Source of the DNA: an uncultured virus (IMG/VR IMGVR_UViG_3300028027_000046)
Taxonomy: Duplodnaviria; Heunggongvirae; Uroviricota; Caudoviricetes
DNA: 64,000 bases
Reading direction: 5' to 3' (one strand)
IMG/VR virus record: IMGVR_UViG_3300028027_000046
Made by a program: the position numbers and the translations under genes. Each line of letters starts with the position of its first letter. Positions within the stretch are counted from its first letter, which is position 1. Below are positions 1-64,000 of the stretch, in pieces. The notes under the pieces are model-generated. The model saw only the letters and a program-made list of their open reading frames with translations, did no database searches and had not been told where the DNA came from.

Positions 1-2
1 CC

Positions 3-188
3 AATGCACAAGAATTTAAACTAGTAACTAATTTTGGCTTGACCCACCCAGACGCAGAATTGTTGGAAATCGAGGACGAGTCAACTGGATTTAAATTGCA
101 ATGTACACCTGAGCATAAAATCTTAACTAAAAACCGTGGTTGGGTTGAGGCACAACATTTAACTGAAGAAGATGAGCTTGTATACTAA
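3..188 (+). CDS. nrdA: 3' end of ribonucleotide reductase alpha N-terminal piece, ending in the N-half of a split intein (partial, begins before window)
   Basis: Frame 3 reads ...LLEIEDESTGFKLQCTPEHKILTKNRGWVEAQHLTEEDELVY*. This has intein block B (TPEH) and the GWVxAxxL motif, then TAA at 186-188. Not in the ORF track. The nrdA identity is inferred from the downstream C-extein. Confidence 0.85.
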   Translation, partial: NAQEFKLVTNFGLTHPDAELLEIEDESTGFKLQCTPEHKILTKNRGWVEAQHLTEEDELVY

Positions 189-492
189 ACAACACTACAC
201 TGAAAAAATCCCTACCTCTCGCGGGCGATTTATGGGTCTACACAAAGACCTATCCACTCGCAACCTTGAAGTAGGAGATTATTTCTTCATTTCACCTAAC
301 GACCCCAACCTATTAGTATTCATCCAGAGTAACTGGGAAAATATATGGTTTATAGGCGTGAGTAATAATACTGTGTGTCACGAAATAGAATACAATGTGT
401 TAACCGATTCCACATCCATAATTGAATCGAACGAACAATTTATTAATTTATATAACCAAGAAATATCCAACTTGAAGCAGCAAATGTTGTAA
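172..492 (+). CDS. hypothetical protein inside the fractured nrdA locus
   Basis: 106-aa ORF overlapping the nrdA-N stop; no recognisable motif. Confidence 0.5.
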   Translation: MSLYTKQHYTEKIPTSRGRFMGLHKDLSTRNLEVGDYFFISPNDPNLLVFIQSNWENIWFIGVSNNTVCHEIEYNVLTDSTSIIESNEQFINLYNQEISNLKQQML

Positions 493-546
493 AATACTTT
501 TGTTTTTCTGCGACTTGTTCTTAGGCCTGTAATATTTATAACCGAT

Positions 547-702
547 ATGGGACGTATTAAAAAATACCAAACAGAAGAAGAACGTGTTCTCGCCCAACGA
601 GAATACAGTAAAAAATACTACTGGGCAAATAAACAAGCAATCGATGAAAAACTTAAACGAAAGTATCGCGAATCAAAAGGAAGAGATATCCGGGATATAT
701 AA
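547..702 (+). CDS. small basic helical protein overlapping the start of the GIY-YIG gene
   Basis: MGRIKKYQTEEERVLAQREYSKKYYWANKQAIDEKLKRKYRESKGRDIRDI*, directly after the ATATTTATA motif at 532. Confidence 0.55.
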   Translation: MGRIKKYQTEEERVLAQREYSKKYYWANKQAIDEKLKRKYRESKGRDIRDI

Positions 703-1444
703 AATTGTATCCCCTAGTGGAAAGGTGTACATTGGTAAATCACAACATATGCAATCTAGGATGAACATATACAAAAATGGTCACACTAAGAGTCAACCCA
801 AAATACACAGATCATTCAACAAATATGGGTTTGAAAACCATACATTTTATTTGTTGGAAACATGTGAAATAGACATGCTGATGGAACGTGAATTACATTA
901 CAAATTACAGCACATAGAAGAATTTGGGTGGGAAACAGCATTATTTTGCGATTTATATGACCATGGGTCTGGTCCAAAAAGTGAAGAAACCAAACGTCGT
1001 ATGTCTGAAGGTAAAATTGGCAAGAAACATACAAAAGTACATTCAAACAGGGGTGTACCTCGGGATGATTTCATGACCGATGAAATTAAGCAGAAAATTA
1101 GTTTAGCTAATCAAAAACCAAAACCACCACGCAGTGATGAACACAATAGGAAAATAGGCGAATCCCATGTTGGTAAGTCGAAGGGACACAAAGGCAGAGT
1201 ATCGCCCATGAAAGGAAAAGTACATTCAACCGAATCAAAAGAAAAGGCACGGTTGAACAATTTGGGAAAAAACAACAAACCCGTGCTTCAGTACAGTAAA
1301 GATGGTATATTCATCCAAGAATTCGCCAGCACAACAGAAGCAGGTCGTGCTTTGGGTAAAAAAACAGGAGCGGCGATAGGGCAATGCGCCAAAGGAAAAT
1401 ACACAACCATTTATGGTTATACATGGAAATTTAAAACACAATAA
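644..1444 (+). CDS. GIY-YIG homing endonuclease with NUMOD3/NUMOD1-like DNA-binding repeats
   Basis: SGIYKIVSPSGKVYIGKS; SEETKRRMSE and HSTESKEK repeats; C-terminal KPVLQYSKDG...GYTWKF. Confidence 0.9.
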   Translation: MKNLNESIANQKEEISGIYKIVSPSGKVYIGKSQHMQSRMNIYKNGHTKSQPKIHRSFNKYGFENHTFYLLETCEIDMLMERELHYKLQHIEEFGWETALFCDLYDHGSGPKSEETKRRMSEGKIGKKHTKVHSNRGVPRDDFMTDEIKQKISLANQKPKPPRSDEHNRKIGESHVGKSKGHKGRVSPMKGKVHSTESKEKARLNNLGKNNKPVLQYSKDGIFIQEFASTTEAGRALGKKTGAAIGQCAKGKYTTIYGYTWKFKTQ

Positions 1445-1447
1445 ATT

Positions 1448-2479
1448 ATGGCATTAAAAATTACAAAAGTAAACACAACAAAACCGGTATACGATGTAAC
1501 GGTACAAGACAACCACAACTTCTATGCAAATGGCGCTGTAGTACATAACTGTTCAGAAATTTCATTGTATACAGATGAACTCCACTCATTCATTTGCTGT
1601 TTATCGTCACTTAACTTGGCTCGTTGGGACGAGTGGAACGACTATAAATTCGCAAACGGAATGGATCTACCTGAACTAGCATGTTGGTTCTTGGAAGGTG
1701 TATTGCAAGAATTCATCGACCGTTCAAAAAACGTGAAACTACTAGAAAACACATACCGTTCCGCAGTAAAAGGTAGAGCAATTGGTATTGGCGTATTGGG
1801 ATGGCACACGTTCCTACAAGAACACAACATTCCATTTGCCGGACTACAAGCCAATTCATACACACGTTTAATGTTCGACAAAATTGAAAAAGGTGCGCTA
1901 CGCGCATCCAAAGAACAAGCCGAACTATATGGCGAACCGGAATGGTGTAAAGGAACAGGGTTGCGTCACACACACCATTGTGCTGTAGCACCAACGGTAT
2001 CAAACGCAAACATTTCAGGTGGTGTATCGGCATCAATTGAGCCAATCCCAGCAAACATATTCAATTTAAAAACAGCAAAGGGCACATTCATCAAGAAAAA
2101 CCCGGTACTCGAGCGCGTGTTGGAGGCGAAAGGCTACAACATCGACAGCGTTTGGAAACAAATACAGGAAGACAAAGGAAGTGTACTTAACCTACCAGAC
2201 TATATATTGTCGGACGAGGAAAAGGAGGTGTTCTTGACGTTCAAGGAAATCAACCCATTCGAAATCGTTAGGCAAAACGGTATACGTCAAAAATACGTTG
2301 ACCAAGCCATTTCACTTAATCTTATGTTCGATCCAAACACACCACCAAAGGTAATTAGCGATGTGCATAAGTTAGCGTGGCGTGAGGGCATCAAATGTTT
2401 GTACTACATGCGTAGTGAAAGCTCGTTACGTGGTGATAGTATCACTACTGACAATGAATGCATTAGCTGTCACGCATAA
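1448..2479 (+). CDS. nrdA: split-intein C-half (34 aa) fused to the C-terminal part of class Ia ribonucleotide reductase alpha
   Basis: VYDVTVQDNHNFYANGAVVHN/CSEI intein blocks F and G; RNR motifs CCLSSLNL, RAIGIG, APTVS, DQAISLN, LYYMR and C-terminal CxxC. Confidence 0.95.
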   Translation: MALKITKVNTTKPVYDVTVQDNHNFYANGAVVHNCSEISLYTDELHSFICCLSSLNLARWDEWNDYKFANGMDLPELACWFLEGVLQEFIDRSKNVKLLENTYRSAVKGRAIGIGVLGWHTFLQEHNIPFAGLQANSYTRLMFDKIEKGALRASKEQAELYGEPEWCKGTGLRHTHHCAVAPTVSNANISGGVSASIEPIPANIFNLKTAKGTFIKKNPVLERVLEAKGYNIDSVWKQIQEDKGSVLNLPDYILSDEEKEVFLTFKEINPFEIVRQNGIRQKYVDQAISLNLMFDPNTPPKVISDVHKLAWREGIKCLYYMRSESSLRGDSITTDNECISCHA

Positions 2480-2581
2480 GCAATATACATTGAAAAATAA
2501 TTTAGCTATCTGGGAACAGGTAGCTATTTTTTTGCCCTTGTACCATATGTATAATGGTAATAACTTTAAAACATTTAATTT

Positions 2582-3400
2582 ATGAACATTTACGGACAAG
2601 TTGGATGGCGAGCAGCAAATACTGCACCCGCAGGTCCTGATGCAGATGCTTTAGCATTCATTACTGCGGCTACAATCACTAACCCAACTCAACAATCAGC
2701 AATTGATACTTTAGTTAAAGCGCTGAAATCGGCTAACATTTGGACTAAAATGAAGGCTATTTATCCATTTGTGGGTGGTACAGCAGCTCAACACCGATTC
2801 AATCTTAAGGATCCGAGAGCAGTAGATCCTGCGTTCTACTTAACATTTAATGGTGGTGGTACACACGGGCCAAATGGTTACCAACCAAACGGGAATTCAT
2901 ATGCTAATACTAAATTGACTCCTTCAACTTCATTATTACAAGATAGTACTCATATTAGTTACTATTCAAGAACTAACACAACAAACAATGGGATAGATTT
3001 TGGAGTTTACCAAACAACTCCCCAAGCTAATTTATATGCGGCAATCAAACTTACTGATGGAAAAAGTTATTTTAGAGTAAACAGAAATGCTGGAGTTACA
3101 GAAAGTTCACTATTGATGACTTCTGCGAGTGTTTTCTTTATGTTAAATAGGATTGCTAGTAATAGCGAGTCTGTGTTTGTTAATAACACAAAAACAGCAT
3201 TTGGACGTGTATCTACTGGTTTATCAACAAATGCAATACCTTTGGGTGCTTTGTCAGATAACGGGGCTTATGTGTCTTACTCGAACAAAGAGTGTGCATT
3301 CGCGTCTATCGGTGACGGTTTAACAGACGCAGAAGCAGCTAACTTCTACACAGCAGTACAAGCATACCAAGTTGCATTAGGAGGAGTTAGAGCAGTATAA
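2582..3400 (+). CDS. probable virion/structural protein, beta-rich
   Basis: Ala/Thr/Asn/Gly-rich 272-aa ORF preceded by the ATATGTATA motif at 2545. Confidence 0.45.
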   Translation: MNIYGQVGWRAANTAPAGPDADALAFITAATITNPTQQSAIDTLVKALKSANIWTKMKAIYPFVGGTAAQHRFNLKDPRAVDPAFYLTFNGGGTHGPNGYQPNGNSYANTKLTPSTSLLQDSTHISYYSRTNTTNNGIDFGVYQTTPQANLYAAIKLTDGKSYFRVNRNAGVTESSLLMTSASVFFMLNRIASNSESVFVNNTKTAFGRVSTGLSTNAIPLGALSDNGAYVSYSNKECAFASIGDGLTDAEAANFYTAVQAYQVALGGVRAV

Positions 3401-3420
3401 TTTTATAAATTTTAAAACAC

Positions 3421-3639
3421 ATGGAAAACGTATACAAATTAACAGAAACACAAAAAGACCTATTGGTAGGTCAAACTTGGGACGGTGTTCAATACTTTAA
3501 CCCTACGCAAGATGCAGACGGAAATTGGTTCATCTCAGTTGAGGAAGTAAACGGATGCACACATCAAGGTGCAAACGAGTGGATCCACGATTTACCACTT
3601 ATACCTTACAACCCAGTTGTAAGTGAATTACCATTTTAA
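3421..3639 (+). CDS. hypothetical protein
   Basis: 72-aa ORF followed by a hairpin terminator at about 3662-3686. Confidence 0.6.
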   Translation: MENVYKLTETQKDLLVGQTWDGVQYFNPTQDADGNWFISVEEVNGCTHQGANEWIHDLPLIPYNPVVSELPF

Positions 3640-3718
3640 TCCACACTAATTTCCCATTGAATAGCCACCCCTTAAAAGGTGGCTTTCTCTCTGTATATTT
3701 ATTCCCAAATACTACATC

Positions 3719-3922
3719 ATGAAACAATTAATGAACAACTATTGGGCACCAACACCCATGAAAATGCGTAAACTAGGTGATGCGTTGCTGGGAGCCAGCA
3801 CTACCATCACTGGATTCGCTATCGCCAACGACAACAAATATATTGCGTATACCGCACTTATATGTGGTGTATTAGGCAAAGTAATCACTAATTTATTCAC
3901 TGAACAACCTGAACAAATATGA
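3719..3922 (+). CDS. putative holin
   Basis: 67 aa with two hydrophobic segments; ATGA overlap with the lysin-like gene. Confidence 0.55.
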   Translation: MKQLMNNYWAPTPMKMRKLGDALLGASTTITGFAIANDNKYIAYTALICGVLGKVITNLFTEQPEQI

Positions 3923-4503
3923 GTAACGTACGTAGCTACACAGACAAACAAATACTGGACCGTATTAAATCATTACCGTCATTCAAATCCATACCAAAAT
4001 CAAAATACATAGTTGGTATTCGTTCAGCCGAGGACGCAACTAACAAATTCGACGACAAATTTTACCTATTTGAAGGCGAAAAATTCCTTCACGTAACAAC
4101 AGGCACCACCAACCCAGGTGCACCTGTGTTGCAGGGTGGATTCTTAAAATACAACAAAGCAGGTGCAGCCGTAGTTAAATCCAATTCATGGTACTACGAT
4201 GTATGGTCTTATGGCCTGCACATGGGTAAAATGCCAGCACTTAAACAAGTTGCACCAATTACCGTATATCGCGATGGCGACAAAGACGGGAAAGCAGAGG
4301 AAATTGGCGCGCCAATCACCGGGTTATACGGCATTAATTTTCACGCAGCAACGTACAATAACCTCTTCCGTGGCGTCCAAGAAAACATTGGCGAGTGGTC
4401 AGCGGGGTGCCAGGTTGTGAACAACAAACAGGAACACCTTCAGTGGATTGATCTACTCAAATCGCAACCACGTGTAAGTTATGTACTGCTTAGTGAATTT
4501 TAA
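3919..4503 (+). CDS. putative endolysin, YkuD/L,D-transpeptidase-like cysteine peptidase
   Basis: GINFH...WSAGCQV His/Cys motif; TTGTTNPG; adjacent to the holin-like gene. Confidence 0.6.
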   Translation: MSNVRSYTDKQILDRIKSLPSFKSIPKSKYIVGIRSAEDATNKFDDKFYLFEGEKFLHVTTGTTNPGAPVLQGGFLKYNKAGAAVVKSNSWYYDVWSYGLHMGKMPALKQVAPITVYRDGDKDGKAEEIGAPITGLYGINFHAATYNNLFRGVQENIGEWSAGCQVVNNKQEHLQWIDLLKSQPRVSYVLLSEF

Positions 4504-4558
4504 CCATACTTAATCCAAATACTAGGCTCCCGTTGGGAGCCTTTGTACATTTAACGCC

Positions 4559-5515
4559 ATGAAACAAACATATTTACCGTACCTATTGCTATTTTGCGCA
4601 TTAGGTTTATCCGCAACCGCAGCATACTATAGTGTAGTTGGTTTATCCATTGTATTCTCAAGTGTAGCCATCCCCGTTATAGTCATGGGTGCATTCTTGG
4701 AAATATCCAAAATATCCATAGCCACGTACCTACACAACTCGTGGAGAAAAATATACACTATGCTGAAAGTATATTTAGTTGCAGCAGTAGTTGTACTGTC
4801 ATTAATCACCTCACTGGGTATATATGGGCTACTTAGTGGTGGATTCCAGCAAAACATATCCAAACTTGAAGTAGGTACACGCGTAATCAATAGCGTAAAC
4901 ATGAAGAAGCAACGCTACGAGGACATCAAGCAGGAACACATGCAGGAAAAACACGCGCTAGACAAAGACATATCTGCGCTTAGAGACGCGTTATCAACCA
5001 AAACCACATTATCCCATGTAGACAGAAAGACCGGCGCTGTTATCAACACTGAAAGCGCAGGTAACCGTAAAGCATACGAGTCACAATTGCGTGAAACATC
5101 TCAAACCCGAACCGAACTCACCCGTAAAATCGACGCGTTAAACGATTCCATTACCGCACTGGATATACACGTGTTGGATTTGGAAAACACTGAAAACACA
5201 TCAAGCGAATTGGGCGTAATCAAGTACATACACGAATTGACGGGGTGGGACATGAAAAGCATCGCGAACGTATTCATACTTATGCTCATATTTGTATTTG
5301 ATCCGTTAGCAATCATGCTAGTGGTAGCCACTAACCAAGCATTTGAGGCGAATCGACCAAAAATAAACATATATGGTGAAATCAAACCAACCACTGATAC
5401 AAACCCAGTGCAACCAGAGGTAGTTAAACCTGCGGAACCCGCCGTAGAATCCACCACTGCCACGCAGGTGAAAAGGATATTGTTCAATGACGACGACAAT
5501 TCCATAACGTACTAA
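4559..5515 (+). CDS. membrane protein with long coiled coil
   Basis: Three N-terminal TM segments, heptad-rich middle, C-terminal TM (IFVFDPLAI). Confidence 0.7.
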   Translation: MKQTYLPYLLLFCALGLSATAAYYSVVGLSIVFSSVAIPVIVMGAFLEISKISIATYLHNSWRKIYTMLKVYLVAAVVVLSLITSLGIYGLLSGGFQQNISKLEVGTRVINSVNMKKQRYEDIKQEHMQEKHALDKDISALRDALSTKTTLSHVDRKTGAVINTESAGNRKAYESQLRETSQTRTELTRKIDALNDSITALDIHVLDLENTENTSSELGVIKYIHELTGWDMKSIANVFILMLIFVFDPLAIMLVVATNQAFEANRPKINIYGEIKPTTDTNPVQPEVVKPAEPAVESTTATQVKRILFNDDDNSITY

Positions 5516-5597
5516 AGTTAGTGTATATGTATAAGCATAACCATATGGAAATATGGACCGTTTTGTTTATGTATAAAACATTAACAATTTAATTTAA

Positions 5598-6320
5598 ATG
5601 GACAACCTATTTACCTCATTCGTAAGCAAATTTAGCAGTTTACCACCGGTCCTCACATTCATCGTGATGGTACTACTCATTGTGTCATACTTCTACAAAG
5701 ACGCAATTAGCAAAAAAATACAGCAATACAAAACCAAACGCGAAATCAACCGAGACATACTCAACGGCAACTACCGCTTTGAGGACTTAATGTACCACGA
5801 TGTATTCAGCGTTATATTTGAAGTTAGGGCCGCAATCAAACACCATGACTTCGACGAAGAAGACGGTGGTGAAACCAAAACACGCGTATTTCATGATTTC
5901 CTTAACATTATGCTCGAGGAAATACATTTAAACATGAAACAACTCATCACCATTATTTCCGCACAACACAAGCAAGGCGAAACATCCCGCGACGAATTAA
6001 AACAAATCATCCGTAAAACACTAAACAGCATTGTAGACAATTACTGTTTAAAAGGCGAGCGTCATTTAATCGACCGTGGCCTAAGCAAAAAAGACGCAGA
6101 ATATGTTGTGGAGCTATTTGAGAAATGGCGTAGCGAAACACGCGCATCCATTAACTCGAGAATAGACGCAATATTTGCAAGTTCATTCCACACCACAAAT
6201 TTCCAGCGCACATTAGCTGTATATGAACTAATTAGTGTATCAGTTTCACTCATACCAAAAGACGGAATCCGTTCATTTGAATCCATGAACGGCAAATTCA
6301 AAACCATCCAGTACAATTAA
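5598..6320 (+). CDS. hypothetical protein with N-terminal TM helix
   Basis: 240-aa ORF; ATATGTATA motif at 5525. Confidence 0.7.
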   Translation: MDNLFTSFVSKFSSLPPVLTFIVMVLLIVSYFYKDAISKKIQQYKTKREINRDILNGNYRFEDLMYHDVFSVIFEVRAAIKHHDFDEEDGGETKTRVFHDFLNIMLEEIHLNMKQLITIISAQHKQGETSRDELKQIIRKTLNSIVDNYCLKGERHLIDRGLSKKDAEYVVELFEKWRSETRASINSRIDAIFASSFHTTNFQRTLAVYELISVSVSLIPKDGIRSFESMNGKFKTIQYN

Positions 6321-6506
6321 TATATAAACGCATATGTCTAAAACAATACGAAGCCAAGTTAAAATCACGGGTAATACAGTTATCGGTAAACCCACCAATT
6401 CATAGTAGATTTCCCATCAACATTTGGCTCCGCAAGGAGCCATTTGTGTTTAAAAATACTTGGTATCCTCACCTTATGTTCGTATATTCCACTAAAAATC
6501 AAGGTT

Positions 6507-7013
6507 ATGCTATATACAACACACCCACTCAAAACCATCAATACACACATATCAAAACTCACCCCCATCAAATACAACCAATTCAGATGGTGGAGACGAT
6601 TTGACACAAAATATCCACCACTACCAAAGGGTGCCACATTCCTGCAACGCATACGCAATGGTGAATTTGAATTCAGCCATTACTTTTGGCAAGCACACCT
6701 GTGCGAACACGAAATCAACCAAAAATACAGCGAATGTAGCGGCGACATGGTAAAACTACTGGAAAAACACGCAGTAGACTTCGCCCGCCGTAAACGCCTG
6801 TGGGAAGACTTCCGCGTACACGAGGAAGAAATGCTGCACAACATATGCAAGAATTTCACCCGTGAATTCGCCATAACCAAAGAGCAATACTACCAAGAAG
6901 TAGAAATATTTGGCGGTACACTAGAGGAGTTGTATATTTACATACAAAAAATATATCCATCCCGCACGACCAAAGTGGAACGTCGCGGCAGACCAAAAAA
7001 ACAAAGCATATGA
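6507..7013 (+). CDS. hypothetical protein
   Basis: AAGGTTATG start after the promoter motif at 6461-6489; C-terminal RRGRPKK AT-hook-like motif. Confidence 0.7.
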   Translation: MLYTTHPLKTINTHISKLTPIKYNQFRWWRRFDTKYPPLPKGATFLQRIRNGEFEFSHYFWQAHLCEHEINQKYSECSGDMVKLLEKHAVDFARRKRLWEDFRVHEEEMLHNICKNFTREFAITKEQYYQEVEIFGGTLEELYIYIQKIYPSRTTKVERRGRPKKQSI

Positions 7014-7588
7014 GTAACCCATTTAAACGATTCGTAGCCGACATCAAATACTTCGGCCTATCAAGCTACGTACGCAACATAGGCACTAGCATGCGTAATT
7101 TAATCAAATGGTTCCCCCTTGTATGGCGCGACCGCGACTGGGATCATTCATTTACATACGATGTAATCCAGTTCAAACTCGAGCAACAAGCTAAATATTT
7201 GGCTAAACGTAACACATTCGTAAACTCACAAGCATACGTTGACCGTGCTCGAACCATGGCCAAACTAATTGAGCGCAATCGTGATGGCTACTACGGCATT
7301 GAATACATGGACCACCACGAGACGGAGTGGGAATTCATCGACATAGACGACAAACCAGACTACAAACAACTTGAAATTCACGTTACATCCGAGGATTTCG
7401 ATCCGTACTTCGCGAAATATTCTCGCGTATACAAGCAAATACTTGCGGGTAAAATTAATACCGGCATTAACTTCGACCCAAGCGACAGAAAAGACCTTGC
7501 GTTCGCTATATCGCACTACAATGAAGAACGTTGTAAACGTATATTGTTTAAAATGTTGGAAAGAAACTTGGAGAAGCTGTGGGATTAG
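7010..7588 (+). CDS. hypothetical protein
   Basis: 192 aa, ATGA-coupled; WRDRDWD...WD pattern typical of phage hypotheticals. Confidence 0.7.
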   Translation: MSNPFKRFVADIKYFGLSSYVRNIGTSMRNLIKWFPLVWRDRDWDHSFTYDVIQFKLEQQAKYLAKRNTFVNSQAYVDRARTMAKLIERNRDGYYGIEYMDHHETEWEFIDIDDKPDYKQLEIHVTSEDFDPYFAKYSRVYKQILAGKINTGINFDPSDRKDLAFAISHYNEERCKRILFKMLERNLEKLWD

Positions 7589-7615
7589 CGTATATTTAAA
7601 CATATTTAGAAACAT

Positions 7616-8332
7616 ATGAAACGAGTTACACTTATATCTGACACTCACGCAAAACATAACCAGTTAAACGGTGATTTACCTGGCGGCGACATATTAATTC
7701 ACGCGGGCGATTTCATGACCGATGGTTATAGCCAAACCGAAGCACGTCAATTCTTCGACTGGTTCGACGCCATAACCACATACGAAACAAAAATATTCAT
7801 CGCTGGTAACCACGATCGCGTTATGCAAAACGAACCGGAAACCATGCGCGGCATATTAACCGGATACAAAACCATCGACTACCTTGAGGACGACACTTGT
7901 GTGTTGTACGAGGATGGTCACAATGGCGATGAACCCGAAAACAATATTCGCATTTATGGTTCGCCGTGGCAGCCGGCTTTCTTCGATTGGGCTTTCAACC
8001 TTCCGCGCAATGGTCCGGAACTAGCCGAAAAATGGGCAGTCATACCAGACAACACACACATACTAATCACTCACGGCCCGGCATGGGGATACAACGATAC
8101 AACCCAGTACCGTCGCGATACGCATTTAGGCTGCGAACTATTGCGCGAGCGTATCGATGTAATTCGACCAAAAATACATGTTTCGGGTCACATCCACAGT
8201 GGAAATGGCCATTATTTCGACGGACATACCCACCACTTTAACGCATCGGTACTAAACGAGCGATACAATTACGCAAACAAACCATTCACATTTGACTGGG
8301 ACCACATCACAAACGAAATTGTGTGGATATGA
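7616..8332 (+). CDS. calcineurin-like metallophosphoesterase
   Basis: ISDTH, HAGD, AGNHD, ITHGP and GHIH motifs. Confidence 0.92.
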   Translation: MKRVTLISDTHAKHNQLNGDLPGGDILIHAGDFMTDGYSQTEARQFFDWFDAITTYETKIFIAGNHDRVMQNEPETMRGILTGYKTIDYLEDDTCVLYEDGHNGDEPENNIRIYGSPWQPAFFDWAFNLPRNGPELAEKWAVIPDNTHILITHGPAWGYNDTTQYRRDTHLGCELLRERIDVIRPKIHVSGHIHSGNGHYFDGHTHHFNASVLNERYNYANKPFTFDWDHITNEIVWI

Positions 8333-8577
8333 CATTGGATGAATTTAACGAAAAGTGGAAATGGCAACTCATCAGCCCATTCCCGGGCATGACCATAGAC
8401 GAGCCTGGTGCCATTGCATGTTTGGACAAAGAATTCACCAAACTGCACGAGCAATTTCCATTTTTCCGTTATTCCATAATATTTAAGAAGGCGGGTAGTG
8501 CTGTAGTGAATATACACAAGGTATTCCCCGAACACGTAGACGCAATCACAAACATACTAAACAAATCACTCAAATGA
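8323..8577 (+). CDS. hypothetical protein
   Basis: 84-aa ORF in operon. Confidence 0.55.
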   Translation: MDMTLDEFNEKWKWQLISPFPGMTIDEPGAIACLDKEFTKLHEQFPFFRYSIIFKKAGSAVVNIHKVFPEHVDAITNILNKSLK

Positions 8578-8888
8578 ACTTAACCCGAGCAAACATGGTT
8601 TACCTCGAAAACGAACCATACATTTTATCCGCAGACAATTCATGCGTACTAGCTAATGCTGAGCAAATGGCTGTCACTAGAATCGACGGTATCATTGAAA
8701 TCGACCCGAAAGTAATGGAGGAACTGTACGAGCAAATATCTTGTGCGTATGGTCAATGTTACATTGAAACCATCGACGAATTTGTAAATGCTGAGTTCCT
8801 GCAAAATGTGGGTTGGAACGGCAAACCGTTAGTGCATTTAGTAAATGGGAAGGTGGTAATTCATCCAGTAGAAATCGACTTTGAATAG
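8574..8888 (+). CDS. hypothetical protein
   Basis: 104-aa ORF, ATGA-coupled. Confidence 0.6.
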   Translation: MNLTRANMVYLENEPYILSADNSCVLANAEQMAVTRIDGIIEIDPKVMEELYEQISCAYGQCYIETIDEFVNAEFLQNVGWNGKPLVHLVNGKVVIHPVEIDFE

Positions 8889-8914
8889 GTCACCACATAT
8901 GTATTGATATAAAT

Positions 8915-8988
8915 GGGGGATTAGCTCAGTTGATTAGAGCGCTACACTTGCAATGTAGAGGTCGCCAGTTTGACTCTGGCATTCTCCA
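8915..8988 (+). tRNA. tRNA-Ala(UGC)
   Basis: Acceptor GGGGGAT/ATTCTCC-A with G3:U70; anticodon arm CTACA-CTTGCAA-TGTAG; T arm GCCAG-TTTGACT-CTGGC; CCA not encoded. Confidence 0.95.
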
Positions 8989-9040
8989 CTTCGAACCCAC
9001 TCTTAGCAGTGGGTTCCTTTAACTTTACCACCATCCACAT

Positions 9041-9652
9041 ATGAAACACACAATACTAGCTATACTGCTACTAGTTACATCTGCGCTATTCAGCCAAACC
9101 ATTGACACAATCATTTCCACCCCACACTACAAGTCATACATCAGTAAAAAACTCAAGCAACCGGTATACGTAAAATACGTCATATACAAAGGCGGGGGAG
9201 ACTGTAAACGCAGCGACCGATGGACAAACCCAACCAAACTACCACTACTCAACCACGAATATAGCCATTCAGGCTACGACCGTGGACATTTAGCAAACGC
9301 GGAAGACTTCGCGTACGATTGCCATTTATCCGACGAAACATTTAGGCTGTACAATTGTTTACCCCAAACCACTGCACTCAATCGTGGTGTGTGGAAACAG
9401 TGGGAAACCAAAATACGCCACGAATCACAAACCGATTCACTGCTAGTGATATGTGGTGGTATATGGGAAACAACCACCGTTAAAGCAAAAATGCGTATAC
9501 CCACTAAATGCTGGAAAGTAGTATACAATTTACGTACACATACAGTAGTACATGCACTAGTATTCACAAACACAATTGACCCAGTTTGCACTGAAACTAC
9601 AATCCAGGACATAAACAAACGTTTGGGCTTCAATTTAGCACTTACCTTTTAA
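9041..9652 (+). CDS. secreted DNA/RNA non-specific endonuclease (NucA/Serratia family)
   Basis: Signal peptide; YDRGHL, NCLPQ, LNRGVW and IPTKCWKVV motifs. Confidence 0.9.
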   Translation: MKHTILAILLLVTSALFSQTIDTIISTPHYKSYISKKLKQPVYVKYVIYKGGGDCKRSDRWTNPTKLPLLNHEYSHSGYDRGHLANAEDFAYDCHLSDETFRLYNCLPQTTALNRGVWKQWETKIRHESQTDSLLVICGGIWETTTVKAKMRIPTKCWKVVYNLRTHTVVHALVFTNTIDPVCTETTIQDINKRLGFNLALTF

Positions 9653-9714
9653 AAATACGTGTATACCATACACACTATTTGTATATTTAACCAAACATAA
9701 AAATATATATAAAC

Positions 9715-9858
9715 ATGTCAAAAAACACAGCAAAACAAAGAGCGGAATGCATGCAAGGATGGTTAGCGTCAGTTAAACGCCCGCAACCAGTTAAAAAACG
9801 CATCGTACACGAAAGTAAAATTTCACTAGACGAAATCCTACGCACGCAAAACAAATAG
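9715..9858 (+). CDS. small basic hypothetical protein
   Basis: MSKNTAKQRAECMQGWLASVKR...QNK*, after the promoter motif at about 9681; below the ORF-track cutoff. Confidence 0.5.
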   Translation: MSKNTAKQRAECMQGWLASVKRPQPVKKRIVHESKISLDEILRTQNK

Positions 9859-9863
9859 ACGCA

Positions 9864-10706
9864 ATGAAAGACATCCGCACACTATATCAACAATACTGCG
9901 AGTCATATTCCATTCCGTTTCAGCACGACAACAAGGTAAATCCATACGACGATACTACCTTGTTTTGTCCTGCGGGTATGCAGCAATTCAAGCACAAATT
10001 TAAAAACCCGGACAACACTACAATCGCAAACATACAATCGTGTATTCGTTTGCAGGACATTGAGGAAATAGGCGACGGTACACACTTGCTACACTTCAAT
10101 ATGCTCGGTTTATTTTCATTTGGCGAGCTAACCATGCAACAAGCGGTTCACTTTTGGATGCGATTCATCGAATCCACACTCGAAATCAAAGTAGACACAA
10201 TCACCATACACCCAGACAAACTAAACGAGTGGAAACACATGTACGAAGCGTACCCTCACCTAAACATCACCACAGACGAGGAATGTATCTGGTCGGATGG
10301 TGAAATGGGTGGTTACTGTACTGAATTCTATGTGAACGGAGTGGAAATAGGCAACATAGTGAACACGTTAGATCAATTCATAGACGTTGGATTCGGCATG
10401 GAACGCCTTGAGCTCATGGCGAATGGCGAACAAGTAAAGTCCGCGCTGGATACGCTGCGAGAAACAATCGAACGCATCATCGACTCGGGCTACAAACCTG
10501 GACCACAAAAGCAAGGATATATTTTGCGTAAATTGCTACGCGAACTGTATGTACAGGGTGGTACTATGGAACACCCATACTTCACACAAGAAGTGGAGCG
10601 TCAAAACAAAGCAAAGGTACGTTACGAACGGTTAGTAGTTAAACATCCAGACATGCCGAAGGAATGGTGGTTTGATACTCACGGAGTAGATTTAGATCTC
10701 CTGTAA
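9864..10706 (+). CDS. alaS: truncated alanyl-tRNA synthetase (catalytic domain plus part of the helical domain)
   Basis: DDTTLFCPAGMQQFK, QSCIR, HLLHFNMLGLFSFG, VEIGNIV, IDVGFGMERL and GYILRKLLR match class II AlaRS motifs; no editing or C-Ala domain. Confidence 0.88.
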   Translation: MKDIRTLYQQYCESYSIPFQHDNKVNPYDDTTLFCPAGMQQFKHKFKNPDNTTIANIQSCIRLQDIEEIGDGTHLLHFNMLGLFSFGELTMQQAVHFWMRFIESTLEIKVDTITIHPDKLNEWKHMYEAYPHLNITTDEECIWSDGEMGGYCTEFYVNGVEIGNIVNTLDQFIDVGFGMERLELMANGEQVKSALDTLRETIERIIDSGYKPGPQKQGYILRKLLRELYVQGGTMEHPYFTQEVERQNKAKVRYERLVVKHPDMPKEWWFDTHGVDLDLL

Positions 10707-10917
10707 AAAAACGTGACCCCCACATATGTATGTCGTATATTGACTGAAAAGACAGGAAAATATTAGCCCAAAGTACACGGGAACGTAAGCAGCGCAAGGC
10801 CGTCACTTTATGTGAGTAAATGGATTGGGATAACCCGGTCGCCGCACACTCGGCTCCAAATCGTATGTTGGCACAAGTTTGTATGTTTTAGTGGTGCTCT
10901 CAGCAAAACATACACAT

Positions 10918-10990
10918 AGCAGGCGGGAGGTAAGGTATCTCATTGGTCTCATAAGCCAACCAAATTCGGTTCGATTCCGAAGCGTTGCTA
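10918..10990 (+). tRNA. tRNA with CAU anticodon (Met or Ile2), irregular acceptor stem
   Basis: Anticodon arm TTGGT-CTCATAA-GCCAA; T arm TTCGG-TTCGATT-CCGAA; AGCAGGC pairs with GC(G)TTGCT only with a bulge. Confidence 0.85.
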
Positions 10991-10998
10991 CGAATAAT

Positions 10999-11230
10999 TC
11001 AGTGAGGTACACTGGAAAATATGCAGGACCTGGGTTCGACACCCAGCACGTCCACCACAAACCGACAATACATCATATATGGGCGTGTATTTGGCTTTGA
11101 CTGCATATGAGGTACGGTATACTGAGAGTTATTTAACGCTTTAAACGGCAACCAAAACCATATGAGCATTGCTGCCTAGTAGGTAGTTTTACTCAAAGCA
11201 TTTATCCCATTTGGCTTAGTTAAATGGGAA
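10999..11230 (+). ncRNA. ssrA: circularly permuted (two-piece) tmRNA
   Basis: The 3' acceptor piece (GGAC-CTGGG-TTCGACA-CCCAG-CACGTCC-ACCA, ending at 11057) comes before the 5' piece (GGGCGTG-TATTTGGCTTTGAC from 11081). G3:U70 pair; TGCATAT/ATATGCA helix 2; tag GNQNHMSIAA then TAG TAG at 11147-11182. Outer boundaries approximate. Confidence 0.9.
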
Positions 11231-11232
11231 CT

Positions 11233-11317
11233 GGAAAAGTGGGTGAGTGGTTTAAACCAACGGTCTTGAAAACCGTCGTACTGAAAAGTACCATGCGTTC
11301 GAATCGCATCTTTTCCG
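11233..11317 (+). tRNA. tRNA-Ser(UGA)
   Basis: GGAAAAG/CTTTTCC-G acceptor; ACGGT-CTTGAAA-ACCGT; long variable arm GTAC-TGAAAA-GTAC; TTCGAAT loop. Confidence 0.95.
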
Positions 11318-11368
11318 CTGGGTCGCACCCTTCCGAACTCTCGTAATATGTATAATAAAATATATATT

Positions 11369-11770
11369 ATGAGAACATGTTCGAAGTGTAAACAAGAAAA
11401 AGAAGCTAGTGACTTCTATAAAAATCGCAAAAACAAAGTCAGTGGTTTGTCATCATGGTGTAAAGCATGTCAATCCTCAGACAAAAAAATACATTATGCT
11501 AATAATAAAGATTACTATATATGGCGTGGTTTAGAAAATAAGAAATGGTTCTACGACTTTAAGAAAACACTAAGTTGCAATAGATGTGGATTTGCCCATC
11601 CTGCTGCATTAGATTTCCACCATATAGATCCATCGACTAAATCATTTCATTTTGCATCCATTAATCCTGTGTTAAAAAATAAAGATGTAATAATGAACGA
11701 AATAGCAAAATGTGAAGTATTGTGTTCTAATTGCCATCGAATAGAACATGCTAAACATTACAACGTTTAA
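11369..11770 (+). CDS. HNH endonuclease with N-terminal zinc finger
   Basis: CSKC...WCKAC; CNRC...LDFHH...CEVLCSNCHRIEH. Confidence 0.88.
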   Translation: MRTCSKCKQEKEASDFYKNRKNKVSGLSSWCKACQSSDKKIHYANNKDYYIWRGLENKKWFYDFKKTLSCNRCGFAHPAALDFHHIDPSTKSFHFASINPVLKNKDVIMNEIAKCEVLCSNCHRIEHAKHYNV

Positions 11771-11857
11771 TACCTAGTGTCTCGGTACGCTCTGGGTTGA
11801 AACATACCACAACGACGAGGTCTCGGTAGGAAGAACGCGTCTGATCCTACCCAAATT

Positions 11858-11930
11858 GCCTCTGTAGCTCAGTTGGTAGAGCATTTGATTTGTAATCAAA
11901 AGGTCGCTGGATCATAGCCGGCCAGAGGCT
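11858..11930 (+). tRNA. tRNA-Thr(UGU)
   Basis: GCCTCTG/CAGAGGC-T acceptor; TTTGA-TTTGTAA-TCAAA; atypical T loop ATCATAG. Confidence 0.9.
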
Positions 11931-12386
11931 CAATAGTACACACCACGCTACCCACTTGAACAGCGTACCAGGGTGTGCCTTTTACCCCCTGTCGATAGCA
12001 TCGGTAGGAATAGCTCCAGTGCTCAAACCATCAGAACTGCCCACTGGACATCCCGCTGCATGGGAAAGCAATGTGTCGCTCGAGCAACCATTGTATAACC
12101 AGCAACACCCCCACCCATACCCACAGACGTGTGGGTTTTGGTTGGGTTTTACACTTTAAATTTATATTGTTATGCTCGTACTATTCATTTTATCTATCGC
12201 ACTAATATTTATGTTAACGTTCATTGCTTCGGGAATTTACATTGCATATGTCGTGTTCAAAACACCAACACTACCAACTGAGGAAGACACACCTGAAAAA
12301 GATACCCGCGAACTATTGAAAGGGTAGTTGGCTATTTGGATATTCATTCGTATATTCCAGTATATTAATAATTAACAATTAAGGTT

Positions 12387-12668
12387 ATGAAACGCAATCT
12401 AAAAACACGTGTGCTATTATTCATGCGCCACAATGGATTTTTGTGTAAAGTCACAAAACCGAAACCATCCAAACAACTACGCATATCCCACACTGTATAT
12501 CCAGACAAACAGATGTCACCCATCGACACTGAAGTATATGTTTACCTTCAAAACAAGAAATCGTCGTACAAAAACTGCGAATTCGACGTACTATCGCGCA
12601 AATGTATATGTGGTGTATCACTAGATAATTTTGGGGCGTTAGGCTGCCCAAACAAAACTACAAAGTAG
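12387..12668 (+). CDS. hypothetical protein
   Basis: AAGGTTATG start after promoter motif; Cys cluster at the C-terminus. Confidence 0.6.
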   Translation: MKRNLKTRVLLFMRHNGFLCKVTKPKPSKQLRISHTVYPDKQMSPIDTEVYVYLQNKKSSYKNCEFDVLSRKCICGVSLDNFGALGCPNKTTK

Positions 12669-12768
12669 AAATATGTATACGTAAACACAAAATTCATATG
12701 GAACTCATGCAAATAGTATTGGCGGAATATATGGCCGGTTATATAATTAGACACCCAAACTAACATAT

Positions 12769-13149
12769 ATGAACAACAAAATACTCCTTATCGACATTGA
12801 CGGAACAATATGCGACGATATCCGCAACGAAGACGCGCATTTATTTGCAACCGCTAAGCCATATGACGGTGCCGTAGAACACATTAATGGTTGGTTTGAC
12901 AAAGGCAACACAATCGTATTCTTCACTGCACGTGAAGAAAAAGACCGCGCAGTAACCACGCAATGGCTACACGACCACCAATTCAAATTCCACAATTTAA
13001 TCATGGACAAACCACGATGCAAAGACGGACAAGAATACGTGTGGATAGACAATCGCCCGGTACGCGCAGTAACATACAAAGGCATATGGAGTGAATTTGT
13101 ACCACAATCACACATGATCATGACCTTTGGAAATATATCCAGTAACTAA
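12769..13149 (+). CDS. HAD-superfamily phosphatase (capless)
   Basis: LLIDIDGTI, FTAR, MDKP and WIDNR motifs. Confidence 0.85.
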   Translation: MNNKILLIDIDGTICDDIRNEDAHLFATAKPYDGAVEHINGWFDKGNTIVFFTAREEKDRAVTTQWLHDHQFKFHNLIMDKPRCKDGQEYVWIDNRPVRAVTYKGIWSEFVPQSHMIMTFGNISSN

Positions 13150-13163
13150 TAAATCAATATACC

Positions 13164-13499
13164 ATGAAATCAGTTTTAAGCAAAGAAAACGTTGTACCAA
13201 CGTTACACAAAGTTATGCAGTACGTAATAATTGCAGCCGCATTAGTAGTAGGATACTTTGTGGGTAAATACACACATAAAATCGAGGTAAACACAAACAT
13301 GTCGAAAAATATATATCGCGACAATCCATACCGTAGTATGCGTTCAACCAAAGATATATCCATTGCTGTGGACGAACACAACGAATTGCTACTAATCAAC
13401 AAGAAATCCGGTAAATACCAAGTATATTCCGATTCAGTAGGTATGTGTATATTTAAAATGTACTCGTACAGAATTTACCAAAACGCTACACAGCCATGA
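13164..13499 (+). CDS. membrane-anchored hypothetical protein
   Basis: One TM helix; ATGA overlap with the SLT gene. Confidence 0.65.
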   Translation: MKSVLSKENVVPTLHKVMQYVIIAAALVVGYFVGKYTHKIEVNTNMSKNIYRDNPYRSMRSTKDISIAVDEHNELLLINKKSGKYQVYSDSVGMCIFKMYSYRIYQNATQP

Positions 13500-14029
13500 A
13501 CCAATTAAGATTCTTACTAGCCGCCGCTATTGTTTTAGTGGCGTTGGTAGCATTTAAGGAACCGGCCCCGGTACCCGTAAAGGACCCAAACGTACTGGAG
13601 CTACCACCATTGCGCTCACCAGTAAACAGAACTGACCCGCCATGTTTGCAAATGTACTACTACATTGAGAAATATGCGGATTCATTTAACATACCAAAAC
13701 GATTCGCGTACGGTATTGCATCGCATGAAACCGGATACAAAGGACCATTCCACTGGAGATACAATCCAGCACTTACATCTAGCGCCGGTGCAGTGGGGCC
13801 AATGCAAGTTATGCAGGCAACCGCAAGATATATCAACCACGAAACAGTTAGTGTATCCAAGTTACGCAACGACATTGAATACAACGTAATGACGTCAATG
13901 AAATTACTGCGTAAACTACACAATTTGTATGGTGACTGGAAAACCACATTTGGCGCATACAATTGTGGCTACCCATGCATCAATGGATACGCAGTACAAG
14001 TATATAACCATCAAATCAATTGGAAATGA
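13496..14029 (+). CDS. lytic transglycosylase (SLT domain) with N-terminal signal/anchor
   Basis: IASHET catalytic Glu; SSAGAVGPMQV; GAYNCG. Confidence 0.88.
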   Translation: MNQLRFLLAAAIVLVALVAFKEPAPVPVKDPNVLELPPLRSPVNRTDPPCLQMYYYIEKYADSFNIPKRFAYGIASHETGYKGPFHWRYNPALTSSAGAVGPMQVMQATARYINHETVSVSKLRNDIEYNVMTSMKLLRKLHNLYGDWKTTFGAYNCGYPCINGYAVQVYNHQINWK

Positions 14030-14274
14030 AACAAGTAATATGTGTCAACGACACAAATCTACCTGAAGGTGCATATGTTGTATTCGACACTGAATACGAA
14101 GTTGAACACGAATACATGAACGCGTTAGATCAGCGAGTATACATACTTAAAGGCGCAGTAAACGAAGGCACCACCAAGTGGGGTATGCGTTGGGTTGGAT
14201 ACGATGCTATGCGCTTCCGTGAAGTGGAATATGCAACAGCAGAACATTCAAACTACAATTACGCATTAAATTAA
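14020..14274 (+). CDS. hypothetical protein
   Basis: 84-aa ORF in operon. Confidence 0.6.
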   Translation: MEMKQVICVNDTNLPEGAYVVFDTEYEVEHEYMNALDQRVYILKGAVNEGTTKWGMRWVGYDAMRFREVEYATAEHSNYNYALN

Positions 14275-14316
14275 AATACTTGGCTCCCTTTGGGAGCCTT
14301 TGTATGTTCATACCAT

Positions 14317-14979
14317 ATGAAAAATATTGTATTTGCACTACTCTTACTCGCCACACCCATATACAGTCAGGACACGCTAGAGCAAATATCGTCCAATTCC
14401 ATTGGCGGTAGTGCTGTAAGCAACACAAAACAAATCAATTTCACTGCCAACGGCGACAATTCACTCAAATACAAAACATATACACTATCCAACCTCACTA
14501 ACTATTCCGTATCGTGGGTAGACAAGAAAGTAGCTGAGGAAATATCCAGCAAAACCAACCTCACCCACGGTAAATGGTTCTGCCTGTACATGTTCACCCA
14601 TTCACTCACACGTAAAATCACCTACGACAATTCTATTGGTGTAGGCTATGTGCACTGGTGGGAAAACACTTCGGTTTCGTATGGCGTAATATATGCACAA
14701 ACCATTTATGTAACCCAACCCACACTAAATGTATTTAGGCACTCGGTGCGAGCCAAAGCAACATACAAATGGTTGGCATTGGAATACTATATTCAACCCA
14801 ACGTCACAAACATACACGATATCATAATCACTGGATATACCAAAGTAAATTTATTTCGTGGTAAAAAAATTGGGCTTTCCGTAGTAGATGTCGTAAATTT
14901 CAGGAGTACAAGCACCACCAAATTAATACACACAATTAGTTTAACCGTAAACATTAATATTAAATCCAAAGTTATATGA
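14317..14979 (+). CDS. secreted, possibly outer-membrane beta-strand protein
   Basis: Signal peptide MKNIVFALLLLATPIYSQ; alternating amphipathic strands. Confidence 0.5.
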   Translation: MKNIVFALLLLATPIYSQDTLEQISSNSIGGSAVSNTKQINFTANGDNSLKYKTYTLSNLTNYSVSWVDKKVAEEISSKTNLTHGKWFCLYMFTHSLTRKITYDNSIGVGYVHWWENTSVSYGVIYAQTIYVTQPTLNVFRHSVRAKATYKWLALEYYIQPNVTNIHDIIITGYTKVNLFRGKKIGLSVVDVVNFRSTSTTKLIHTISLTVNINIKSKVI

Positions 14980-15770
14980 AAAAAATTATTGTAAGTCATG
15001 AAACCCCATTTTGCCTGTTGGGTAATAGTTTAAAATTTAACGACTATCAGTACTGCCTCCCCCACCTAATGGAGCAAAACGAGCAATATCGTGAGCACTT
15101 CATGCAATGTAAAGCAGACAGCATCGAAATATACCTCGACAATTCATTGCACGAACTTGGCGCCAGTGTATCCGATGAATTACTCACTAAATGGGTGAAC
15201 ATACTAGAGCCATCTACATTCTTCGTCCCAGACGCGTGGGAAGACTACGATACCTCCGTTGTAAACGCGAGACGATGGTCAAACATAGCAGTACCCGAGA
15301 CAACCACTAAAACAGCAGTAATCCAAGCAAAATCGCTACATGAGGCTATGTTGTGTGTACAAGCATACCGTGATTTAGGCTACAAGAAATTCGCATTTTC
15401 GTACGGTGCATCATACTACAACGAGTTATGCCCTGCATTAAATCCAGACTTTGGTAAAGCAATAGGCCGTTTCATTGCCATTTCCCGCATGTACGAAGAA
15501 GGTATATTGTTGGGTAGTGACCGTGTACATTTACTTGGTACGGCATGGCCAGCTGAATTCTCGCTATACAAAGACATGCCATTCATCGAGTCACTGGATA
15601 CATCAAACCCAATTATGGCTGCGTTAGATGGTACTGTATACGATGAATCCGGTGTATATCGTAAACCAAAAGCAAACATGAACAACTACCAGGACATACC
15701 ACTTGAGGACATCAATATTCATTTAGTTGAATACAATGTAATGAAATTTCGTTCAATTAATGGACTTTAA
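14976..15770 (+). CDS. DpdA/TGT-like 7-deazaguanine transglycosylase
   Basis: YLDNS, VPD, AVIQ, VHLLG and SLDTSNP follow the TGT barrel motif order; no Zn site; next to queC/D/E and folE. Confidence 0.7.
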   Translation: MKKIIVSHETPFCLLGNSLKFNDYQYCLPHLMEQNEQYREHFMQCKADSIEIYLDNSLHELGASVSDELLTKWVNILEPSTFFVPDAWEDYDTSVVNARRWSNIAVPETTTKTAVIQAKSLHEAMLCVQAYRDLGYKKFAFSYGASYYNELCPALNPDFGKAIGRFIAISRMYEEGILLGSDRVHLLGTAWPAEFSLYKDMPFIESLDTSNPIMAALDGTVYDESGVYRKPKANMNNYQDIPLEDINIHLVEYNVMKFRSINGL

Positions 15771-15771
15771 T

Positions 15772-15800
15772 TTGGATACCTCAAATCCAATTCGTATATT
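15772..15800 (+). promoter_or_regulatory. promoter class 1, TTG(G/T)-N18-GTATATT (example; about 20 copies in the window)
   Basis: Exact 18-nt spacer counted at 6461, 7568, 12328, 15772, 17562, 21898, 23956, 27528, 32177, 35409, 42690, 48667, 54054, 56969, 58450 and 59139. Confidence 0.85.
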
Positions 15801-15827
15801 CAATCATATTTAAAAACAATAAAAGTT

Positions 15828-16085
15828 ATGGAACCAAGAGAAACATTTTTGTCATTGTATGACTATTTAGGAAAAGCAGCTGGACCTGAATTAGGAAAAA
15901 AAGTAGCGGCAGCGGCTTACAAAAGCAAAATTTACCCAAAACAACGTCCTGTATCTAACCCAAACTATACCGGTATGGTATTTTTGTACCCGAAGGACTT
16001 CTTGGACGCATTTTTTGCTGAACCAGACCCAATGGACGATGCTACGTTAGGTGATTTACAAGACTATTATTCATTAAACAAATAG
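15828..16085 (+). CDS. hypothetical protein
   Basis: 85 aa with its own promoter motif. Confidence 0.65.
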   Translation: MEPRETFLSLYDYLGKAAGPELGKKVAAAAYKSKIYPKQRPVSNPNYTGMVFLYPKDFLDAFFAEPDPMDDATLGDLQDYYSLNK

Positions 16086-16089
16086 AGCC

Positions 16090-16371
16090 ATGCCAGAATT
16101 AACTAAATACAGCCAATTTGTAGACGTTGATGTTGAAATTGACGTAGATGAATTTTTAGACGCATGCTCCACACACGAAATAAACGAGGTAGTGGAGTGG
16201 TTGCAAAACGGTGACTATATTAAAATGTCACATTTAATTAATGACTCTCGCATGTCCATGGGTGATCTCGAATACATCAAAATCATAAACAAACTAACCG
16301 ATCCTATGGTTCGCTTCCGTTTAAGCGAGGAAGAAATGTGTATATTGCAACAAATATCAGATAAATTATGA
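16090..16371 (+). CDS. hypothetical protein
   Basis: 93-aa acidic ORF coupled to queC. Confidence 0.65.
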   Translation: MPELTKYSQFVDVDVEIDVDEFLDACSTHEINEVVEWLQNGDYIKMSHLINDSRMSMGDLEYIKIINKLTDPMVRFRLSEEEMCILQQISDKL

Positions 16372-17075
16372 AAAAAGGAAAAGCAATTGTAGTATTTTCG
16401 GGTGGACAAGATTCTACTACATGCCTATACTGGGCATTAAACAGATACGAAACCGTAGAAGCCATTACATTCCAGTATGGGCAAAAACATTCAATCGAGG
16501 TTGAACAATCCATTAAAATATTGGAAAAAACCGGAGTAAAACAAGTTGTGGTTAATTTAGACCAATCGTTGGGTTACTTAGCAGAAAGTGCACTTACATC
16601 CAATGGTGATGTATCCCAAATCAATAAGTATGGTTTACCATCCTCGTTTGTACCGGGTAGAAACGGTATATTTCTGTACAATGCATATGTTTATGCGTTA
16701 AAAACTAATACGGATGCGTTAGTGACGGGAGTTTGTCAAACTGACTATAGCGGTTACCCTGATTGCAGACGTGATTTCGTTGATTCATTGCTTGAAACAA
16801 TGAACTTGGGTGTATTTGGAGAAAAAGCATCTGGTTTATCCATCGAAACACCATTAATGTACTTAGACAAAGCAGATACATTCAAATTAGCATTAGACGA
16901 GGGATGTTTAGACGACGTAATTTCATTGTCCCACACATGCTACAATGGAGAAAGAACATACCAACACGAGTGGGGATTCAGCTCAGAGCAAGGCACACCA
17001 GAAGACCCATTCTGCCCAGCATGTGAATTGAGAGCAAAAGGGTGGGACGAGTTCAAAACTAGATACAATTACTAA
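16368..17075 (+). CDS. queC: 7-cyano-7-deazaguanine synthase
   Basis: SGGQDS PP-loop, YGQKH, VPGRN, YPDCR, TCY...CPAC. Confidence 0.95.
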   Translation: MKKGKAIVVFSGGQDSTTCLYWALNRYETVEAITFQYGQKHSIEVEQSIKILEKTGVKQVVVNLDQSLGYLAESALTSNGDVSQINKYGLPSSFVPGRNGIFLYNAYVYALKTNTDALVTGVCQTDYSGYPDCRRDFVDSLLETMNLGVFGEKASGLSIETPLMYLDKADTFKLALDEGCLDDVISLSHTCYNGERTYQHEWGFSSEQGTPEDPFCPACELRAKGWDEFKTRYNY

Positions 17076-17086
17076 ACATACAATAC

Positions 17087-17410
17087 ATGATTGTCCGAAG
17101 TAACACAATGTTGTTTATTTTTGGTTTATTTTTAGGAAAAATGGGTAAACATATAACTGCACTAGCATTTTACCCATTTATTTTTGTATCAAAAGATGCA
17201 ACCGTAACACCTCAACTAATCAACCATGAACGTATACATTTGAGACAGCAAATAGAAATGTTAATTTTGCCATTTTATATTTGGTATTTAGTTGAATACT
17301 ACACCAAAGGCTACTGGAGCATATCATTTGAGCGAGAAGCATATAGGAACCAGGACAACCCACACTATTTAACCAATCGACCAATATTTAACTTCACTAA
17401 ACATATATAA
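17087..17410 (+). CDS. small HExxH membrane protein
   Basis: NHERIHLRQQ...SFEREAY. Confidence 0.7.
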   Translation: MIVRSNTMLFIFGLFLGKMGKHITALAFYPFIFVSKDATVTPQLINHERIHLRQQIEMLILPFYIWYLVEYYTKGYWSISFEREAYRNQDNPHYLTNRPIFNFTKHI

Positions 17411-17641
17411 ACAATGAAACACCCAGATCCAAAATTACACCAACTAGTTAGCTTCGTGAAATCCGGAGTACGCATCATCGGATACACATTTATCCCATTC
17501 TCACTAACATATGCAACAGCGGCATTAATAGTATCTGAATTAATAGGAATTGCAGAGGAACTTGTCTAGCCAAACATCCATTCGTATATTCCAGCATAAA
17601 GCAAGTAAAACGAAATGGTTTTACTTTAAAATAAAGGTTGT

Positions 17642-18310
17642 ATGAAAGTATGGTTTTGTGTTGTAGCTATATTAGCTACCATGGGTTGCAAGAAAGTAGA
17701 AGTCGACCCTTACCCATTCGTAAATGGGAAACAGTCCAAATTAACAATGAAATATGAACAGGACATCAACGGGTACTATTTAGTACCCATTGATTCCAAT
17801 TCAAATTCAAACCGTGTGGACTTATACGTAGAGGCATCCGAATTAATAGACCACTACAAATACAATGGTGTGTCGGTAATTGAGGCAGAATTTGACTGTA
17901 GCTCATACTGGGTACTAGGTATACTTGGAAGCGATTTAGGTATCGTTTTACCACTATACCAACCATTTGGGAGCTACCATTTCCCATCCGGTAAACCAAT
18001 TGCCGTAGCAGACACCATGATGCCACTGGACCAATTCAAAAACTCCATGGTTCCCATGGTCACCAAATACGGAATATACTTGAAAGAATACTTTGGTGGC
18101 GACATGTACAAACCAGCAGACGAATATAAACCTGAACCAGGCATGCTTTGGAGCAAGAAAATTGCTGGACCTATACCAGGATATTTTGTTGGCGATACTA
18201 TTTCCGTATATTCCAAAATATTTTGGGATTGTAGTAACTGGTCAGTTACTCACCCAAAACAAACATTTCAAACCAATTCAATTAAAATTATATTTAAATC
18301 TAAACAATAG
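17642..18310 (+). CDS. lipoprotein
   Basis: Lipobox ATMGC followed by KKVE. Confidence 0.7.
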   Translation: MKVWFCVVAILATMGCKKVEVDPYPFVNGKQSKLTMKYEQDINGYYLVPIDSNSNSNRVDLYVEASELIDHYKYNGVSVIEAEFDCSSYWVLGILGSDLGIVLPLYQPFGSYHFPSGKPIAVADTMMPLDQFKNSMVPMVTKYGIYLKEYFGGDMYKPADEYKPEPGMLWSKKIAGPIPGYFVGDTISVYSKIFWDCSNWSVTHPKQTFQTNSIKIIFKSKQ

Positions 18311-18313
18311 CAT

Positions 18314-18733
18314 ATGGCACAATTTACATCTCCACAATTAACATCTTGTTTTAGACAATGGCGTGCTGAAGGTACACACTGTAGGTTTACCCACGCATAT
18401 AAAGTATGGTTTGAGTTGGATTTTGACCAAGACATCAATGGTATATTTAATTCATATCCTGAATTAAAATTGTACCTTAATGAATGGTTTCTATCTAATT
18501 TTAACTACAAAACATTTGTATCTGAAAATGACCCTGAACTAGACACATTTAAACTACTCGATCAAAACAAAGCCATTTCACTAGTAACAATACCAGAAGT
18601 GGGGTGTGAGCGTTTTTCGGAATATGTTTTGGATAACGTCAATGTTATACTAAGTCAATTTGATTTAGATATTAAATGTGTTCGGGTAGAGACATGGGAA
18701 CATGAAAAAAACAGTGGAGTAGCTTACATATAA
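18314..18733 (+). CDS. queD: 6-carboxytetrahydropterin synthase homologue, copy A
   Basis: CFRQWRAEGTHCRFTHAY, ENDP, VGCERF and WEHEKNS; lacks the WVxDFG and DH motifs. Confidence 0.85.
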   Translation: MAQFTSPQLTSCFRQWRAEGTHCRFTHAYKVWFELDFDQDINGIFNSYPELKLYLNEWFLSNFNYKTFVSENDPELDTFKLLDQNKAISLVTIPEVGCERFSEYVLDNVNVILSQFDLDIKCVRVETWEHEKNSGVAYI

Positions 18734-18783
18734 ATTGTACTTACATGCATGGTGGTAATATGTATAATAAAACATAATCCACC

Positions 18784-19695
18784 ATGACAAGACAAACATT
18801 GAATAAGCAACTCATATTAGACTTATATAATCAAAACCCCACTAAAGGAAAATACTGGGTGGCAGATCAGTTAGGTTTAAATAGGAGTTCCGTTAGCACG
18901 TTAATAAATAAATATTGTACTAATAATTTACCCCTTGACAAAGAATTAGAGAGTATGGTAAAAGAATTACTTCCCTTATTCCCATATACCGGTACTAAAA
19001 ATAAAATAAGCAAACATCTAGGAGTTTCTCATCACACCTTAGACCAATTACTCCATAAAACCCAGGATATATTAATAATTGATCATTTTAATACTCCCAA
19101 ATGTAGTTCATCCAAACTAACAGATACTGATATTCAGGATGTACTGGATGGGAGTAAATTGGGTATAGGTAATGACCAAATGGGTTTAATTAAAGGAGTT
19201 GATGGTATTAGTATAAGAAATATACGAAAAAAATTGCTCACTAAGGAAGAATATGCTCAGTACCATTCAATAGAACGATTTTATTCAGGTGACTACAATG
19301 CTTACTATAATGACCGTGGGGATAAATTTTTATCAACGTGGGAAGAAAAATTAGCTGACCATATGTTTGAAATTGGTGTTAAATATTTTTCAAATGTTCG
19401 TCTATCTTACGATGGTAAAAACTATTCACCCGATTTTTATTTACCCAAAACAAGAACATTCATCGAGGTATTTGGTATGTCCAATATTAACACATACAAA
19501 TCACGAATGAATGAAAAAATTGAATTTTACAATAGCAACAACATTAAGTGTTTATTCCTATTTGAAGATAGTTTTATGTTAAACAGAAAACCTGTAGACT
19601 CATATAAAGTTAATTTAGATAATTTCCTAACCGAAATAGAAGGTCGTATATTTAATCAACATATAAAGAAAATCCATATAAACAATAAAAAATGA
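18784..19695 (+). CDS. free-standing PD-(D/E)XK endonuclease with N-terminal HTH repeats (putative homing endonuclease)
   Basis: STWEEK...YSPDFYLP...FIEVFG; AT-rich; own ATATGTATA motif at 18758; lies between the queD copies. Confidence 0.75.
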   Translation: MTRQTLNKQLILDLYNQNPTKGKYWVADQLGLNRSSVSTLINKYCTNNLPLDKELESMVKELLPLFPYTGTKNKISKHLGVSHHTLDQLLHKTQDILIIDHFNTPKCSSSKLTDTDIQDVLDGSKLGIGNDQMGLIKGVDGISIRNIRKKLLTKEEYAQYHSIERFYSGDYNAYYNDRGDKFLSTWEEKLADHMFEIGVKYFSNVRLSYDGKNYSPDFYLPKTRTFIEVFGMSNINTYKSRMNEKIEFYNSNNIKCLFLFEDSFMLNRKPVDSYKVNLDNFLTEIEGRIFNQHIKKIHINNKK

Positions 19696-20126
19696 AAAAA
19701 TTCCAGTCATCAAAATTAATGGACGGTTATTCTACATGTTATAGAAACCATTCCGCAACAGACCAAACACAACAACTGCATGGATGTGATATTAAATTCA
19801 GAATGCACTTTGAAGGTGAATTGGACCATAGAAACTGGGTTGCTGATTTTGGTTGGATGAAGCGTTCCAAGCAAACTATATCCGGAATGAGTGTAAAGGA
19901 TTATTTTTCGTATTTGTTTGACCATACATGTCTTATTCAAAATGACGATCCACTTAGAGAAACATTTGAGGACATGAACCGTAAAGGCACCATTCAACTC
20001 CGACTAATGGATTCAACCACTAAGGAGGGAATCGAGAAATATTTATTCAATACAATCCAGACGCTTATTACCGACGAAACCGAAGGAAGAGTAAATCTTG
20101 TAAAATTAGAAGTAACTAATTACTAA
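19692..20126 (+). CDS. queD: 6-carboxytetrahydropterin synthase homologue, copy B
   Basis: KFQSSK, LHG, GELDHRNWVADFG, LFDHT, NDDP; lacks the HC cysteine and the terminal EHEKNS. Confidence 0.85.
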   Translation: MKKFQSSKLMDGYSTCYRNHSATDQTQQLHGCDIKFRMHFEGELDHRNWVADFGWMKRSKQTISGMSVKDYFSYLFDHTCLIQNDDPLRETFEDMNRKGTIQLRLMDSTTKEGIEKYLFNTIQTLITDETEGRVNLVKLEVTNY

Positions 20127-20130
20127 ACCC

Positions 20131-20244
20131 ATGGATACCCCAACAATTAGACAATATGGTAACGTTCAGCTAGCTTGGACTTATACCACTTCGTGGGATC
20201 CCGAGTTCCCTCAACCATTAATCGTAAAATACACAATCAAATGA
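20131..20244 (+). CDS. 37-aa small protein
   Basis: Fills the gap exactly and has an ATGA overlap with the thioredoxin start. Confidence 0.45.
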   Translation: MDTPTIRQYGNVQLAWTYTTSWDPEFPQPLIVKYTIK

Positions 20245-20483
20245 AACAATTAATTTACTTTTACGGTACATTTTGCAACCCATGCAAATCATTTAGACCC
20301 ACTGTTGACCGTGTCAGCCAATCATACCCAGTGAAATTCGTTGATGTCGACCAAGAACCACAACTCGTAGCAGAATACGGCATTCGTGCCGTACCTACAG
20401 TAGTTGTAGTGGAAAATGGCCGTGCCATTGATAAAAAATCCGGTGTATTAACCGAAGGGCAATTAGTGAGCATGCTTGCTTAA
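20241..20483 (+). CDS. thioredoxin
   Basis: FCNPCK, VDVD, IRAVPT. Confidence 0.9.
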   Translation: MKQLIYFYGTFCNPCKSFRPTVDRVSQSYPVKFVDVDQEPQLVAEYGIRAVPTVVVVENGRAIDKKSGVLTEGQLVSMLA

Positions 20484-20534
20484 AAAATTTGGCTCCGCAA
20501 GGAGCCATTTGTATCTTTAACCAAAAATAGTTAT

Positions 20535-21371
20535 ATGAAATTAAATTTAGTACACGGGGGTATATTCCCCATCAAAGGCAAACTAAACGAGGACTCCACT
20601 GGATTTCAGTACAGTGGTACATTCCAAGGTGAAGGTAAATTAACTGGAACAGCATGTCTGTTCATTCGTACATCTGCATGTAATTTGAGATGTGCATGGG
20701 TTGGGCTAGACGGAAACGGCTCACTATGCGATACACCATATTCCAGCCACAACCCGGAAAAAAATCAAATGGACGTTGAAGATATCGTTAAAATCGTAGT
20801 AGAAAATACACGCGACCAAAACATTAACCATGTTGTTATCTCAGGTGGTGAACCTACCATGCAAACAGACGCATTGGTTGAGTTAGTACAAAAATTAAAC
20901 GCTTTATTTTACCATATCACCATCGAAACAAACGCTACTATATATGATGAGCGTATTTCAAAATATTCTAATTTGATGTCCATGTCACCTAAGTTAGCAT
21001 CATCCACACCATGGGTAGCCAATTTGAAAAATTCTGGCGTAGAATACAAGCAAAAATGGGCTGAACGCCATGAACGTGATCGTATCAATATTGAGGCAAT
21101 GCAACAATATATAAATGATAGACATCATCATGATTGCGACTTTCAATTGAAATTTGTTGTTGCTACTGAACAAGACATCGAGGAAATCGAAAGCATATTA
21201 TCCCAATTAGATGGATTTGGCCCATCAGATATATGTTTAATGCCCGAGGGAGTAGATGTAAACACATTAAACTCAAGAACTGGTTGGGTAGCTGAACAAG
21301 CACTTAAACGTGGGTGGAGATTTTGCCCTCGCTTACACATCATGATGTTTGGAAAAAACCGCTATGTTTGA
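20535..21371 (+). CDS. queE: 7-carboxy-7-deazaguanine synthase (radical SAM)
   Basis: FQGEG, FIR, CNLRC-x11-CDT, SGGEP, IETN, SPKL, RLH. Confidence 0.93.
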   Translation: MKLNLVHGGIFPIKGKLNEDSTGFQYSGTFQGEGKLTGTACLFIRTSACNLRCAWVGLDGNGSLCDTPYSSHNPEKNQMDVEDIVKIVVENTRDQNINHVVISGGEPTMQTDALVELVQKLNALFYHITIETNATIYDERISKYSNLMSMSPKLASSTPWVANLKNSGVEYKQKWAERHERDRINIEAMQQYINDRHHHDCDFQLKFVVATEQDIEEIESILSQLDGFGPSDICLMPEGVDVNTLNSRTGWVAEQALKRGWRFCPRLHIMMFGKNRYV

Positions 21372-21392
21372 TTTAACTAAATACACACCACC

Positions 21393-21896
21393 ATGTCCAT
21401 ACTAATAACCAAAACCGAAATCAAAAACAATGCCCGTAGGCTAGGCAATACCATCACCAAAAAACACCAACCAGACCTAGGTGATGTGGTAATGATTTGC
21501 CTGTTAAACGGCGGATTCATGTTTTTCGCTGATCTAGTACGCAACATCGATTTAAACATTAAATGTGATTTCATGCGAGTAAAGTCATACACCGGACAAG
21601 AACAATCCGAGTTGCAAATAATCAAGGACATAGAGTTAGACTTAACTGGAAAACATGTGTATATAGTTGATGACTTCTTCGATTCAGGCAATACTATGAA
21701 CGCAGTTCATGAGCGCTTAAAATCGCATAATCCTGCGTCATTAACGGCGGTTACTTTACTCAAACGATACCGTTGTAAACGACCAACCTATCCATTTATG
21801 TATGGTGTTGAAGTTAAGAAAGAATGGGTATATGGTTACGGTATGGACAATGAAGCTGGCTATTGTCGTAATTTAGACGCAATTTATAAAATTTAA
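21393..21896 (+). CDS. hpt: hypoxanthine-guanine phosphoribosyltransferase
   Basis: LNGGFMFFADL, VKSY, IVDDFFDSGNT PRPP loop, VYGYGMD...RNL. Confidence 0.9.
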   Translation: MSILITKTEIKNNARRLGNTITKKHQPDLGDVVMICLLNGGFMFFADLVRNIDLNIKCDFMRVKSYTGQEQSELQIIKDIELDLTGKHVYIVDDFFDSGNTMNAVHERLKSHNPASLTAVTLLKRYRCKRPTYPFMYGVEVKKEWVYGYGMDNEAGYCRNLDAIYKI

Positions 21897-21945
21897 CTTG
21901 GATACCACAACCCAGGTTTGTATATTCACATAAAAACAAAAACAT

Positions 21946-22659
21946 ATGAGTAGAAAAGAAAAGAAAGTAAAAGTAGAGGAACTCGAAATTGCAACAGCAG
22001 GACACGCAAACGGTATATCTACCTATTTAGCTGAACTTATCGCTAAAGGTGAGCACCGTTCATTAAACGATTTAGAAAAACTGCAAATCATTGACAAAGC
22101 AACATTCCACTACGGTGAATTCTTAACCGCACTTGGCTGTAACTGGCAAGACGACCCGAATTCAGACAATACACCTCGTCGTGTAGCAAAAGCATACGTA
22201 AATGACCTGTGGAAAGGCCGCTACGAATTAATGTCAGACGTTACTTCATTCCCATCCGACGGATATAATGGTATCGTGTTAGAGAAAAACATACCATTAA
22301 CTAGCCAATGTTCGCACCACCACCAAACAATTGAGGGTAGAGTACACATAGCATATATCCCCGGGAAAGACGGTAGTGTAGTTGGTTTATCCAAACTTAA
22401 CCGCATCGTAGAGCATTTTGGTCGTCGTGGAGCAATCCAAGAACAGTTAACTGTAGCCATCCACAACGCAATATCCAAGATTTGTTCAGGCAATATTGGT
22501 GTAATGGTCATGATTGACTCGACACATAATTGTGTAAAATGTAGAGGTGTGAAGCACTCCGGTGCATCCATGGTTACATCTGAAGTATCTGGTGTGTTCG
22601 CTAACCATACAAAAACAGCAAAACAGGAAGTAATCGAAATGATCAAATTAAAATTCTAA
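21946..22659 (+). CDS. folE: GTP cyclohydrolase I
   Basis: TPRRVAK, SQCSHH, GLSKLNR, IQEQLT, HNCVKCRG. Confidence 0.95.
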   Translation: MSRKEKKVKVEELEIATAGHANGISTYLAELIAKGEHRSLNDLEKLQIIDKATFHYGEFLTALGCNWQDDPNSDNTPRRVAKAYVNDLWKGRYELMSDVTSFPSDGYNGIVLEKNIPLTSQCSHHHQTIEGRVHIAYIPGKDGSVVGLSKLNRIVEHFGRRGAIQEQLTVAIHNAISKICSGNIGVMVMIDSTHNCVKCRGVKHSGASMVTSEVSGVFANHTKTAKQEVIEMIKLKF

Positions 22660-22661
22660 TT

Positions 22662-23219
22662 ATGAAAACAATATACAAAAAATTAGCAGACATCACCACA
22701 AACATGTTCAAATCAAATTACGTACCATTCATCAGTGAAGTGGAAGAATTCAATACCATGATGGGTAAGTCATATCAAAACCGAACTACCCCAACCATTG
22801 AGGCAGCAGATGCTCAGTTTGTAGTTGATTTTATTCAAGAGGAGCTAGACGAATTAAAAGAAGCGGTTGCTGCTAACGATATCGTGGGTGTATTTGACGC
22901 GTTACTAGACATCACATATGTATGTACTGGAAATGGTGCGTTAGTATTCGGTTTAAAGGACAAATTTGAAGCAGGTTATGCAGAAGTGCAAGCCTCCAAT
23001 TTATCCAAAATATGTATGACCGAAGAAGATGCCATTGAAACGGTTAATGTACGTTCTAAGCAACAAGGTCGCCCATGTCACTACAAAAAAGTTGGTGAAG
23101 GTTATGTGGTTTATCGTGATGATATGAAGGTAATGAAAAATGTAAAATATTTCTCGCCAGACTTAACGCAATTCTTCACGCAAGACGAACTTAGTAAATT
23201 TAACACAAAAACAAAATAA
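22662..23219 (+). CDS. MazG-like all-alpha NTP pyrophosphohydrolase
   Basis: IQEELDEL...DALLDITYV...EVQASNLSK. Confidence 0.85.
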   Translation: MKTIYKKLADITTNMFKSNYVPFISEVEEFNTMMGKSYQNRTTPTIEAADAQFVVDFIQEELDELKEAVAANDIVGVFDALLDITYVCTGNGALVFGLKDKFEAGYAEVQASNLSKICMTEEDAIETVNVRSKQQGRPCHYKKVGEGYVVYRDDMKVMKNVKYFSPDLTQFFTQDELSKFNTKTK

Positions 23220-23459
23220 ATGAGAACAGCACAACAAATTTTAGCAGATTTGAGACATACAACTGAATGGTCTCAACCAAACGTAAGATACACAGAATTC
23301 ATCGCATTAATCGACGAATTGGAAACAGTATTAGCAAACGTTAAAACTACAATCGAAAAAGCAGAGAAACCTGCACCAGCCAAAGTAGAGGCGGTAGTTG
23401 AAACAGTTGAGGAAACAGTTGAAGCACCTAAAGCAAAAACAGTAGCTACTAAAAAGTAA
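23220..23459 (+). CDS. hypothetical protein
   Basis: 79 aa with a low-complexity E/A/K/T tail. Confidence 0.6.
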   Translation: MRTAQQILADLRHTTEWSQPNVRYTEFIALIDELETVLANVKTTIEKAEKPAPAKVEAVVETVEETVEAPKAKTVATKK

Positions 23460-23460
23460 C

Positions 23461-23469
23461 ATATTTATA
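23461..23469 (+). promoter_or_regulatory. promoter class 3, ATAT(G/T)TAT(A/T), putative late promoter (example)
   Basis: Intergenic copies at 532, 2545, 3695, 5525, 8897, 11346, 12671, 18758, 23461, 29940, 31159, 34026, 37691, 49370 and 54451. Confidence 0.65.
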
Positions 23470-23492
23470 CATAAACATAAATCAATACAAAT

Positions 23493-23930
23493 ATGAACAA
23501 AGAAACACTTAGAATGCAAATGTTGGCTGGTGTAATCACTGAAAGTCAATACAAAACTAAATTGAAAAAATTTACAATTTTAGAAAACAAATTTAAGGCT
23601 GCTACTAGTAGATTAATGTTGAATGAGGTCCAATTCAATGATAATGACAAAGCACTAGGAACCTTAATATTCCCGAATGATGAGGATGATAAGGATACCC
23701 CATATGTTCATGATTATTATGCTTATGTATCTCTTCTAAAAGATATGGGGTATTCACAGGAACAAATAGATGAGGATTTGGATGAATATTTTCACTATAC
23801 ATCTGCTTTCAATGAAGAAGAAATGCACATTTACAAATATAGAACAGGAATTAAAAATTTAAGACCTGAAGATGTTACTGTAGGGATGATAAAGGATGAA
23901 CTGAGAGATGAATTTGGTACACCTCAATAA
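23493..23930 (+). CDS. RMQMLAG-leader acidic protein (putative internal virion protein)
   Basis: Shares an about 40-aa leader with 34687..35382; ATATTTATA motif at 23461. Confidence 0.6.
   Translation: MNKETLRMQMLAGVITESQYKTKLKKFTILENKFKAATSRLMLNEVQFNDNDKALGTLIFPNDEDDKDTPYVHDYYAYVSLLKDMGYSQEQIDEDLDEYFHYTSAFNEEEMHIYKYRTGIKNLRPEDVTVGMIKDELRDEFGTPQ
23511..23626 (+). repeat. 116-bp dispersed repeat, copy 1 (copy 2 at 34960-35075)
   Basis: Direct comparison gives 4 mismatches over 116 nt. Confidence 0.9.
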
Positions 23931-23950
23931 AACCCCCACAATCTCACATT

Positions 23951-23977
23951 AAAGCTTGGCTCTGCCAGGCTTTCTTT
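23951..23977 (+). terminator. intrinsic terminator AAAGCTTGGC-TCT-GCCAGGCTTT (family also at about 32173, 35404, 42686, 48663)
   Basis: GC hairpin plus T tract after stop codons; related GGCTCC...GGAGCC hairpins at about 4524, 6425, 14281, 20490 and 50320. Confidence 0.8.
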
Positions 23978-24001
23978 GTATATTCCACTAAAATCAAGTT
24001 T

Positions 24002-26728
24002 ATGTTTCAAAGTATTTACTATTCACGCAACGGAGAAGACGCATACCATTACTTCCTCCGCGACGACAAATCAGGCATATCCAAATTCCAGTACCGTCCA
24101 ACTGTATACAAGTTAGACGAATACGGTGAACACACTACACTATTTGGAGACAAGTGTTCCCCTGTTAACGGTAAATACGACTGGAAAGACCCTAGCATAC
24201 TCGAACGCGATATTGACAAGGAACTTGTATTGTTGCGTGATTTATACTACGAAACAGACGATATGCCATCCTACCACAACCTGGTATACCTGGATATCGA
24301 GATTGAAATCATTGGCGCACTTAACCCAACCACCATACGAGAAGCAAATGCGGAAATAACCGCTATTGCTCTAATTGATGCCAGCACTAAGGAAAAGACA
24401 TGTTTCATTTTGGACAAGAAAAGTCAAATCGAGGAAATATCTGCGGATGGTAAGTCAGTTGTACCATGCATCGACGAAAATACGTTGCTGCGTAAATTCC
24501 TAAACAAGTGGGAACAAATGGACCCGACCATTTGCGTTGGATTCAATAGTGATTTCTTCGATATGCCATACCTATACTACCGTATTAAAAAACGTTTGGG
24601 TGACGAAGTATATCGTTTATCCCCAGTTGGCAAAATCGACGAGAACCCAAACAACCCAAACTCACCAATTAAAATTGGTTTAGTTAACTGTTTGGACTTC
24701 ATGTTGCTACTTAAGAAGTACATCATGAAGGAAGAACCGTCGTACAAATTGGGCGACATAGGCACCAAATACGCTAAACTAGGCAAAATTGAGTACAACG
24801 GTAACCTGGACACATTGTTCCGTGAGGATCCAAACACATACATAGACTACAACATTCGCGATGTTGAAATACTGGAAGCGTTGGAAGACAAGTTGAAATT
24901 CATCGAGTTAACCATATTAATTTCACATATATGTCACACACCATACGAATCAATATACTACAATACTGCACTAAACGAGGGCGCTATATTGACCTATTTG
25001 AAACGTAAGGGTATAGTTGCACCAAACAAACCAACCACCACTAATCCATCCATACGTGAATTTGAAGTTGGCGACGAAATTATACACCAGCGAGGCACCC
25101 CAACCATTTCGGGTAAAATACACAGCATCGAGGGCAGCATGGCTATAATCCAGACCACTTCGGGAGCATACATGCAACGTAAAATACATTCAGTACGTAA
25201 AAGTGATTCATATGCTGGTGGGTACCTGTTGGACCCAGTACCTGGTTTGTATTCAAACCTATCCGACCTTGACTTTACCTCACTGTATCCATCCATCATT
25301 AAATCGTTAAATTTGGGTGTGGAAACGTTGATGGGTCGCATTGTAACTGTAAACAATTACGAACAGTACAATTCACTTGAGCAACTTAAGCAGCGTGACC
25401 CGGAGGAACTGGTGAAAATACAAAAACTGGACAAATACACGTACAAGTTGAAAGGCGCTAGCATTGCTGTTGGTTCATTAATCGATTTAATCGAGAAAAA
25501 CAACTGGACCATATCTGCAAGTGGTGCATTTTTCCGCACCGACATTAAAAGCATTGCGTGTGAGGTACTTGAGGACTGGTTCTTGAAACGTGAACACTAC
25601 CGTGCACTTAAAAAAGACGCGGGTAAAAGTGAAAAGTGGGACGACTATAAACTATTCGACCTGTACCAGATGGCATTCAAAATCTTGCAAAACGCACTTT
25701 ATGGTACGTATGCCATTAACTCATGGCGTTTTACTGACGGATTTAAAATATGCTCAGCCGGGATAACTAACAGCGGCCAGAGATTAACTCAGGAATCAAT
25801 CATATTCGTAAACCAGTACATATCTGACCAAGTAGGGAAAGAGCTATACCCGTATGTAAAAGCCAGCGATACCGATTCACTATACATGGAATTAACCGAT
25901 CTACTTATGCATCGCAATCCAGACCTGGACATAAACAATCGCAAGTTAAAAATTGAGAAATTGCTGCTACTAACGGACGAGTTACAGTCCCAAGCAAACA
26001 ATAACTTAAACAGTATGACTTTGGATTTATTCAACATGCGCGACAAACACTACTTCGAGTTGAAACAGGAAGTAATTGCGGAAAAAGCATACTGGTCAGG
26101 CAAACGTAGGTACGCAATGTATATTGTAAACAAGGAGGGCATTGAAATTGAGGAACTTGAAATGAAGGGACTCGATTTAATGAAATCCAATTTCCCCCCA
26201 CTATTCCGTAAATTTGGCGAGAAATTAATTAAGGATATATTGTTCGGTAAATCTAAAGCAGACATAGACAAAGACGTACTTGAATTTAAAGCATCACTCA
26301 ACACCATAGACTGGAAGCACCTACTCAAACCAACCGGCCTTAAAAAACTAGGCGAGTACATTGAGCGTGCACCTATGCCAGGTGAGTTATTCTCGACACT
26401 TAAGAAAAAATGTCCTGTTAATACTAAAGCAGCCATCATTGCAAACGATTTCATTCGGTTCAAGAAACAATCCGCAAAATATCCTGAATTTTCGCTTGGG
26501 GACAAAATGTACTACGCACAACTTAAACCAAACCCATACAAAATTGAGGTAATTGGATTTAATGGCTACAACGACATGCCAGAAATCACTGAAATCATAA
26601 ACAAATACATCGACCGTGAAGGTCTATTCGATTCAATCATGCGTAATAAACTACAAACATTGTATTCAGATATAGGTTGGGACCTAAAACTCAATACATT
26701 CATTGATGATTTCTTCAGCTTTGGCTAG
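24002..26728 (+). CDS. family B DNA polymerase
   Basis: Exonuclease DIEI, FNSDFFD, YNIRD; polymerase DFTSLYPS, KILQNALYG, SDTDS, KRRY. Confidence 0.97.
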   Translation: MFQSIYYSRNGEDAYHYFLRDDKSGISKFQYRPTVYKLDEYGEHTTLFGDKCSPVNGKYDWKDPSILERDIDKELVLLRDLYYETDDMPSYHNLVYLDIEIEIIGALNPTTIREANAEITAIALIDASTKEKTCFILDKKSQIEEISADGKSVVPCIDENTLLRKFLNKWEQMDPTICVGFNSDFFDMPYLYYRIKKRLGDEVYRLSPVGKIDENPNNPNSPIKIGLVNCLDFMLLLKKYIMKEEPSYKLGDIGTKYAKLGKIEYNGNLDTLFREDPNTYIDYNIRDVEILEALEDKLKFIELTILISHICHTPYESIYYNTALNEGAILTYLKRKGIVAPNKPTTTNPSIREFEVGDEIIHQRGTPTISGKIHSIEGSMAIIQTTSGAYMQRKIHSVRKSDSYAGGYLLDPVPGLYSNLSDLDFTSLYPSIIKSLNLGVETLMGRIVTVNNYEQYNSLEQLKQRDPEELVKIQKLDKYTYKLKGASIAVGSLIDLIEKNNWTISASGAFFRTDIKSIACEVLEDWFLKREHYRALKKDAGKSEKWDDYKLFDLYQMAFKILQNALYGTYAINSWRFTDGFKICSAGITNSGQRLTQESIIFVNQYISDQVGKELYPYVKASDTDSLYMELTDLLMHRNPDLDINNRKLKIEKLLLLTDELQSQANNNLNSMTLDLFNMRDKHYFELKQEVIAEKAYWSGKRRYAMYIVNKEGIEIEELEMKGLDLMKSNFPPLFRKFGEKLIKDILFGKSKADIDKDVLEFKASLNTIDWKHLLKPTGLKKLGEYIERAPMPGELFSTLKKKCPVNTKAAIIANDFIRFKKQSAKYPEFSLGDKMYYAQLKPNPYKIEVIGFNGYNDMPEITEIINKYIDREGLFDSIMRNKLQTLYSDIGWDLKLNTFIDDFFSFG

Positions 26729-26773
26729 GATACACACTATTTATTTCGTATATTCAATATAAATTAAAGTTAT

Positions 26774-27508
26774 ATGATCAACAGGTTAGTACTTAAATCC
26801 GTTATAGACAAATACCATTTGGGCGAAATCGAATCAGTCAAATGGGTTACCCGCGACAAACAACTATCCATTGACTTTATGTCATTAAGCAAGGAAGTAA
26901 TTGGCCGCGTCACACACAACAACATTGACATTGAGGACAGTGATTTAGCTATATTCGACACGAAAAAACTACTCGGTTTAATCAACATATGTGGTGGTGA
27001 CTTAATGCTCACACTGGAAAAAAACAAATCCGTATACACTAAACTACACATTGCGGACAATGCATTCAATTTAACGTATGCACTAGCAGATCCGCTACTC
27101 ATAGGCAAAGTTGGTGCTGTAAACGCACCAGAATGGGACGCGACAGCTACCCTAGAGAAAGAAGACCTCGTGAACCTAGTAAAAGCAAAGGGTGCTTTAG
27201 GCGACGTAAACAATATGTTAATATCCACTGGTAAAGACTTAAACGACGATGACGTTATTCTATTTACATTTGGCGACGAGAACGGCCACAACAACAAAAT
27301 CACGTACCAAATATACGCAGATATAAACCCAGTAGACATATCTATACCATTTAATTCGGATGCATTCCGTAACATATTAAACGCAAACAAGGACATGGAC
27401 AGTGGTAAACTATACCTTAGTTACCGCGGTTTAATGAAACTCGAATTCAAAACATCGGATTCATCCAGCGAATATTATTTAATCCGTAAAGAACAAACAT
27501 CCTTTTAA
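26774..27508 (+). CDS. sliding clamp (gp45/PCNA-like)
   Basis: 244 aa directly after the polymerase; LAIFDTKKLL and YALADP patterns; clamp loader nearby. Confidence 0.7.
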   Translation: MINRLVLKSVIDKYHLGEIESVKWVTRDKQLSIDFMSLSKEVIGRVTHNNIDIEDSDLAIFDTKKLLGLINICGGDLMLTLEKNKSVYTKLHIADNAFNLTYALADPLLIGKVGAVNAPEWDATATLEKEDLVNLVKAKGALGDVNNMLISTGKDLNDDDVILFTFGDENGHNNKITYQIYADINPVDISIPFNSDAFRNILNANKDMDSGKLYLSYRGLMKLEFKTSDSSSEYYLIRKEQTSF

Positions 27509-27579
27509 TACGTATAATCAAATAAACTTGGCTTAGCCAATCAGTTTTCGTATATTCAGTTATAATTTAAAATATAGTT

Positions 27580-27948
27580 ATGGTAGAAACAACAACTAAA
27601 CGCAAAGGGCGTCCGGCCCGCGACACAAACACTGTAGACACTCAATCAAACGTGTGCATCATTACTGATCCTGCAATGGATCCATTTTACATTTCAAAGG
27701 ACAGTTCAAACTTCACTGTAATTGAAAAAACCACCGTTAAACGTGGATTTAGAGGTGCTGTTGCATCTGGTAAAGACACCGAAAATGTAATTGGTTACTA
27801 CAGTAACTTCAGAAACGCGTTAAACGCGATCGCAAAACAAAAATTCTATGTAAACAAAGGCCATTATTCATCCATCAAGGAATACATGGACACATGGAAT
27901 GTAGTAAAAGACGGAATCAATAATTTATTAAACAAAGTAGAAATATGA
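27580..27948 (+). CDS. hypothetical protein
   Basis: 122 aa with an N-terminal KRKGRP motif. Confidence 0.7.
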   Translation: MVETTTKRKGRPARDTNTVDTQSNVCIITDPAMDPFYISKDSSNFTVIEKTTVKRGFRGAVASGKDTENVIGYYSNFRNALNAIAKQKFYVNKGHYSSIKEYMDTWNVVKDGINNLLNKVEI

Positions 27949-28244
27949 GCAACGAAACAATTTTCGAACCTCTATTCGACGCGGTTATAGTTAAACCACT
28001 AGAAACAGAGGAAACAATGTATGGATCTATCGTAGTACCAGACGCTGGTAAAGATAGAAACCCAAAAGGAACAGTAGTAGCAGTTGGACCTGGTTCGCAC
28101 ACCGTAACGGGAACATTCGTAGAAACGGTACTAAAAGTAGGCGACGTGGTAATTTTACCAACACAAGGATTCACTAAAATTGAACACGATGGAGACGAGT
28201 ACTTCATTGGCAACGAGAAAACAGTTCTATCCAAAATCAAATAA
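27945..28244 (+). CDS. groES: co-chaperonin GroES
   Basis: PLFDAVIV, GSIVVPD, GTVVAVGPG, LKVGD. Confidence 0.95.
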   Translation: MSNETIFEPLFDAVIVKPLETEETMYGSIVVPDAGKDRNPKGTVVAVGPGSHTVTGTFVETVLKVGDVVILPTQGFTKIEHDGDEYFIGNEKTVLSKIK

Positions 28245-28250
28245 AGTTAT

Positions 28251-29897
28251 ATGAGCAAACAAATCAAACTAGGTGCCGAGGCACGTAAAAAATTAGCAAA
28301 CGGAATCGATACATTAGCAGACGCAGTAGTATCCAGTTTAGGTCCGCAAGGTAGAAACACAGTATACTTCCATGACGGAGTAGCTGTATCCACAAAAGAC
28401 GGTGTATCCATCGCGAAACACATTTCGGAATTGGAAGACCCAATTGAGAACTTAGGTGCGCAAATGATCAAGCAAGCCGCAATCAAAACAGCAGACAATG
28501 CAGGTGACGGTACAACTACATCAACATTATTAGCTCGTGAAATCGTTAAGCAAGGTTTGCAACGTTTAAATGAAGGCGGAAACGCAGTTGAAATCAAACG
28601 TGGAATCGATGCAGCAGTTAAGCAAGTAATCGAATCACTTAAACATTCATCCGAAAAAATCACATCTGAAGACCAGCTAGAGCAAATCGCATCTATCTCT
28701 GCAAACAATGACCCAGAAACTGGTAAATTAATTGCACGCGCAATGGAGAAAGTAGGCCGTGAAGGTGTAGTACACATTGAGGAATCTCGCACTGGCGAAA
28801 CATACTTAGAGGTAGTTGAAGGTATGCAATTTGACCGTGGCTACAAGTCACCATATTTCGTTACCAACAACAACAATATGTCAGCTGTATTAACTGACGC
28901 ATTGGTATTAATCGCTGACCATAGATTCACACAAGTGAAAGAATTGCTACCTATCTTAGACGGTGTAGCTCGTACTGGAAAATCATTACTTATCATTGCG
29001 GAAGACATCGACGGTGAAGCATTAGCTACATTAATTGTAAACAAAATGCGTGGTACGTTAAAAGTAGTTGCTGTTAAAGCACCTGACTTCGGCGACCGTA
29101 GAAAGTTAATACTAGAAGACATCGCTACATTAACTGGTGGTACTGTATTCGACAAAGACAAAGGTATGAAACTGGACAAATTCCAGGACGAATGGTTCGG
29201 AAACGCACGTACAATCACTGTAACTAAAGAACAAACCACAATCGTTGACGGTCAAGGTTCGGAAGACGCAATCACTAAACGCGTTGAAGAATTGGAAGCA
29301 CAAATCGATAAATCCACAACACCATTTGAAACTGAAAAGTTGCAAGAACGTTTGGCTAAATTTGTAGGTGGTGTTGCTTTAGTACACGTAGGTGGTAATA
29401 CTGAAACGGAAATGAAGGAAAAGAAAGACCGTGTTGACGATGCATTGCATGCAACTAAATGTGCTTTGGAAGACGGTATTGTTCCTGGTGGTGGTACAGC
29501 ATTATTGTACGCTAGAGAAGCAATCACTGAACGCGGTACAGACGGATCTGATTTTAATTTCGGTAAACGTTTAGTATATAAAGTTTGCGGTAAACCATTT
29601 GAGCAAATCTTAATCAACGCAGGATATGATGCTGCTGAAATTTACCCAATCAACATGGAAATTGGTAAAGCTGGTGAGGCTGGAACTAAACCATGGTTTG
29701 GATTCAACATCAAAACTGAGGAAATCGTAAACATGAAGGAAGCAGGTATACTTGACCCAACCAAAGTAACATGCAGCGCCCTTAAAAATGCATCCAGCAT
29801 TGCCGGTACAATTTTATTAACCGAGTGTGTTATCGTAGACAAGCCAGAAGACAAGAAAGAAGACGGTGGCTACGATCCATCTCAAATGATGATGTAA
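28251..29897 (+). CDS. groEL: chaperonin GroEL
   Basis: LGPQGRN, TKDGVS, GDGTTT, EGMQFDRGY, KLQERLAK, GIVPGGG. Confidence 0.98.
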   Translation: MSKQIKLGAEARKKLANGIDTLADAVVSSLGPQGRNTVYFHDGVAVSTKDGVSIAKHISELEDPIENLGAQMIKQAAIKTADNAGDGTTTSTLLAREIVKQGLQRLNEGGNAVEIKRGIDAAVKQVIESLKHSSEKITSEDQLEQIASISANNDPETGKLIARAMEKVGREGVVHIEESRTGETYLEVVEGMQFDRGYKSPYFVTNNNNMSAVLTDALVLIADHRFTQVKELLPILDGVARTGKSLLIIAEDIDGEALATLIVNKMRGTLKVVAVKAPDFGDRRKLILEDIATLTGGTVFDKDKGMKLDKFQDEWFGNARTITVTKEQTTIVDGQGSEDAITKRVEELEAQIDKSTTPFETEKLQERLAKFVGGVALVHVGGNTETEMKEKKDRVDDALHATKCALEDGIVPGGGTALLYAREAITERGTDGSDFNFGKRLVYKVCGKPFEQILINAGYDAAEIYPINMEIGKAGEAGTKPWFGFNIKTEEIVNMKEAGILDPTKVTCSALKNASSIAGTILLTECVIVDKPEDKKEDGGYDPSQMMM

Positions 29898-29954
29898 AGA
29901 ATTATTTTACCCGGAGTGCGACTTACGTGTCTCCGGGTAATATGTATAACCGAC

Positions 29955-30893
29955 ATGGATTATACAAAAATATATAACAGCATTATTGAGCGTGCTCAAA
30001 ATCGCGATCTAGAAGGATATAGTGAGAAACATCATATTACACCTAAATGTATTGGTGGTCAAGATGTAAAAGAAAATATAGTTGAATTGACGGCTCGTGA
30101 GCATTTTTTATGTCATCGTTTACTATGTGAGATATATCCAAACCAAGAAAAATTGTGGTATGCATTGTGGCTGATGGCTATAGGTAAGAAAAAATGGAAC
30201 CATAGAGATCCATATAACTTTACTAGTAGAGAATATGAGCGTATAAAACTAGAATTTATCCAAAGAAAAACAGGCAGCTTTACAATCAGTGAACAACATA
30301 AAAACAAAATATCCGAACATAACTCAGTTCCCGTGTATCAATATACTATAAAAGGTGAATTTGTTAAACTTTGGAACAGTTGTGTTGAAGCTGAAATGCA
30401 TATTAATAATAAAAATCATTGGACTGAATGTAATGATAATATAGGATCTTGTGCTAGAGGTGATCAAAAAACATCATATAAACATGTTTGGAGTTATACT
30501 GAACTTCCCCCAGATTCACCATTATTTAATCCTTTATGGAAGGGGTGTGAGATAATTCAAATAGACCATAATGGGGATGTTATTAATGAATTCCCTACAA
30601 AAAAAGATGCTTTGAAAGATCTCAATATATCTAATCATATGTTTTATAAACTATTATCCAAACCATTTGATGAACCCATTTCCCCTAAATTTAGAAAAAT
30701 ACACCAATTGGATTTAGACGGAAATATACTGTCAACATATGATTCTTTATCCCAAACTAAAAAAATGGGATTTCTCCCCGATTCTATTTCTAATGTTCTT
30801 CGTGGAGTTAGCCATACCTCGGGTGGTTATAAGTGGGAATATGCTGATGAAAATATAAATATAAAATATAGATTACAATGGAAAAACAAATAA
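29955..30893 (+). CDS. HNH homing endonuclease with NUMOD1-like repeats
   Basis: EKHHITPKCIGG...NIVELTAREHFLCH; repeated VYQYTIKG / IHQLDLDG...GYKW modules. Confidence 0.88.
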   Translation: MDYTKIYNSIIERAQNRDLEGYSEKHHITPKCIGGQDVKENIVELTAREHFLCHRLLCEIYPNQEKLWYALWLMAIGKKKWNHRDPYNFTSREYERIKLEFIQRKTGSFTISEQHKNKISEHNSVPVYQYTIKGEFVKLWNSCVEAEMHINNKNHWTECNDNIGSCARGDQKTSYKHVWSYTELPPDSPLFNPLWKGCEIIQIDHNGDVINEFPTKKDALKDLNISNHMFYKLLSKPFDEPISPKFRKIHQLDLDGNILSTYDSLSQTKKMGFLPDSISNVLRGVSHTSGGYKWEYADENINIKYRLQWKNK

Positions 30894-31141
30894 TAGAACA
30901 CAATGAACTTATTGCTACTCGGGTTCCACCTTCGGATAGATGGGTACTGGTAGGCGACACTAAAAAAGTGGTACACCCATCATTAACCGATACACTCGAG
31001 GCATGGTTTGACAAGAATCAAGAACAAGTTGAATTTCGTTTAGCCCCACTCGACAGTAAGCTATATGTCATCCGAACTGAGGAGAAAGCAATCGAACCAG
31101 AACCTGTAAAAAGATACAATTTATACGGTGACGCTATTTAA
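30878..31141 (+). CDS. hypothetical protein
   Basis: 87-aa ORF. Confidence 0.65.
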   Translation: MEKQIIEHNELIATRVPPSDRWVLVGDTKKVVHPSLTDTLEAWFDKNQEQVEFRLAPLDSKLYVIRTEEKAIEPEPVKRYNLYGDAI

Positions 31142-31186
31142 CAGCGTCACCATTTTGTATATTTATACATAAACATACATACAAAT

Positions 31187-32146
31187 ATGAAATTATTCGA
31201 TATTATCCGCGAAATGGATGGAGAAGAAGACGGAATGAAAGGCATAGGCCGTAACAGTTACGACTTAACAATCCAATCAACTGAAACTCAAGCAGCCATA
31301 GACGCACTAAACAATATAGACAACTATGGCCCTTATGCACAAAGCATGAGAGACCCAGAAGCAATTAAGAAAGTATTTGGCCCATCCATCCCAGCACAAA
31401 AAGCAGGAGCGGCATGGAAAAACTGGGATGGGTTGGACGATGAAGGCAAGGAAAACAAGTTAGCAGACATTGCTGCTCGTGAACCTCAAGAATACGAAGC
31501 TGGTTTGAAAGAAGCAGAAAAAGGATACGCAGCGTGGCAAGCAGAAGGAAACGACGGTACTATCGAGGAATATTTGAAAACATTATCCGGTAAATCGTTA
31601 CCTAAAATGATTGTTGGTAAATTTGGAAAAAACTATTTCCCATTAAAAACACCTGCAAACCTTAAAAAATACAGTGGCAAAATGGAGGAAGGCGTTCACT
31701 ACATTGTAAACGGAGACGAAATCACATTCCCACAAAAAGACAGCCCATTTGCAACTAAAGCATATCTTGAGAAAGTAGTCAAAACAATCATGGACAATGC
31801 TGGAGTTAAATACCATGTTGTAAGAATCGAACCAACCGATACTGAAACACCGGGTGTAACTAAAGCAGAACCATCCGAGGCAACTGTATCATTTAAAGTT
31901 ACATTGGATCCAGCTAAAATCAAAGGTAAACGTGCTGAAATCAACGGTTTAATCCAGCGTTTAAAAAACACATACGACAAAAACTTCGAATATTCAAACA
32001 ACGTTATCGTTATTAGCAAAGTTAAAAACCAGCAAGCAAAATTAGACCTAATCAAATTGTTTGCTCCGTATGCACTTAAAGCTACACCAACAGTAAACGA
32101 GGAATTCTTGCGCATGCAAAAATTGGCTGGTATTATTACTGAGTAA
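31187..32146 (+). CDS. hypothetical late protein ending in RMQKLAGIITE
   Basis: 319 aa; ATATTTATA motif at 31159. Confidence 0.7.
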   Translation: MKLFDIIREMDGEEDGMKGIGRNSYDLTIQSTETQAAIDALNNIDNYGPYAQSMRDPEAIKKVFGPSIPAQKAGAAWKNWDGLDDEGKENKLADIAAREPQEYEAGLKEAEKGYAAWQAEGNDGTIEEYLKTLSGKSLPKMIVGKFGKNYFPLKTPANLKKYSGKMEEGVHYIVNGDEITFPQKDSPFATKAYLEKVVKTIMDNAGVKYHVVRIEPTDTETPGVTKAEPSEATVSFKVTLDPAKIKGKRAEINGLIQRLKNTYDKNFEYSNNVIVISKVKNQQAKLDLIKLFAPYALKATPTVNEEFLRMQKLAGIITE

Positions 32147-32222
32147 TCATCCCTTACTATATTTAATCAAAGAAGCTTGGCTTAGCCAGGCTTTCTTTGT
32201 ATATTCCACTCAAAAATAAGTT

Positions 32223-33140
32223 ATGCAAACAGAACACTATGTAATGAACGAGAAGTACAGGCCATCAACACTTGAGGGCTATGTATGTGATGATTACCTT
32301 AAACAAAAAGTAGAGGGTTGGCTCGAACAACATAACATTCCTATGTTGGGTTTCTTTGGCAAAGCCGGATCCGGCAAAACCACCCTAGCGAAAATCATCG
32401 CTCGCAACATTGACTGTGACTACATCATGATCAACGCTACAGACAAACGTGGTATCGAGGACATCAAAAACGAAATCCTCCCATTCGTATCCGTAATGTC
32501 ATTCAAAAGCGCACCCAAAATCGTCATACTAGACGAAGCAACTCATATCCTGCAAGCGGGTCAAGTGTTGCTACTAAACATGATCGAAACATATAGCTTA
32601 AACACACGATTCATATTAACCGGTAATTATCCAGAACGTCTAATTGAACCGTTGCGTTCACGTTTGGAGGATTATAATTTGAAACCCCCAAGCAAAAAAC
32701 ACGTAGCCAAACACGTAGTAAACATACTCGACACTGAAAATATACAGTACGAAATCAGCGACGTAGCTGCGATTATAAACGCGTACTATCCTGATTTACG
32801 TCGTATTATTAACAACGTACAAAAGCACGTTATAGACAATAAACTTGCGCTGTCTCAAACATTAACCAATGACACAGACACTGAAAACAATTTAATTCAG
32901 TTACTATCCAAAAAACACTCAAAAACATTCACTGAAATCCGTAAGTTAGTAGCGGACAGCGATGTGAGTGACTTTGACAGTTTATACAAAAAACTATACA
33001 CAGACATCGAGAAATATGCATCTGGAAACGAAGGACTCGTGATTATCACACTAAACGACCATATATTCCAGAGTGCGAGTGTGATTGACAAAGAAATATG
33101 TTTCTTTGCATGTATAGCTAAAATTTTAGAAACCATATAA
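32223..33140 (+). CDS. clamp loader AAA+ subunit (RFC/gp44-like)
   Basis: EKYRP, GKAGSGKTT, ILDEA, LRSR, PDLRR. Confidence 0.93.
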   Translation: MQTEHYVMNEKYRPSTLEGYVCDDYLKQKVEGWLEQHNIPMLGFFGKAGSGKTTLAKIIARNIDCDYIMINATDKRGIEDIKNEILPFVSVMSFKSAPKIVILDEATHILQAGQVLLLNMIETYSLNTRFILTGNYPERLIEPLRSRLEDYNLKPPSKKHVAKHVVNILDTENIQYEISDVAAIINAYYPDLRRIINNVQKHVIDNKLALSQTLTNDTDTENNLIQLLSKKHSKTFTEIRKLVADSDVSDFDSLYKKLYTDIEKYASGNEGLVIITLNDHIFQSASVIDKEICFFACIAKILETI

Positions 33141-33153
33141 ACACAAATAAATA

Positions 33154-33387
33154 ATGCAACAACAACCACAAATTGATTTAGCCAATTCAACTGCAGTTGA
33201 AGGTTTTGACGGAGGTATTATCTTCCAACAAGGTTACGTTTTACGTAAAATTTCCAAATTTATCTTAGGGTCAGACGAAGACGGTTTGGTTCCAATCGGA
33301 GTATTTTACGATATCGAATCTAAAAAAATCGTTTTAGACTCGTTACCAAAAGAATTGCGTGACGAATACAAAGAACATTCCTTGTAA
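33154..33387 (+). CDS. hypothetical protein
   Basis: 77-aa ORF in the replication operon. Confidence 0.7.
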   Translation: MQQQPQIDLANSTAVEGFDGGIIFQQGYVLRKISKFILGSDEDGLVPIGVFYDIESKKIVLDSLPKELRDEYKEHSL

Positions 33388-33389
33388 TC

Positions 33390-33815
33390 ATGACACTATT
33401 CGATTGGCTCGAGCAAATCACTGTGAAGAAACAACCAGCCTCCACATTCAGTGAGGAGGACTGGCTGGTCTTCCAGCCATATATGATCCACAAGTTCATA
33501 TCCATGAATATGGACTATATCGAACTAGCCAATTACGTTCAAAAAATCCCACACGACCAAAAAAAATACATTTACACTGCATACTGTAATTTAATCCCAA
33601 AACGTAAGGTATGGTTGAAATGGGTTGGTAAAACTAAAAAATCCACCACACCCGAAGCCGAGCATATCGCTCGCTACTACGAATGTAGTTTAAGCGATGC
33701 TGCTGAATACATGGAATTGCTAGGCAAATCTGGCGTAACCGAGACACTATTAAAAATGGGCATAGACAACCCAAAACCTGAAAAAAATGCAAGAAAACCA
33801 CGAAAAACAAAATAG
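33390..33815 (+). CDS. probable clamp loader small subunit (gp62-like)
   Basis: LFDWL...FQPYMIHKFISM...IPKRKVWLKW pattern and position. Confidence 0.65.
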   Translation: MTLFDWLEQITVKKQPASTFSEEDWLVFQPYMIHKFISMNMDYIELANYVQKIPHDQKKYIYTAYCNLIPKRKVWLKWVGKTKKSTTPEAEHIARYYECSLSDAAEYMELLGKSGVTETLLKMGIDNPKPEKNARKPRKTK

Positions 33816-34026
33816 CCGCACCATCCCCACCACAGACCACGTTGTGGATTCAGTAATAGACAAATTTATCGAACGTGCACAATTCGGCCGTGAAAAATAT
33901 GGTGTTGGGTTAGAACGTACAGATTTAAATTTTTTAGACTACTGTAAACACTTACGTGAAGAATTAATGGATGGTATTCTATACCTGGAAAAAATGGAGA
34001 AAATCATACGAGAACAAAACCCATAA
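33787..34026 (+). CDS. small all-alpha protein, possibly nucleotide pyrophosphohydrolase-like
   Basis: GREKYG...HLREELMDGILY. Confidence 0.55.
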   Translation: MQENHEKQNSRTIPTTDHVVDSVIDKFIERAQFGREKYGVGLERTDLNFLDYCKHLREELMDGILYLEKMEKIIREQNP

Positions 34027-34037
34027 TATTTATTAAT

Positions 34038-34656
34038 ATGAAACCAGATTATACTAAAATCAAATTTGAAGATTTGAATTTTAAAAAAACACTAAACGAG
34101 AACGAAATTGATCCTGCTGAAAAAGCAAGAGTAGATGGTTTAATTGAAGAATTAAAGGCTGCTGTGGAAGTAGCCGTAAACTATTGGAGATATGGAAAAA
34201 AATGATCATTTTCAACCCACAGGGAAACGTTTAGATAATTTAAATAGACTATTAAAATCAGAACATCCTAAAGATTTATGGGTTATGGACGGTGTTTTAC
34301 CTCCTTTCTTATCCATAATAGATTCCTATTCTACATTGCAACAGCAGAGAGTAGTAATGCGAGAACTTAAACAATTATTCGATGCATATGAATTTAGATA
34401 CAATACAATATTAGAAAATATGAACCCAAAAGACACAATTACCGTAGACGTTCCGTTATTCATCCGTCTATTAGAATACGCTAGAGAAGACGCAAAAACG
34501 GACATGGATCTACACAATGTTGCTGAGCGCGCAATCAGTTTAAGCACTGAAGGTGAATGTTTGGGTATGGAATCATATGATTCTATTGTTGGTCAATCCG
34601 AACAATTAGCAGAAATGCGTAAACTATTCCAAGTACGTGCTGGTATAATTAAATAA
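34038..34656 (+). CDS. late protein, apparently frameshifted at an A7 run (ORFs 34038-34205 and 34192-34656)
   Basis: Removing one A from 34196-34202 fuses the two frames; ends in RKLFQVRAGIIK. Confidence 0.5.
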
Positions 34657-34686
34657 ACATAAATATAAACATAAAAATAAACAAAC

Positions 34687-35382
34687 ATGAACAATAAATT
34701 TAAATCCCTAGTAAACTGGTATTACATTGAAGACTGGAGTAATTACCCGGGTCCAAAAGGTAGAGTAGTTCCTGATGCTAAAGGATATGATAACCCAAGA
34801 GATTATAATGGAACTGAACTTTATATCCCTCAGGGTACTATAGGTTATAAAAAAGGAAACTCCTTCATTGATGAAGAAGGAAATGATGTTCCTTTCGATA
34901 TACAGTATTTTAAAAAATCAACCCAAATTAATGAAAGTAACATGAGTAAAGAAAACTTAAGAATGCAAATGTTGGCTGGTATTATTACTGAAAGTCAATA
35001 CAAAACAAAATTGAAAAAATTTACAATTTTAGAAAACAAATTTAAGGCTGCTACTAGTAGATTAATGTTGAATGAAAATGAAGGAGAAGTATTTGACAAT
35101 AACTCTTCATTGAATGAGGATGAATTACCTAATGATATCATATGGGATTGGAATAAAGCTAGAATTACCTCTGATACTGATGATAGATTTGTTTATAAAG
35201 TTTGGGGGAGAAGCAAAACATATAATTATTATGGTGAATTTTATTTAGTCAAACTTAATCCTGAGGATGAAGTGCCTGATATTACAGATAAAAATATTAG
35301 AGCAAAATATGGGGAGTTCTTATATATAGCAGAATATACAAAAGATACAGATAAATTAGTAAACGAATATAACCCCCAATAA
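34687..35382 (+). CDS. RMQMLAG-containing protein (putative internal virion protein)
   Basis: Internal copy of the leader found in 23493..23930. Confidence 0.6.
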   Translation: MNNKFKSLVNWYYIEDWSNYPGPKGRVVPDAKGYDNPRDYNGTELYIPQGTIGYKKGNSFIDEEGNDVPFDIQYFKKSTQINESNMSKENLRMQMLAGIITESQYKTKLKKFTILENKFKAATSRLMLNENEGEVFDNNSSLNEDELPNDIIWDWNKARITSDTDDRFVYKVWGRSKTYNYYGEFYLVKLNPEDEVPDITDKNIRAKYGEFLYIAEYTKDTDKLVNEYNPQ

Positions 35383-35443
35383 CTCCCTTTACATATTAAT
35401 ACAAAAGCTTGGCTCTGCCAGGCTTTTTTTGTATATTCCGGTT

Positions 35444-36388
35444 ATGGCTAAAAAGAAACTACCCCAAATTGTACAGGACATTCGTAAATACAAACCGAAA
35501 GACATGGACTGGGCGAACGAGAAACTCATTTCGTACTCGCAATTATCCATGTACAACGAATGCCCTAAGAAATGGTCGTTAAACTATGTAGAGGGGCACA
35601 AACAATTTAGCTCAACCATTCACACAGTTTTCGGGTCTAGCATCCACACTGTAATCCAACACTACTTAACCGTAATGTACGATCAAAGCGCTGCTGAAGC
35701 GGACCGCTTAAACACATCTGAAATATTTGAGGAAGCACTTCGCGCTGAATATAAGACACAATACAAGAAAAACAATAACCAGCACTTCTGTACACCAGAA
35801 CAACTACGTGAATTTTTCGATGACGGTATTGAAATCATCCGTGATTTCTCTAAAAACAAATCCAAACATTTCTCCAAACGTGGATGGTATTTAGTTGGAT
35901 GTGAAGTACCTGTATCTAAAATTCAAAACCCATCATTACCTAACGTTGTATATCAAGGCTACCTTGATGTAGTAATGTACCATGAACCAACAGATGTAAT
36001 CAAAATCATTGATATCAAAACTAGTACTAATTCATGGGGAGACAAACAGAAAAAAGACGAGAACAAGCAATTCCAGCTTATACTATATAAGAAATTTATA
36101 TCTGAACTATTCAATCACCCAGTAGACAAAATTGAAATTGAATTTTTCATTGTTAAACGTAAATTATTCGAAAGTGAGGATTTCGTTATTCGTCGCATTC
36201 AAACGTTTTCACCTCCATCGGGTAAAGTTAAACTAAACAAGGCAACTCAATCAATCGATACATTCATAAGCGAAGCATTTGATTTGAGTGGATATAAAAA
36301 AGTGGAACATAAACCAACTGTAAACGACAATTGTAAATGGTGCCCATTTCATGGTGTACATTTGTGTAGTGCAACATATAATAATTAA
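35444..36388 (+). CDS. Cas4/RecB-like PD-(D/E)XK exonuclease
   Basis: ISYSQ..CP, FGSSIH, GYLD, IDIKT, QLILY, CKWC..C four-Cys pattern. Confidence 0.88.
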   Translation: MAKKKLPQIVQDIRKYKPKDMDWANEKLISYSQLSMYNECPKKWSLNYVEGHKQFSSTIHTVFGSSIHTVIQHYLTVMYDQSAAEADRLNTSEIFEEALRAEYKTQYKKNNNQHFCTPEQLREFFDDGIEIIRDFSKNKSKHFSKRGWYLVGCEVPVSKIQNPSLPNVVYQGYLDVVMYHEPTDVIKIIDIKTSTNSWGDKQKKDENKQFQLILYKKFISELFNHPVDKIEIEFFIVKRKLFESEDFVIRRIQTFSPPSGKVKLNKATQSIDTFISEAFDLSGYKKVEHKPTVNDNCKWCPFHGVHLCSATYNN

Positions 36389-36392
36389 AGTT

Positions 36393-36659
36393 ATGAAATT
36401 ACTAAGACCCGAAGTAGAAAAAGACATAGTCCCTTTAACTAGTTGCTCACTATTTGATATGGCTGACAACATAGCCAAAATGTGCTATAACATAACAGAA
36501 GAAGAATATTTGAAAATACTAAACGAAGCCACTGAGGAAGAAATAGCTCATTTTGCCGTTGTATTTGATGATTCTCCTGAAAGTTTTACATTTACCGCAT
36601 ATAAACAGGGGCTAAGAGTGAGAAACAAATATGTGGAATATTTTAACCATAAGTTATGA
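36393..36659 (+). CDS. hypothetical protein, paralogue of 57860..58108
   Basis: Both start MK(L/I)LRPEV and contain VRNKY. Confidence 0.7.
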   Translation: MKLLRPEVEKDIVPLTSCSLFDMADNIAKMCYNITEEEYLKILNEATEEEIAHFAVVFDDSPESFTFTAYKQGLRVRNKYVEYFNHKL

Positions 36660-37318
36660 ATATAGTATTTTTTACCGGAGCAGGTATATCAGAAGAAAGC
36701 GGTATACCTACATTCAGAACAGGAGAAGACAGCATCTGGAACCGATACAACCCAGACATAGTATGTAATATTAGAGCGTGGCCCCACCACAAAGAAAAAA
36801 TCCTGTCATTCTTCAATGAAGTCAGATCTTGGGTGGAAAAATGTGAACCTAACCAAGCCCACATAGACATAGCTCAACTTGAAAATACACATACTGTACA
36901 TGTAATCACAACAAACATAGACGAGTTGCATGAGAATGCTGGATCCACTAATGTAATCCATGTACATGGAAATATATTTGAATGTTGCGATGTTAACTAT
37001 CACCATATTGAACCATGTCACACTGATATAAACATAGGAGATGTTCACCCTAAATCAAACTCCCAACTTAGACACAATGTAGTCATGTTTGGAGAGATGC
37101 CTTACCATTTCACCAAAGCAATGCGCATTATATCCCAAGCCGATATACTAGTTGTTATCGGCACATCATTAAGTGTATACCCAGCGGCGGGATTAGTGGA
37201 ATCATTCAAAGGACAAATATACTATATTGACCCAGAAGCTCGTTCTATAAACGATAAAACCATTGCCATTAATAAGAAAGCAACGGATGGCGTAAAAGAA
37301 TTTATTTCATTAATTTAA
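36656..37318 (+). CDS. Sir2/CobB-family NAD-dependent deacylase
   Basis: TGAGISEESGIPTFR, TTNIDELHE, HVHG, VMFGE, GTSLSVYPAA. Confidence 0.95.
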   Translation: MNIVFFTGAGISEESGIPTFRTGEDSIWNRYNPDIVCNIRAWPHHKEKILSFFNEVRSWVEKCEPNQAHIDIAQLENTHTVHVITTNIDELHENAGSTNVIHVHGNIFECCDVNYHHIEPCHTDINIGDVHPKSNSQLRHNVVMFGEMPYHFTKAMRIISQADILVVIGTSLSVYPAAGLVESFKGQIYYIDPEARSINDKTIAINKKATDGVKEFISLI

Positions 37319-37328
37319 TAATTAAGTT

Positions 37329-37676
37329 ATGCCAGACAATAAAACATTAATACTCGAACAATTCGAACATCATAAAGGTGAGTTCATCATTATGGGAACG
37401 GATGTTGTTAGACTAGTTGCCGTTGGAGACGATGGTGAAGACTATTATTGGGTAACATATGATGGTAGAGGAGTTCACTGGCATTCATGTGTGGGTGGAT
37501 TTGTAGTACTTAAAAACAAAATCGACGAACGTGACTACAATGAATTCATTCGTATAGCCAAACTAAACCATTTCGACCAAACCGACGACGAGTGGAGTGA
37601 TGCTCATAAGAAACATGCTGAATATCTACCCGAAGACCACACATATTTGGCTGGAGTGTGTTGGGATATGAACTAA
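37329..37676 (+). CDS. hypothetical protein
   Basis: 115 aa with AAGTTATG start. Confidence 0.7.
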   Translation: MPDNKTLILEQFEHHKGEFIIMGTDVVRLVAVGDDGEDYYWVTYDGRGVHWHSCVGGFVVLKNKIDERDYNEFIRIAKLNHFDQTDDEWSDAHKKHAEYLPEDHTYLAGVCWDMN

Positions 37677-37721
37677 TCCAATCCCTTTACATATGTATAT
37701 CCGATAATAAATATATAAAAC

Positions 37722-37916
37722 ATGAGTACAGCAAACCAACAATTAACATCCGTAAAAGTAGACAAAGATCTATTCGAAGAATTCAAAATAAATTCAATCA
37801 AAATGAAATTCAGCCTTCAAAAGTTATCTGAGCGGGCAATGTTTCTATACAATACTGACCCTGAATTTAGAAAAATGATACATAAAGTTGAAGTAAACTT
37901 GAGTAAGCCAGAATAG
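37722..37916 (+). CDS. ribbon-helix-helix-like DNA-binding protein
   Basis: TSVKVDKDLFEEFK...SLQKLSERAM pattern. Confidence 0.55.
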   Translation: MSTANQQLTSVKVDKDLFEEFKINSIKMKFSLQKLSERAMFLYNTDPEFRKMIHKVEVNLSKPE

Positions 37917-37944
37917 GTTAGTATATTCCCGTTAAAATTAAGTT

Positions 37945-38868
37945 ATGTTTACTGATAAAACATTAATATTCATTGATAAGGCTAACACTAAACATAACCA
38001 TGTTTATGACTATTCCTTAGTCAACTATATTAATGCTAAGACTTATATAGACATAATATGTCCACAAAACCATACTTTTAAACAAACACCCAATGATCAT
38101 CTTAATGGTCATGGTTGTAAAGTATGTTCTGGGTGGGGTCAAATTAAATTTAATCCTGATGAGTTCATAAATCGAGCAAAGGAAGTACATGGTGATCTAT
38201 ATGATTATTCAAAGTCTGAATATATAGAGCATAACACTCCCCTTATAATAATATGTCAAGAACATGGTGAATTTGAACAATCCCCAAAATCCCACTTAAT
38301 CAAAAAATACGGGTGTCCTAAATGTGGGATATCTGTAAGGGTAAATAAGTTAAGGTGGTCTTTAGACAAATTCATCATTGAATCCAATAAAGTACATAGG
38401 GGAAAATATGACTATTCAAAATTTAAATATATTACATTTGGGAGTAAATCTGAAATACTCTGTAAAACTCATGGTTTATTCCTCCAAACACCAAAAGACC
38501 ATATCATCCAAAAACAAGGATGCCCCAAATGTGGATTATCTAAAGGCGAAAGCATCATCCAGTATTATCTTATAGACAACAATATCCAATATTCCACTCA
38601 AAAAACATTCCCCGATTGTATTAATCCTAAATCAAATAGAAAATTAAAATTTGATTTTTTCATCCCCCATCTTAATATGTGTATTGAATTCGATGGTAAA
38701 CAACACTTCGAAGAGGCACCACGATTCAAAAGTGAACTATCCCATATACAATATAGAGATGAAATTAAAAATAAATATTGTCTTGATAACCAAATCAGTC
38801 TTATTCGAATAAAATATTTGGATATTAAAAAAATAAGTAGTATATTAGACAATATATTTAAACAATAA
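37945..38868 (+). CDS. putative homing endonuclease: three zinc-binding repeats plus a Vsr/PD-(D/E)XK-like domain
   Basis: Three YDYS...IC..HG.F.Q.P..H...GCPKC repeats; SKGE...FDFF...IEFDGKQH. Confidence 0.85.
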   Translation: MFTDKTLIFIDKANTKHNHVYDYSLVNYINAKTYIDIICPQNHTFKQTPNDHLNGHGCKVCSGWGQIKFNPDEFINRAKEVHGDLYDYSKSEYIEHNTPLIIICQEHGEFEQSPKSHLIKKYGCPKCGISVRVNKLRWSLDKFIIESNKVHRGKYDYSKFKYITFGSKSEILCKTHGLFLQTPKDHIIQKQGCPKCGLSKGESIIQYYLIDNNIQYSTQKTFPDCINPKSNRKLKFDFFIPHLNMCIEFDGKQHFEEAPRFKSELSHIQYRDEIKNKYCLDNQISLIRIKYLDIKKISSILDNIFKQ

Positions 38869-38885
38869 ACCAAAAACCAAGTTAT

Positions 38886-40400
38886 ATGTCAAACAATTTA
38901 AAATCTACTCGTCGTCACGTTGAGAAAGAATACCGTCGCAAGATTCTTCTCATCGCTGACGACATCTAAGTTAGAGTATTCTCTGGAGTGGCTACTGTCG
39001 CTCGCGAACTCGTAACAAACACATGCCATCACTACAATTATGTTTGTATTGGCGGAGCTATCAACCACCCTGAAGCTGGTAAACGTTTAGATCTATCTGT
39101 AGATACAGCTAAAGTATCTAGAGTTGAAGATGCATCTGTATTTTTATACCCAGTAAGTGGGTATGGTGATGCTAATTTAATTCGTACACTATTAAAAACT
39201 GAGAAACCGGATGCGATATTATTTGTGACTGACCCGAGATACTATGAATGGTTATTTGCTATCGAGAATGAAATCCGTAAGCAGATACCAATGATTTACC
39301 TTCAAATATGGGATAGCCCAGTGCCATACCCACTATGGAACAAATCATATTATGAATCATGCGATATGTTATTGGCAATTTCTAAACAAACCAAAAACAT
39401 AAACAAGGTTGTGTTGGGAGACATTCCATACACGGACATAGACAACGCAATATCTAATTTTGACAGTAATGATTCAAATAGAAACTCACCTATTCTACTA
39501 TCCTACCTCCCACACGGTTTAAACCACAACACATTTAAACCATTAGACCCAGCAACACCTGAGCTAGTTGAATACAAGAACAAACTATTCAAAGGTAAAG
39601 AATATGATTTTACATTATTCTTCAACTCCAGAAACATGCACCGTAAACATGTTCCAGACACATTATTAGCGTTCCGTTTATTTTTAGACAAATTAACACC
39701 TGAACAAGCACAAAAATGTGCTCTAGTAATGCATACCGAACCAGTAAGCGATCACGGTACAGATTTAGTTGCTGTAATTGACTACTTGTTGGCTGATTAT
39801 AAATCAAACATTTACTTCTCGACTGACCGTAATTCACCTGAAACAATGAACTTGCTGTACAATTCAACAGATGCACAGATCTTGTTAAGTAGTAACGAAG
39901 GATGGGGGTTATCACTTACGGAAGCAATATTAGTTGGTAATCCAATCGTAGCAAACGTTCAAGGTGGTATGCAAGACCAAATGCGATTTGAAAACGAAAA
40001 CGGTGAATGGCTAGATTTTACAGCTGATTTCCCTTCAAACCACCGTGGAACATATCAAAACCATGGCGAATGGGCGTTTCCTGTATTCCCGTCAAACATT
40101 TCCATCCAAGGTTCACCTAAAACACCGTACATTAGTGACGACAGATGTAGACCTGAAGATGCAGCTGAACAAATATTCAACGTATATTCACTTGAGGCAA
40201 GTGAAAGAAAACGTAGAGGTTTAGCCGGTAGAGAATGGGCACTAAACGAGGCTGGATTCACAAGCGAAATCATGGGCGAACGTGCCATCAAAGCAATCGA
40301 TACATTATTTGATACGTGGGAACCTAGAGAAACATTTGAATTAGTAAATGCTACTTCGTATACTCCAGACACAACTAGAAACACTAAATTAATCTACTAA
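38886..40400 (+). CDS. GT-B (family 4-like) glycosyltransferase interrupted by an in-frame TAA at 38967
   Basis: KILLIADDI*VRVFSGVATVARE; PHG, RNMHRK, NEGWGLSLTEA. Confidence 0.8.
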
Positions 40401-40409
40401 AACAAAGTT

Positions 40410-41708
40410 ATGAGTTCAAACAATCCTACATGCGTCTTTTACGGCGCGATAGATACTTTTTCAGGCTATGGCGCGAGAGCGCGCGATATTGCGCGAGCAT
40501 TAATCGATATCAAAGGTGAAGAGTGGGACATTAAAATTATTTCATGTCGTTGGGGTAACACACCCCAAGGCTTCATCGAGGACAACCCTGAATGGTCATT
40601 TTTAAACGAACATATTCTTCCAAACCCACAATTAACATACAAACCGGATTTTTTCTTCATGAACACAATCCCATCCGAATTTCAAGCAATAGGGGGATTT
40701 AATTGTGGGATTACCGCAGGAATTGAATCCACTATAGCACCATCGGATTGGGTTGAAGGATGTCAACGTATGGATTTAGTGTTAGGTTCATCTAAACACA
40801 CAGTTGATATTTTACGTTCAAGTAAATTCCATAAAGTAGACAAGAATACAAACCAAAACATCGGTTTAATTGAGTGGACTAAACAAGGCGACACATTATT
40901 GGAAGGTGTTGACTTAAACACATACAAAGTAACAGATGTTAATTCATCCGAATTTAACCTAGACACAATACCAGAAAAATTCTGCTATTTATTTAACTCT
41001 ATGTGGGTAGGTAATGCACCAATTGGTGAGGACAGGAAAAATGTAGGCTTGCTAATTAAGTTGTTCCTTGAACTATTCAAAAACAAGAAAAATACTCCTG
41101 CACTCATCCTAAAAACAAGCACTGTTTCAGCATCGTACACAGACCGTGAAGAATTACTTAAACGAATCAATGCAATTAAAAAAACAGTTGTAGCGAATAC
41201 ACTCCCAAACATCTACTTGTTACACGGTGAATTTACAGATACTGAAATCAATAATTTGTACAACCACCCAAAAGTAAAATGTATGGTTTCATTAACCAAA
41301 GGAGAAGGTTGGGGACGTACGTTATGTGAATTTTCAGCAATAAACAAACCAATCATCACTACTGGTTGGAGTGGGCAATTAGACTATTTAAAACCTGAGT
41401 TTACTGCGCTTTTAGGCGGTACTTTAACGCCTATCCATTCATCTGCAGCGAACAATATGCTCTTAAAAGAAGCGAGCTGGTTTAGCGCTGATATTCAACA
41501 GGCATCAAACGTAATTTTAGACATGTTCGACAATTACAAGAAATATGCTGAGTTAGCTAAACGCCAGGGTTACCACACTCGAAACAATTTTTCATTCGAC
41601 AACATGAAAGACAAATTGAAATCCATACTTGACGCACTACCTACACCAGTTAAACAAGTCCAATTAACGTTACCAACTTTACCTAAACTTAAAAAAATAG
41701 AACAGTAA
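40410..41708 (+). CDS. GT-B (family 4-like) glycosyltransferase
   Basis: SGYGARARD, DRKN, KGEGWGRTLCE, WSGQLDY. Confidence 0.85.
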   Translation: MSSNNPTCVFYGAIDTFSGYGARARDIARALIDIKGEEWDIKIISCRWGNTPQGFIEDNPEWSFLNEHILPNPQLTYKPDFFFMNTIPSEFQAIGGFNCGITAGIESTIAPSDWVEGCQRMDLVLGSSKHTVDILRSSKFHKVDKNTNQNIGLIEWTKQGDTLLEGVDLNTYKVTDVNSSEFNLDTIPEKFCYLFNSMWVGNAPIGEDRKNVGLLIKLFLELFKNKKNTPALILKTSTVSASYTDREELLKRINAIKKTVVANTLPNIYLLHGEFTDTEINNLYNHPKVKCMVSLTKGEGWGRTLCEFSAINKPIITTGWSGQLDYLKPEFTALLGGTLTPIHSSAANNMLLKEASWFSADIQQASNVILDMFDNYKKYAELAKRQGYHTRNNFSFDNMKDKLKSILDALPTPVKQVQLTLPTLPKLKKIEQ

Positions 41709-42211
41709 TGGGAACTTCAATAGGTGTTCAAAAACACAGAATTAAACGATTAATAAATGAGGTATTAGGTCTTAATGAATTATTTGAAACCCCACCATTT
41801 AAAACATCCTTTGATTTTGTTGAAGATGGGGGCAATATTGAATCAAGACCATTTAATGACCCAAAAAATAATATTGTCAAAGTATATTTTTACAATTTGG
41901 GGAATGATTCATTTGAAGTTGATTTTACTTTAAATGGAAGTAGTTACTCCAACAGTAATATAACATACCCAATCCCAGAATATACTTCCCTTGTTAAAAC
42001 AGTATATGCGTGTATAAACCAATTTCTTGTTGATTTTATCCCCAATGCAATAAAAGTGGAGGGAGCAGATACATTTGAAAAAATAGCTAAAGGAAAAAAA
42101 GGACAAAAAAATAGTATCTATAGATATTCAATAGATTTTCTTGATCCTCACAATAATTACTATATAAACACTAATTATGATAATGGTAACTTTGAATTAA
42201 TTAAAAAATAA
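41708..42211 (+). CDS. hypothetical AT-rich inserted gene
   Basis: 167 aa with INE/LNE motifs near the N-terminus. Confidence 0.6.
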   Translation: MGTSIGVQKHRIKRLINEVLGLNELFETPPFKTSFDFVEDGGNIESRPFNDPKNNIVKVYFYNLGNDSFEVDFTLNGSSYSNSNITYPIPEYTSLVKTVYACINQFLVDFIPNAIKVEGADTFEKIAKGKKGQKNSIYRYSIDFLDPHNNYYINTNYDNGNFELIKK

Positions 42212-42217
42212 AATAAT

Positions 42218-42679
42218 ATGCAAAACGACGAAATAATTAATTGTCCTAAATCAAAAGGGGACCTTTGCTACAAAACAGAGGTATCTAAAGGTATCTATAG
42301 TTACCTATCCCTATCCTGTGGTTTCTATTCAAACACACTACTAACCGAAGGCAGTGAATTTTACGAACAAACCGTTGTTGGTTTACCTGAGCTACACAAA
42401 GAATTAGCGTGGAAAGACCCTGAAACCGGTTTAGTATGGTTCCCAAACCTAATCAAAAATGAACTTGGTATGATTTACGCTGGAGGTACATCAGTAGACA
42501 ATTGGGGATGGGCAGTAGTAAAACAAGTAGAAATACCTGAAGCCGAACAAAAGAACCATCCAATCCCAGGTAAACCGGGAAAATACATGACTCACAAACC
42601 AGACATGGCAAACATCAAATATTTCCCAGAGCGCGACTATATTGGTGCACTTGAGGAACTTGGTGTATTACCTAAATAA
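42218..42679 (+). CDS. hypothetical protein
   Basis: 153-aa ORF. Confidence 0.7.
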   Translation: MQNDEIINCPKSKGDLCYKTEVSKGIYSYLSLSCGFYSNTLLTEGSEFYEQTVVGLPELHKELAWKDPETGLVWFPNLIKNELGMIYAGGTSVDNWGWAVVKQVEIPEAEQKNHPIPGKPGKYMTHKPDMANIKYFPERDYIGALEELGVLPK

Positions 42680-42736
42680 ATAAGAAAGCTTGGCTAAGCC
42701 AGGTTTTCTTTGTATATTTACTCAAAACAAAAATAT

Positions 42737-43378
42737 ATGAGTCCATCTATCTCTTACTCTTTGACTGTGTGTAATGAATTCCTTGAAGTTCAACGCTTAG
42801 TGCAATTTTTGCTTCGGCACAAGCGACCACAAGACAATATTGTCATTCTATATGACGAAGCAAATGGTGATCCTGAGGTGGAGAATTTTCTCCGTACCCA
42901 TTCTGTTAACAATGAATTTATGTGGAGTAAAGGCCACTTTGACCGCGATTTTGCATCGTGGAAAAATAAACTCATTGACATGTGTAACAAAGACTTTATC
43001 TGCAATTTAGACGCAGATGAAACCCCACACGAGAACTTAATTAAGTCTCTACCAGCTGTCTTGGAATTAAATCCATCCATCGATGCGTACTGGGTGCCTC
43101 GAATCAATACTTTATCCGGTGATGAAAACGAGATAGACACGTATGTGAATCAAATTGGATGGACCATGAACGAACAAAAACACATCAACTTCCCTGACCC
43201 ACAACTGCGTATCTTTAGACGCAACCCAAACATCAGATGGGAAGGTAAAGTACACGAAACAATTAAAGGATATGAAACCATATCCAGACTACCATTCGAA
43301 GAGGAATGGAGCTTGTATCACCCTAAAACATATTTAAAACAGTTAAAGCAAAACAATTTATATGCAGGAATCAATTGA
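42737..43378 (+). CDS. GT-A (family 2-like) glycosyltransferase
   Basis: ISYSLTVCNE, LDADE, PRIN, GKVHE. Confidence 0.88.
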   Translation: MSPSISYSLTVCNEFLEVQRLVQFLLRHKRPQDNIVILYDEANGDPEVENFLRTHSVNNEFMWSKGHFDRDFASWKNKLIDMCNKDFICNLDADETPHENLIKSLPAVLELNPSIDAYWVPRINTLSGDENEIDTYVNQIGWTMNEQKHINFPDPQLRIFRRNPNIRWEGKVHETIKGYETISRLPFEEEWSLYHPKTYLKQLKQNNLYAGIN

Positions 43379-43709
43379 CATCAGACCATGGGGTAAATTT
43401 GAAATTTTATCCGAAGGTAAAAACTTTAAAGTAAAAAAAATCACTGTATCACCACAACAACGTTTATCGTTACAATCCCACAAAAACAGAACCGAAACTT
43501 GGGTTGTAGTTGAAGGTAAAGGCAAATTCCAGTTAAACGAATTCAGTACATCAATTTCAAACGGAAACATCGTAGTAATTCAACCAGGTGAAAAACATAG
43601 AATCAGTAATACTAGTAAAACTAAAGACTTAGTATTCATCGAAGTTCAGTATGGTAAATGCAATGAAAACGATATAATCCGATACGAAGATGACTACAAT
43701 AGAAAATAA
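43362..43709 (+). CDS. cupin, mannose-6-phosphate isomerase type II C-terminal domain
   Basis: RPWG, LSLQSH, ETWVVV, KHRISN, IEVQYG, DIIRYEDDY. Confidence 0.9.
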   Translation: MQESIDIRPWGKFEILSEGKNFKVKKITVSPQQRLSLQSHKNRTETWVVVEGKGKFQLNEFSTSISNGNIVVIQPGEKHRISNTSKTKDLVFIEVQYGKCNENDIIRYEDDYNRK

Positions 43710-44553
43710 ATCACCATTAACATTTTGCATATCAACATACAATAATTTGGATTATCTTAAATTAGCTGTTCATTCCGTTAGGAAGAACAGCTTTTTTAGC
43801 GATGCTCCATTCATTATTCATGCTGAAAACTGTACTGATGGTACAGATGAGTGGTTAGAACAAAATTCGGAGCAATACAATATAACTTATTTCGTTGATA
43901 AAAACGAAGTACCTGTTGGTATAGGCGGTGGAATGAACTTTTGCGCGGACCGCGTTGAAACTGAGTATATCATGTTTTTACACTCAGATTTTTACGTTGG
44001 TAAACATTGGGACAAAGCATTACTAGATGTAATCGAACGTTACCCAAACGAAAAGTTATGGGTGTCATCCCATAGAATGGAACCAAACATGTTCAATAAT
44101 CCATCATCTAGACCAGGAACATACATTATAGACAAAGAAATACTTGGTGCATATCATCACGATTTCAAATCTAATGAATTTGAAGCATTTGCCCTTGAAT
44201 TTATGAGCGCCAATGGTTCATATGAAATACCTAAAGGTGAAGGCGTATCCGGTTTAATCCGTAAAAGCGACTGGAATGAAATAGGTGGAAACGACCCTAT
44301 ATTTGCTCCAGCTAGTTGGGACGACATGGACCTGTTTTTAAGAATGTTAGACAATGGGTTTAGATTCATACTAACTGGATCCTCATTAGTATGGCATTTT
44401 GGGGCTCGCGGTTCACATAGACTTGAAGAAAATGATGGTAAGTCATCTCAACGTCAAATTGAAGCAGAACAAAAGAATGTTCAAAAATGGTTGTCTAAGT
44501 GGGGAAAGCTTCCTATATTCAACGAAGTAGGAATGATTAACGGATTAAAATAG
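43690..44553 (+). CDS. GT-A (family 2-like) glycosyltransferase
   Basis: ISTYNN, CTDGT, LHSD, IGGND, DDMDLFLR. Confidence 0.88.
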   Translation: MTTIENKSPLTFCISTYNNLDYLKLAVHSVRKNSFFSDAPFIIHAENCTDGTDEWLEQNSEQYNITYFVDKNEVPVGIGGGMNFCADRVETEYIMFLHSDFYVGKHWDKALLDVIERYPNEKLWVSSHRMEPNMFNNPSSRPGTYIIDKEILGAYHHDFKSNEFEAFALEFMSANGSYEIPKGEGVSGLIRKSDWNEIGGNDPIFAPASWDDMDLFLRMLDNGFRFILTGSSLVWHFGARGSHRLEENDGKSSQRQIEAEQKNVQKWLSKWGKLPIFNEVGMINGLK

Positions 44554-44557
44554 TAAA

Positions 44558-45340
44558 ATGCATAAAATAGTTTTATATTGCAAGTCATATAGAAATGATT
44601 TAGACAGAGTGGTAACATTATGTGAGAGTATAACCAAACATAATAAAGACAATATTCCATTCTATATCTCTGTACCTCGCCATGATTTAAATATGTTTGA
44701 AGCTATCCTAAAAGATGGATTTGTAAAAATCATACCAGACGATGAAATTGATCCCAACTGTGATGGATGGATAGGACAACAGATAGTAAAATCTCAATTT
44801 TGGAAATTAGGATTATGTGAAAATTATGTATGCTTAGATTCAGACAGTGAATTTGTCCGTGATTTCTATATTAGTGATTTTATGTTCGATGAAAACACCC
44901 CATACACAATATGCCATGAACATAGAGAATTATTTGAATGGGCTGACAGAAATAATTTAGGTTTTGATCCTTATCAAAGTTATTTAAGAGACAGACATAC
45001 TATCAAAAATCTATTCCACAACCCAACCCAGGTAACCCACGACTTCGGCCCATCCCCAGTAATATGGTCCAGAAAAGTATGGGAATCATTAGAAGAAAAT
45101 TATATTAAATCTAGCGGCCTTACCTTTTCCCAATTAATCCAACACGTTGGTTCTGAATTTACATGGTATGGTGAGTGGTTATTACGTTCTAAAGCTATTC
45201 CTTTGATACCTCGTGGCCCTTTATTTAAAGTTTACCATTACCGACAACAATGGATAGATGATAGAAAAAATAATATTGATTTAGACCAATTACGAAAATA
45301 TTATATTGGAACTATATTCCAATCCAATTGGAAACATTAA
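44558..45340 (+). CDS. putative GT-A fold glycosyltransferase
   Basis: GWIGQQIVK, LDSD DxD motif, SEFTWYG. Confidence 0.65.
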   Translation: MHKIVLYCKSYRNDLDRVVTLCESITKHNKDNIPFYISVPRHDLNMFEAILKDGFVKIIPDDEIDPNCDGWIGQQIVKSQFWKLGLCENYVCLDSDSEFVRDFYISDFMFDENTPYTICHEHRELFEWADRNNLGFDPYQSYLRDRHTIKNLFHNPTQVTHDFGPSPVIWSRKVWESLEENYIKSSGLTFSQLIQHVGSEFTWYGEWLLRSKAIPLIPRGPLFKVYHYRQQWIDDRKNNIDLDQLRKYYIGTIFQSNWKH

Positions 45341-45362
45341 TTAAAATTTAAAAAATAAATAT

Positions 45363-46004
45363 ATGTTTAAAACAATTTGTGAAAATTATTCACTAGTACA
45401 CAATCCTGTAACTATTACTAATGATGATAGTATATCGTTTGATGGTTCTCAAATCCAATCCGAATTTTTTCCTACTTTGGAAGAAATTGTTAATAATTTT
45501 AAACTTAAAGGACATTACAATGATGAACTTACATTTTTAGAAGTAGGTGCTTGGAAAGGGTTATGGGGAATGGCGTTTGTTGAAATTTGTAAAGAATTAG
45601 GAGTTAAAGGTAAATACATTACTTTAACCATGATCGATCAAGACCCAAACAACCAACCACTTTATAAAACAATTGATTGGATTAACCAACAACCAAACAT
45701 GACTGCTGAATTAATCGACTCAGATACAATGGCTGAAAACGCTTTAGATTTAGTATTGGAAAAAGGAAAATCGTTTGATGTAGTATTCATTGATGCTGGT
45801 CACAAATACCATGAAGTAATGAATGATATTGAAAAATTTGCTCCATTAGCTGATTCTATGTTATTATTTCATGATATTAAACCAATCAACACAACAGTAA
45901 ATTGTGGTGTATATGAAGCCATCTGCAATTCAGATATTAAACTAGACAAAGAAATTTCAGTATTAAACGACCAAATGGGAATTGGTATTAAATTTATTAA
46001 ATAA
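45363..46004 (+). CDS. class I SAM-dependent methyltransferase
   Basis: FLEVGAWKG, FDVVFIDAGH, FHD. Confidence 0.85.
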   Translation: MFKTICENYSLVHNPVTITNDDSISFDGSQIQSEFFPTLEEIVNNFKLKGHYNDELTFLEVGAWKGLWGMAFVEICKELGVKGKYITLTMIDQDPNNQPLYKTIDWINQQPNMTAELIDSDTMAENALDLVLEKGKSFDVVFIDAGHKYHEVMNDIEKFAPLADSMLLFHDIKPINTTVNCGVYEAICNSDIKLDKEISVLNDQMGIGIKFIK

Positions 46005-46726
46005 TGTTAATAGCTACACTAAATCATAATCTCCCAGATCTCACGGATAATCTCGTAAACCAATTAAAACGAGATCCATTTTTTAATCAATGTGAATTAG
46101 TAGTTGTAGATAACGGTTCTAAAGAACAATTAGCAAAATCAACCACCCACCGTTTAGAAAACAATGTTTTCTTTGGTGGGGGGTTTAATGTTGTTTTAGA
46201 ATATTTCCTATCTACAGATCACGAATATTTATATTTTTTAAATAATGATCTAATATTTCATGGTCCATCATTCTTAACTACTTCATACAATGAAGCCAAA
46301 TACTCAGATGCTACAGTATACTCACCATCGGTAATCAATGCATCTGTAGAACAATGTCATTGGAAACAAATGTGGAATTGGGGTAAAGGATTAAGAAATG
46401 TGGATTGGGTTGATTTTCAATGCCCATTGATCCACCGCAGAGTACTAGAGCAAATCAAACATTACCCCGATGAATTAATTTATGGGTGGGGATTAGATTT
46501 CTATACAGGATGTATTACAAAACAAAATAATTGGAATACAGTAGTATCTGATAATAACACCATATGTCATTTGAATTCACAAACATTCAAACAAAACAAG
46601 ATTGATATTGGAGTAAGTGAATTTTGTCAACAAGCAGATTTAAGAATGAATAATTTCTTTTTGAATTCTGAGTTTAAAGACGTATATTTCGAATTAAGAA
46701 AACACGGAGAAACCTATAGCATATGA
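46004..46726 (+). CDS. GT-A (family 2-like) glycosyltransferase
   Basis: VVDNGS, FLNND, YGWGLD. Confidence 0.85.
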   Translation: MLIATLNHNLPDLTDNLVNQLKRDPFFNQCELVVVDNGSKEQLAKSTTHRLENNVFFGGGFNVVLEYFLSTDHEYLYFLNNDLIFHGPSFLTTSYNEAKYSDATVYSPSVINASVEQCHWKQMWNWGKGLRNVDWVDFQCPLIHRRVLEQIKHYPDELIYGWGLDFYTGCITKQNNWNTVVSDNNTICHLNSQTFKQNKIDIGVSEFCQQADLRMNNFFLNSEFKDVYFELRKHGETYSI

Positions 46727-47877
46727 TCAGTTTAATATTACCATCGTACAACAACTTACAGCACGTGCAAAACGCATATGCTTCAATTAAAAAACATGCT
46801 CCTAAAGCAGAAGTTATCTTATTAGATGATGGTTCAACTGATGGAACGTGGGAGTGGATGATACAACAAGAAGGATGTATCCTATACAGAAGTGAAGAAC
46901 GTGTAGGTCATACTATACTATATGATAAAGGTATTAGTTTAGCTACAAAAGACATTGTAGGAATCATCCACGCAGATATGATTTTAGGACCTAACTACAT
47001 TGAAAATTTAGTTAAACATATCAAACCAGGAACAGTTGTATGTGGTACTAGAATTGAACCACCATTACACCCTGAAGGAAAGGAAAAAATCATTCGTGAT
47101 TTTGGTATGGATTTTGATACTTTAAACATAGATGCATTCGAAACGTTTGTTACCGATGCACAGATCGAATTTAAAGACCAAACATCTAAAGGGATGTTCG
47201 CGCCATGGATCATATACAAGAAAGATTTTCAAGCCATAGGAGGACACGATCCATTATTTGCTCCATTCCCATATGAAGACTCAGACATATTCCAACGTTG
47301 GATATTAGCTGGATATAATTTAATTCAATCTAGAGATGCATTTGTATATCATTTAACGTGCCGCGGACATAGATGGAACGATAAAGTAGGCACAGACGAC
47401 GATTACTTTAAAATAGTATCCAAACGAGCACAACGTAATTATTTACGTAAGTGGAAATCATGGATCAAAAATGATGAATTCCAGTACCCAATCACCCCAC
47501 CAGTATACAACATAGCATATATTGTGAAAAACTGCAATTTAGCGTTGCTATCAGCGTTTGAACCATGGTGTGACAGGATTTATATTGAGGACGATATGCA
47601 GGTGTTATACTCGCATTATCTTGACCAGGAACAACCAAACACCACCTACGACTTATCCAAACGTGTATTTAATTTAAAAAACAATGATCCAATTGGTGAA
47701 AATGACATAGTAATTGAATTCGACGTTCGCTTGCTAACCCAAGAAAACATTCGTGTATTACAACAAATGCCAGAAATCATTAAAAATAGTGGAAGTGTAG
47801 GAACATTTGAACTAGACATATTTAAATTAAATATCCAACACATTGAGGATTTATCTCATGAACTAATTAATATATAA
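46723..47877 (+). CDS. GT-A (family 2-like) glycosyltransferase
   Basis: ILPSYN, DDGSTDGT, HADM, YEDSD. Confidence 0.9.
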   Translation: MISLILPSYNNLQHVQNAYASIKKHAPKAEVILLDDGSTDGTWEWMIQQEGCILYRSEERVGHTILYDKGISLATKDIVGIIHADMILGPNYIENLVKHIKPGTVVCGTRIEPPLHPEGKEKIIRDFGMDFDTLNIDAFETFVTDAQIEFKDQTSKGMFAPWIIYKKDFQAIGGHDPLFAPFPYEDSDIFQRWILAGYNLIQSRDAFVYHLTCRGHRWNDKVGTDDDYFKIVSKRAQRNYLRKWKSWIKNDEFQYPITPPVYNIAYIVKNCNLALLSAFEPWCDRIYIEDDMQVLYSHYLDQEQPNTTYDLSKRVFNLKNNDPIGENDIVIEFDVRLLTQENIRVLQQMPEIIKNSGSVGTFELDIFKLNIQHIEDLSHELINI

Positions 47878-48033
47878 AAATGGAAACATATATTTACTTT
47901 AGCGCTTATGATTCAAACTCAGAGCCTATAAACAAAATCAAAGCAAACAATGCATACGAGGCAACTGAAAAATTCGCTGCAATGAAGCAACTCCCACTAG
48001 ATGAATTCATATCTATATTTAATGTAAAAGCAT

Positions 48034-48414
48034 ATGGAGAAGAAACAGACCAAACACCTATCTGATTTAATTGGTAAAGGTGTTGAAATTAAACAAAAAA
48101 CGGTATCCCCTAAAAAAGCAGAAGAGCAATTTTTCCTTAGACTAATTGAAACTTTATGTATCATTAGTGAAAGATCTATGATAGCATTGGATTTAGGTAT
48201 AAACCTATTTGAATATGATATGGGATATATGGAAGTAATTGAAAATTTACTTGCTAAAACATACGGAGAAATACCATCCTCCGTTATTTTATGGTATGTA
48301 TTCGAAAAGACAACAGAACATGGGGAAGAATGTAACATCATTGACGAAAACGACGTAGAACATACTATTAAAACCCCGAGACAACTATATAAATTTATCA
48401 AACAATATGAATGA
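48034..48414 (+). CDS. hypothetical protein
   Basis: 126-aa ORF. Confidence 0.65.
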   Translation: MEKKQTKHLSDLIGKGVEIKQKTVSPKKAEEQFFLRLIETLCIISERSMIALDLGINLFEYDMGYMEVIENLLAKTYGEIPSSVILWYVFEKTTEHGEECNIIDENDVEHTIKTPRQLYKFIKQYE

Positions 48415-48664
48415 ACCAACCCCTTGCGTACATTGTAAACAACCAATCAACCCACTACGCATAAAAGCACTTCCTGGGACTAGAACATGTGTTGAATGTT
48501 CAACTACCGGAGCCAAACGTGGAGTTACTACAATGTTTGGCAGTAAAGATCACACCTGGACCGATGTAGTATTTATGGAGCAATCGCAATATGAAAAATA
48601 CGAAACAGTCAGTAAGAAACACTTAGATATTGTAAATCCAAAAATATCAGAAGAAGAAGAATAA
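48407..48664 (+). CDS. TraR/DksA C4 zinc-finger protein
   Basis: CVHCKQPINPLRIKALPGTRTCVEC. Confidence 0.8.
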   Translation: MNEPTPCVHCKQPINPLRIKALPGTRTCVECSTTGAKRGVTTMFGSKDHTWTDVVFMEQSQYEKYETVSKKHLDIVNPKISEEEE

Positions 48665-48712
48665 GCTTGGTTTTACCAAGCTTTTTTTGTATATTCAATA
48701 AAAACAAAAGAT

Positions 48713-49369
48713 ATGCCAAGAGCTTTCCATTTACCAAAAGAAATGATTCTAGCCGCAATGACTCAAACCAAATCAGTCCATTCCGCAGCGAGATATTTGA
48801 ATTGTTCTTATCAACATATTAAAAAATACATGTTAGCGTATACTGATGAATCGACAGGTAAATCATTATTCGAAATACATAAAAACCAAAGCGGTAAGGG
48901 TATACCTAAACACTTAGCTAGCCCTCACCCAAACGCAACAGTGTTACCTCCCATCTTAAAAATAATCAATGGTGAAGTCTCAGCATCACATTTCCACCCA
49001 GACAAAATCAAGGCGAGTATGATTGAATCTGGGTATATGAAGGAAGAATGTTATGCTTGTGGGTTTGCGCAACGTAGAACAATTGACCATAAACCACCAT
49101 TATTGCTGAATTTTATAGACGGTAATAAAACACATTGGGGTTTAAGTAATGTTCAATTGTTATGTTATAACTGTTACTTCTTGTACGTGGGTAATGTGTT
49201 TACTAAAAGCGACGTACAGTTAATAGAATCAGGCAAGCAAGGTCAATTTCATTCCGACTATGTTCATTTTGAACTAGATGAATATCATTTAGATAAGTTG
49301 GATGAATTAGGTGGGTGGAATGATAGTGTTGATGATGATCCTTATTCTTTGGTTTCGAAGAGAAAGTAA
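48713..49369 (+). CDS. HTH plus degenerate HNH/zinc domain protein
   Basis: SAARYLNCSY HTH; CYACG...DGN...NVQLLCYNC. Confidence 0.7.
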   Translation: MPRAFHLPKEMILAAMTQTKSVHSAARYLNCSYQHIKKYMLAYTDESTGKSLFEIHKNQSGKGIPKHLASPHPNATVLPPILKIINGEVSASHFHPDKIKASMIESGYMKEECYACGFAQRRTIDHKPPLLLNFIDGNKTHWGLSNVQLLCYNCYFLYVGNVFTKSDVQLIESGKQGQFHSDYVHFELDEYHLDKLDELGGWNDSVDDDPYSLVSKRK

Positions 49370-49381
49370 ATATTTATAAGC

Positions 49382-49861
49382 ATGGAATTAGAAAATACCT
49401 TTTACGACCCTATCAATCATATATATCCAGGGGGAAGAAAAAAATTTAAAGAAGAATATCCTAAATTAGGGTTAATGAACCCTCGTTCTTTGTATCATGA
49501 TGCTGAAATGATGAATGAAATTGAATATGGATCTATCCCCTCTGATTTTTTCCATATTCCAACCCCCTCCAAAGCATATTATGTTATCCTAACAAAATTC
49601 TTGAAACGAATTGAAAGGTATGGGTTAGCTAATAGATTAACTAATAGAGAAGATTATATTACGTTATTTTTGGAAGGTTTTAAGTTTGATGGAATGTTAA
49701 TTGACTGCACAATACTTGAAGTTGATTTGGATAAAGTTAATAATATTAAAGTATACCAGAAAAAAGGAACTACTAACCAAATAATTTCAGTTTTTCAAAA
49801 TATTCCACCTATTTATATTAGGGTAGTAGGAGAAGTAGAAGTAAATCCGTATATTAAATGA
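49382..49861 (+). CDS. hypothetical protein
   Basis: 159 aa; ATATTTATA motif at 49370. Confidence 0.6.
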   Translation: MELENTFYDPINHIYPGGRKKFKEEYPKLGLMNPRSLYHDAEMMNEIEYGSIPSDFFHIPTPSKAYYVILTKFLKRIERYGLANRLTNREDYITLFLEGFKFDGMLIDCTILEVDLDKVNNIKVYQKKGTTNQIISVFQNIPPIYIRVVGEVEVNPYIK

Positions 49862-50017
49862 AGCCATCTAAGAAGCATCAACGTATAGTTAAAGATTACG
49901 AAAAACAAAAAGAAAAACACTTAGAACGGATTGCAACCAAGTTACTTAAAGATGATGAACGTAACCAAAAACTCAAGAACAAACCAATTGATCCAGGGTT
50001 TTTAAATTTATTTTAAT

Positions 50018-50314
50018 ATGGCAAGTGAGATTACAGTATTTAATAGTGATGAATTCGAAGAGTTAATCACTAATCGTGATGTGAGAATTGCTCAAGCATT
50101 GGTAGATACAATTCTATCCAATCTAAAGGGACGTAAACGTCATTTGCATGCTCTATCAGTATTGGTAGAACAGGAACAAACAATATATGATATTACAGTG
50201 GACAGGAAGGAATTTATTACCACACTAAAGCAAAACCTTCCCATATTTGAGGAAAAGGAACTGTATGAAGTATGTGCTGAAATAAGAGACGCACTCATAT
50301 TACTAGAAAAATAA
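50018..50314 (+). CDS. hypothetical protein with C-terminal UVR-like motif
   Basis: EEKELYEVCAEIRD. Confidence 0.6.
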   Translation: MASEITVFNSDEFEELITNRDVRIAQALVDTILSNLKGRKRHLHALSVLVEQEQTIYDITVDRKEFITTLKQNLPIFEEKELYEVCAEIRDALILLEK

Positions 50315-50672
50315 ATTTAAAGCTCCGTTAAGGAGCTTTTGTTTTTCAAAATAGATTTCGTATATTCAAGCATATTAAAAAATAAAATAAGGTTATGAAA
50401 GAAACGATTATTACCGACGAACAATTACTAGATGTGTATATGAAAGGATTCATTGACAGTTTACACGACATGCCTCCTCAACCATTAGAGACGTCACTCG
50501 AACAAAAAGCATATCAATTAGGTAGAATTGATGCTTTAATTGGAGATGAAATCGAAGAACACGATTACCAATCCAACGAAGAAATACTCTCTCAAATTAG
50601 AGGACAGAGATAATTAAAATCTCATTCGTATATTCCAGCATATTAAAAAATAATAAATTAAAAAATAAGGTT

Positions 50673-51470
50673 ATGAAAGTAGTAGAAAGAAAAGTTGAAA
50701 CAAGAGGTAGAAAACCAAAACAAAAAAACGAAGTAATGTTTAATCCAAACGATGTTAAGTTATTTAGAGGTAGTGATTTATCGTTTAGTGATTCATTATT
50801 TAAACCGTTTAAAACAAACACTGAGTTAGATATTATTTTATCTACTGATGGTGGGTTGATGCCAGGTATTAATTTAATTATAGCTGGAGGACCTGGTTCC
50901 GGTAAAACTACAGTAGTTCTGGACATGATGTCTAAGTTTACTCAGCAGGGGTTGAAGTGCCTTTATGTGAGTGCGGAAATGGATGAAATTGGTCACTACA
51001 AGTACTGTAAAAGAATGCCTAATTTTGGATGTGTTCAAACGTTGTTTTTAAAGGAATATCAAGATAACATAAAGGATGTTTTAGAATACGTGTTTTCGTT
51101 AGGATACGATATAATAGCAATTGATTCTATTGCTGAGGTATTAGAAATGTATAAATCGTTATATAAAACAACTGAATATGCTGCTGAGTCATGGTACTTA
51201 AAGTTGCAGGACAGAATGAAAAAAGGTGATAATGAATTATCATATAATACTTCATTCATTAATATTCAACAAGTTACTAAAAATAACGATCATAAAGGAT
51301 CAAATCGATTAAAACATAATGTTGATGCTTTTAGTACAATTGAGCGAAGTAAAGACGGTTTAGAAAGATCAATGCACTTCGAGAAAAACCGTGACTGCGA
51401 TAAAGATTTCAAAATATTCTTTTCAATATACAAAGATGGAGTTCATTACGCTTTTGGAGGAGAAGAATAG
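50673..51470 (+). CDS. RecA-fold ATPase (RadA/Sms- or KaiC-like)
   Basis: GGPGSGKTT, YVSAEM, IAIDS, GSNRLKHNVD, EKNR. Confidence 0.85.
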   Translation: MKVVERKVETRGRKPKQKNEVMFNPNDVKLFRGSDLSFSDSLFKPFKTNTELDIILSTDGGLMPGINLIIAGGPGSGKTTVVLDMMSKFTQQGLKCLYVSAEMDEIGHYKYCKRMPNFGCVQTLFLKEYQDNIKDVLEYVFSLGYDIIAIDSIAEVLEMYKSLYKTTEYAAESWYLKLQDRMKKGDNELSYNTSFINIQQVTKNNDHKGSNRLKHNVDAFSTIERSKDGLERSMHFEKNRDCDKDFKIFFSIYKDGVHYAFGGEE

Positions 51471-51471
51471 A

Positions 51472-51505
51472 AGGACAAGTTTATTACCGATTAAATTCGT
51501 ATATT
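51472..51505 (+). promoter_or_regulatory. promoter class 2, AGGAC-N22-GTATATT (example; nine copies)
   Basis: Copies at 50601, 51472, 52410, 60877, 61382 (GCATATT), 62489, 62946, 63407 and 63695. Confidence 0.85.
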
Positions 51506-51662
51506 CAATCATATTAAAAAATAAAACATTATGAGTTGTTCAGGCGGTAAGTCAGTGAAAAAAGGAAGGTATAGTAAATCTCAAAACCTTCAAAAACCAA
51601 TCGATTACACTATCGATAAAAACGGAAATATTAAACCAATATACACTAAAAAATAAAACGTT

Positions 51663-52406
51663 ATGAAAGCAAAATTTATCCCAGTAAACAACAATCTAGA
51701 CAAAGCAATTGCATTTGCTAACACACTAGATTCAAACAACATTAGAAACGTACAAAAAATACAAACACCGCAACACTACATTGAAACGTTAGATGTAGTT
51801 AAAATGCTTCAAAATGAAGGGTGGGAGTTAAGTGGTGTTGATGAATATAGAAACAAGCAACGTAAAGTAGTATCTCACTTTTTACAATTACATCACAATG
51901 ATTTTCAAATAGTTACTAACGGTAAAAGAGATGCTGTTGCCTCTATCACACTTTCAAATAGTTGTAACGGAAAAAAACCGTTAGAAATGAGTCTAGGTGT
52001 GTATCGTCAAGTATGCTCAAACGGATTAATGGTACGTGAGGAATTTGCTACTGAACGATTCAGACATATTCAAATCGATTATAATAATTTAGTAAATAAA
52101 CTTAATTTATTTGGTAATAAAGTTGATAAGGTTTTAAATAAATTTAATAGCTTAAAAGAGCATACATTGAGTGATAACTTAATGAGACAATTTGCTATAG
52201 AAGCAGCTTCATTACGATTCACACCAGAGGAAGTAAATAGTAGAGTTGAAGATTTACTTAGAGTAAGTAGATTAGAGGACGAAGGTAATAATTTATGGGC
52301 TGTTTACAACCGTGTTCAAGAAAACCTAACACATGACGTAAGAAATCCAAATATGGACATAAAATTAAACCAGCAATTATTTGCTTTAGCTGAAAACTAC
52401 ATGTAA
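51663..52406 (+). CDS. DUF932-like protein
   Basis: LSNSCNG...GVYRQVCSNGL...NLWAVYNRVQE. Confidence 0.75.
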   Translation: MKAKFIPVNNNLDKAIAFANTLDSNNIRNVQKIQTPQHYIETLDVVKMLQNEGWELSGVDEYRNKQRKVVSHFLQLHHNDFQIVTNGKRDAVASITLSNSCNGKKPLEMSLGVYRQVCSNGLMVREEFATERFRHIQIDYNNLVNKLNLFGNKVDKVLNKFNSLKEHTLSDNLMRQFAIEAASLRFTPEEVNSRVEDLLRVSRLEDEGNNLWAVYNRVQENLTHDVRNPNMDIKLNQQLFALAENYM

Positions 52407-52635
52407 AAAAGGACGAGCACCCGCAAGGGTGCTTTCGTATATTCCAGTATATTTAAAAACAGAATGAAAAGGATTTATAGGAAAGTAAGAAAATATTTTG
52501 AAATAGAGAAGGTATGTCAACATAAATTTGATATTAAGGAGGTGTTAGATATGGATTGTGATCCAAAATGTATACACTGCGGAGTACTATTATATGATTT
52601 GACAATGGATAAAATTAAACTAAAAATGTAAGGTT

Positions 52636-54070
52636 ATGAAATTTAAAGAATTTAAAAAAATTATTAAAACGTATAAACAAACCGTTAAACAATTTGATGA
52701 ATTGTATGATTTGGGTTTTGATTTTTTAGAAAATGAAAAATTCCCAGTATGGGCAGGTTTAGACAATCTTTTAATGTTAACATTTGAAAGTCATTACGAT
52801 GAAAAAGGAGTTGATTGGATAAATTGGTTCATTTATGACAATGACTATGGAACTAAGGGTTTAACAGCAAATGATGGAGATTTACCAATCTGCTACGATT
52901 TAAAATCACTACACGAATATATTAAACAATATAAAAAATATGAGCAAGTTAAAACAAATTAAAATTAATACAAGTGAGTTTGCATCACTAATGACCGAAA
53001 TGAACGAACCATTTAATTGGAAATTATTGAGGGAAGATGATGGTTTAGTCAATAAATCAACGGATATTAAATGGATCGAATGGAATGAAGATGGAACATT
53101 CAAATCAGAACATAGTGAACCAGCTATAGGCAGATCGTTATTAATGTCACCATTTAACCGATATTTCACATGGCATACAACACCAGTCACTGCATTTAAA
53201 CCAATAGACAACGGATTTATGTTTGTAACTAAAAATAGTAATTATACATTAACCAAAATACATGAACCTTCAGTTTAAATTTGATGGAAAAACATATGAA
53301 TGTGTGGGCGAGGGTAAAGAATTCCAATACACACAATTCCAGTTCCTATTAAAAGAACAAGAATATACAACATTAAAACACAGAATAATTAATCAAACTA
53401 AAGATTTTGGAGAAGGTGTATTTTTAATTGAAATAAAATAAAAGTCATGGAACCAAACAATTCACCTAGAAGGTTATCAATTTTTGATCAAATTGAAGAC
53501 CGCATTAATAGATCGGATACTAACATGTGTAATTTATTAAACTATATAGACACAGAAATTGATAAACGTAAACGTTTATCCGAAGTATCAAACGATCCTA
53601 GCTACTACCATGGAATGGTAATGGCATTATTAGATATACAAGAATTCATTTTAAAAAATAAATAATTATGAAACTATTTTTACAACGCTTACTATACATA
53701 ATAATCTCATTTATTTGGAGTTTATTATTAATCACACTCGTTTTACCGGTGTTTTTATTCTTAATAACTGGATTGAGATGGGGTGAAGTATTAGATTATT
53801 CATATTATAAAATATTTGGTCATGACTATTAGTGAATTAATTAGTTATTTATCCACAATGGATGGTAATTTAGAAGTATATATTCAAGGATATGAAAGTG
53901 GATTCAGGGATGTAGCTGAAGACAGAATTGAGAATATTGAGGTATGTAGAGATTATTATAAACCTGATGGTAATTGGTGGGATGGCGATCATGAAGACGC
54001 TCATGCCGTTGGTCGAGTAGAATATACTTCAAAATATGATGTTAAAAAAGGAATTGTTTTTGGTAGATAA
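52636..54070 (+). other. run of small hypothetical genes (52636-52962, 52940-53278, 53447-53665, 53822-54070 and shorter ORFs)
   Basis: Tightly packed co-oriented ORFs with no recognisable motifs. Confidence 0.6.
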
Positions 54071-54099
54071 AATTCGTATATTCCATTAAATAAAAAGTT

Positions 54100-54435
54100 A
54101 TGGCAAATAATTTAGACAAACAATACACAACATTACTGCAAGACATCTTGGATAACGGTCATCAAAAAGGTGACCGTACAGGAACGGGAACTATATCAGT
54201 ATTTGGTAGACAGATCAGACATAAGATGTCAGAAGGATTTCCACTTCTTACCACAAAGAAAATGTATATGAAAGGAGTTATTGCAGAATTATTATGGTTC
54301 TTACGTGGTGATACAAACATTAAATTCCTTGTTGATAATAATTGTCATATTTGGGTAGGAGATTCCTTTTCTAACTACATGAAGGAATATGAAAAATATA
54401 AACAATCTCAAGAAAATGTTGAGAAGGAATGTTAA
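54100..54435 (+). CDS. thyA: thymidylate synthase, N-terminal piece
   Basis: [26 protein letters not shown]; ends at a TAA. Confidence 0.93.
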
Positions 54436-54472
54436 ATTTGGAATTTTCATATATTTATAATAAAATAATATT

Positions 54473-55279
54473 ATGAGTGTAGGGATTTACAAAATTACAA
54501 CCCCAAGTGGTAAAATTTATATTGGGCAATCAACTAATCTTGAAAAAAGAGAAGATGATTATATAAAACTTAGATGTGGTAAACAACCTAAACTGTATAA
54601 TTCTCTTAAAAAACACGGATGGGAAAAACATAAATTTGAAATAGTAGAAGAGTGCATTGTAGAACAATTAAATGAAAGAGAAATATATTGGGGATTATAC
54701 TATGATGTTTTAGGAGAAAATGGTCTAAATTTAAGATTAGGAGATGCTAATGGGTTATGTAGTCAAGAAACTAAAGATAAAATAGGTTTATCTAACTCGG
54801 GACCTAAACCTAACGGGTTTAATCAAAAATTAAGTAAACCCGTTTTACAATTTGATAAACAAGGTATCTTGATAGCCGAATATACTTCATATAACAATGC
54901 AGTTAAAATTACAGGTTTACGTTTAGCTGAAGTTTTAAGAGGAGCTGCTAAAACCGCAGGTGGATTTATTTTTAAATACAAAGATGACTGGGATGGAAAT
55001 CCACCAATGATAAAACCCCATGGTAAAATAGGTAAACCGTCGTCTCTTAAGGGTAGGGTTAGCCCCACTAAAGGTAAATCAATAAATAAAAAGCCCAAAA
55101 CAGAAGAATTTAAAAATAAGTTAAGCAAACCCATATTACAATTAGATTTAGAAGGTAATATTATATATGAATTTAAATCACAAACTGAAGTAAAACAATT
55201 ATTAAATATAGACCCTCAGAATGTTTTAAGAGGAAAAACTAAAACAGCAGGTGGTTATAAATGGAAATATAAAATATAA
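54473..55279 (+). CDS. GIY-YIG homing endonuclease
   Basis: VGIYKITTPSGKIYIGQS; two KP(V/I)LQ...AGG(F/Y) NUMOD1-like repeats; KGRVSPTKGK shared with 644..1444. Confidence 0.92.
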   Translation: MSVGIYKITTPSGKIYIGQSTNLEKREDDYIKLRCGKQPKLYNSLKKHGWEKHKFEIVEECIVEQLNEREIYWGLYYDVLGENGLNLRLGDANGLCSQETKDKIGLSNSGPKPNGFNQKLSKPVLQFDKQGILIAEYTSYNNAVKITGLRLAEVLRGAAKTAGGFIFKYKDDWDGNPPMIKPHGKIGKPSSLKGRVSPTKGKSINKKPKTEEFKNKLSKPILQLDLEGNIIYEFKSQTEVKQLLNIDPQNVLRGKTKTAGGYKWKYKI

Positions 55280-55282
55280 GTT

Positions 55283-56086
55283 ATGAAATTTAAAAAAGAA
55301 GATTTACATGAAAGTGGCAGACCACTCACACAAGAAGAATTCATAAACAAAATCAAAACAGATGATGAGTTTGCTAAGAAGTGGGGTGATTTAGGCCCCG
55401 TATATGGTAAGCAATGGAGAGAGTGGAAACAATTTATCCCATATGATGTAACATCCGAAAATTGTAAAGTCGCTGTTAAAATAACTGACCAAATAGCAAA
55501 TGCAATCCATCACCTAAAAACAAACCCAGACGATAGAGGTATCATCGTTTCAGCTTGGAATGTTGGTGAATTAAATAATATGGTTTTACGACCTTGTCAT
55601 TATGGATTTCAAGTTTATACAAGAGAGTTGAGTAATGAAGAAAGATGTAAATTAGCTGTTAATGAAGGATGGATGGATAAATCCGTTTTAGACGATATAG
55701 ATGGCGTAAACCACATACAAACTACTTGGACTTTAAATGCTAATAATACCCCAACAAGAGCAATCTCATTGATGTGGAATCAACGAAGTGTAGATACTGG
55801 GTTAGGGTTAGGTTTTAATATAGCAAGCTATGGATTGCTATTAGAAATAATAGCAAAAGAAGTTAATATGGTTCCTGATGAACTCATAGGGAATTTAGGA
55901 GACGTGCATTTGTATTTGGATCATGTAGAACCAATTAAAGAACAATTAAATAGAGATCCATTTAATCTACCTAAATTAAAAATTAAGGATAAACAGGTGA
56001 ATGATATCTCTCAATATATTGTAAGTGATTTTGAATTGATTGATTATCAATTCCACCCGCCCATTAAACTTCCATTATCAAATTAA
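55283..56086 (+). CDS. thyA: thymidylate synthase, C-terminal catalytic piece
   Basis: DLGPVYGKQWR, SAWN, LRPCH, QRSVD..LG..FN, DVHLY. Confidence 0.95.
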   Translation: MKFKKEDLHESGRPLTQEEFINKIKTDDEFAKKWGDLGPVYGKQWREWKQFIPYDVTSENCKVAVKITDQIANAIHHLKTNPDDRGIIVSAWNVGELNNMVLRPCHYGFQVYTRELSNEERCKLAVNEGWMDKSVLDDIDGVNHIQTTWTLNANNTPTRAISLMWNQRSVDTGLGLGFNIASYGLLLEIIAKEVNMVPDELIGNLGDVHLYLDHVEPIKEQLNRDPFNLPKLKIKDKQVNDISQYIVSDFELIDYQFHPPIKLPLSN

Positions 56087-56087
56087 C

Positions 56088-56345
56088 ATGAAACTAGAAC
56101 TACAATCCACCGAATCCTCATACCGCTACGAAGTATATTTCCAAAAACAACATTTAGGTTATTTTTATACTGAAATAGACGGTTTTTGGGTATTTTGGGC
56201 TAAACAGCAAGGCTACTGGAATGAATTCAGTTTAAGAATGATTGCTGATAAACTTGAGGAAATGAATAAACCTTACATTGATGCTTATTCTGACTACGAT
56301 TTAACAAGTAATTTATCAAAACATAAGGTAAACACTAAACCATAA
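56088..56345 (+). CDS. hypothetical protein
   Basis: ATG right after the thyA stop; 3' end overlaps the converging gene. Confidence 0.55.
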   Translation: MKLELQSTESSYRYEVYFQKQHLGYFYTEIDGFWVFWAKQQGYWNEFSLRMIADKLEEMNKPYIDAYSDYDLTSNLSKHKVNTKP

Positions 56346-56680
56346 ACTACTCTAGCTATAAGTGCAGCCCATATTATATTCAGTGAACCAAATTTCAATA
56401 ATGGTAAACCAATAAACAGGAATGTGTTACGGTAAAATTTAAACAAGTGCCATGCATCTGTTGTAAACACAAATATAGTTGACGAACCTATAAATCGTTC
56501 AGTTTTTAAATCTTCTTTCCATTTATTAACCCACGATTTAGTTGGATTCCAAAACTCTTGTTTGTATTTTGCTTGTGAGAATATAGATCGATCGAAATGG
56601 AATTGTGTTTTATCCATTATTGCTTCAGCTACTGCTGATACAGCAACTAATGTTAATCCTAAAATAGTAAATAGTATCAT
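56294..56680 (-). CDS. membrane protein
   Basis: Hydrophobic N- and C-termini; TDAWHLFK. Confidence 0.7.
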   Translation of the reverse strand: MILFTILGLTLVAVSAVAEAIMDKTQFHFDRSIFSQAKYKQEFWNPTKSWVNKWKEDLKTERFIGSSTIFVFTTDAWHLFKFYRNTFLFIGLPLLKFGSLNIIWAALIARVVYGLVFTLCFDKLLVKS

Positions 56681-56681
56681 T

Positions 56682-56942
56682 TTATTTTATTTTAAATATA
56701 TTTTTAAAGTTAGCTACGAAAGGCATGTCTTGCCCGTTATGCTCTAATTTGTATTTTTCATTTTTAGTAATAATTGTCCATATGATATTACCAATGAATG
56801 CACCATTAGCAGCAACACCTGCACCAATTAAACCATACCACTCTACACCATCGTAGTACCAATTAGATACTTGAGACCAGTACGCAATAAACAAAAATGT
56901 AGTTACTATCCAGTAAACCGCATTAACTAAATTGTTTTTCAT
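56682..56942 (-). CDS. membrane protein with two TM helices
   Basis: MKNNLVNAVYW...; ATATTTATG motif on the minus strand at about 56958-56966. Confidence 0.65.
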   Translation of the reverse strand: MKNNLVNAVYWIVTTFLFIAYWSQVSNWYYDGVEWYGLIGAGVAANGAFIGNIIWTIITKNEKYKLEHNGQDMPFVANFKNIFKIK

Positions 56943-57024
56943 AATTTTATATTTTATCATAAATATATTTGGCTCTTAAAATTAATATTCGTATATTCAA
57001 TTATAATTTAAAAACATAAACAAA

Positions 57025-59690
57025 ATGGCAAAAGTAATATTAGAATTCGATTCGATCGAAGATCAAGACGATATCCAATCCGCAATTAACGGATATAAGT
57101 GGAAACTAGCTATATGGGACCTAGATCAAGAACTTAGAGCAACCACTAAATATGGTAAATCTCACATTAGTAGTACTGAAGCATGTTCAGTAGAGGATGC
57201 TGTTGCTGAACGTTATAGAAACATGATTAGGGAAATATTATCAAGTTACGGATTAATGATGGATTAATATGAGCGATTTACCAAACCATACAGAAACCGG
57301 AGAAACATCAACCGGTCCTAAAGACGGATCAATTATTGTAAACAATAGAATCATCAGATGGAAAACTGATGGTAGTGATATTATAGAGGTGTACCTATAC
57401 ACCCGTGAAGGTGAATTTATTAAACAACTATTATGAAAATGTATTACGGATCACTTAAAAAAGACAAAGAAACATCACTGTACTATATCTTTGATATAGT
57501 GCGTGGGGAACAAGTACCTATCCATTTAGAACAACAATCTGTATTCAATGATGATTTAATTGGAAATGGTTTTAAATATTTTATAGGGGATAGATTTGGC
57601 GAAGCATTAGTCATAATCACTGAACCCCATGTAATATCACATTCATCTGATTTAGAGTATCATTTTTCATTAAAACCAAATGAAATTGAACATTTAGAGT
57701 CACTAAAGGAATCAGTTAAAGTACTTTATGAGCATGTAGGAAGCTATTCACTCCACTTCACACCAAACGAAAACGGGGATAGATCAGTATACGTTAGATT
57801 CAACCATATTAACATTATTAAAGATATCACAGATAGATCAAACCCATTAATTTCATAATATGAAAATATTAAGACCCGAAGTACAAGAACAACCAGCATC
57901 CCGGGATTTATTAGGTTTAGTGGATGATGCTATATATGAAATGTTCAACATAACTAGCGATGAACTAGATTTAATTTGCCAATCCGCAGAAGATAAAGAA
58001 ATGGATCAATTTGTACTAACCGAAAAAGCAACATTCACAGACATCCGTAACGCTTTAAACGTTAGAAACAAATATATCCCATATTACAATAAAAACATAA
58101 AAACATAAAGTCATGAAAAAATTATTAACCTTATTATTTGTAATAACAACTATGAATAGTTGCGTTACAGACAAACACATATTGTCATCAGCTGAAAAAT
58201 TCCAATGGTATCACAGAAATGACACTATATTCCACAATTTAATTCCCGTAGCTGTCCTAACCCACATGGAAATCGAATTATATAAAGGTGACCAAACCAA
58301 TGAACTATGCTTTGACCAATTAAGCGATACATTAGGAGACGATCATATCCAGGGGCTAATTGACTTTGTACACACAAGATACCCAAACTACAAAGTACAA
58401 ATCACAACCCCACACCATCGTTAACAAACGTCTATTACCGACGAAAACTTGGATACCATAAAATAAATTCGTATATTCGATCAAATAAAAAGTTATGTTA
58501 AATGATATAATTATGGCTTCAATACTTATTGTACTTGTGTTTGTATACATAATAAAAGTATTCAATGATGAAGACCAAACACCCCCATTTGCATGAATCC
58601 ATATTCACAACAAGTTCAAGGTAAGGGTAGGCCGGCTGAGGAACCAATTATAACTGTAATTGTATTTAAGAAAGGAAAAAAAACATATATATCAACGTTT
58701 CCAAACATGATTATTGACGACATTTTAGATTCATCTAAACGTAAACCATTAATTCCAAATGAATATGAAATTGTTGATGCTGGGATTGGAAAGTCGTTCG
58801 TTGAACGGTATATGAAGCAGTGGAAAGTAACTAAAATTAACGCGATTTAAACATGGAACTATATAAACACAACGACAAATGTTATCTTGTAAGAAGACGC
58901 ATTAGTCACGCGCATTTTACAAACAAAGAAGGACAGTTAGATGCCGATAAAATTAAAGCATGGAGAGACTATTTACCATATGTAGACCACGTTTTAAGAA
59001 CAGAAACACATTATTTATTTGTAGAAACAATCCAGGATGCTGAAATTATTGAAGAAATGGTGGGCTAAACACATCGTTGCTGAATGTCCAAAAGAATTAG
59101 ATGATTTATTTTAGGCGACAAGAAATTGTCGCCTTTATTTGTCTTACCAAATAAATTTTCGTATATTGATTAAAATTAAAAGGTTATAATATGATAATAA
59201 GTTTTTTAGGATTCATTGGATTTGTATGTTCAACCATAATCATCCTGTACTGTTTAGGTTTAATATGGTTAACAATAGTAGACAAATTTGAATATATTAA
59301 CCTAAAAGAAGTATGGTTAATTTGCATACATGGAGGGTTATTATTAGTTGCTCTATCTTATATTTTTTTAATCATAAGAATGGGGTGTTATTTTGGAGGT
59401 ATTATTATTAATGATTTTAAATAAAAGTTATGACATTAGATGCAAAAACAGAAGCTTATAAGCTTATTAACGAAACACCACTAAACAAACAACCAGATGA
59501 CCTAATGGGGTATGCGGGGTTGAGACAAATTGAAGATACAATAATGTTAGTGGAAATGGCAATTAGCGATGTGTTAACAAGTGAGGATAGTATTAATTTT
59601 TACCATGAAGTACTAAACGAATTGTATGGTAAATATAGCCAGGCACTACAAAACACATCAACTTATAAACCTAGAATCGAATTATCATGA
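57025..59690 (+). other. run of small hypothetical genes, including a lipoprotein (58113-58424) and a paralogue of 36393 (57860-58108)
   Basis: Co-oriented ORFs with repeated promoter motifs; lipobox MNSC in 58113. Confidence 0.6.
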
Positions 59691-59862
59691 ACGCAAGAGT
59701 AACTAGAAAAAAATTGTACTTCGAAACAGAAATGTTATCACCATTTATTCCCGAAGTAACACAATTGCAATTTTTACCTCGTAAAAAGAAAAAAGCATTG
59801 AAAAAACAAATTTCAATTAAATTTGTTAAAATGTTAAATGAATGGATTGTAAACGGTAGACC

Positions 59863-60273
59863 ATGAAAGTAAGTTTTGATTTTGATTCGACATTAGATAG
59901 ACCATCGGTACAAGATTTTGCTAAAACGTTGATTAACGATGGTATTGAGGTATGGATCATAACTAGTAGAATATCTATTGAATACGCTAAATCAAATCTG
60001 GATCAATTTACTATTAATCGTGTTGATAAAGCTAATCATAAGTTATTTAGAATAGCGGATAATTTAGGTATAAAACGAGAACACATTCACTTCACTAATA
60101 CTCAATTTAAAAGTGATTTTTTAGCAAATAAAAACTTTATATTTCATTTAGATGATGATTCGGATGAATTAATCGCTATACTAGAAAGTGGAGACAGTTG
60201 TAAACCAGTTAATGTAAATCATTTTGAGTGGGAACAAGATTGTAAATTACACATAAACAAAAATAAACCATGA
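59863..60273 (+). CDS. HAD-superfamily hydrolase
   Basis: VSFDFDSTL, ITSR, K, HLDDD. Confidence 0.8.
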   Translation: MKVSFDFDSTLDRPSVQDFAKTLINDGIEVWIITSRISIEYAKSNLDQFTINRVDKANHKLFRIADNLGIKREHIHFTNTQFKSDFLANKNFIFHLDDDSDELIAILESGDSCKPVNVNHFEWEQDCKLHINKNKP

Positions 60274-60572
60274 ACGAATTAAGAGACGCCATAGTATCCC
60301 AACCAAATAATATCCAGTACCCATCTTACGATGAATCTGATTTAGGTAATGAAATAGGGATTGTGTTAGGAATGTCATTAAATCAAGAACTAATTGAGAC
60401 ATTCATGGTGGGATTAAAACACGGAATATCATTATCCTATGGAACGCACGATTAAAAAATTCAGTTTGGCTACTGTCAATCAGACAATAAACATGATTAA
60501 ACTAATCGATCCAAACAACAACAGCGGGTTAATTGGATTTTGGAACAATGTAAAACTATATATCGAAAAAAA

Positions 60573-60788
60573 ATGAAAGGATACCCACAACCAGGAGAAA
60601 TTTGGCACCACTATAAAGGTGGTAAATATGAAATAATCGCTATGTGTAACCACACAACAACAGATGAAATATTAGTTATTTATAAATCATTATCATTTGG
60701 TGGTTTCCATGCTCGACCATACTCTGAATGGCACGATGATGTTAAAAGGAGTAATGGTTTTACAGTAAATAGATTTTATAAATTATAA
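60573..60788 (+). CDS. DUF1653-like protein
   Basis: WHHYKGGKYEI...VIYKSL...ARP. Confidence 0.8.
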   Translation: MKGYPQPGEIWHHYKGGKYEIIAMCNHTTTDEILVIYKSLSFGGFHARPYSEWHDDVKRSNGFTVNRFYKL

Positions 60789-60934
60789 AAATCAACCTAC
60801 AATGCATATCAAGGAGAGTGAACTTCCGAACAAACACAGGTAATAGAAATGAGCTAACTATTGTGGTTTTTAATGGAGGACGTGAGTTCTCCATTTTTTA
60901 TTCGTATATTCCATTATATTTAAAAATAAAGGTT

Positions 60935-61378
60935 ATGTTACACGAACTCCACATCGAATACAAAGACGGTAGAATCGAACACAAAATAATACACACCAAT
61001 CCAGGTGAACAAATCACTATTTACCCACAACGTGATGGTATTAAGTTTGCTAATCATAAACCGTTTAAATATAGAGTACCCGCTCATAATTACTTACCAG
61101 TAACTATAGTGCGTTTTGCTCATACTAATACTTGTAAAATATATCCTGCAAACATTGAATGTCACCCTAAAACCAAAATCAGTGATGTTGAGGTAATTGA
61201 GAAACGAGTAAATAAGCCACGTGAGGAAAAACCTAAAACATGGTTATTTGATAGTTCAAGTGGTACTGGAAAATATGAGGTAAGAATGACTCCGTATGGA
61301 TTGAAATGTAATTGTATGGGGGCTATTAGATCGAAACAGAATTGTAAACATATTAAAGAGGTGAGAGAAATACTTTAA
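60935..61378 (+). CDS. SWIM zinc-finger protein
   Basis: YEV...CNCMG...CKHI. Confidence 0.8.
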   Translation: MLHELHIEYKDGRIEHKIIHTNPGEQITIYPQRDGIKFANHKPFKYRVPAHNYLPVTIVRFAHTNTCKIYPANIECHPKTKISDVEVIEKRVNKPREEKPKTWLFDSSSGTGKYEVRMTPYGLKCNCMGAIRSKQNCKHIKEVREIL

Positions 61379-61437
61379 TAAAGGACAATGATTATTACCG
61401 ATGAATTCGCATATTTAAGCATATTAAAAATAAAATT

Positions 61438-64000
61438 ATGGAAAATAGAATAAAAATTGGAGATGAATGGTACGTTAAAGAATCATCAATAAACAAAACA
61501 GAAGAGTCAATCCATATTGATGCAACTATGTCTCAACACATAATATTTGAAACAGATGAATGCTGTTTTGATGTATCCAGAATATACAGAGATGATGAAG
61601 AAACATTTTATGATGATGTATCTATAGAATTTACAGATAAACGCCCGGCCGATAGAGAAGATTGGAAAACAGAGTATTGGGACAACAATACATGGATGAT
61701 AGGGGTGTTAGCTGATGATGAAATAGCATTAAACGGGGCTAGAGAATCATTAAATGAAAAAGGTATTTTAGAATTAAAATACGTTATTAGACAATTAATT
61801 AATAAAGGTTGGATTTCAAAAGTGATTAATCATGGATAAGCACGAAGAATTAGACAATTGGGAAAACGTCCGTTACCGAATGAAACATGAAGGCATAGAA
61901 TATTGCTTTAGACATTATAGTGATTTTAGGGAAATTGATGACCAAGCATTCCATTTACTCAGAATGTTTATAGTTGAGGCTATGGAAAAAATGGAAACGT
62001 TAGTTCATAATAGAATCGATGAATTAGAAAATCAAATATCAGAAGATGAATAGTGAAATTAAAAACTGTGTTGGTGAAATAATTGATATGTTATGTAATA
62101 GATCAGGATTCGATGATTGGTGGTTTAACCTTAACGATGAATTAGAAAAGGAAATCACAGACGAATTAGAAGAAATTGTTAAAAAACGATTTAATAAAAT
62201 AAAAACATATGAATAGCGAAGAAATATCACGAGTGTTTGCTCGTATCGAAAGATTAAGGGATGAAGGTAAATTACCTCAAATCACCCCGGAAGACTATGA
62301 AAACGAACCAACAGCACTAGCCTTCACACCATATGATGACGGATTTCACATATCCGAACCAAACGCCTATTACCGACGAGACGATTTATACCGAGCGTTT
62401 GTAACTGGGTATAAAATGGGTCTATTAGAAATAGATGAATTACAGTTGGATGCTGAATTTATCATATTTAAAGAAAGATTAGATAGTGAGGACGAAGATA
62501 TTTAAATTCTAGTTCGTATATTCCCGATATAAATAAAGAGATATCATGACTGATAGAGCAAAACAAACATTACGAAACTATATTAATGATGTAGGTGGTA
62601 TTGAATCATTTCCTAAAGGTAAAAGATTGACATACCTTAGAGCATGGGTCAGAATGTTAAATAGTTGGGAATTAACGGGATGTTATGATAAAATGGAATC
62701 CTTTTATGATTTTACAATTAGTGACAAACCAATAATACCTATAAAATGATAGTTATGAAAACAGCAATAGAATGGTTACAGAGTCAATTTGAGAATACTG
62801 ATGACACAGAATTAGTTTCTATGAACATTGAGGTTTGGTTTAAAATAGCCAAAGAAATGGAAAAGCAACAGATAATTAAAGCGAATGAAGAAAATATGAT
62901 GTCATTCACCGATGGAGAACAATACTACAACGAAACCTTCAACAAAGGACAATGATTATTACAGACAAATTCGTATATTCCAGCATATTAATAATTAAAT
63001 AAATAAAATTATGATACTATTTTTATTAAGAGTGATACTAACGATTGTTTGGATTCATACAATGTGTCCTATATGTGTGTTATTCTCATTATTATTATGG
63101 GATTTAGAATATATTAATAAAGGGGCTGAAATATTTGAGTTACTTTGGAATGTTAAAGATTAAAGGTTATGAAAAAAGATAAATTAACAGTATTTGTAGA
63201 TAGAATGAAACTATTAGGAATTGATGTTAAATTAGCAGGTAATTTTCCATGGATTTATATTAATTCAATTAATGGTAAACGAGTAACTGAAATATTCGAA
63301 GCAAATCATGGTTTTACAATTGCTTTTTTACCAATTAAAAATGATAAGGAAATAGAATTTACAGACATAACAGAAATCTTTAAATTAATAAGAAAGTATG
63401 TTACCGAGGACATAAAAAATTAAACACTCATTCGTATATTCCAGTATATTAAAAAATTAACAGTTATGAAAACAATAGAAGAAATTAAATCAGATATTTT
63501 AGCATCATTAGGCCAACAAGACAATCCAGTTGGTATCCTATTAGAAGAATATTTAAAGAAGGTTATTACCGACATAGTTAGAGATAAATTAATAGATTTC
63601 CAAATATATTTAAATGATGAGGGATTAATTACAGGCCATGATTGGACATTTGAGGATAAGGCAAATGAGTATTTAGGAGCTGATCCTATTGAATAGGACA
63701 AAGATTATTACCGATGAATTCGTATATTTAAGTATAAAATTAAGAGATATGAAAAACATACACATACTCATAGCAAAAGAGGGGAGCCCAAGTAGATTAC
63801 ATATTAATGCTATTGGTAATTTGGGGCTGAACCCAGGTTTTACTCCAATAAACGATCCTTTAGCGTTATATATCACATCTGATGAAGAGATTAAAGATGG
63901 TGATTGGTGTTTGGATAAGTTTAATCAAAGATGGAAATTAAAAGATAAAAAACTAATAGCTTTTGATAGTAAAGGAATAAAAAGATTTTCAACAGATAAT
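61438..64000 (+). other. run of small hypothetical genes, last one running off the window
   Basis: Co-oriented 60-130 aa ORFs, several with their own promoter motif. Confidence 0.6.

Follow-up and report, generated by a model that had tools for sequence, protein, structure and literature searches.

The analysed window, a 64,000-nucleotide stretch of DNA from an uncultured virus (IMG/VR record IMGVR_UViG_3300028027_000046), stems from a large freshwater phage and includes a small island of RNA genes. A tRNA-Ala gene, a gene for a 280-aa homologue of alanyl-tRNA synthetase (AlaRS) and a permuted tmRNA gene lie side by side in this island and, like all the features described below, map to the plus strand. 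Apart from the AlaRS homologue, referred to as mini-AlaRS, no aminoacyl-tRNA synthetase homologue turned up in the window. ARAGORN located the tRNA-Ala gene (UGC anticodon, TGC in the DNA) at 8915-8989, and the Rfam model RF00005 (64.8 bits, E 8.6e-12) matches 8915-8988. Direct reading of the acceptor stem (GGGGGAU/AUUCUCC) identified a G3:U70 pair and A73; the CCA end is not encoded. With the alanine anticodon also in place, the original prediction of a tRNA-Ala featuring G3:U70 holds.

Downstream of the tRNA-Ala gene, the 9041-9652 ORF encodes a DNA/RNA non-specific endonuclease (PF01223, E 4e-27) that bears a signal-like segment at its N-terminus; it has no homologue in the close relatives L003 and L004 and is a passenger gene. 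A 47-aa basic ORF (9715-9858), the end of which lies 5 nt upstream of the mini-AlaRS start, matches no Pfam family and is shared, at 54-56% identity, only with L003 and L004, the closest relatives. The mini-AlaRS gene (9864-10706) is followed by an intergenic stretch (about 10707-10925) that alignment shows to be kept in three relatives. The next element (10919-10989) resembles a tRNA, has CAT in its anticodon loop and scores 25.4 bits against RF00005, below the cut-off of 29; it is an 87% match to an Aeromonas phage 'tRNA-Pseudo-CAT', and relatives carry a tRNA-Glu at the aligned position. The tmRNA consists of an acceptor piece (11001-11057) and a coding piece (11081-11232), and a tRNA-Ser(UGA) gene (11233-11318; ARAGORN; Rfam, 58.4 bits) lies directly 3' of it. 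The ORF at 11348-11770 has no Pfam match and is labelled HNH-type endonuclease-like from the Cys/His pattern in its translation alone; since its homologues in the relatives L001, L003 and L004 each occupy other positions, the ORF is probably mobile. A tRNA-Thr(UGU) gene (11858-11931; ARAGORN; Rfam, 64.6 bits) is the last RNA gene of the cluster.

The motif CCACATATGTAT occurs in the intergenic stretch at 10720-10731, and again at 8893-8904, ahead of the tRNA-Ala gene. Its reading as a phage promoter is not convincing: 18 matches with up to two mismatches were found against 11.1 expected, 3 of 100 shuffles reached 18, and the motif scan is not significant overall. Analysed as a candidate structured RNA, the stretch between mini-AlaRS and tmRNA gave no structure signal (fold z-score 0.53), and Rfam retrieved nothing from it except the sub-threshold tRNA.

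The permuted tmRNA was identified by both ARAGORN (10965-11270, tag GNQNHMSIAA followed by two stops) and Rfam (RF04321, 11001-11179, 66.8 bits against a cut-off of 47, E 1.1e-10). The acceptor 3' strand CACGUCC (11047-11053), which is followed by A73 (11054) and an encoded CCA (11055-11057), pairs with the 5' strand GGGCGUG (11081-11087), and direct reading of this stem revealed a G3:U70 pair. Both the pair and the tag had been read from the sequence before, and both are corroborated here. The P2 helix is formed by 11019-11026 and 11101-11108, and the T-arm spans 11030-11046. The tag frame, ending in Ala-Ala, occupies 11147-11176, and is followed by the two stops (11177-11182) and by a hairpin (11207-11229). 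Upstream of the tag, at the PK1 site, the model hairpin is non-canonical and partly deleted in the Rfam alignment. The 3' end is placed at 11232 because tRNA-Ser starts at 11233; the end coordinate 11230 originally proposed is reasonable by the same token. Comparison with L107, a relative with 93% identity, revealed two compensatory pairs in each of the T stem and P2, the latter with one wobble in addition, while the 36-nt tag and the hairpin are identical. On this sequence comparison, the two-piece tmRNA is a genuine gene, and selection acts on its structure. The exact tag sequence was found in two IMG/VR contigs only, both of them known already.

As had been stated, no smpB is visible in the window: a search for SmpB (PF01668) among the 98 window ORFs found none, and none was found in G001 and G002; these sequences are fragments that hold 25-37% of the genome. 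Host SmpB could serve the phage tmRNA. RNA-library contigs from four studies cover the AlaRS gene of relatives with 90-99% identity, and three cover the tmRNA; they are a weak hint at expression, as DNA carry-over is possible.

The mini-AlaRS ORF matches PF01411 (tRNA-synt_2c) with an E-value of 4.5e-20 (72.1 bits, cut-off 30.3) and the A. aeolicus AlaRS 1riq with an E-value of 4.6e-10. Its score against TIGR00344 (alaS), 74.6 bits, is far under the equivalog cut-off of 457, and NCBIfam holds no dedicated family for the 280-aa protein. The E-values obtained for the tRNA-Ala, the AlaRS homologue and the tmRNA far exceed chance; their mutual proximity is a separate question. An AF2 model of the protein (pLDDT 93.8, pTM 0.86) was used in structural comparisons, and every top Foldseek match is an AlaRS aminoacylation fragment (9jc7_A, E 2.3e-16, TMq 0.79). 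VIA-align placed 279 of the 280 model residues onto residues 1-412 of E. coli AlaRS (3hxu; Z 25.2, rmsd 3.9), and the model also aligned with residues 59-458 of A. fulgidus AlaRS in its tRNA complex (3wqy_B; Z 20.6). GlyQ aligns over residues 1-199 only (VIA-align Z 16.5).

As modelled, mini-AlaRS is more than a bare catalytic core: it is the entire AlaRS aminoacylation domain, shrunk by internal deletions. It features the catalytic core and a reduced tRNA-recognition domain, has neither an editing nor a C-Ala domain, and terminates at about the equivalent of E. coli residue 412. Approximately 130 residues of the usual aminoacylation domain are deleted, part of the helical recognition domain among them. 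The initial description of a stripped AlaRS is borne out, with a condensed recognition domain retained.

Residues R62, W143, E154, N164, V166, D174 and G176 correspond to R69, W170, E183, N212, V214, D235 and G237 of E. coli AlaS, and 144-145 of the 145 family members retain the alanine/ATP pocket positions. We take R69, W170, N212 and V214 to be alanine/ATP pocket residues of the E. coli enzyme; G237 was assigned to the pocket from PDB titles. The pocket role of D235 is given in the accessible text of PMC12143591. This near-invariance bears on the idea of a regulator, or of a decoy or shield covering the ends of tRNA-Ala or tmRNA, that would bind acceptor stems but not charge them productively. 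The small size of the protein, its shortened recognition domain and the lack of an elbow-binding C-Ala domain are in line with such a role, but an adenylate-forming pocket that barely varies across 145 members is hard to explain without catalysis, and we regard a non-catalytic binder as very improbable.

In the tRNA-recognition domain of E. coli AlaRS, N303 and D400 read G3:U70, with D400 reading G3 (PMC10036535, accessible text). The residue aligned with D400 is D271, which is Asp in 124 of the 145 family members; the neighbouring recognition-domain positions T272 and G274 are kept in 138 and 142 members, respectively. The N303 equivalent is Pro in mini-AlaRS, and varies across the family (P 67, N 57, S 9 and A 7 of 145). 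Residues of the N303/D400 type can be dispensable, because the Tupanvirus mini-AlaRS (TuAlaRS, 461 aa) works with Pro and Thr at these positions and, according to the same source, charges G3:U70 substrates only. The E. coli N461 fragment is reported there to bind tRNA-Ala poorly, with a Kd above 32 uM.

A single search at E <= 0.001 yielded at least 962 mini-AlaRS family members with lengths of about 280 aa; the family occurs, as stand-alone proteins, in phages and in Rhizobium chromids. A single-protein scan of genome contigs retrieved canonical AlaRS genes only (23-42% identity), the patterns used being too specific for the Rhizobium homologues; 90 Rhizobium plasmid records with a homologue were found in a plasmid collection. 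In 45 dereplicated viral lineages, tRNA genes are found within 10 kb of mini-AlaRS in 26, and tRNA-Ala within 1 kb in 7. G3:U70 tRNA-Ala genes account for 22 of 267 tRNAs near mini-AlaRS versus 16 of the 546 tRNAs counted at 78 control tRNA loci (p 0.0012), and two or more are present in 7/20 mini-AlaRS arrays versus 1/28 control arrays (p 0.006); these are filtered counts compared by Fisher tests, the p-values of which overstate independence because the lineages are related and phage clade was not matched in the control loci. In several loci, two or three Ala isoacceptors adjoin the mini-AlaRS gene. The check on co-occurrence of the enzyme with tRNA-Ala thus bears out the alanine-centred link, which recurs across lineages. 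A nearest-tRNA test was dropped as evidence: an Ala tRNA was closest in 5 of the 26 lineages, where 3.71 would be expected (p about 0.27). The 232.5-kb G003 sequence, estimated to be 88% complete, carries seven tRNAs, none of which is Ala.

A role outside translation was also weighed, in which mini-AlaRS would be an alanine- (or lactate-) activating ligase acting on a protein or a small molecule. Rhizobium chromid copies stand alone beside Xre/RES and Phd/VapC toxin-antitoxin pairs, and no tRNA or tmRNA was found within 9 kb in the two Rhizobium loci looked at; among the viral lineages, 19 of 45 lack any tRNA within 10 kb. Other truncated AlaRS-like proteins have in some cases been proposed to modify proteins or small molecules. 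The accessible texts describe AlaRS-like enzymes functioning in ascamycin biosynthesis (PMC12945691) and a lactyltransferase activity of AlaRS (PMC12143591). A ligase of this type is nonetheless unlikely. The family has no conserved partner gene, as the commonest neighbour family is found in 5/45 lineages, all from one sub-clade. The D271, T272 and G274 positions are kept, tRNA-Ala genes are enriched nearby, and the entire model, beyond the catalytic core, aligns to the tRNA-binding aminoacylation domain.

The association with tmRNA is different. A tmRNA is found within 10 kb of mini-AlaRS in 4/45 lineages versus 3/78 control loci (p 0.26). In L106, a relative with 95% identity, the tmRNA site is occupied by tRNA-Glu followed directly by tRNA-Ser, with no tmRNA. 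RF04321 and RF00023 both scored below cut-off in G003 (232.5 kb), G004 (138 kb) and LR745206.1, a whole 635-kb phage record (634,780 bp), all of which carry mini-AlaRS. Conversely, an AlaRS-like gene within 8 kb was found at none of 14 ARAGORN tmRNA loci, drawn from 79 viral loci retrieved with a tRNA-like-domain pattern. Metagenome contigs contributed no further close relative with enough flank to score the tmRNA; L450 and L451 stop 29 and 173 nt 3' of the mini-AlaRS gene. Mini-AlaRS and tmRNA are thus independently distributed, an outcome named beforehand as speaking against a joint system, and the tmRNA beside mini-AlaRS is a feature of this one lineage.

These data weigh on the claim that mini-AlaRS, tRNA-Ala and tmRNA form a co-evolved, self-contained trans-translation arm, the enzyme being kept chiefly for tmRNA charging. 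Here and in the relative with 93% identity, a single strand holds all three parts inside 2.3 kb, and an enzyme reading the acceptor stem only would not reject the tmRNA's tRNA-like domain. In three distant lineages, a Rfam-confirmed tmRNA is found 1.9-6.1 kb from a mini-AlaRS homologue; one is permuted (L177, 69.6 bits) and two are standard (L178, 120.3 bits; L181, 97.4 bits), which implies independent juxtapositions. Against these points stand the 41 of 45 lineages with no tmRNA within 10 kb, the relatives and larger sequences with mini-AlaRS and no tmRNA, the 0/14 score at other viral tmRNA loci, the Rhizobium copies and the failure to find SmpB in the window and in the G001 and G002 fragments. 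A dedicated arm is therefore not borne out by the distribution, and we hold it to be highly doubtful. What survives of the proposed charging enzyme for the phage's own tRNA-Ala and tmRNA is a probable capacity for alanylation, with a kept pocket and a condensed acceptor-stem reader; the dedicated tmRNA role is not supported.

We favour, with a probability of roughly 60%, the view that the protein is a condensed, editing-free AlaRS, the main partner of which, in this phage as in others, is tRNA-Ala of both phage and host, and that its tmRNA neighbour is lineage-specific. Against it count the deletions in the recognition domain, the weak tRNA-Ala binding of N461, the Pro at the N303 position, the viral and Rhizobium loci that have no tRNA nearby, the outcome of the nearest-tRNA test and the lack of tRNA-Ala among the tRNAs of G003. 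According to this view, mini-AlaRS would form alanyl-adenylate in an unchanged AlaRS pocket and would probably transfer alanine, through its shortened tRNA-recognition domain, to the CCA end of any G3:U70 helix. Judging from residues and modelled fold, mini-AlaRS probably alanylates such helices, including that of the phage's own tRNA-Ala and, since the identity rule is shared, that of the tmRNA, a plausible substrate which may be charged either by mini-AlaRS or by host AlaRS. The phage could benefit from a larger supply of Ala-tRNA or from independence from host AlaRS. A bolder version is improbable in our judgement: a phage with its own tRNA-Ala and tmRNA would possess an enzyme reading the G3:U70 helix alone, the smallest natural synthetase of its kind, and would carry on with alanine decoding as well as ribosome rescue independently of host AlaRS. 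Such independence might be useful, for instance, when host AlaRS or tRNAs are shut down by infection or by a defence system.

AlaRS is the textbook synthetase reading the acceptor-stem 'operational code', and is regarded as having a nearly invariant plan of four domains. To our knowledge, the 461-aa Tupanvirus enzyme is the only natural form described that consists of the aminoacylation domain alone. If mini-AlaRS is active, the lower size limit of a working AlaRS drops by about 40%, and an alanylation enzyme that does no editing is put to use by phages, and by Rhizobium chromids, in many cases alongside additional tRNA-Ala genes. With regard to trans-translation, the outcome is a sober one, as the three-part 'rescue arm' is attractive but not conserved; the phage lineage described here is nevertheless a convenient natural case for a minimal AlaRS that may charge a two-piece tmRNA.

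The literature outside subscription-only papers yielded no description of a phage AlaRS-tmRNA link or of an AlaRS of about 280 aa. Phage ssrA genes are known from Bxz1-group mycobacteriophages and Bacillus phage G (PMC4131195) and from huge phages (PMC7162821). Those genomes, like the present one, carry ssrA, sometimes with SmpB and other translation genes, and in the accessible text of the two accounts no tie to a phage AlaRS or tRNA-Ala was found. The tmRNA described here differs in being short and made of two pieces, and the fragments scanned showed no SmpB.

GlyQ, the alpha subunit of bacterial GlyRS, is the next-best structural match after AlaRS, and is also a protein of about 300 aa with an AlaRS-related class II core. 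GlyQ depends on a separate beta subunit to bind tRNA, whereas the phage protein has its own reduced recognition domain, no conserved partner gene and a Pfam assignment to the AlaRS family. The best structural matches, the E. coli fragments AlaRS441 and N461 (3hxu and others), share the pocket and the acceptor-stem logic with mini-AlaRS. These fragments are laboratory truncations, and are about 160 residues longer; in contrast, the phage protein is natural and strongly conserved, with loops and helices removed.

TuAlaRS is likewise viral, is devoid of editing and C-Ala domains, has Pro at the E. coli N303 position and targets the acceptor stem only, and Tupanvirus encodes its own G3:U70 tRNA-Ala genes (Commun Biol 2023, PMC10036535, accessible text). 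However, TuAlaRS comes from a eukaryotic giant virus, retains full-length catalytic and tRNA-recognition domains, and features Thr rather than Asp at the D400 position. The phage protein has reached 280 aa by internal deletions and belongs to a phage and Rhizobium chromid family known here from sequence and model. The 'small-AlaRS' of CPR bacteria and of DPANN/Asgard archaea is presented, in the accessible text, as evidence that a core of catalytic domain and acceptor-stem latch can suffice (bioRxiv 10.1101/2023.05.29.542759). It is a reduced natural AlaRS, as is mini-AlaRS, but has kept an editing domain, whereas the phage family is much shorter and dispenses with one.

Four RNA genes were predicted by ARAGORN in the 64-kb window, all on the plus strand and all within 8915-11931: a tRNA-Ala(TGC) at 8915-8989, a permuted tmRNA at 10965-11270 (tag GNQNHMSIAA, then two stops), a tRNA-Ser(TGA) at 11233-11318 and a tRNA-Thr(TGT) at 11858-11931. 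The tRNAs also score above the Rfam gathering thresholds (58-65 bits), and the tmRNA matches the permuted model RF04321 at 11001-11179 (66.8 bits, cut-off 47). Read directly, the tRNA-Ala acceptor stem GGGGGAU/AUUCUCC features G3:U70 and A73, and in the tmRNA CACGUCC-A-CCA (11047-11057) pairs with GGGCGUG (11081-11087), which again yields G3:U70. Both RNAs, and the G3:U70 pair in each, were thus as the original prediction had them.

The third element of that prediction, a stripped AlaRS at 9864-10706, was also borne out. For the 280-aa product, Pfam gives the AlaRS family PF01411 (E 4.5e-20); the product also matches 1riq among AlaRS crystal-structure sequences (E 4.6e-10), and falls far below the cut-off of the full-length alaS equivalog (74.6 bits, cut-off 457). 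To compare the enzyme with its E. coli counterpart, residues 1-470 of E. coli AlaS were added to an alignment of 30 family members. The C-terminal limit lies at about E. coli residue 409-412, nothing beyond ~412 being retained, and internal losses correspond approximately to residues 188-206, 216-227 and 261-287 and to parts of the helical domain. A simple N-terminal fragment of AlaRS was therefore rejected, as internal segments are lost too. The AlphaFold2 model built from the 30-member alignment (pLDDT 93.8, pTM 0.86) retrieved AlaRS aminoacylation fragments as all of its best Foldseek matches (E about 1e-15 to 1e-16, TMq 0.76-0.79). VIA-align superposed 279/280 residues on E. coli 3hxu 1..412 (Z 25.2, rmsd 3.9); with GlyQ the alignment covers residues 1-199 only (Z 16.5).

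The pocket residues R62, W143, E154, N164, V166, D174 and G176 are identical to E. coli R69, W170, E183, N212, V214, D235 and G237; among 145 family members of 255-335 aa, 144-145 retain the residue at each position. The role of D235 is described in the available text of PMC12143591, and the numbering of G237 was matched to the titles of PDB entries. That the protein is a non-catalytic binder is, alongside a pocket so kept, extremely unlikely. The C-terminal family motif W-W-x-D-T-H-G aligns with E. coli Y-D-T-Y-G, which contains D400, the residue that hydrogen-bonds G3 according to the accessible part of PMC10036535; the equivalent Asp is kept in 124/145 members. The position of N303 is occupied by Pro in the enzyme and varies in the family (P 67, N 57, S 9 and A 7 of 145); the Tupanvirus AlaRS, which is active, likewise has Pro there. 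A ligase serving a function outside translation is unlikely, since tRNA-reading elements are retained and no conserved partner gene was found.

The commonest tRNA near the enzyme gene is tRNA-Ala (35/305 tRNA calls), with G3:U70 in 29 of the 35. After dereplication, G3:U70 tRNA-Ala account for 22/267 tRNAs versus 16/546 in controls (p 0.0012), and arrays of at least five tRNAs carry two or more of them in 7/20 cases versus 1/28 (p 0.006), both p-values coming from related lineages and from control loci that are not clade-matched. With the G3:U70 filter off, the same arrays hold at least two tRNA-Ala in 10/20 versus 2/28 cases. In the IMG/VR locus L160 three isoacceptors (TGC, GGC and CGC) stand in a row at -1053, -684 and -294 from the enzyme gene, and comparable sets of two or three occur in L127, L133, L151 and L162. 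Whether the closest tRNA is tRNA-Ala gave no significant result. In the long viral record G004 a tRNA-Ala lies ~50 kb from the enzyme gene, and none was found across the 232.5 kb of the record G003. We consider it most likely, with a probability of roughly 0.6, that the gene encodes a predicted minimal, editing-free AlaRS that would act on G3:U70 acceptor stems and whose biological partner would be the tRNA-Ala supply.

The original prediction had joined the enzyme, tRNA-Ala and tmRNA in a self-contained trans-translation system, and the tmRNA distribution argues against it. Within the closest clade, the tmRNA is present in the 100% and 93% contigs; at its site the 95% contig has a tRNA-Glu followed directly by the tRNA-Ser (this contig was left out of tRNA-Ala scoring, its upstream flank being cut by the contig end). 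No RNA gene lies within 5-10 kb in the 65-68% clade. Over five whole records, the RF04321 cut-off was reached in two, the window-like contigs only, and that of RF00023 in none; G003 (estimated 88% complete), G004 (138 kb) and LR745206.1 (an uncultured phage of 634,780 bp) encode the enzyme and have no tmRNA at either cut-off. In IMG/VR, 79 loci were retrieved with a profile, of which 36 have any tRNA, 17 tRNA-Ala and 5 tmRNA; dereplicated at 90%, these form 45 lineages, 26 with tRNAs and 4 with tmRNA, the tmRNAs of three distant lineages being backed by Rfam. Controls were 78 viral loci, each built around a generic tRNA pattern (L337 and L370, which overlap others, were dropped), and the tmRNA rate of 4/45 does not differ significantly from the control rate of 3/78 (Fisher p 0.26). 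In a reverse test that started from a tmRNA/tRNA-Ala 3'-end pattern, 79 viral loci were collected; of the 14 with an ARAGORN tmRNA, some of which may be host ssrA at prophage borders, none carries an AlaRS-like gene at a distance of up to 8 kb. These results indicate that enzyme and tmRNA are distributed independently, the outcome that the original prediction had itself named as refuting it, and a dedicated rescue module of the three parts is very unlikely. In line with the original prediction, no SmpB was identified in a scan of 98 window ORFs. LR745206.1 encodes SmpB at 332958-333383 (PF01668, 177 bits) without a detectable tmRNA, the best sub-threshold match to RF00023/RF04321 scoring 22.8 bits at 419836-419927. 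On the most likely reading, the adjacent tmRNA is a plausible additional substrate of the minimal AlaRS but does not account for the enzyme's presence.

Compared with the 93% relative, the T stem of the tmRNA has two compensatory pair changes and the P2 helix (11019-11026 with 11101-11108) two compensatory changes and one wobble, and there is no difference in the 36-nt tag frame or in the hairpin (11207-11229); this is the substitution pattern of a functional RNA. The PK1 region of RF04321 is poorly matched. The tmRNA is a short two-piece form, because the tag stops and the tRNA-Ser are just ~50 nt apart. For 90-99% relatives, the AlaRS gene is covered by RNA-library contigs of four freshwater studies, and in three of the four the tmRNA is covered too, a weak hint of expression given that such libraries may contain DNA. 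One contig stops at 11079, two bases short of G1, although contigs cannot show ends.

The window covers that part of a large phage which is devoted to replication and nucleotide metabolism, with 102/112 ORFs on one strand; its nearest records are IMG/VR fragments estimated to be 25-37% complete. The tRNA-Ala is separated from the AlaRS gene by a 47-aa ORF and by a non-specific endonuclease gene (9041-9652, PF01223, signal-peptide-like N-terminus) that is not present in close relatives. An HNH-like ORF is found 3' of the tRNA-Ser, with homologues at differing positions in relatives. At 10919-10989, a tRNA-like element with CAT in its anticodon loop scores below threshold (RF00005 25.4 bits, cut-off 29); it is 87% like the tRNA-Pseudo-CAT of Aeromonas phage Akh-2, and its site is occupied by an ordinary tRNA-Glu(TTC) in two close relatives. 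The non-coding stretch 10707-10918, 3' of the AlaRS gene, is conserved about as well as coding DNA in three relatives and gave no folding signal (z 0.53); it contains CCACATATGTAT, an exact second copy of which is located at 8893, before the tRNA-Ala. Pfam matches further revealed a 7-deazaguanine (queuosine-precursor) cluster at 16368-22659 (QueC, two PTPS/QueD-like proteins, a radical-SAM QueE-like protein, a phosphoribosyltransferase and GTP cyclohydrolase I), which could serve the modification of DNA or tRNA, a GroEL-type chaperonin (28251-29897), a Sir2-family protein (36656-37318), a family-B DNA polymerase and glycosyltransferases. Thymidylate synthase consists of two ORFs split by a GIY-YIG endonuclease gene (54100-56086), and a ribonucleotide reductase large-subunit fragment with an intein remnant follows another GIY-YIG/NUMOD gene (584-2479), which shows heavy homing-endonuclease traffic. 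Public DNA runs holding the stretch, or about half its words, derive from subsurface, lake and other freshwater metagenomes.

A word-indexed search returned 962 family proteins at E <= 0.001, the best 120 of which are 259-319 aa long and all contain PF01411; an exhaustive search of representatives gave 1834 matches at E <= 0.001 and 47 at E <= 1e-30. Homologues are named alanyl-tRNA synthetase or alanine--tRNA ligase-related protein in their source records. The sole close homologue in the phage collection is that of LR745206.1 (53.6% identity). Matches occur in 115 plasmid records, 90 from Rhizobium; among those listed, replicons range from 255 kb to 2.1 Mb and identity is 55-56%. In the two Rhizobium loci examined (CP140817.1 and NZ_CP018233.1) the gene is a solitary one, neighboured by Xre/RES and Phd/VapC toxin-antitoxin pairs and by transporters, with no tRNA or tmRNA within 9 kb.

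Phage tmRNAs are already known (PMC4131195, available text), and huge phages carry tmRNA, SmpB and synthetase genes (PMC7162821, available text); the accessible portions of both accounts draw no connection to AlaRS. Our literature search found no description of an AlaRS of ~280 aa or of the three-part arrangement. The small-AlaRS retains the editing domain, as far as the available text of bioRxiv 10.1101/2023.05.29.542759 goes, whereas the window enzyme is editing-free. The closest described enzyme is the Tupanvirus mini-AlaRS, of 461 aa versus 280 aa here; according to its authors, in the accessible part of PMC10036535, no other natural synthetase consists of just the aminoacylation domain.

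Follow-up and report, generated by a model that had tools for sequence, protein, structure and literature searches.

A freshwater phage was found to carry two full-length QueD-like open reading frames, here designated copies A and B, which flank an endonuclease ORF on the same strand (Table 1) and between which the catalytic residues of QueD are, as judged from sequence, divided over two T-fold modules. Together, A and B probably constitute an obligate heteromeric CPH4 synthase possessing one live and one dead composite active site per A:B contact. The locus is located in a stretch of 64,000 nucleotides of an uncultured virus (IMG/VR record IMGVR_UViG_3300028027_000046), which is referred to below as the window, and no intact QueD was found within these 64 kb.

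Table 1 Features of the QueD locus and its surroundings in the window.
Feature	Coordinates	Strand	Size	Evidence or remark
DpdA-like DNA transglycosylase	14976..15770	+		matches the annotated DpdA of Flavobacterium phage immuto (33% identity, E 8e-46)
QueC	16368..17075	+		Pfam QueC, E 7.1e-61
QueD copy A	18314..18733	+	139 aa	
Hairpin	18748..18786	+		3' arm contains the endonuclease start codon (18784-18786); TATAATAAAA element in loop
Homing-endonuclease-like ORF	18784..19695	+	303 aa	
QueD copy B	19692..20126	+	144 aa	
Thioredoxin	20175..20483	+		Pfam Thioredoxin, E 6.9e-17
QueE-like radical SAM enzyme	20535..21371	+		Pfam Radical_SAM, E 1.7e-10; position is that of annotated QueE of related phages
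Phosphoribosyltransferase	21393..21896	+		Pfam Pribosyltran, E 1.2e-20
GTP cyclohydrolase I, FolE	21946..22659	+		Pfam GTP_cyclohydroI, E 7.7e-43

Results

Copies A and B are two whole, divergent QueD folds

Copies A and B, which share only 16% identity, both match the Pfam PTPS profile (PF01242, cut-off 22.4 bits), A marginally with 23.4 bits over profile positions 19-115 of 121 and B with 33.2 bits over positions 11-108, and both match the QueD-like phrog_2389 almost end to end (E 1.6e-23 for A and 3.5e-23 for B). The extent of these matches indicates that A and B represent two whole folds and not the N- and C-terminal halves of a single one, which bears out what a sequence-only reading of this DNA had claimed. 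The AlphaFold2 models of A (pLDDT 87.2, pTM 0.81) and B (pLDDT 85.1, pTM 0.79) both have 3jyg and QueD2 (7v0f) as their top Foldseek matches, and all matches at E ≤0.001 (10 for A, 4 for B) are QueD, QueD2 or PTPS structures or the uncharacterized QueD-like protein WS1659. A search of the PDB with A or B as a single sequence returned nothing useful; a profile of the phage family was needed for this purpose, the best match of which among solved structures is QueD2 (7v0f, E 6.5e-9).

The NCBIfam equivalog model for QueD (TIGR03367, cut-off 89.25 bits) was not reached, since A gave no match and B scored 24.6 bits, and the single-copy relative P0027 also remained below this cut-off with 27.2 bits. 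Moreover, the pair of His residues in the HGH element of the canonical CxxxHGH motif is not kept in full, the corresponding sequence being HGY in the phage family, HAY in copy A and HGC in copy B. At the level of profile and motif, the phage QueD family as a whole is therefore divergent from canonical QueD.

The pair is conserved and under purifying selection

A B-type gene follows the A-type gene, on the same strand, in all six distinct contigs with downstream sequence (the window, L073, L154, L156, L157 and L008), a seventh A-type contig (L155) ending 50 nt past A. The other loci, 221 in a count that was not de-duplicated, that includes L155 and in which some contigs occur more than once, hold a single QueD-like ORF each, and GenBank phage records, in sets of 92 and 108, have one matching place each. 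Single-sequence scans with B and with the endonuclease returned almost only the window's own contig. The A-type genes form 20 full-length clusters of 47-94% identity and the B-type genes at least 13 clusters, and the trees of A and of B agree in separating a clade I, which includes the window, from a clade II.

Both A and B are under purifying selection, pN being far below pS in 36 of 36 pairwise comparisons, with dN/dS values of 0.13-0.19 for A within clades and of 0.08 for B between L156 and L157, values that are rough, since most pairs have saturated synonymous sites.

Active-site motifs are lost reciprocally

Motifs were compared by aligning A and B first with three and later with 36 single-copy phage QueDs. 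Copy A retains FRQWRAEGTHC (containing H22 and C23), H27, Y29, VGCERFSE (residues 96-103) and VETWEHEKNS (residues 125-134), while two 5-residue deletions at the site of ELDxRNWVxDFG have removed the NWVxDFG strand, and FNYK is present in place of FDHT, such that N64-Y65 is found where Asp-His is expected. Copy B retains H30, ELDHRNWVADFG (residues 43-54) and LFDHT with D77-H78, is devoid of the Cys loop and the catalytic Cys, contains TTKEG instead of VGCER, and has a C-terminus which stops before EHxKNS (no Glu-His). Every motif that the sequence-only reading had listed as kept or lost, in A as well as in B, is so in the alignment to the single-copy QueDs.

The catalytic Cys, located four residues before the motif His (CxxxHG; C23 and H27 in A), is invariant in 19 of 19 A-types and absent from copy B and from all 15 B-types scored. 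Conversely, the Asp-His dyad (D77-H78 of B) is invariant in 12 of 12 B-types, and is also kept by the clade II A copies of L156 and L157. The C-terminal Glu of the family (column E144), which we take to be the pterin anchor, lines up with the HETD Glu of 7v0f; A retains it as E129, and B stops short of it.

Conserved columns were defined as those kept in at least 90% of the 36 single-copy relatives, which yielded 36 columns. In clade II, 12 of these are kept by both copies, 11 by A only, 13 by B only and 0 by neither, the corresponding numbers for clade I being 7, 11, 14 and 4. The number of losses shared by the two copies is below chance expectation in clade II (0, hypergeometric p 0.002) as well as in clade I (4, p 0.02), p-values that are overstated because conserved columns cluster into motifs. 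Losses in clade II are limited to the NWVxDFG strand in A and the Cys loop in B, to which clade I adds the loss of Asp-His in A and of GCE and the C-terminal Glu-His in B. The claimed reciprocal degeneration is thus real, conserved across relatives and progressive from clade II to clade I, and neither A nor B looks self-sufficient.

Natural A-B fusions and a predicted A:B complex

In the window the two modules are encoded by separate genes with a 303-codon ORF between them; elsewhere they are part of one polypeptide. Natural A-B fusions occur on five contigs, P0254 (306 aa) being present in one and P0377 (312 aa) in four contigs from three sources. The N-terminal module of the fusion scores 105.7 bits on the A profile vs 24.2 bits on the B profile, and its C-terminal module scores 95.5 bits on the B profile with no match by the A profile at E ≤10. 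A scan of IMG/VR with P0254 returned single-copy genes only.

Modeling of the A:B complex yielded a score of 0.71 (best of three controls, 0.00), a mark that 116 of 157 solved complexes attained, as did 2 of 215 mismatched pairs; this score, obtained by modeling the A+B pair alone, may reflect memory of solved homomeric QueD, QueD2 and PTPS structures and does not separate a heteromer from homomers. Three runs agreed in 100% of contacts, with a partner pLDDT of 90. The tightest predicted contact is that of A-H27 with B-H78, residues 22-30 of A being positioned against residues 77-80 of B, and the NWVxDFG strand is located outside the predicted head-to-head interface. Both the natural fusion and the modeled complex with its expected His-His contact favor the heteromeric QueD that had been postulated from the sequence.

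A proposed heteromeric QueD and its alternatives

It is proposed that A and B assemble into a single hetero-oligomeric T-fold QueD which would act in the phage 7-deazaguanine DNA-modification pathway. To this enzyme A would contribute the loop with the catalytic Cys, along with the motif His, GCE and the Glu-His that anchors the pterin, and B would contribute the Asp-His dyad in trans over the ring-ring contact, as well as the NWVxDFG strand kept by B alone. The trans action of the dyad, already assumed in the sequence-only reading, agrees with solved QueD and QueD2, where the dyad acts across rings (PMC9894224); the sole precedent for a trans role of the NWVxDFG strand is the within-ring contact of H45' in QueD2 (PMC9894224). 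Considering that active sites are built across protomers and that the residues are split between A and B, each head-to-head A:B contact would encompass one complete site, formed by the A loop and the B dyad, and one dead site, formed by the B loop and the N-Y of A. In its 'dead' site copy B still has C16, R18 and H30, which the heteromer model does not explain. We infer that A binds B in this stoichiometry and that neither copy is active alone, and a Cys-less QueD is indeed described as inactive in a previous report (PMC10516641). The clade II A copies of L156 and L157, which retain Cys, Asp-His, GCE and Glu-His, might be active alone. Degeneration would have been stepwise, one loss per copy as in clade II being followed by the further losses in both copies seen in clade I; the two genes are fused in one lineage, and the pair would represent the two-gene stage of a T-fold bimodularization.

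Two other readings of the pair were weighed against this heteromer. The notion that one copy is a decaying remnant of a duplication draws on the absence, from each copy, of residues held essential in canonical QueD; it is close to refuted, as both ORFs are intact in six of six pair contigs, dozens of columns are invariant in A and in B over 47-94% identity, both folds are predicted with confidence, and both copies persist as modules of a fusion protein. Neutral, pseudogene-like evolution of either copy, which the sequence-only reading had set against its own proposal, was not seen, pN being well below pS throughout. Separate jobs for the two copies are less improbable, though still unlikely: a homomer of A would be a CPH4 synthase by means of substitute residues, and B, a T-fold protein without the Cys, would serve a new or a non-catalytic function, e.g. 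the binding or transformation of another 7-deazaguanine intermediate, comparable to the proposal for DpdL. A Cys-less QueD paralog with proposed new chemistry has indeed been described for Cellulophaga phage phiST (PMC10516641), the A copies of L156 and L157 contain the full set of residues just mentioned, and B is well conserved by itself (dN/dS 0.08). However, the clade I A copy is without the dyad His and B is without the pterin-anchoring Glu, and therefore a full site would be formed by neither homomer in clade I; in addition, the losses in A and B avoid each other, and the two are fused into one polypeptide in another lineage. An assignment of B as DpdL was rejected, since neither A nor B exhibits profile likeness to DpdL (hhalign probability <1%) and B is devoid of the LxxxHRHxF motif of phiST gp040. 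Furthermore, the window, L073, L008 and L157 all have QueC beside the pair, whereas DpdL phages are described as being without QueC (PMC10516641). The heteromer thus remains the preferred explanation.

The endonuclease gene is a mobile and replaceable insert

The ORF between A and B, of which the TGA overlaps the ATG of copy B, specifies a protein with HTH repeats at its N-terminus and a nuclease-like domain at its C-terminus, and has a GC content of 29.9% vs 36% for the window. It matches phrog_9019 (E 2.2e-9) and phrog_945 (E 2e-4) over residues 170-260; its Pfam matches are weak HTH matches only, no Pfam nuclease family and, by sequence, no solved structure in the PDB was found for the nuclease domain, and Atlas feature matches point to viral HTH and DUF559 clusters, which serve as leads only. 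The family comprises 58 clusters, and tblastn retrieved no relatives in GenBank phages. In T4, intron and seg endonucleases have their start codon sequestered by a hairpin whose loop carries a promoter-like element. A comparable hairpin pairing with the start codon is predicted in all four loci with the current endonuclease (z-scores -3.3 to -4.2) and may have a regulatory meaning. The window also contains other homing endonuclease genes, one of which splits thyA.

This endonuclease occupies the A|B junction in four of the six pair loci (the window, L073, L154 and L156). In L008 it is absent, and A and B overlap by ATGA; in L157 the same slot, with homologous flanks, holds an unrelated homing endonuclease (phrog_314, E 3e-17). 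Endonuclease identity is 59-62% between the pair clades and 61-69% within clade I, while that of A falls from ~64% to 47-51%. The junction without insert, the replacement and the lack of a clade split in endonuclease identities together indicate that the insert is mobile and replaceable. The observations are best explained by a putative free-standing homing endonuclease that came to occupy the A|B junction secondarily. The sequence-only reading had envisaged a duplication around an invading endonuclease, which was thereby locked in place; neither part is supported as written, the gene being absent from one pair locus and exchanged in another, with identities that do not follow the clades.

Among IMG/VR contigs, the endonuclease family abuts a QueD gene in all four that carry a member, being positioned between A and B in two; in L237 it immediately follows a canonical CxxxHGH QueD, and in L238 it immediately precedes a single-copy QueD of the phage family. 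The possibility that the QueD of L238 had been cut short at its 5' end by the endonuclease was discarded, as its initial 27 codons can be read in a different frame, where they end in a stop just past the Cys codon.

Origin of the second copy

In the tree A and B are not sisters, as B is placed deep among the single-copy genes and A branches near the base, and A + B as one clade received an AU p of 0.018, for a group named after the tree was seen. The stem of A is very long (1.42 changes per column), and its basal placement as well as the AU result may therefore represent long-branch attraction. The C-terminal EHxKNS of A is similar to that of the basal single copies, and in clade II the B copy has EHERNSAS in common with the single copies nearest to it. 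This pattern would be accommodated by an amended origin, in which an endonuclease targeting the QueD 5' flank imported a foreign QueD beside the resident one, and afterwards disappeared from L008 and gave way to another endonuclease in L157; the xenolog pair would then have become an obligate heteromer and, in one lineage, a fused two-module enzyme. Such a scenario, in which the homing event that brought the second QueD would make the endonuclease ancestral to the pair, is considered doubtful. It is in keeping with the proximity of endonuclease and QueD in the four IMG/VR contigs, the presence of the endonuclease in four of six pair loci, the separate placement of A and B and their C-terminal motifs. 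Against it are the long stem of A and the post hoc naming of the tested group, the empty A|B junction with its ATGA overlap in L008, and the failure to identify a donor lineage; the absence of a clade I/II split in endonuclease identity fits later spread equally with ancestry. If true, mobile endonucleases would be a route to extra copies of oligomeric enzymes in phages, and these loci would display, in living lineages, all steps that lead from one gene to a partitioned fusion.

Discussion

The insert resembles the free-standing homing endonucleases of large phages in its presence or absence at one junction, its replacement by an unrelated gene, its low GC content, the occurrence of similar genes elsewhere in the window and a start codon located in a predicted hairpin that has a promoter-like element in its loop; it differs in that it is without a Pfam nuclease family, a PDB sequence match or a GenBank phage relative. 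An endonuclease gene between two paralogs need not be their cause.

DpdL of Cellulophaga phage phiST is likewise an additional QueD-like gene, located in a phage 7-deazaguanine cluster, from which the catalytic Cys has been lost (PMC10516641). However, there is no detectable sequence relation between DpdL and A or B, its motif differs, and it is present beside an intact QueD with a chemistry of its own proposed (PMC10516641), whereas the window is without one. Annotation pipelines label both genes of the current pair 'QueD' or miss A, and the preQ0 pathway of such phages could consequently be misscored as redundant or as broken.

Among solved structures, the closest relatives are QueD2 of Acinetobacter baumannii (7v0f) and WS1659 (3jyg), a branch of QueD in which the insertion that separates helices 1 and 2 is longer. 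The catalytic zinc of QueD2 is coordinated by motif histidines from one protomer together with the dyad His from a protomer in the opposite ring, the dyad His of the E. coli enzyme being written as His71'' (PMC9894224). QueD2 is the best solved match of the phage family profile and, with 3jyg, of both AlphaFold2 models; it has the T-fold and stacked rings, and its cross-ring His-His contact is reproduced in the predicted A:B complex. In contrast to the phage pair, where the residues are split over two chains, QueD2 forms a homo-octamer in which a single chain carries them all, and its motif is Cx4HGH, whereas the phage family has Cx3HGY, is without a C-terminal extension and scores below the NCBIfam QueD cut-off.

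Among the literature matches listed, no two-module, heteromeric or duplicated QueD was found. To our knowledge, the only examples of an active site shared out between duplicated T-fold modules are completed products in which the modules are fused, bimodular QueF being one of them. Following a duplication, one module of this (YqcD-type) enzyme contains Cys and Glu, and the second contains the QueF motif (PMC13740343). The likeness is that of a T-fold enzyme of the same pathway with catalytic residues partitioned after duplication, an architecture shared by the fused P0254 and P0377; the differences are that the family is QueD and that the modules in the window are encoded by two genes which a mobile endonuclease gene keeps apart. 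The phage loci display the stages side by side: one gene alone, two copies that have each suffered one loss, two copies with complete reciprocal loss, and a fusion. This coexistence makes both the order of events and a neutral origin of the dependence between the modules testable by simple complementation.

Two QueD-like genes with complementary motif loss

The phage genome is large and AT-rich (GC 36%), with 96 of the 104 long ORFs of the window located on one strand, and its nearest named relatives have Flavobacterium, Cellulophaga and Chryseobacterium as hosts. It carries a 7-deazaguanine DNA-modification cluster (see table), and ORFs A and B were the only QueD-like frames detected when the 64 kb were scanned with the family profile. 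A 29-nt intergenic stretch between the thioredoxin and QueE genes (20484-20512) is repeated with 97% identity on the same phage contig (G001:C1:28928-28956), possibly representing a shared regulatory element.

The PTPS/QueD profile is covered nearly whole by A and by B, a T-fold is confidently predicted for each (best solved matches being WS1659, 3jyg, and QueD2, 7v0f), and the two share 16% identity. Compared to single-copy relatives, A retains the FRQW..GTHC loop, the motif His and Tyr, VGCERF and the terminal EHEKNS, and shows deletions across ELDxRNWVxDFG and N-Y in place of the Asp-His dyad; B is its mirror image. Profile coverage, folds and alignment with single copies bear out the sequence-only reading of two whole QueD-like copies with complementary motif loss.

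Features of the window, with positions and matches
Feature	Position	Remarks
7-deazaguanine cluster	14976-22659	
DpdA-like transglycosylase	first in cluster	33% identity, E 8e-46, to annotated DpdA of Flavobacterium phage immuto
QueC	between DpdA-like gene and ORF A	
QueD-like ORF A	18314-18733	
303-codon ORF, endonuclease-like	18784-19695	between A and B
QueD-like ORF B	19692-20126	
Thioredoxin	next after ORF B	
QueE-like radical SAM enzyme	after thioredoxin	
Phosphoribosyltransferase	between QueE-like gene and FolE	
FolE	last in cluster	
GIY-YIG/NUMOD3 endonuclease ORF	584-1444	directly 5' of next ORF
Ribonucleotide reductase barrel, C-terminal part only	1448-2479	profile positions 374-523; N-terminus with sub-threshold match to end of intein splicing domain
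Class II alanyl-tRNA synthetase, N-terminal match	9864-10706	Pfam E 4.5e-20
Cpn60-type chaperonin, full-length	28251-29897	Pfam E 1.1e-64
Sir2-family protein	36656-37318	Pfam E 3.6e-36
Two endonuclease-like ORFs	29916-30893; 37945-38868	one with NUMOD1 match; the other with treble-clef zinc-finger (DUF4379, DUF723) and weak DUF2726 matches
Split thymidylate synthase	54100-56086	
ThyA, first part	54100-54435	Pfam ThyA positions 1-84
GIY-YIG/NUMOD-like endonuclease ORF	54473-55279	between ThyA parts
ThyA, second part	55283-56086	Pfam ThyA positions 75-264

Conservation of the A+B pair

In GenBank phages QueD occurs singly, with one matching place per record in sets of 92 and 108 records. When IMG/VR and metagenome contigs were scanned with A and with the alignment of its relatives (A-type), an A-type gene was found on the window's own contig and on six others, and a B-type gene lies 3' of it on the same strand in the window and in all five other contigs with downstream sequence, the sixth (L155) stopping 50 nt past A. 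The remaining 221 loci, which include L155 and are not distinct contigs as they repeat across scans, each hold one QueD-like ORF. In the protein collection, 20 full-length A-type clusters (47-94% identity to A) are separated by a sharp identity gap from ordinary single copies (at least 47% versus at most 42%), and at least 13 B-type clusters are present; equal "longest contig" values (e.g. 8118, 3135, 6099), to be taken as leads only, suggest more contigs common to A-, B- and endonuclease-type proteins. The A+B pair is a conserved system and not an accident of one genome.

In all 36 pairwise comparisons pN is far below pS, with dN/dS being 0.13-0.19 for A within clades (a rough value, synonymous sites being saturated elsewhere) and 0.08, likewise rough, for B between contigs L156 and L157, while 37 columns are invariant among A-types and 43 among B-types. 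On these grounds, decay of either copy as a pseudogene can in practice be dismissed.

Stepwise reciprocal loss

The A and B gene trees both recover the same two clades of pair loci, clade I (window, L073, L154) and clade II (L156, L157, L008). The NWVxDFG strand is the only loss in clade II A, the D-H still being read in L156 and L157, and the Cys loop and motif Tyr are the only losses in clade II B; clade I additionally lacks Asp-His and four N-terminal residues in A, and GCE and the C-terminal Glu-His in B. Among the 36 columns with at least 90% conservation across 36 single-copy sequences, 12 are retained by both clade II copies, 11 by A only, 13 by B only and none by neither, the corresponding clade I numbers being 7, 11, 14 and 4 (A84, D86, A116 and A150 absent from both). 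Random, independent loss would lead one to expect about 4 (clade II) and 7.5 (clade I) shared losses, against 0 and 4 observed; the p-values for avoidance of shared loss (0.002 and 0.02) are overstated because conserved columns cluster into motifs. Another family protein, P0058 (145 aa, from a 585-nt contig), has an intact Cys loop, dyad and GCE and a C-terminal end truncated as in B-types, and may be a recombinant or intermediate.

The endonuclease-like ORF between A and B

The 303-codon ORF gives weak HTH matches, and its residues 170-260 match PHROG families of the resolvase and endonuclease type. It has no hit to a nuclease family in Pfam, and sequence searches retrieved neither a solved structure nor a relative in GenBank phages. 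Its family comprises 58 clusters in the protein collection, and the window ORF has a GC content of 29.9%. This endonuclease occupies the A|B junction in the window, L073, L154 and L156, and the junction is empty in L008; in L157 it holds a 213-codon ORF matching phrog_314 "homing endonuclease" (E 3e-17), the N-terminus of which is read as GIY-YIG-like, with a sub-threshold NUMOD-like match as its sole Pfam hit. Homology between L156 and L157 runs to approximately 38 nt past the A stop and resumes just before B. Endonuclease identities are 59-69% throughout with no clade I/II split, whereas A drops to 47-51% between clades. Considering this junction occupancy and the identities without clade split, the insert is mobile and replaceable, and the A+B pair occurs without it; the proposal that the duplication arose around an invading endonuclease which became locked in place is, as written, unsupported by these same observations.

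At 4/4 loci with this endonuclease the start codon is paired in a predicted hairpin carrying TATAATAAAA in its loop (z -3.3 to -4.2), and the TATAATAAAA element is also present 5' of the L157 endonuclease. Mobile endonuclease genes are numerous in the window; in its thymidylate synthase, a homing endonuclease truly divides a single gene into two parts, whereas QueD is present in the same phage as two whole copies.

Origin of the second copy and alternative explanations

In the ML tree, A sequences group as one clade (100/100), whose stem is very long and attaches near the base of the Flavobacteriia-phage family, and B sequences as another (96/97), placed deep within the single copies; when A and B are forced into one group, the log-likelihood falls by 17.9 units (AU p 0.018, for a group named after the tree was seen), and long-branch attraction could generate the same picture. 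Endonuclease relatives adjoin QueD genes in both other IMG/VR contigs that contain one. In L237 (1892-3412) the relative (60% identity) is located directly 3' of a canonical CxxxHGH QueD (187 aa) and 5' of QueE, with no second QueD copy at this locus. In L238 (3369-3840) a single-copy family QueD lies directly downstream of the relative (47% identity) in two frames, its first 27 codons ending in a stop just past the Cys codon and the rest following in the other frame; the frame change may stem from misread bases in a T run, or the gene may truly be interrupted at the loop which B-types lost. Capture of a foreign QueD via a homing event is thus kept as a reading, albeit an unlikely one, no donor having been found.

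We give equally little credence to A and B having separate functions, a reading retained because the A copies of clade II might be active by themselves. A Cys-less QueD paralog of phages, DpdL, is a proposed decarboxylase according to passages of a 2023 paper devoted to 7-deazaguanines in phages (PMC10516641); DpdL was located in phiST via its motif, and shows no relationship to A or B.

A predicted heteromeric QueD

The central idea of the sequence-only reading, that A and B constitute an obligate heteromeric QueD, is probably correct and is the best-supported reading, the case being stronger than one drawn from a single window because of conservation, graded complementarity, a natural fusion and a structural rationale. 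The best solved relative of the family profile is Acinetobacter baumannii QueD2, for which passages of PMC9894224 give as catalytic zinc ligands both motif histidines from one protomer plus H68'' from the opposite-ring protomer, the EcQueD equivalent (His71'') being part of the first catalytic triad, and place H45' of the in-ring neighbour beside the Cys loop. By our own count on the family profile-QueD2 alignment, the His in the Asp-His dyad corresponds to H68. The segment aligning with ELDxRNW contains H45. Given such a trans-protomer zinc site and H45', the Cys loop, motif His and Glu of A could form one complete site with the dyad, and perhaps the strand, of B, and all motifs lost from A and B would gather in the pseudo-symmetric partner site.

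The A:B complex model scored 0.71 (best of three controls 0.00), a level that 116 of 157 solved complexes reached, as against 2 of 215 mismatched pairs, with 100% contact agreement between runs and a partner pLDDT of 90. The tightest predicted contact is A-H27/B-H78, A 22-30 facing B 77-80 and B 27-33 facing A 64-65. The pass may stem from homomeric structures already known to the predictor; A and B are thus modelled as fitting the family's head-to-head contact, the model being silent on any preference for each other.

A natural A-B fusion

Searching 1.84 billion representatives with a profile retrieved P0254, an A-B fusion protein of 306 aa with three matched stretches. Its N-module contains the Cys loop, GCERFSE and ETYEHEKNS and lacks NWVxDFG and the dyad, whereas its C-module contains NWVFDFG and LDHT and lacks the Cys loop, GCE and even the motif His. 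With the A profile the N-module obtains 105.7 bits and with the B profile 24.2; for the C-module the B profile gives 95.5 bits, and the A profile yields no hit up to E 10. A cluster mate, P0377 (312 aa), is found on 4 contigs from three sources. The module order of the fusion equals the gene order A-B, and an overlap of the two genes (ATGA) is already seen in L008. The divided two-module architecture of P0254 is shared with bimodular QueF, in which, as described in passages of PMC13740343, the Cys and Glu reside in one module and the QueF motif in the other.
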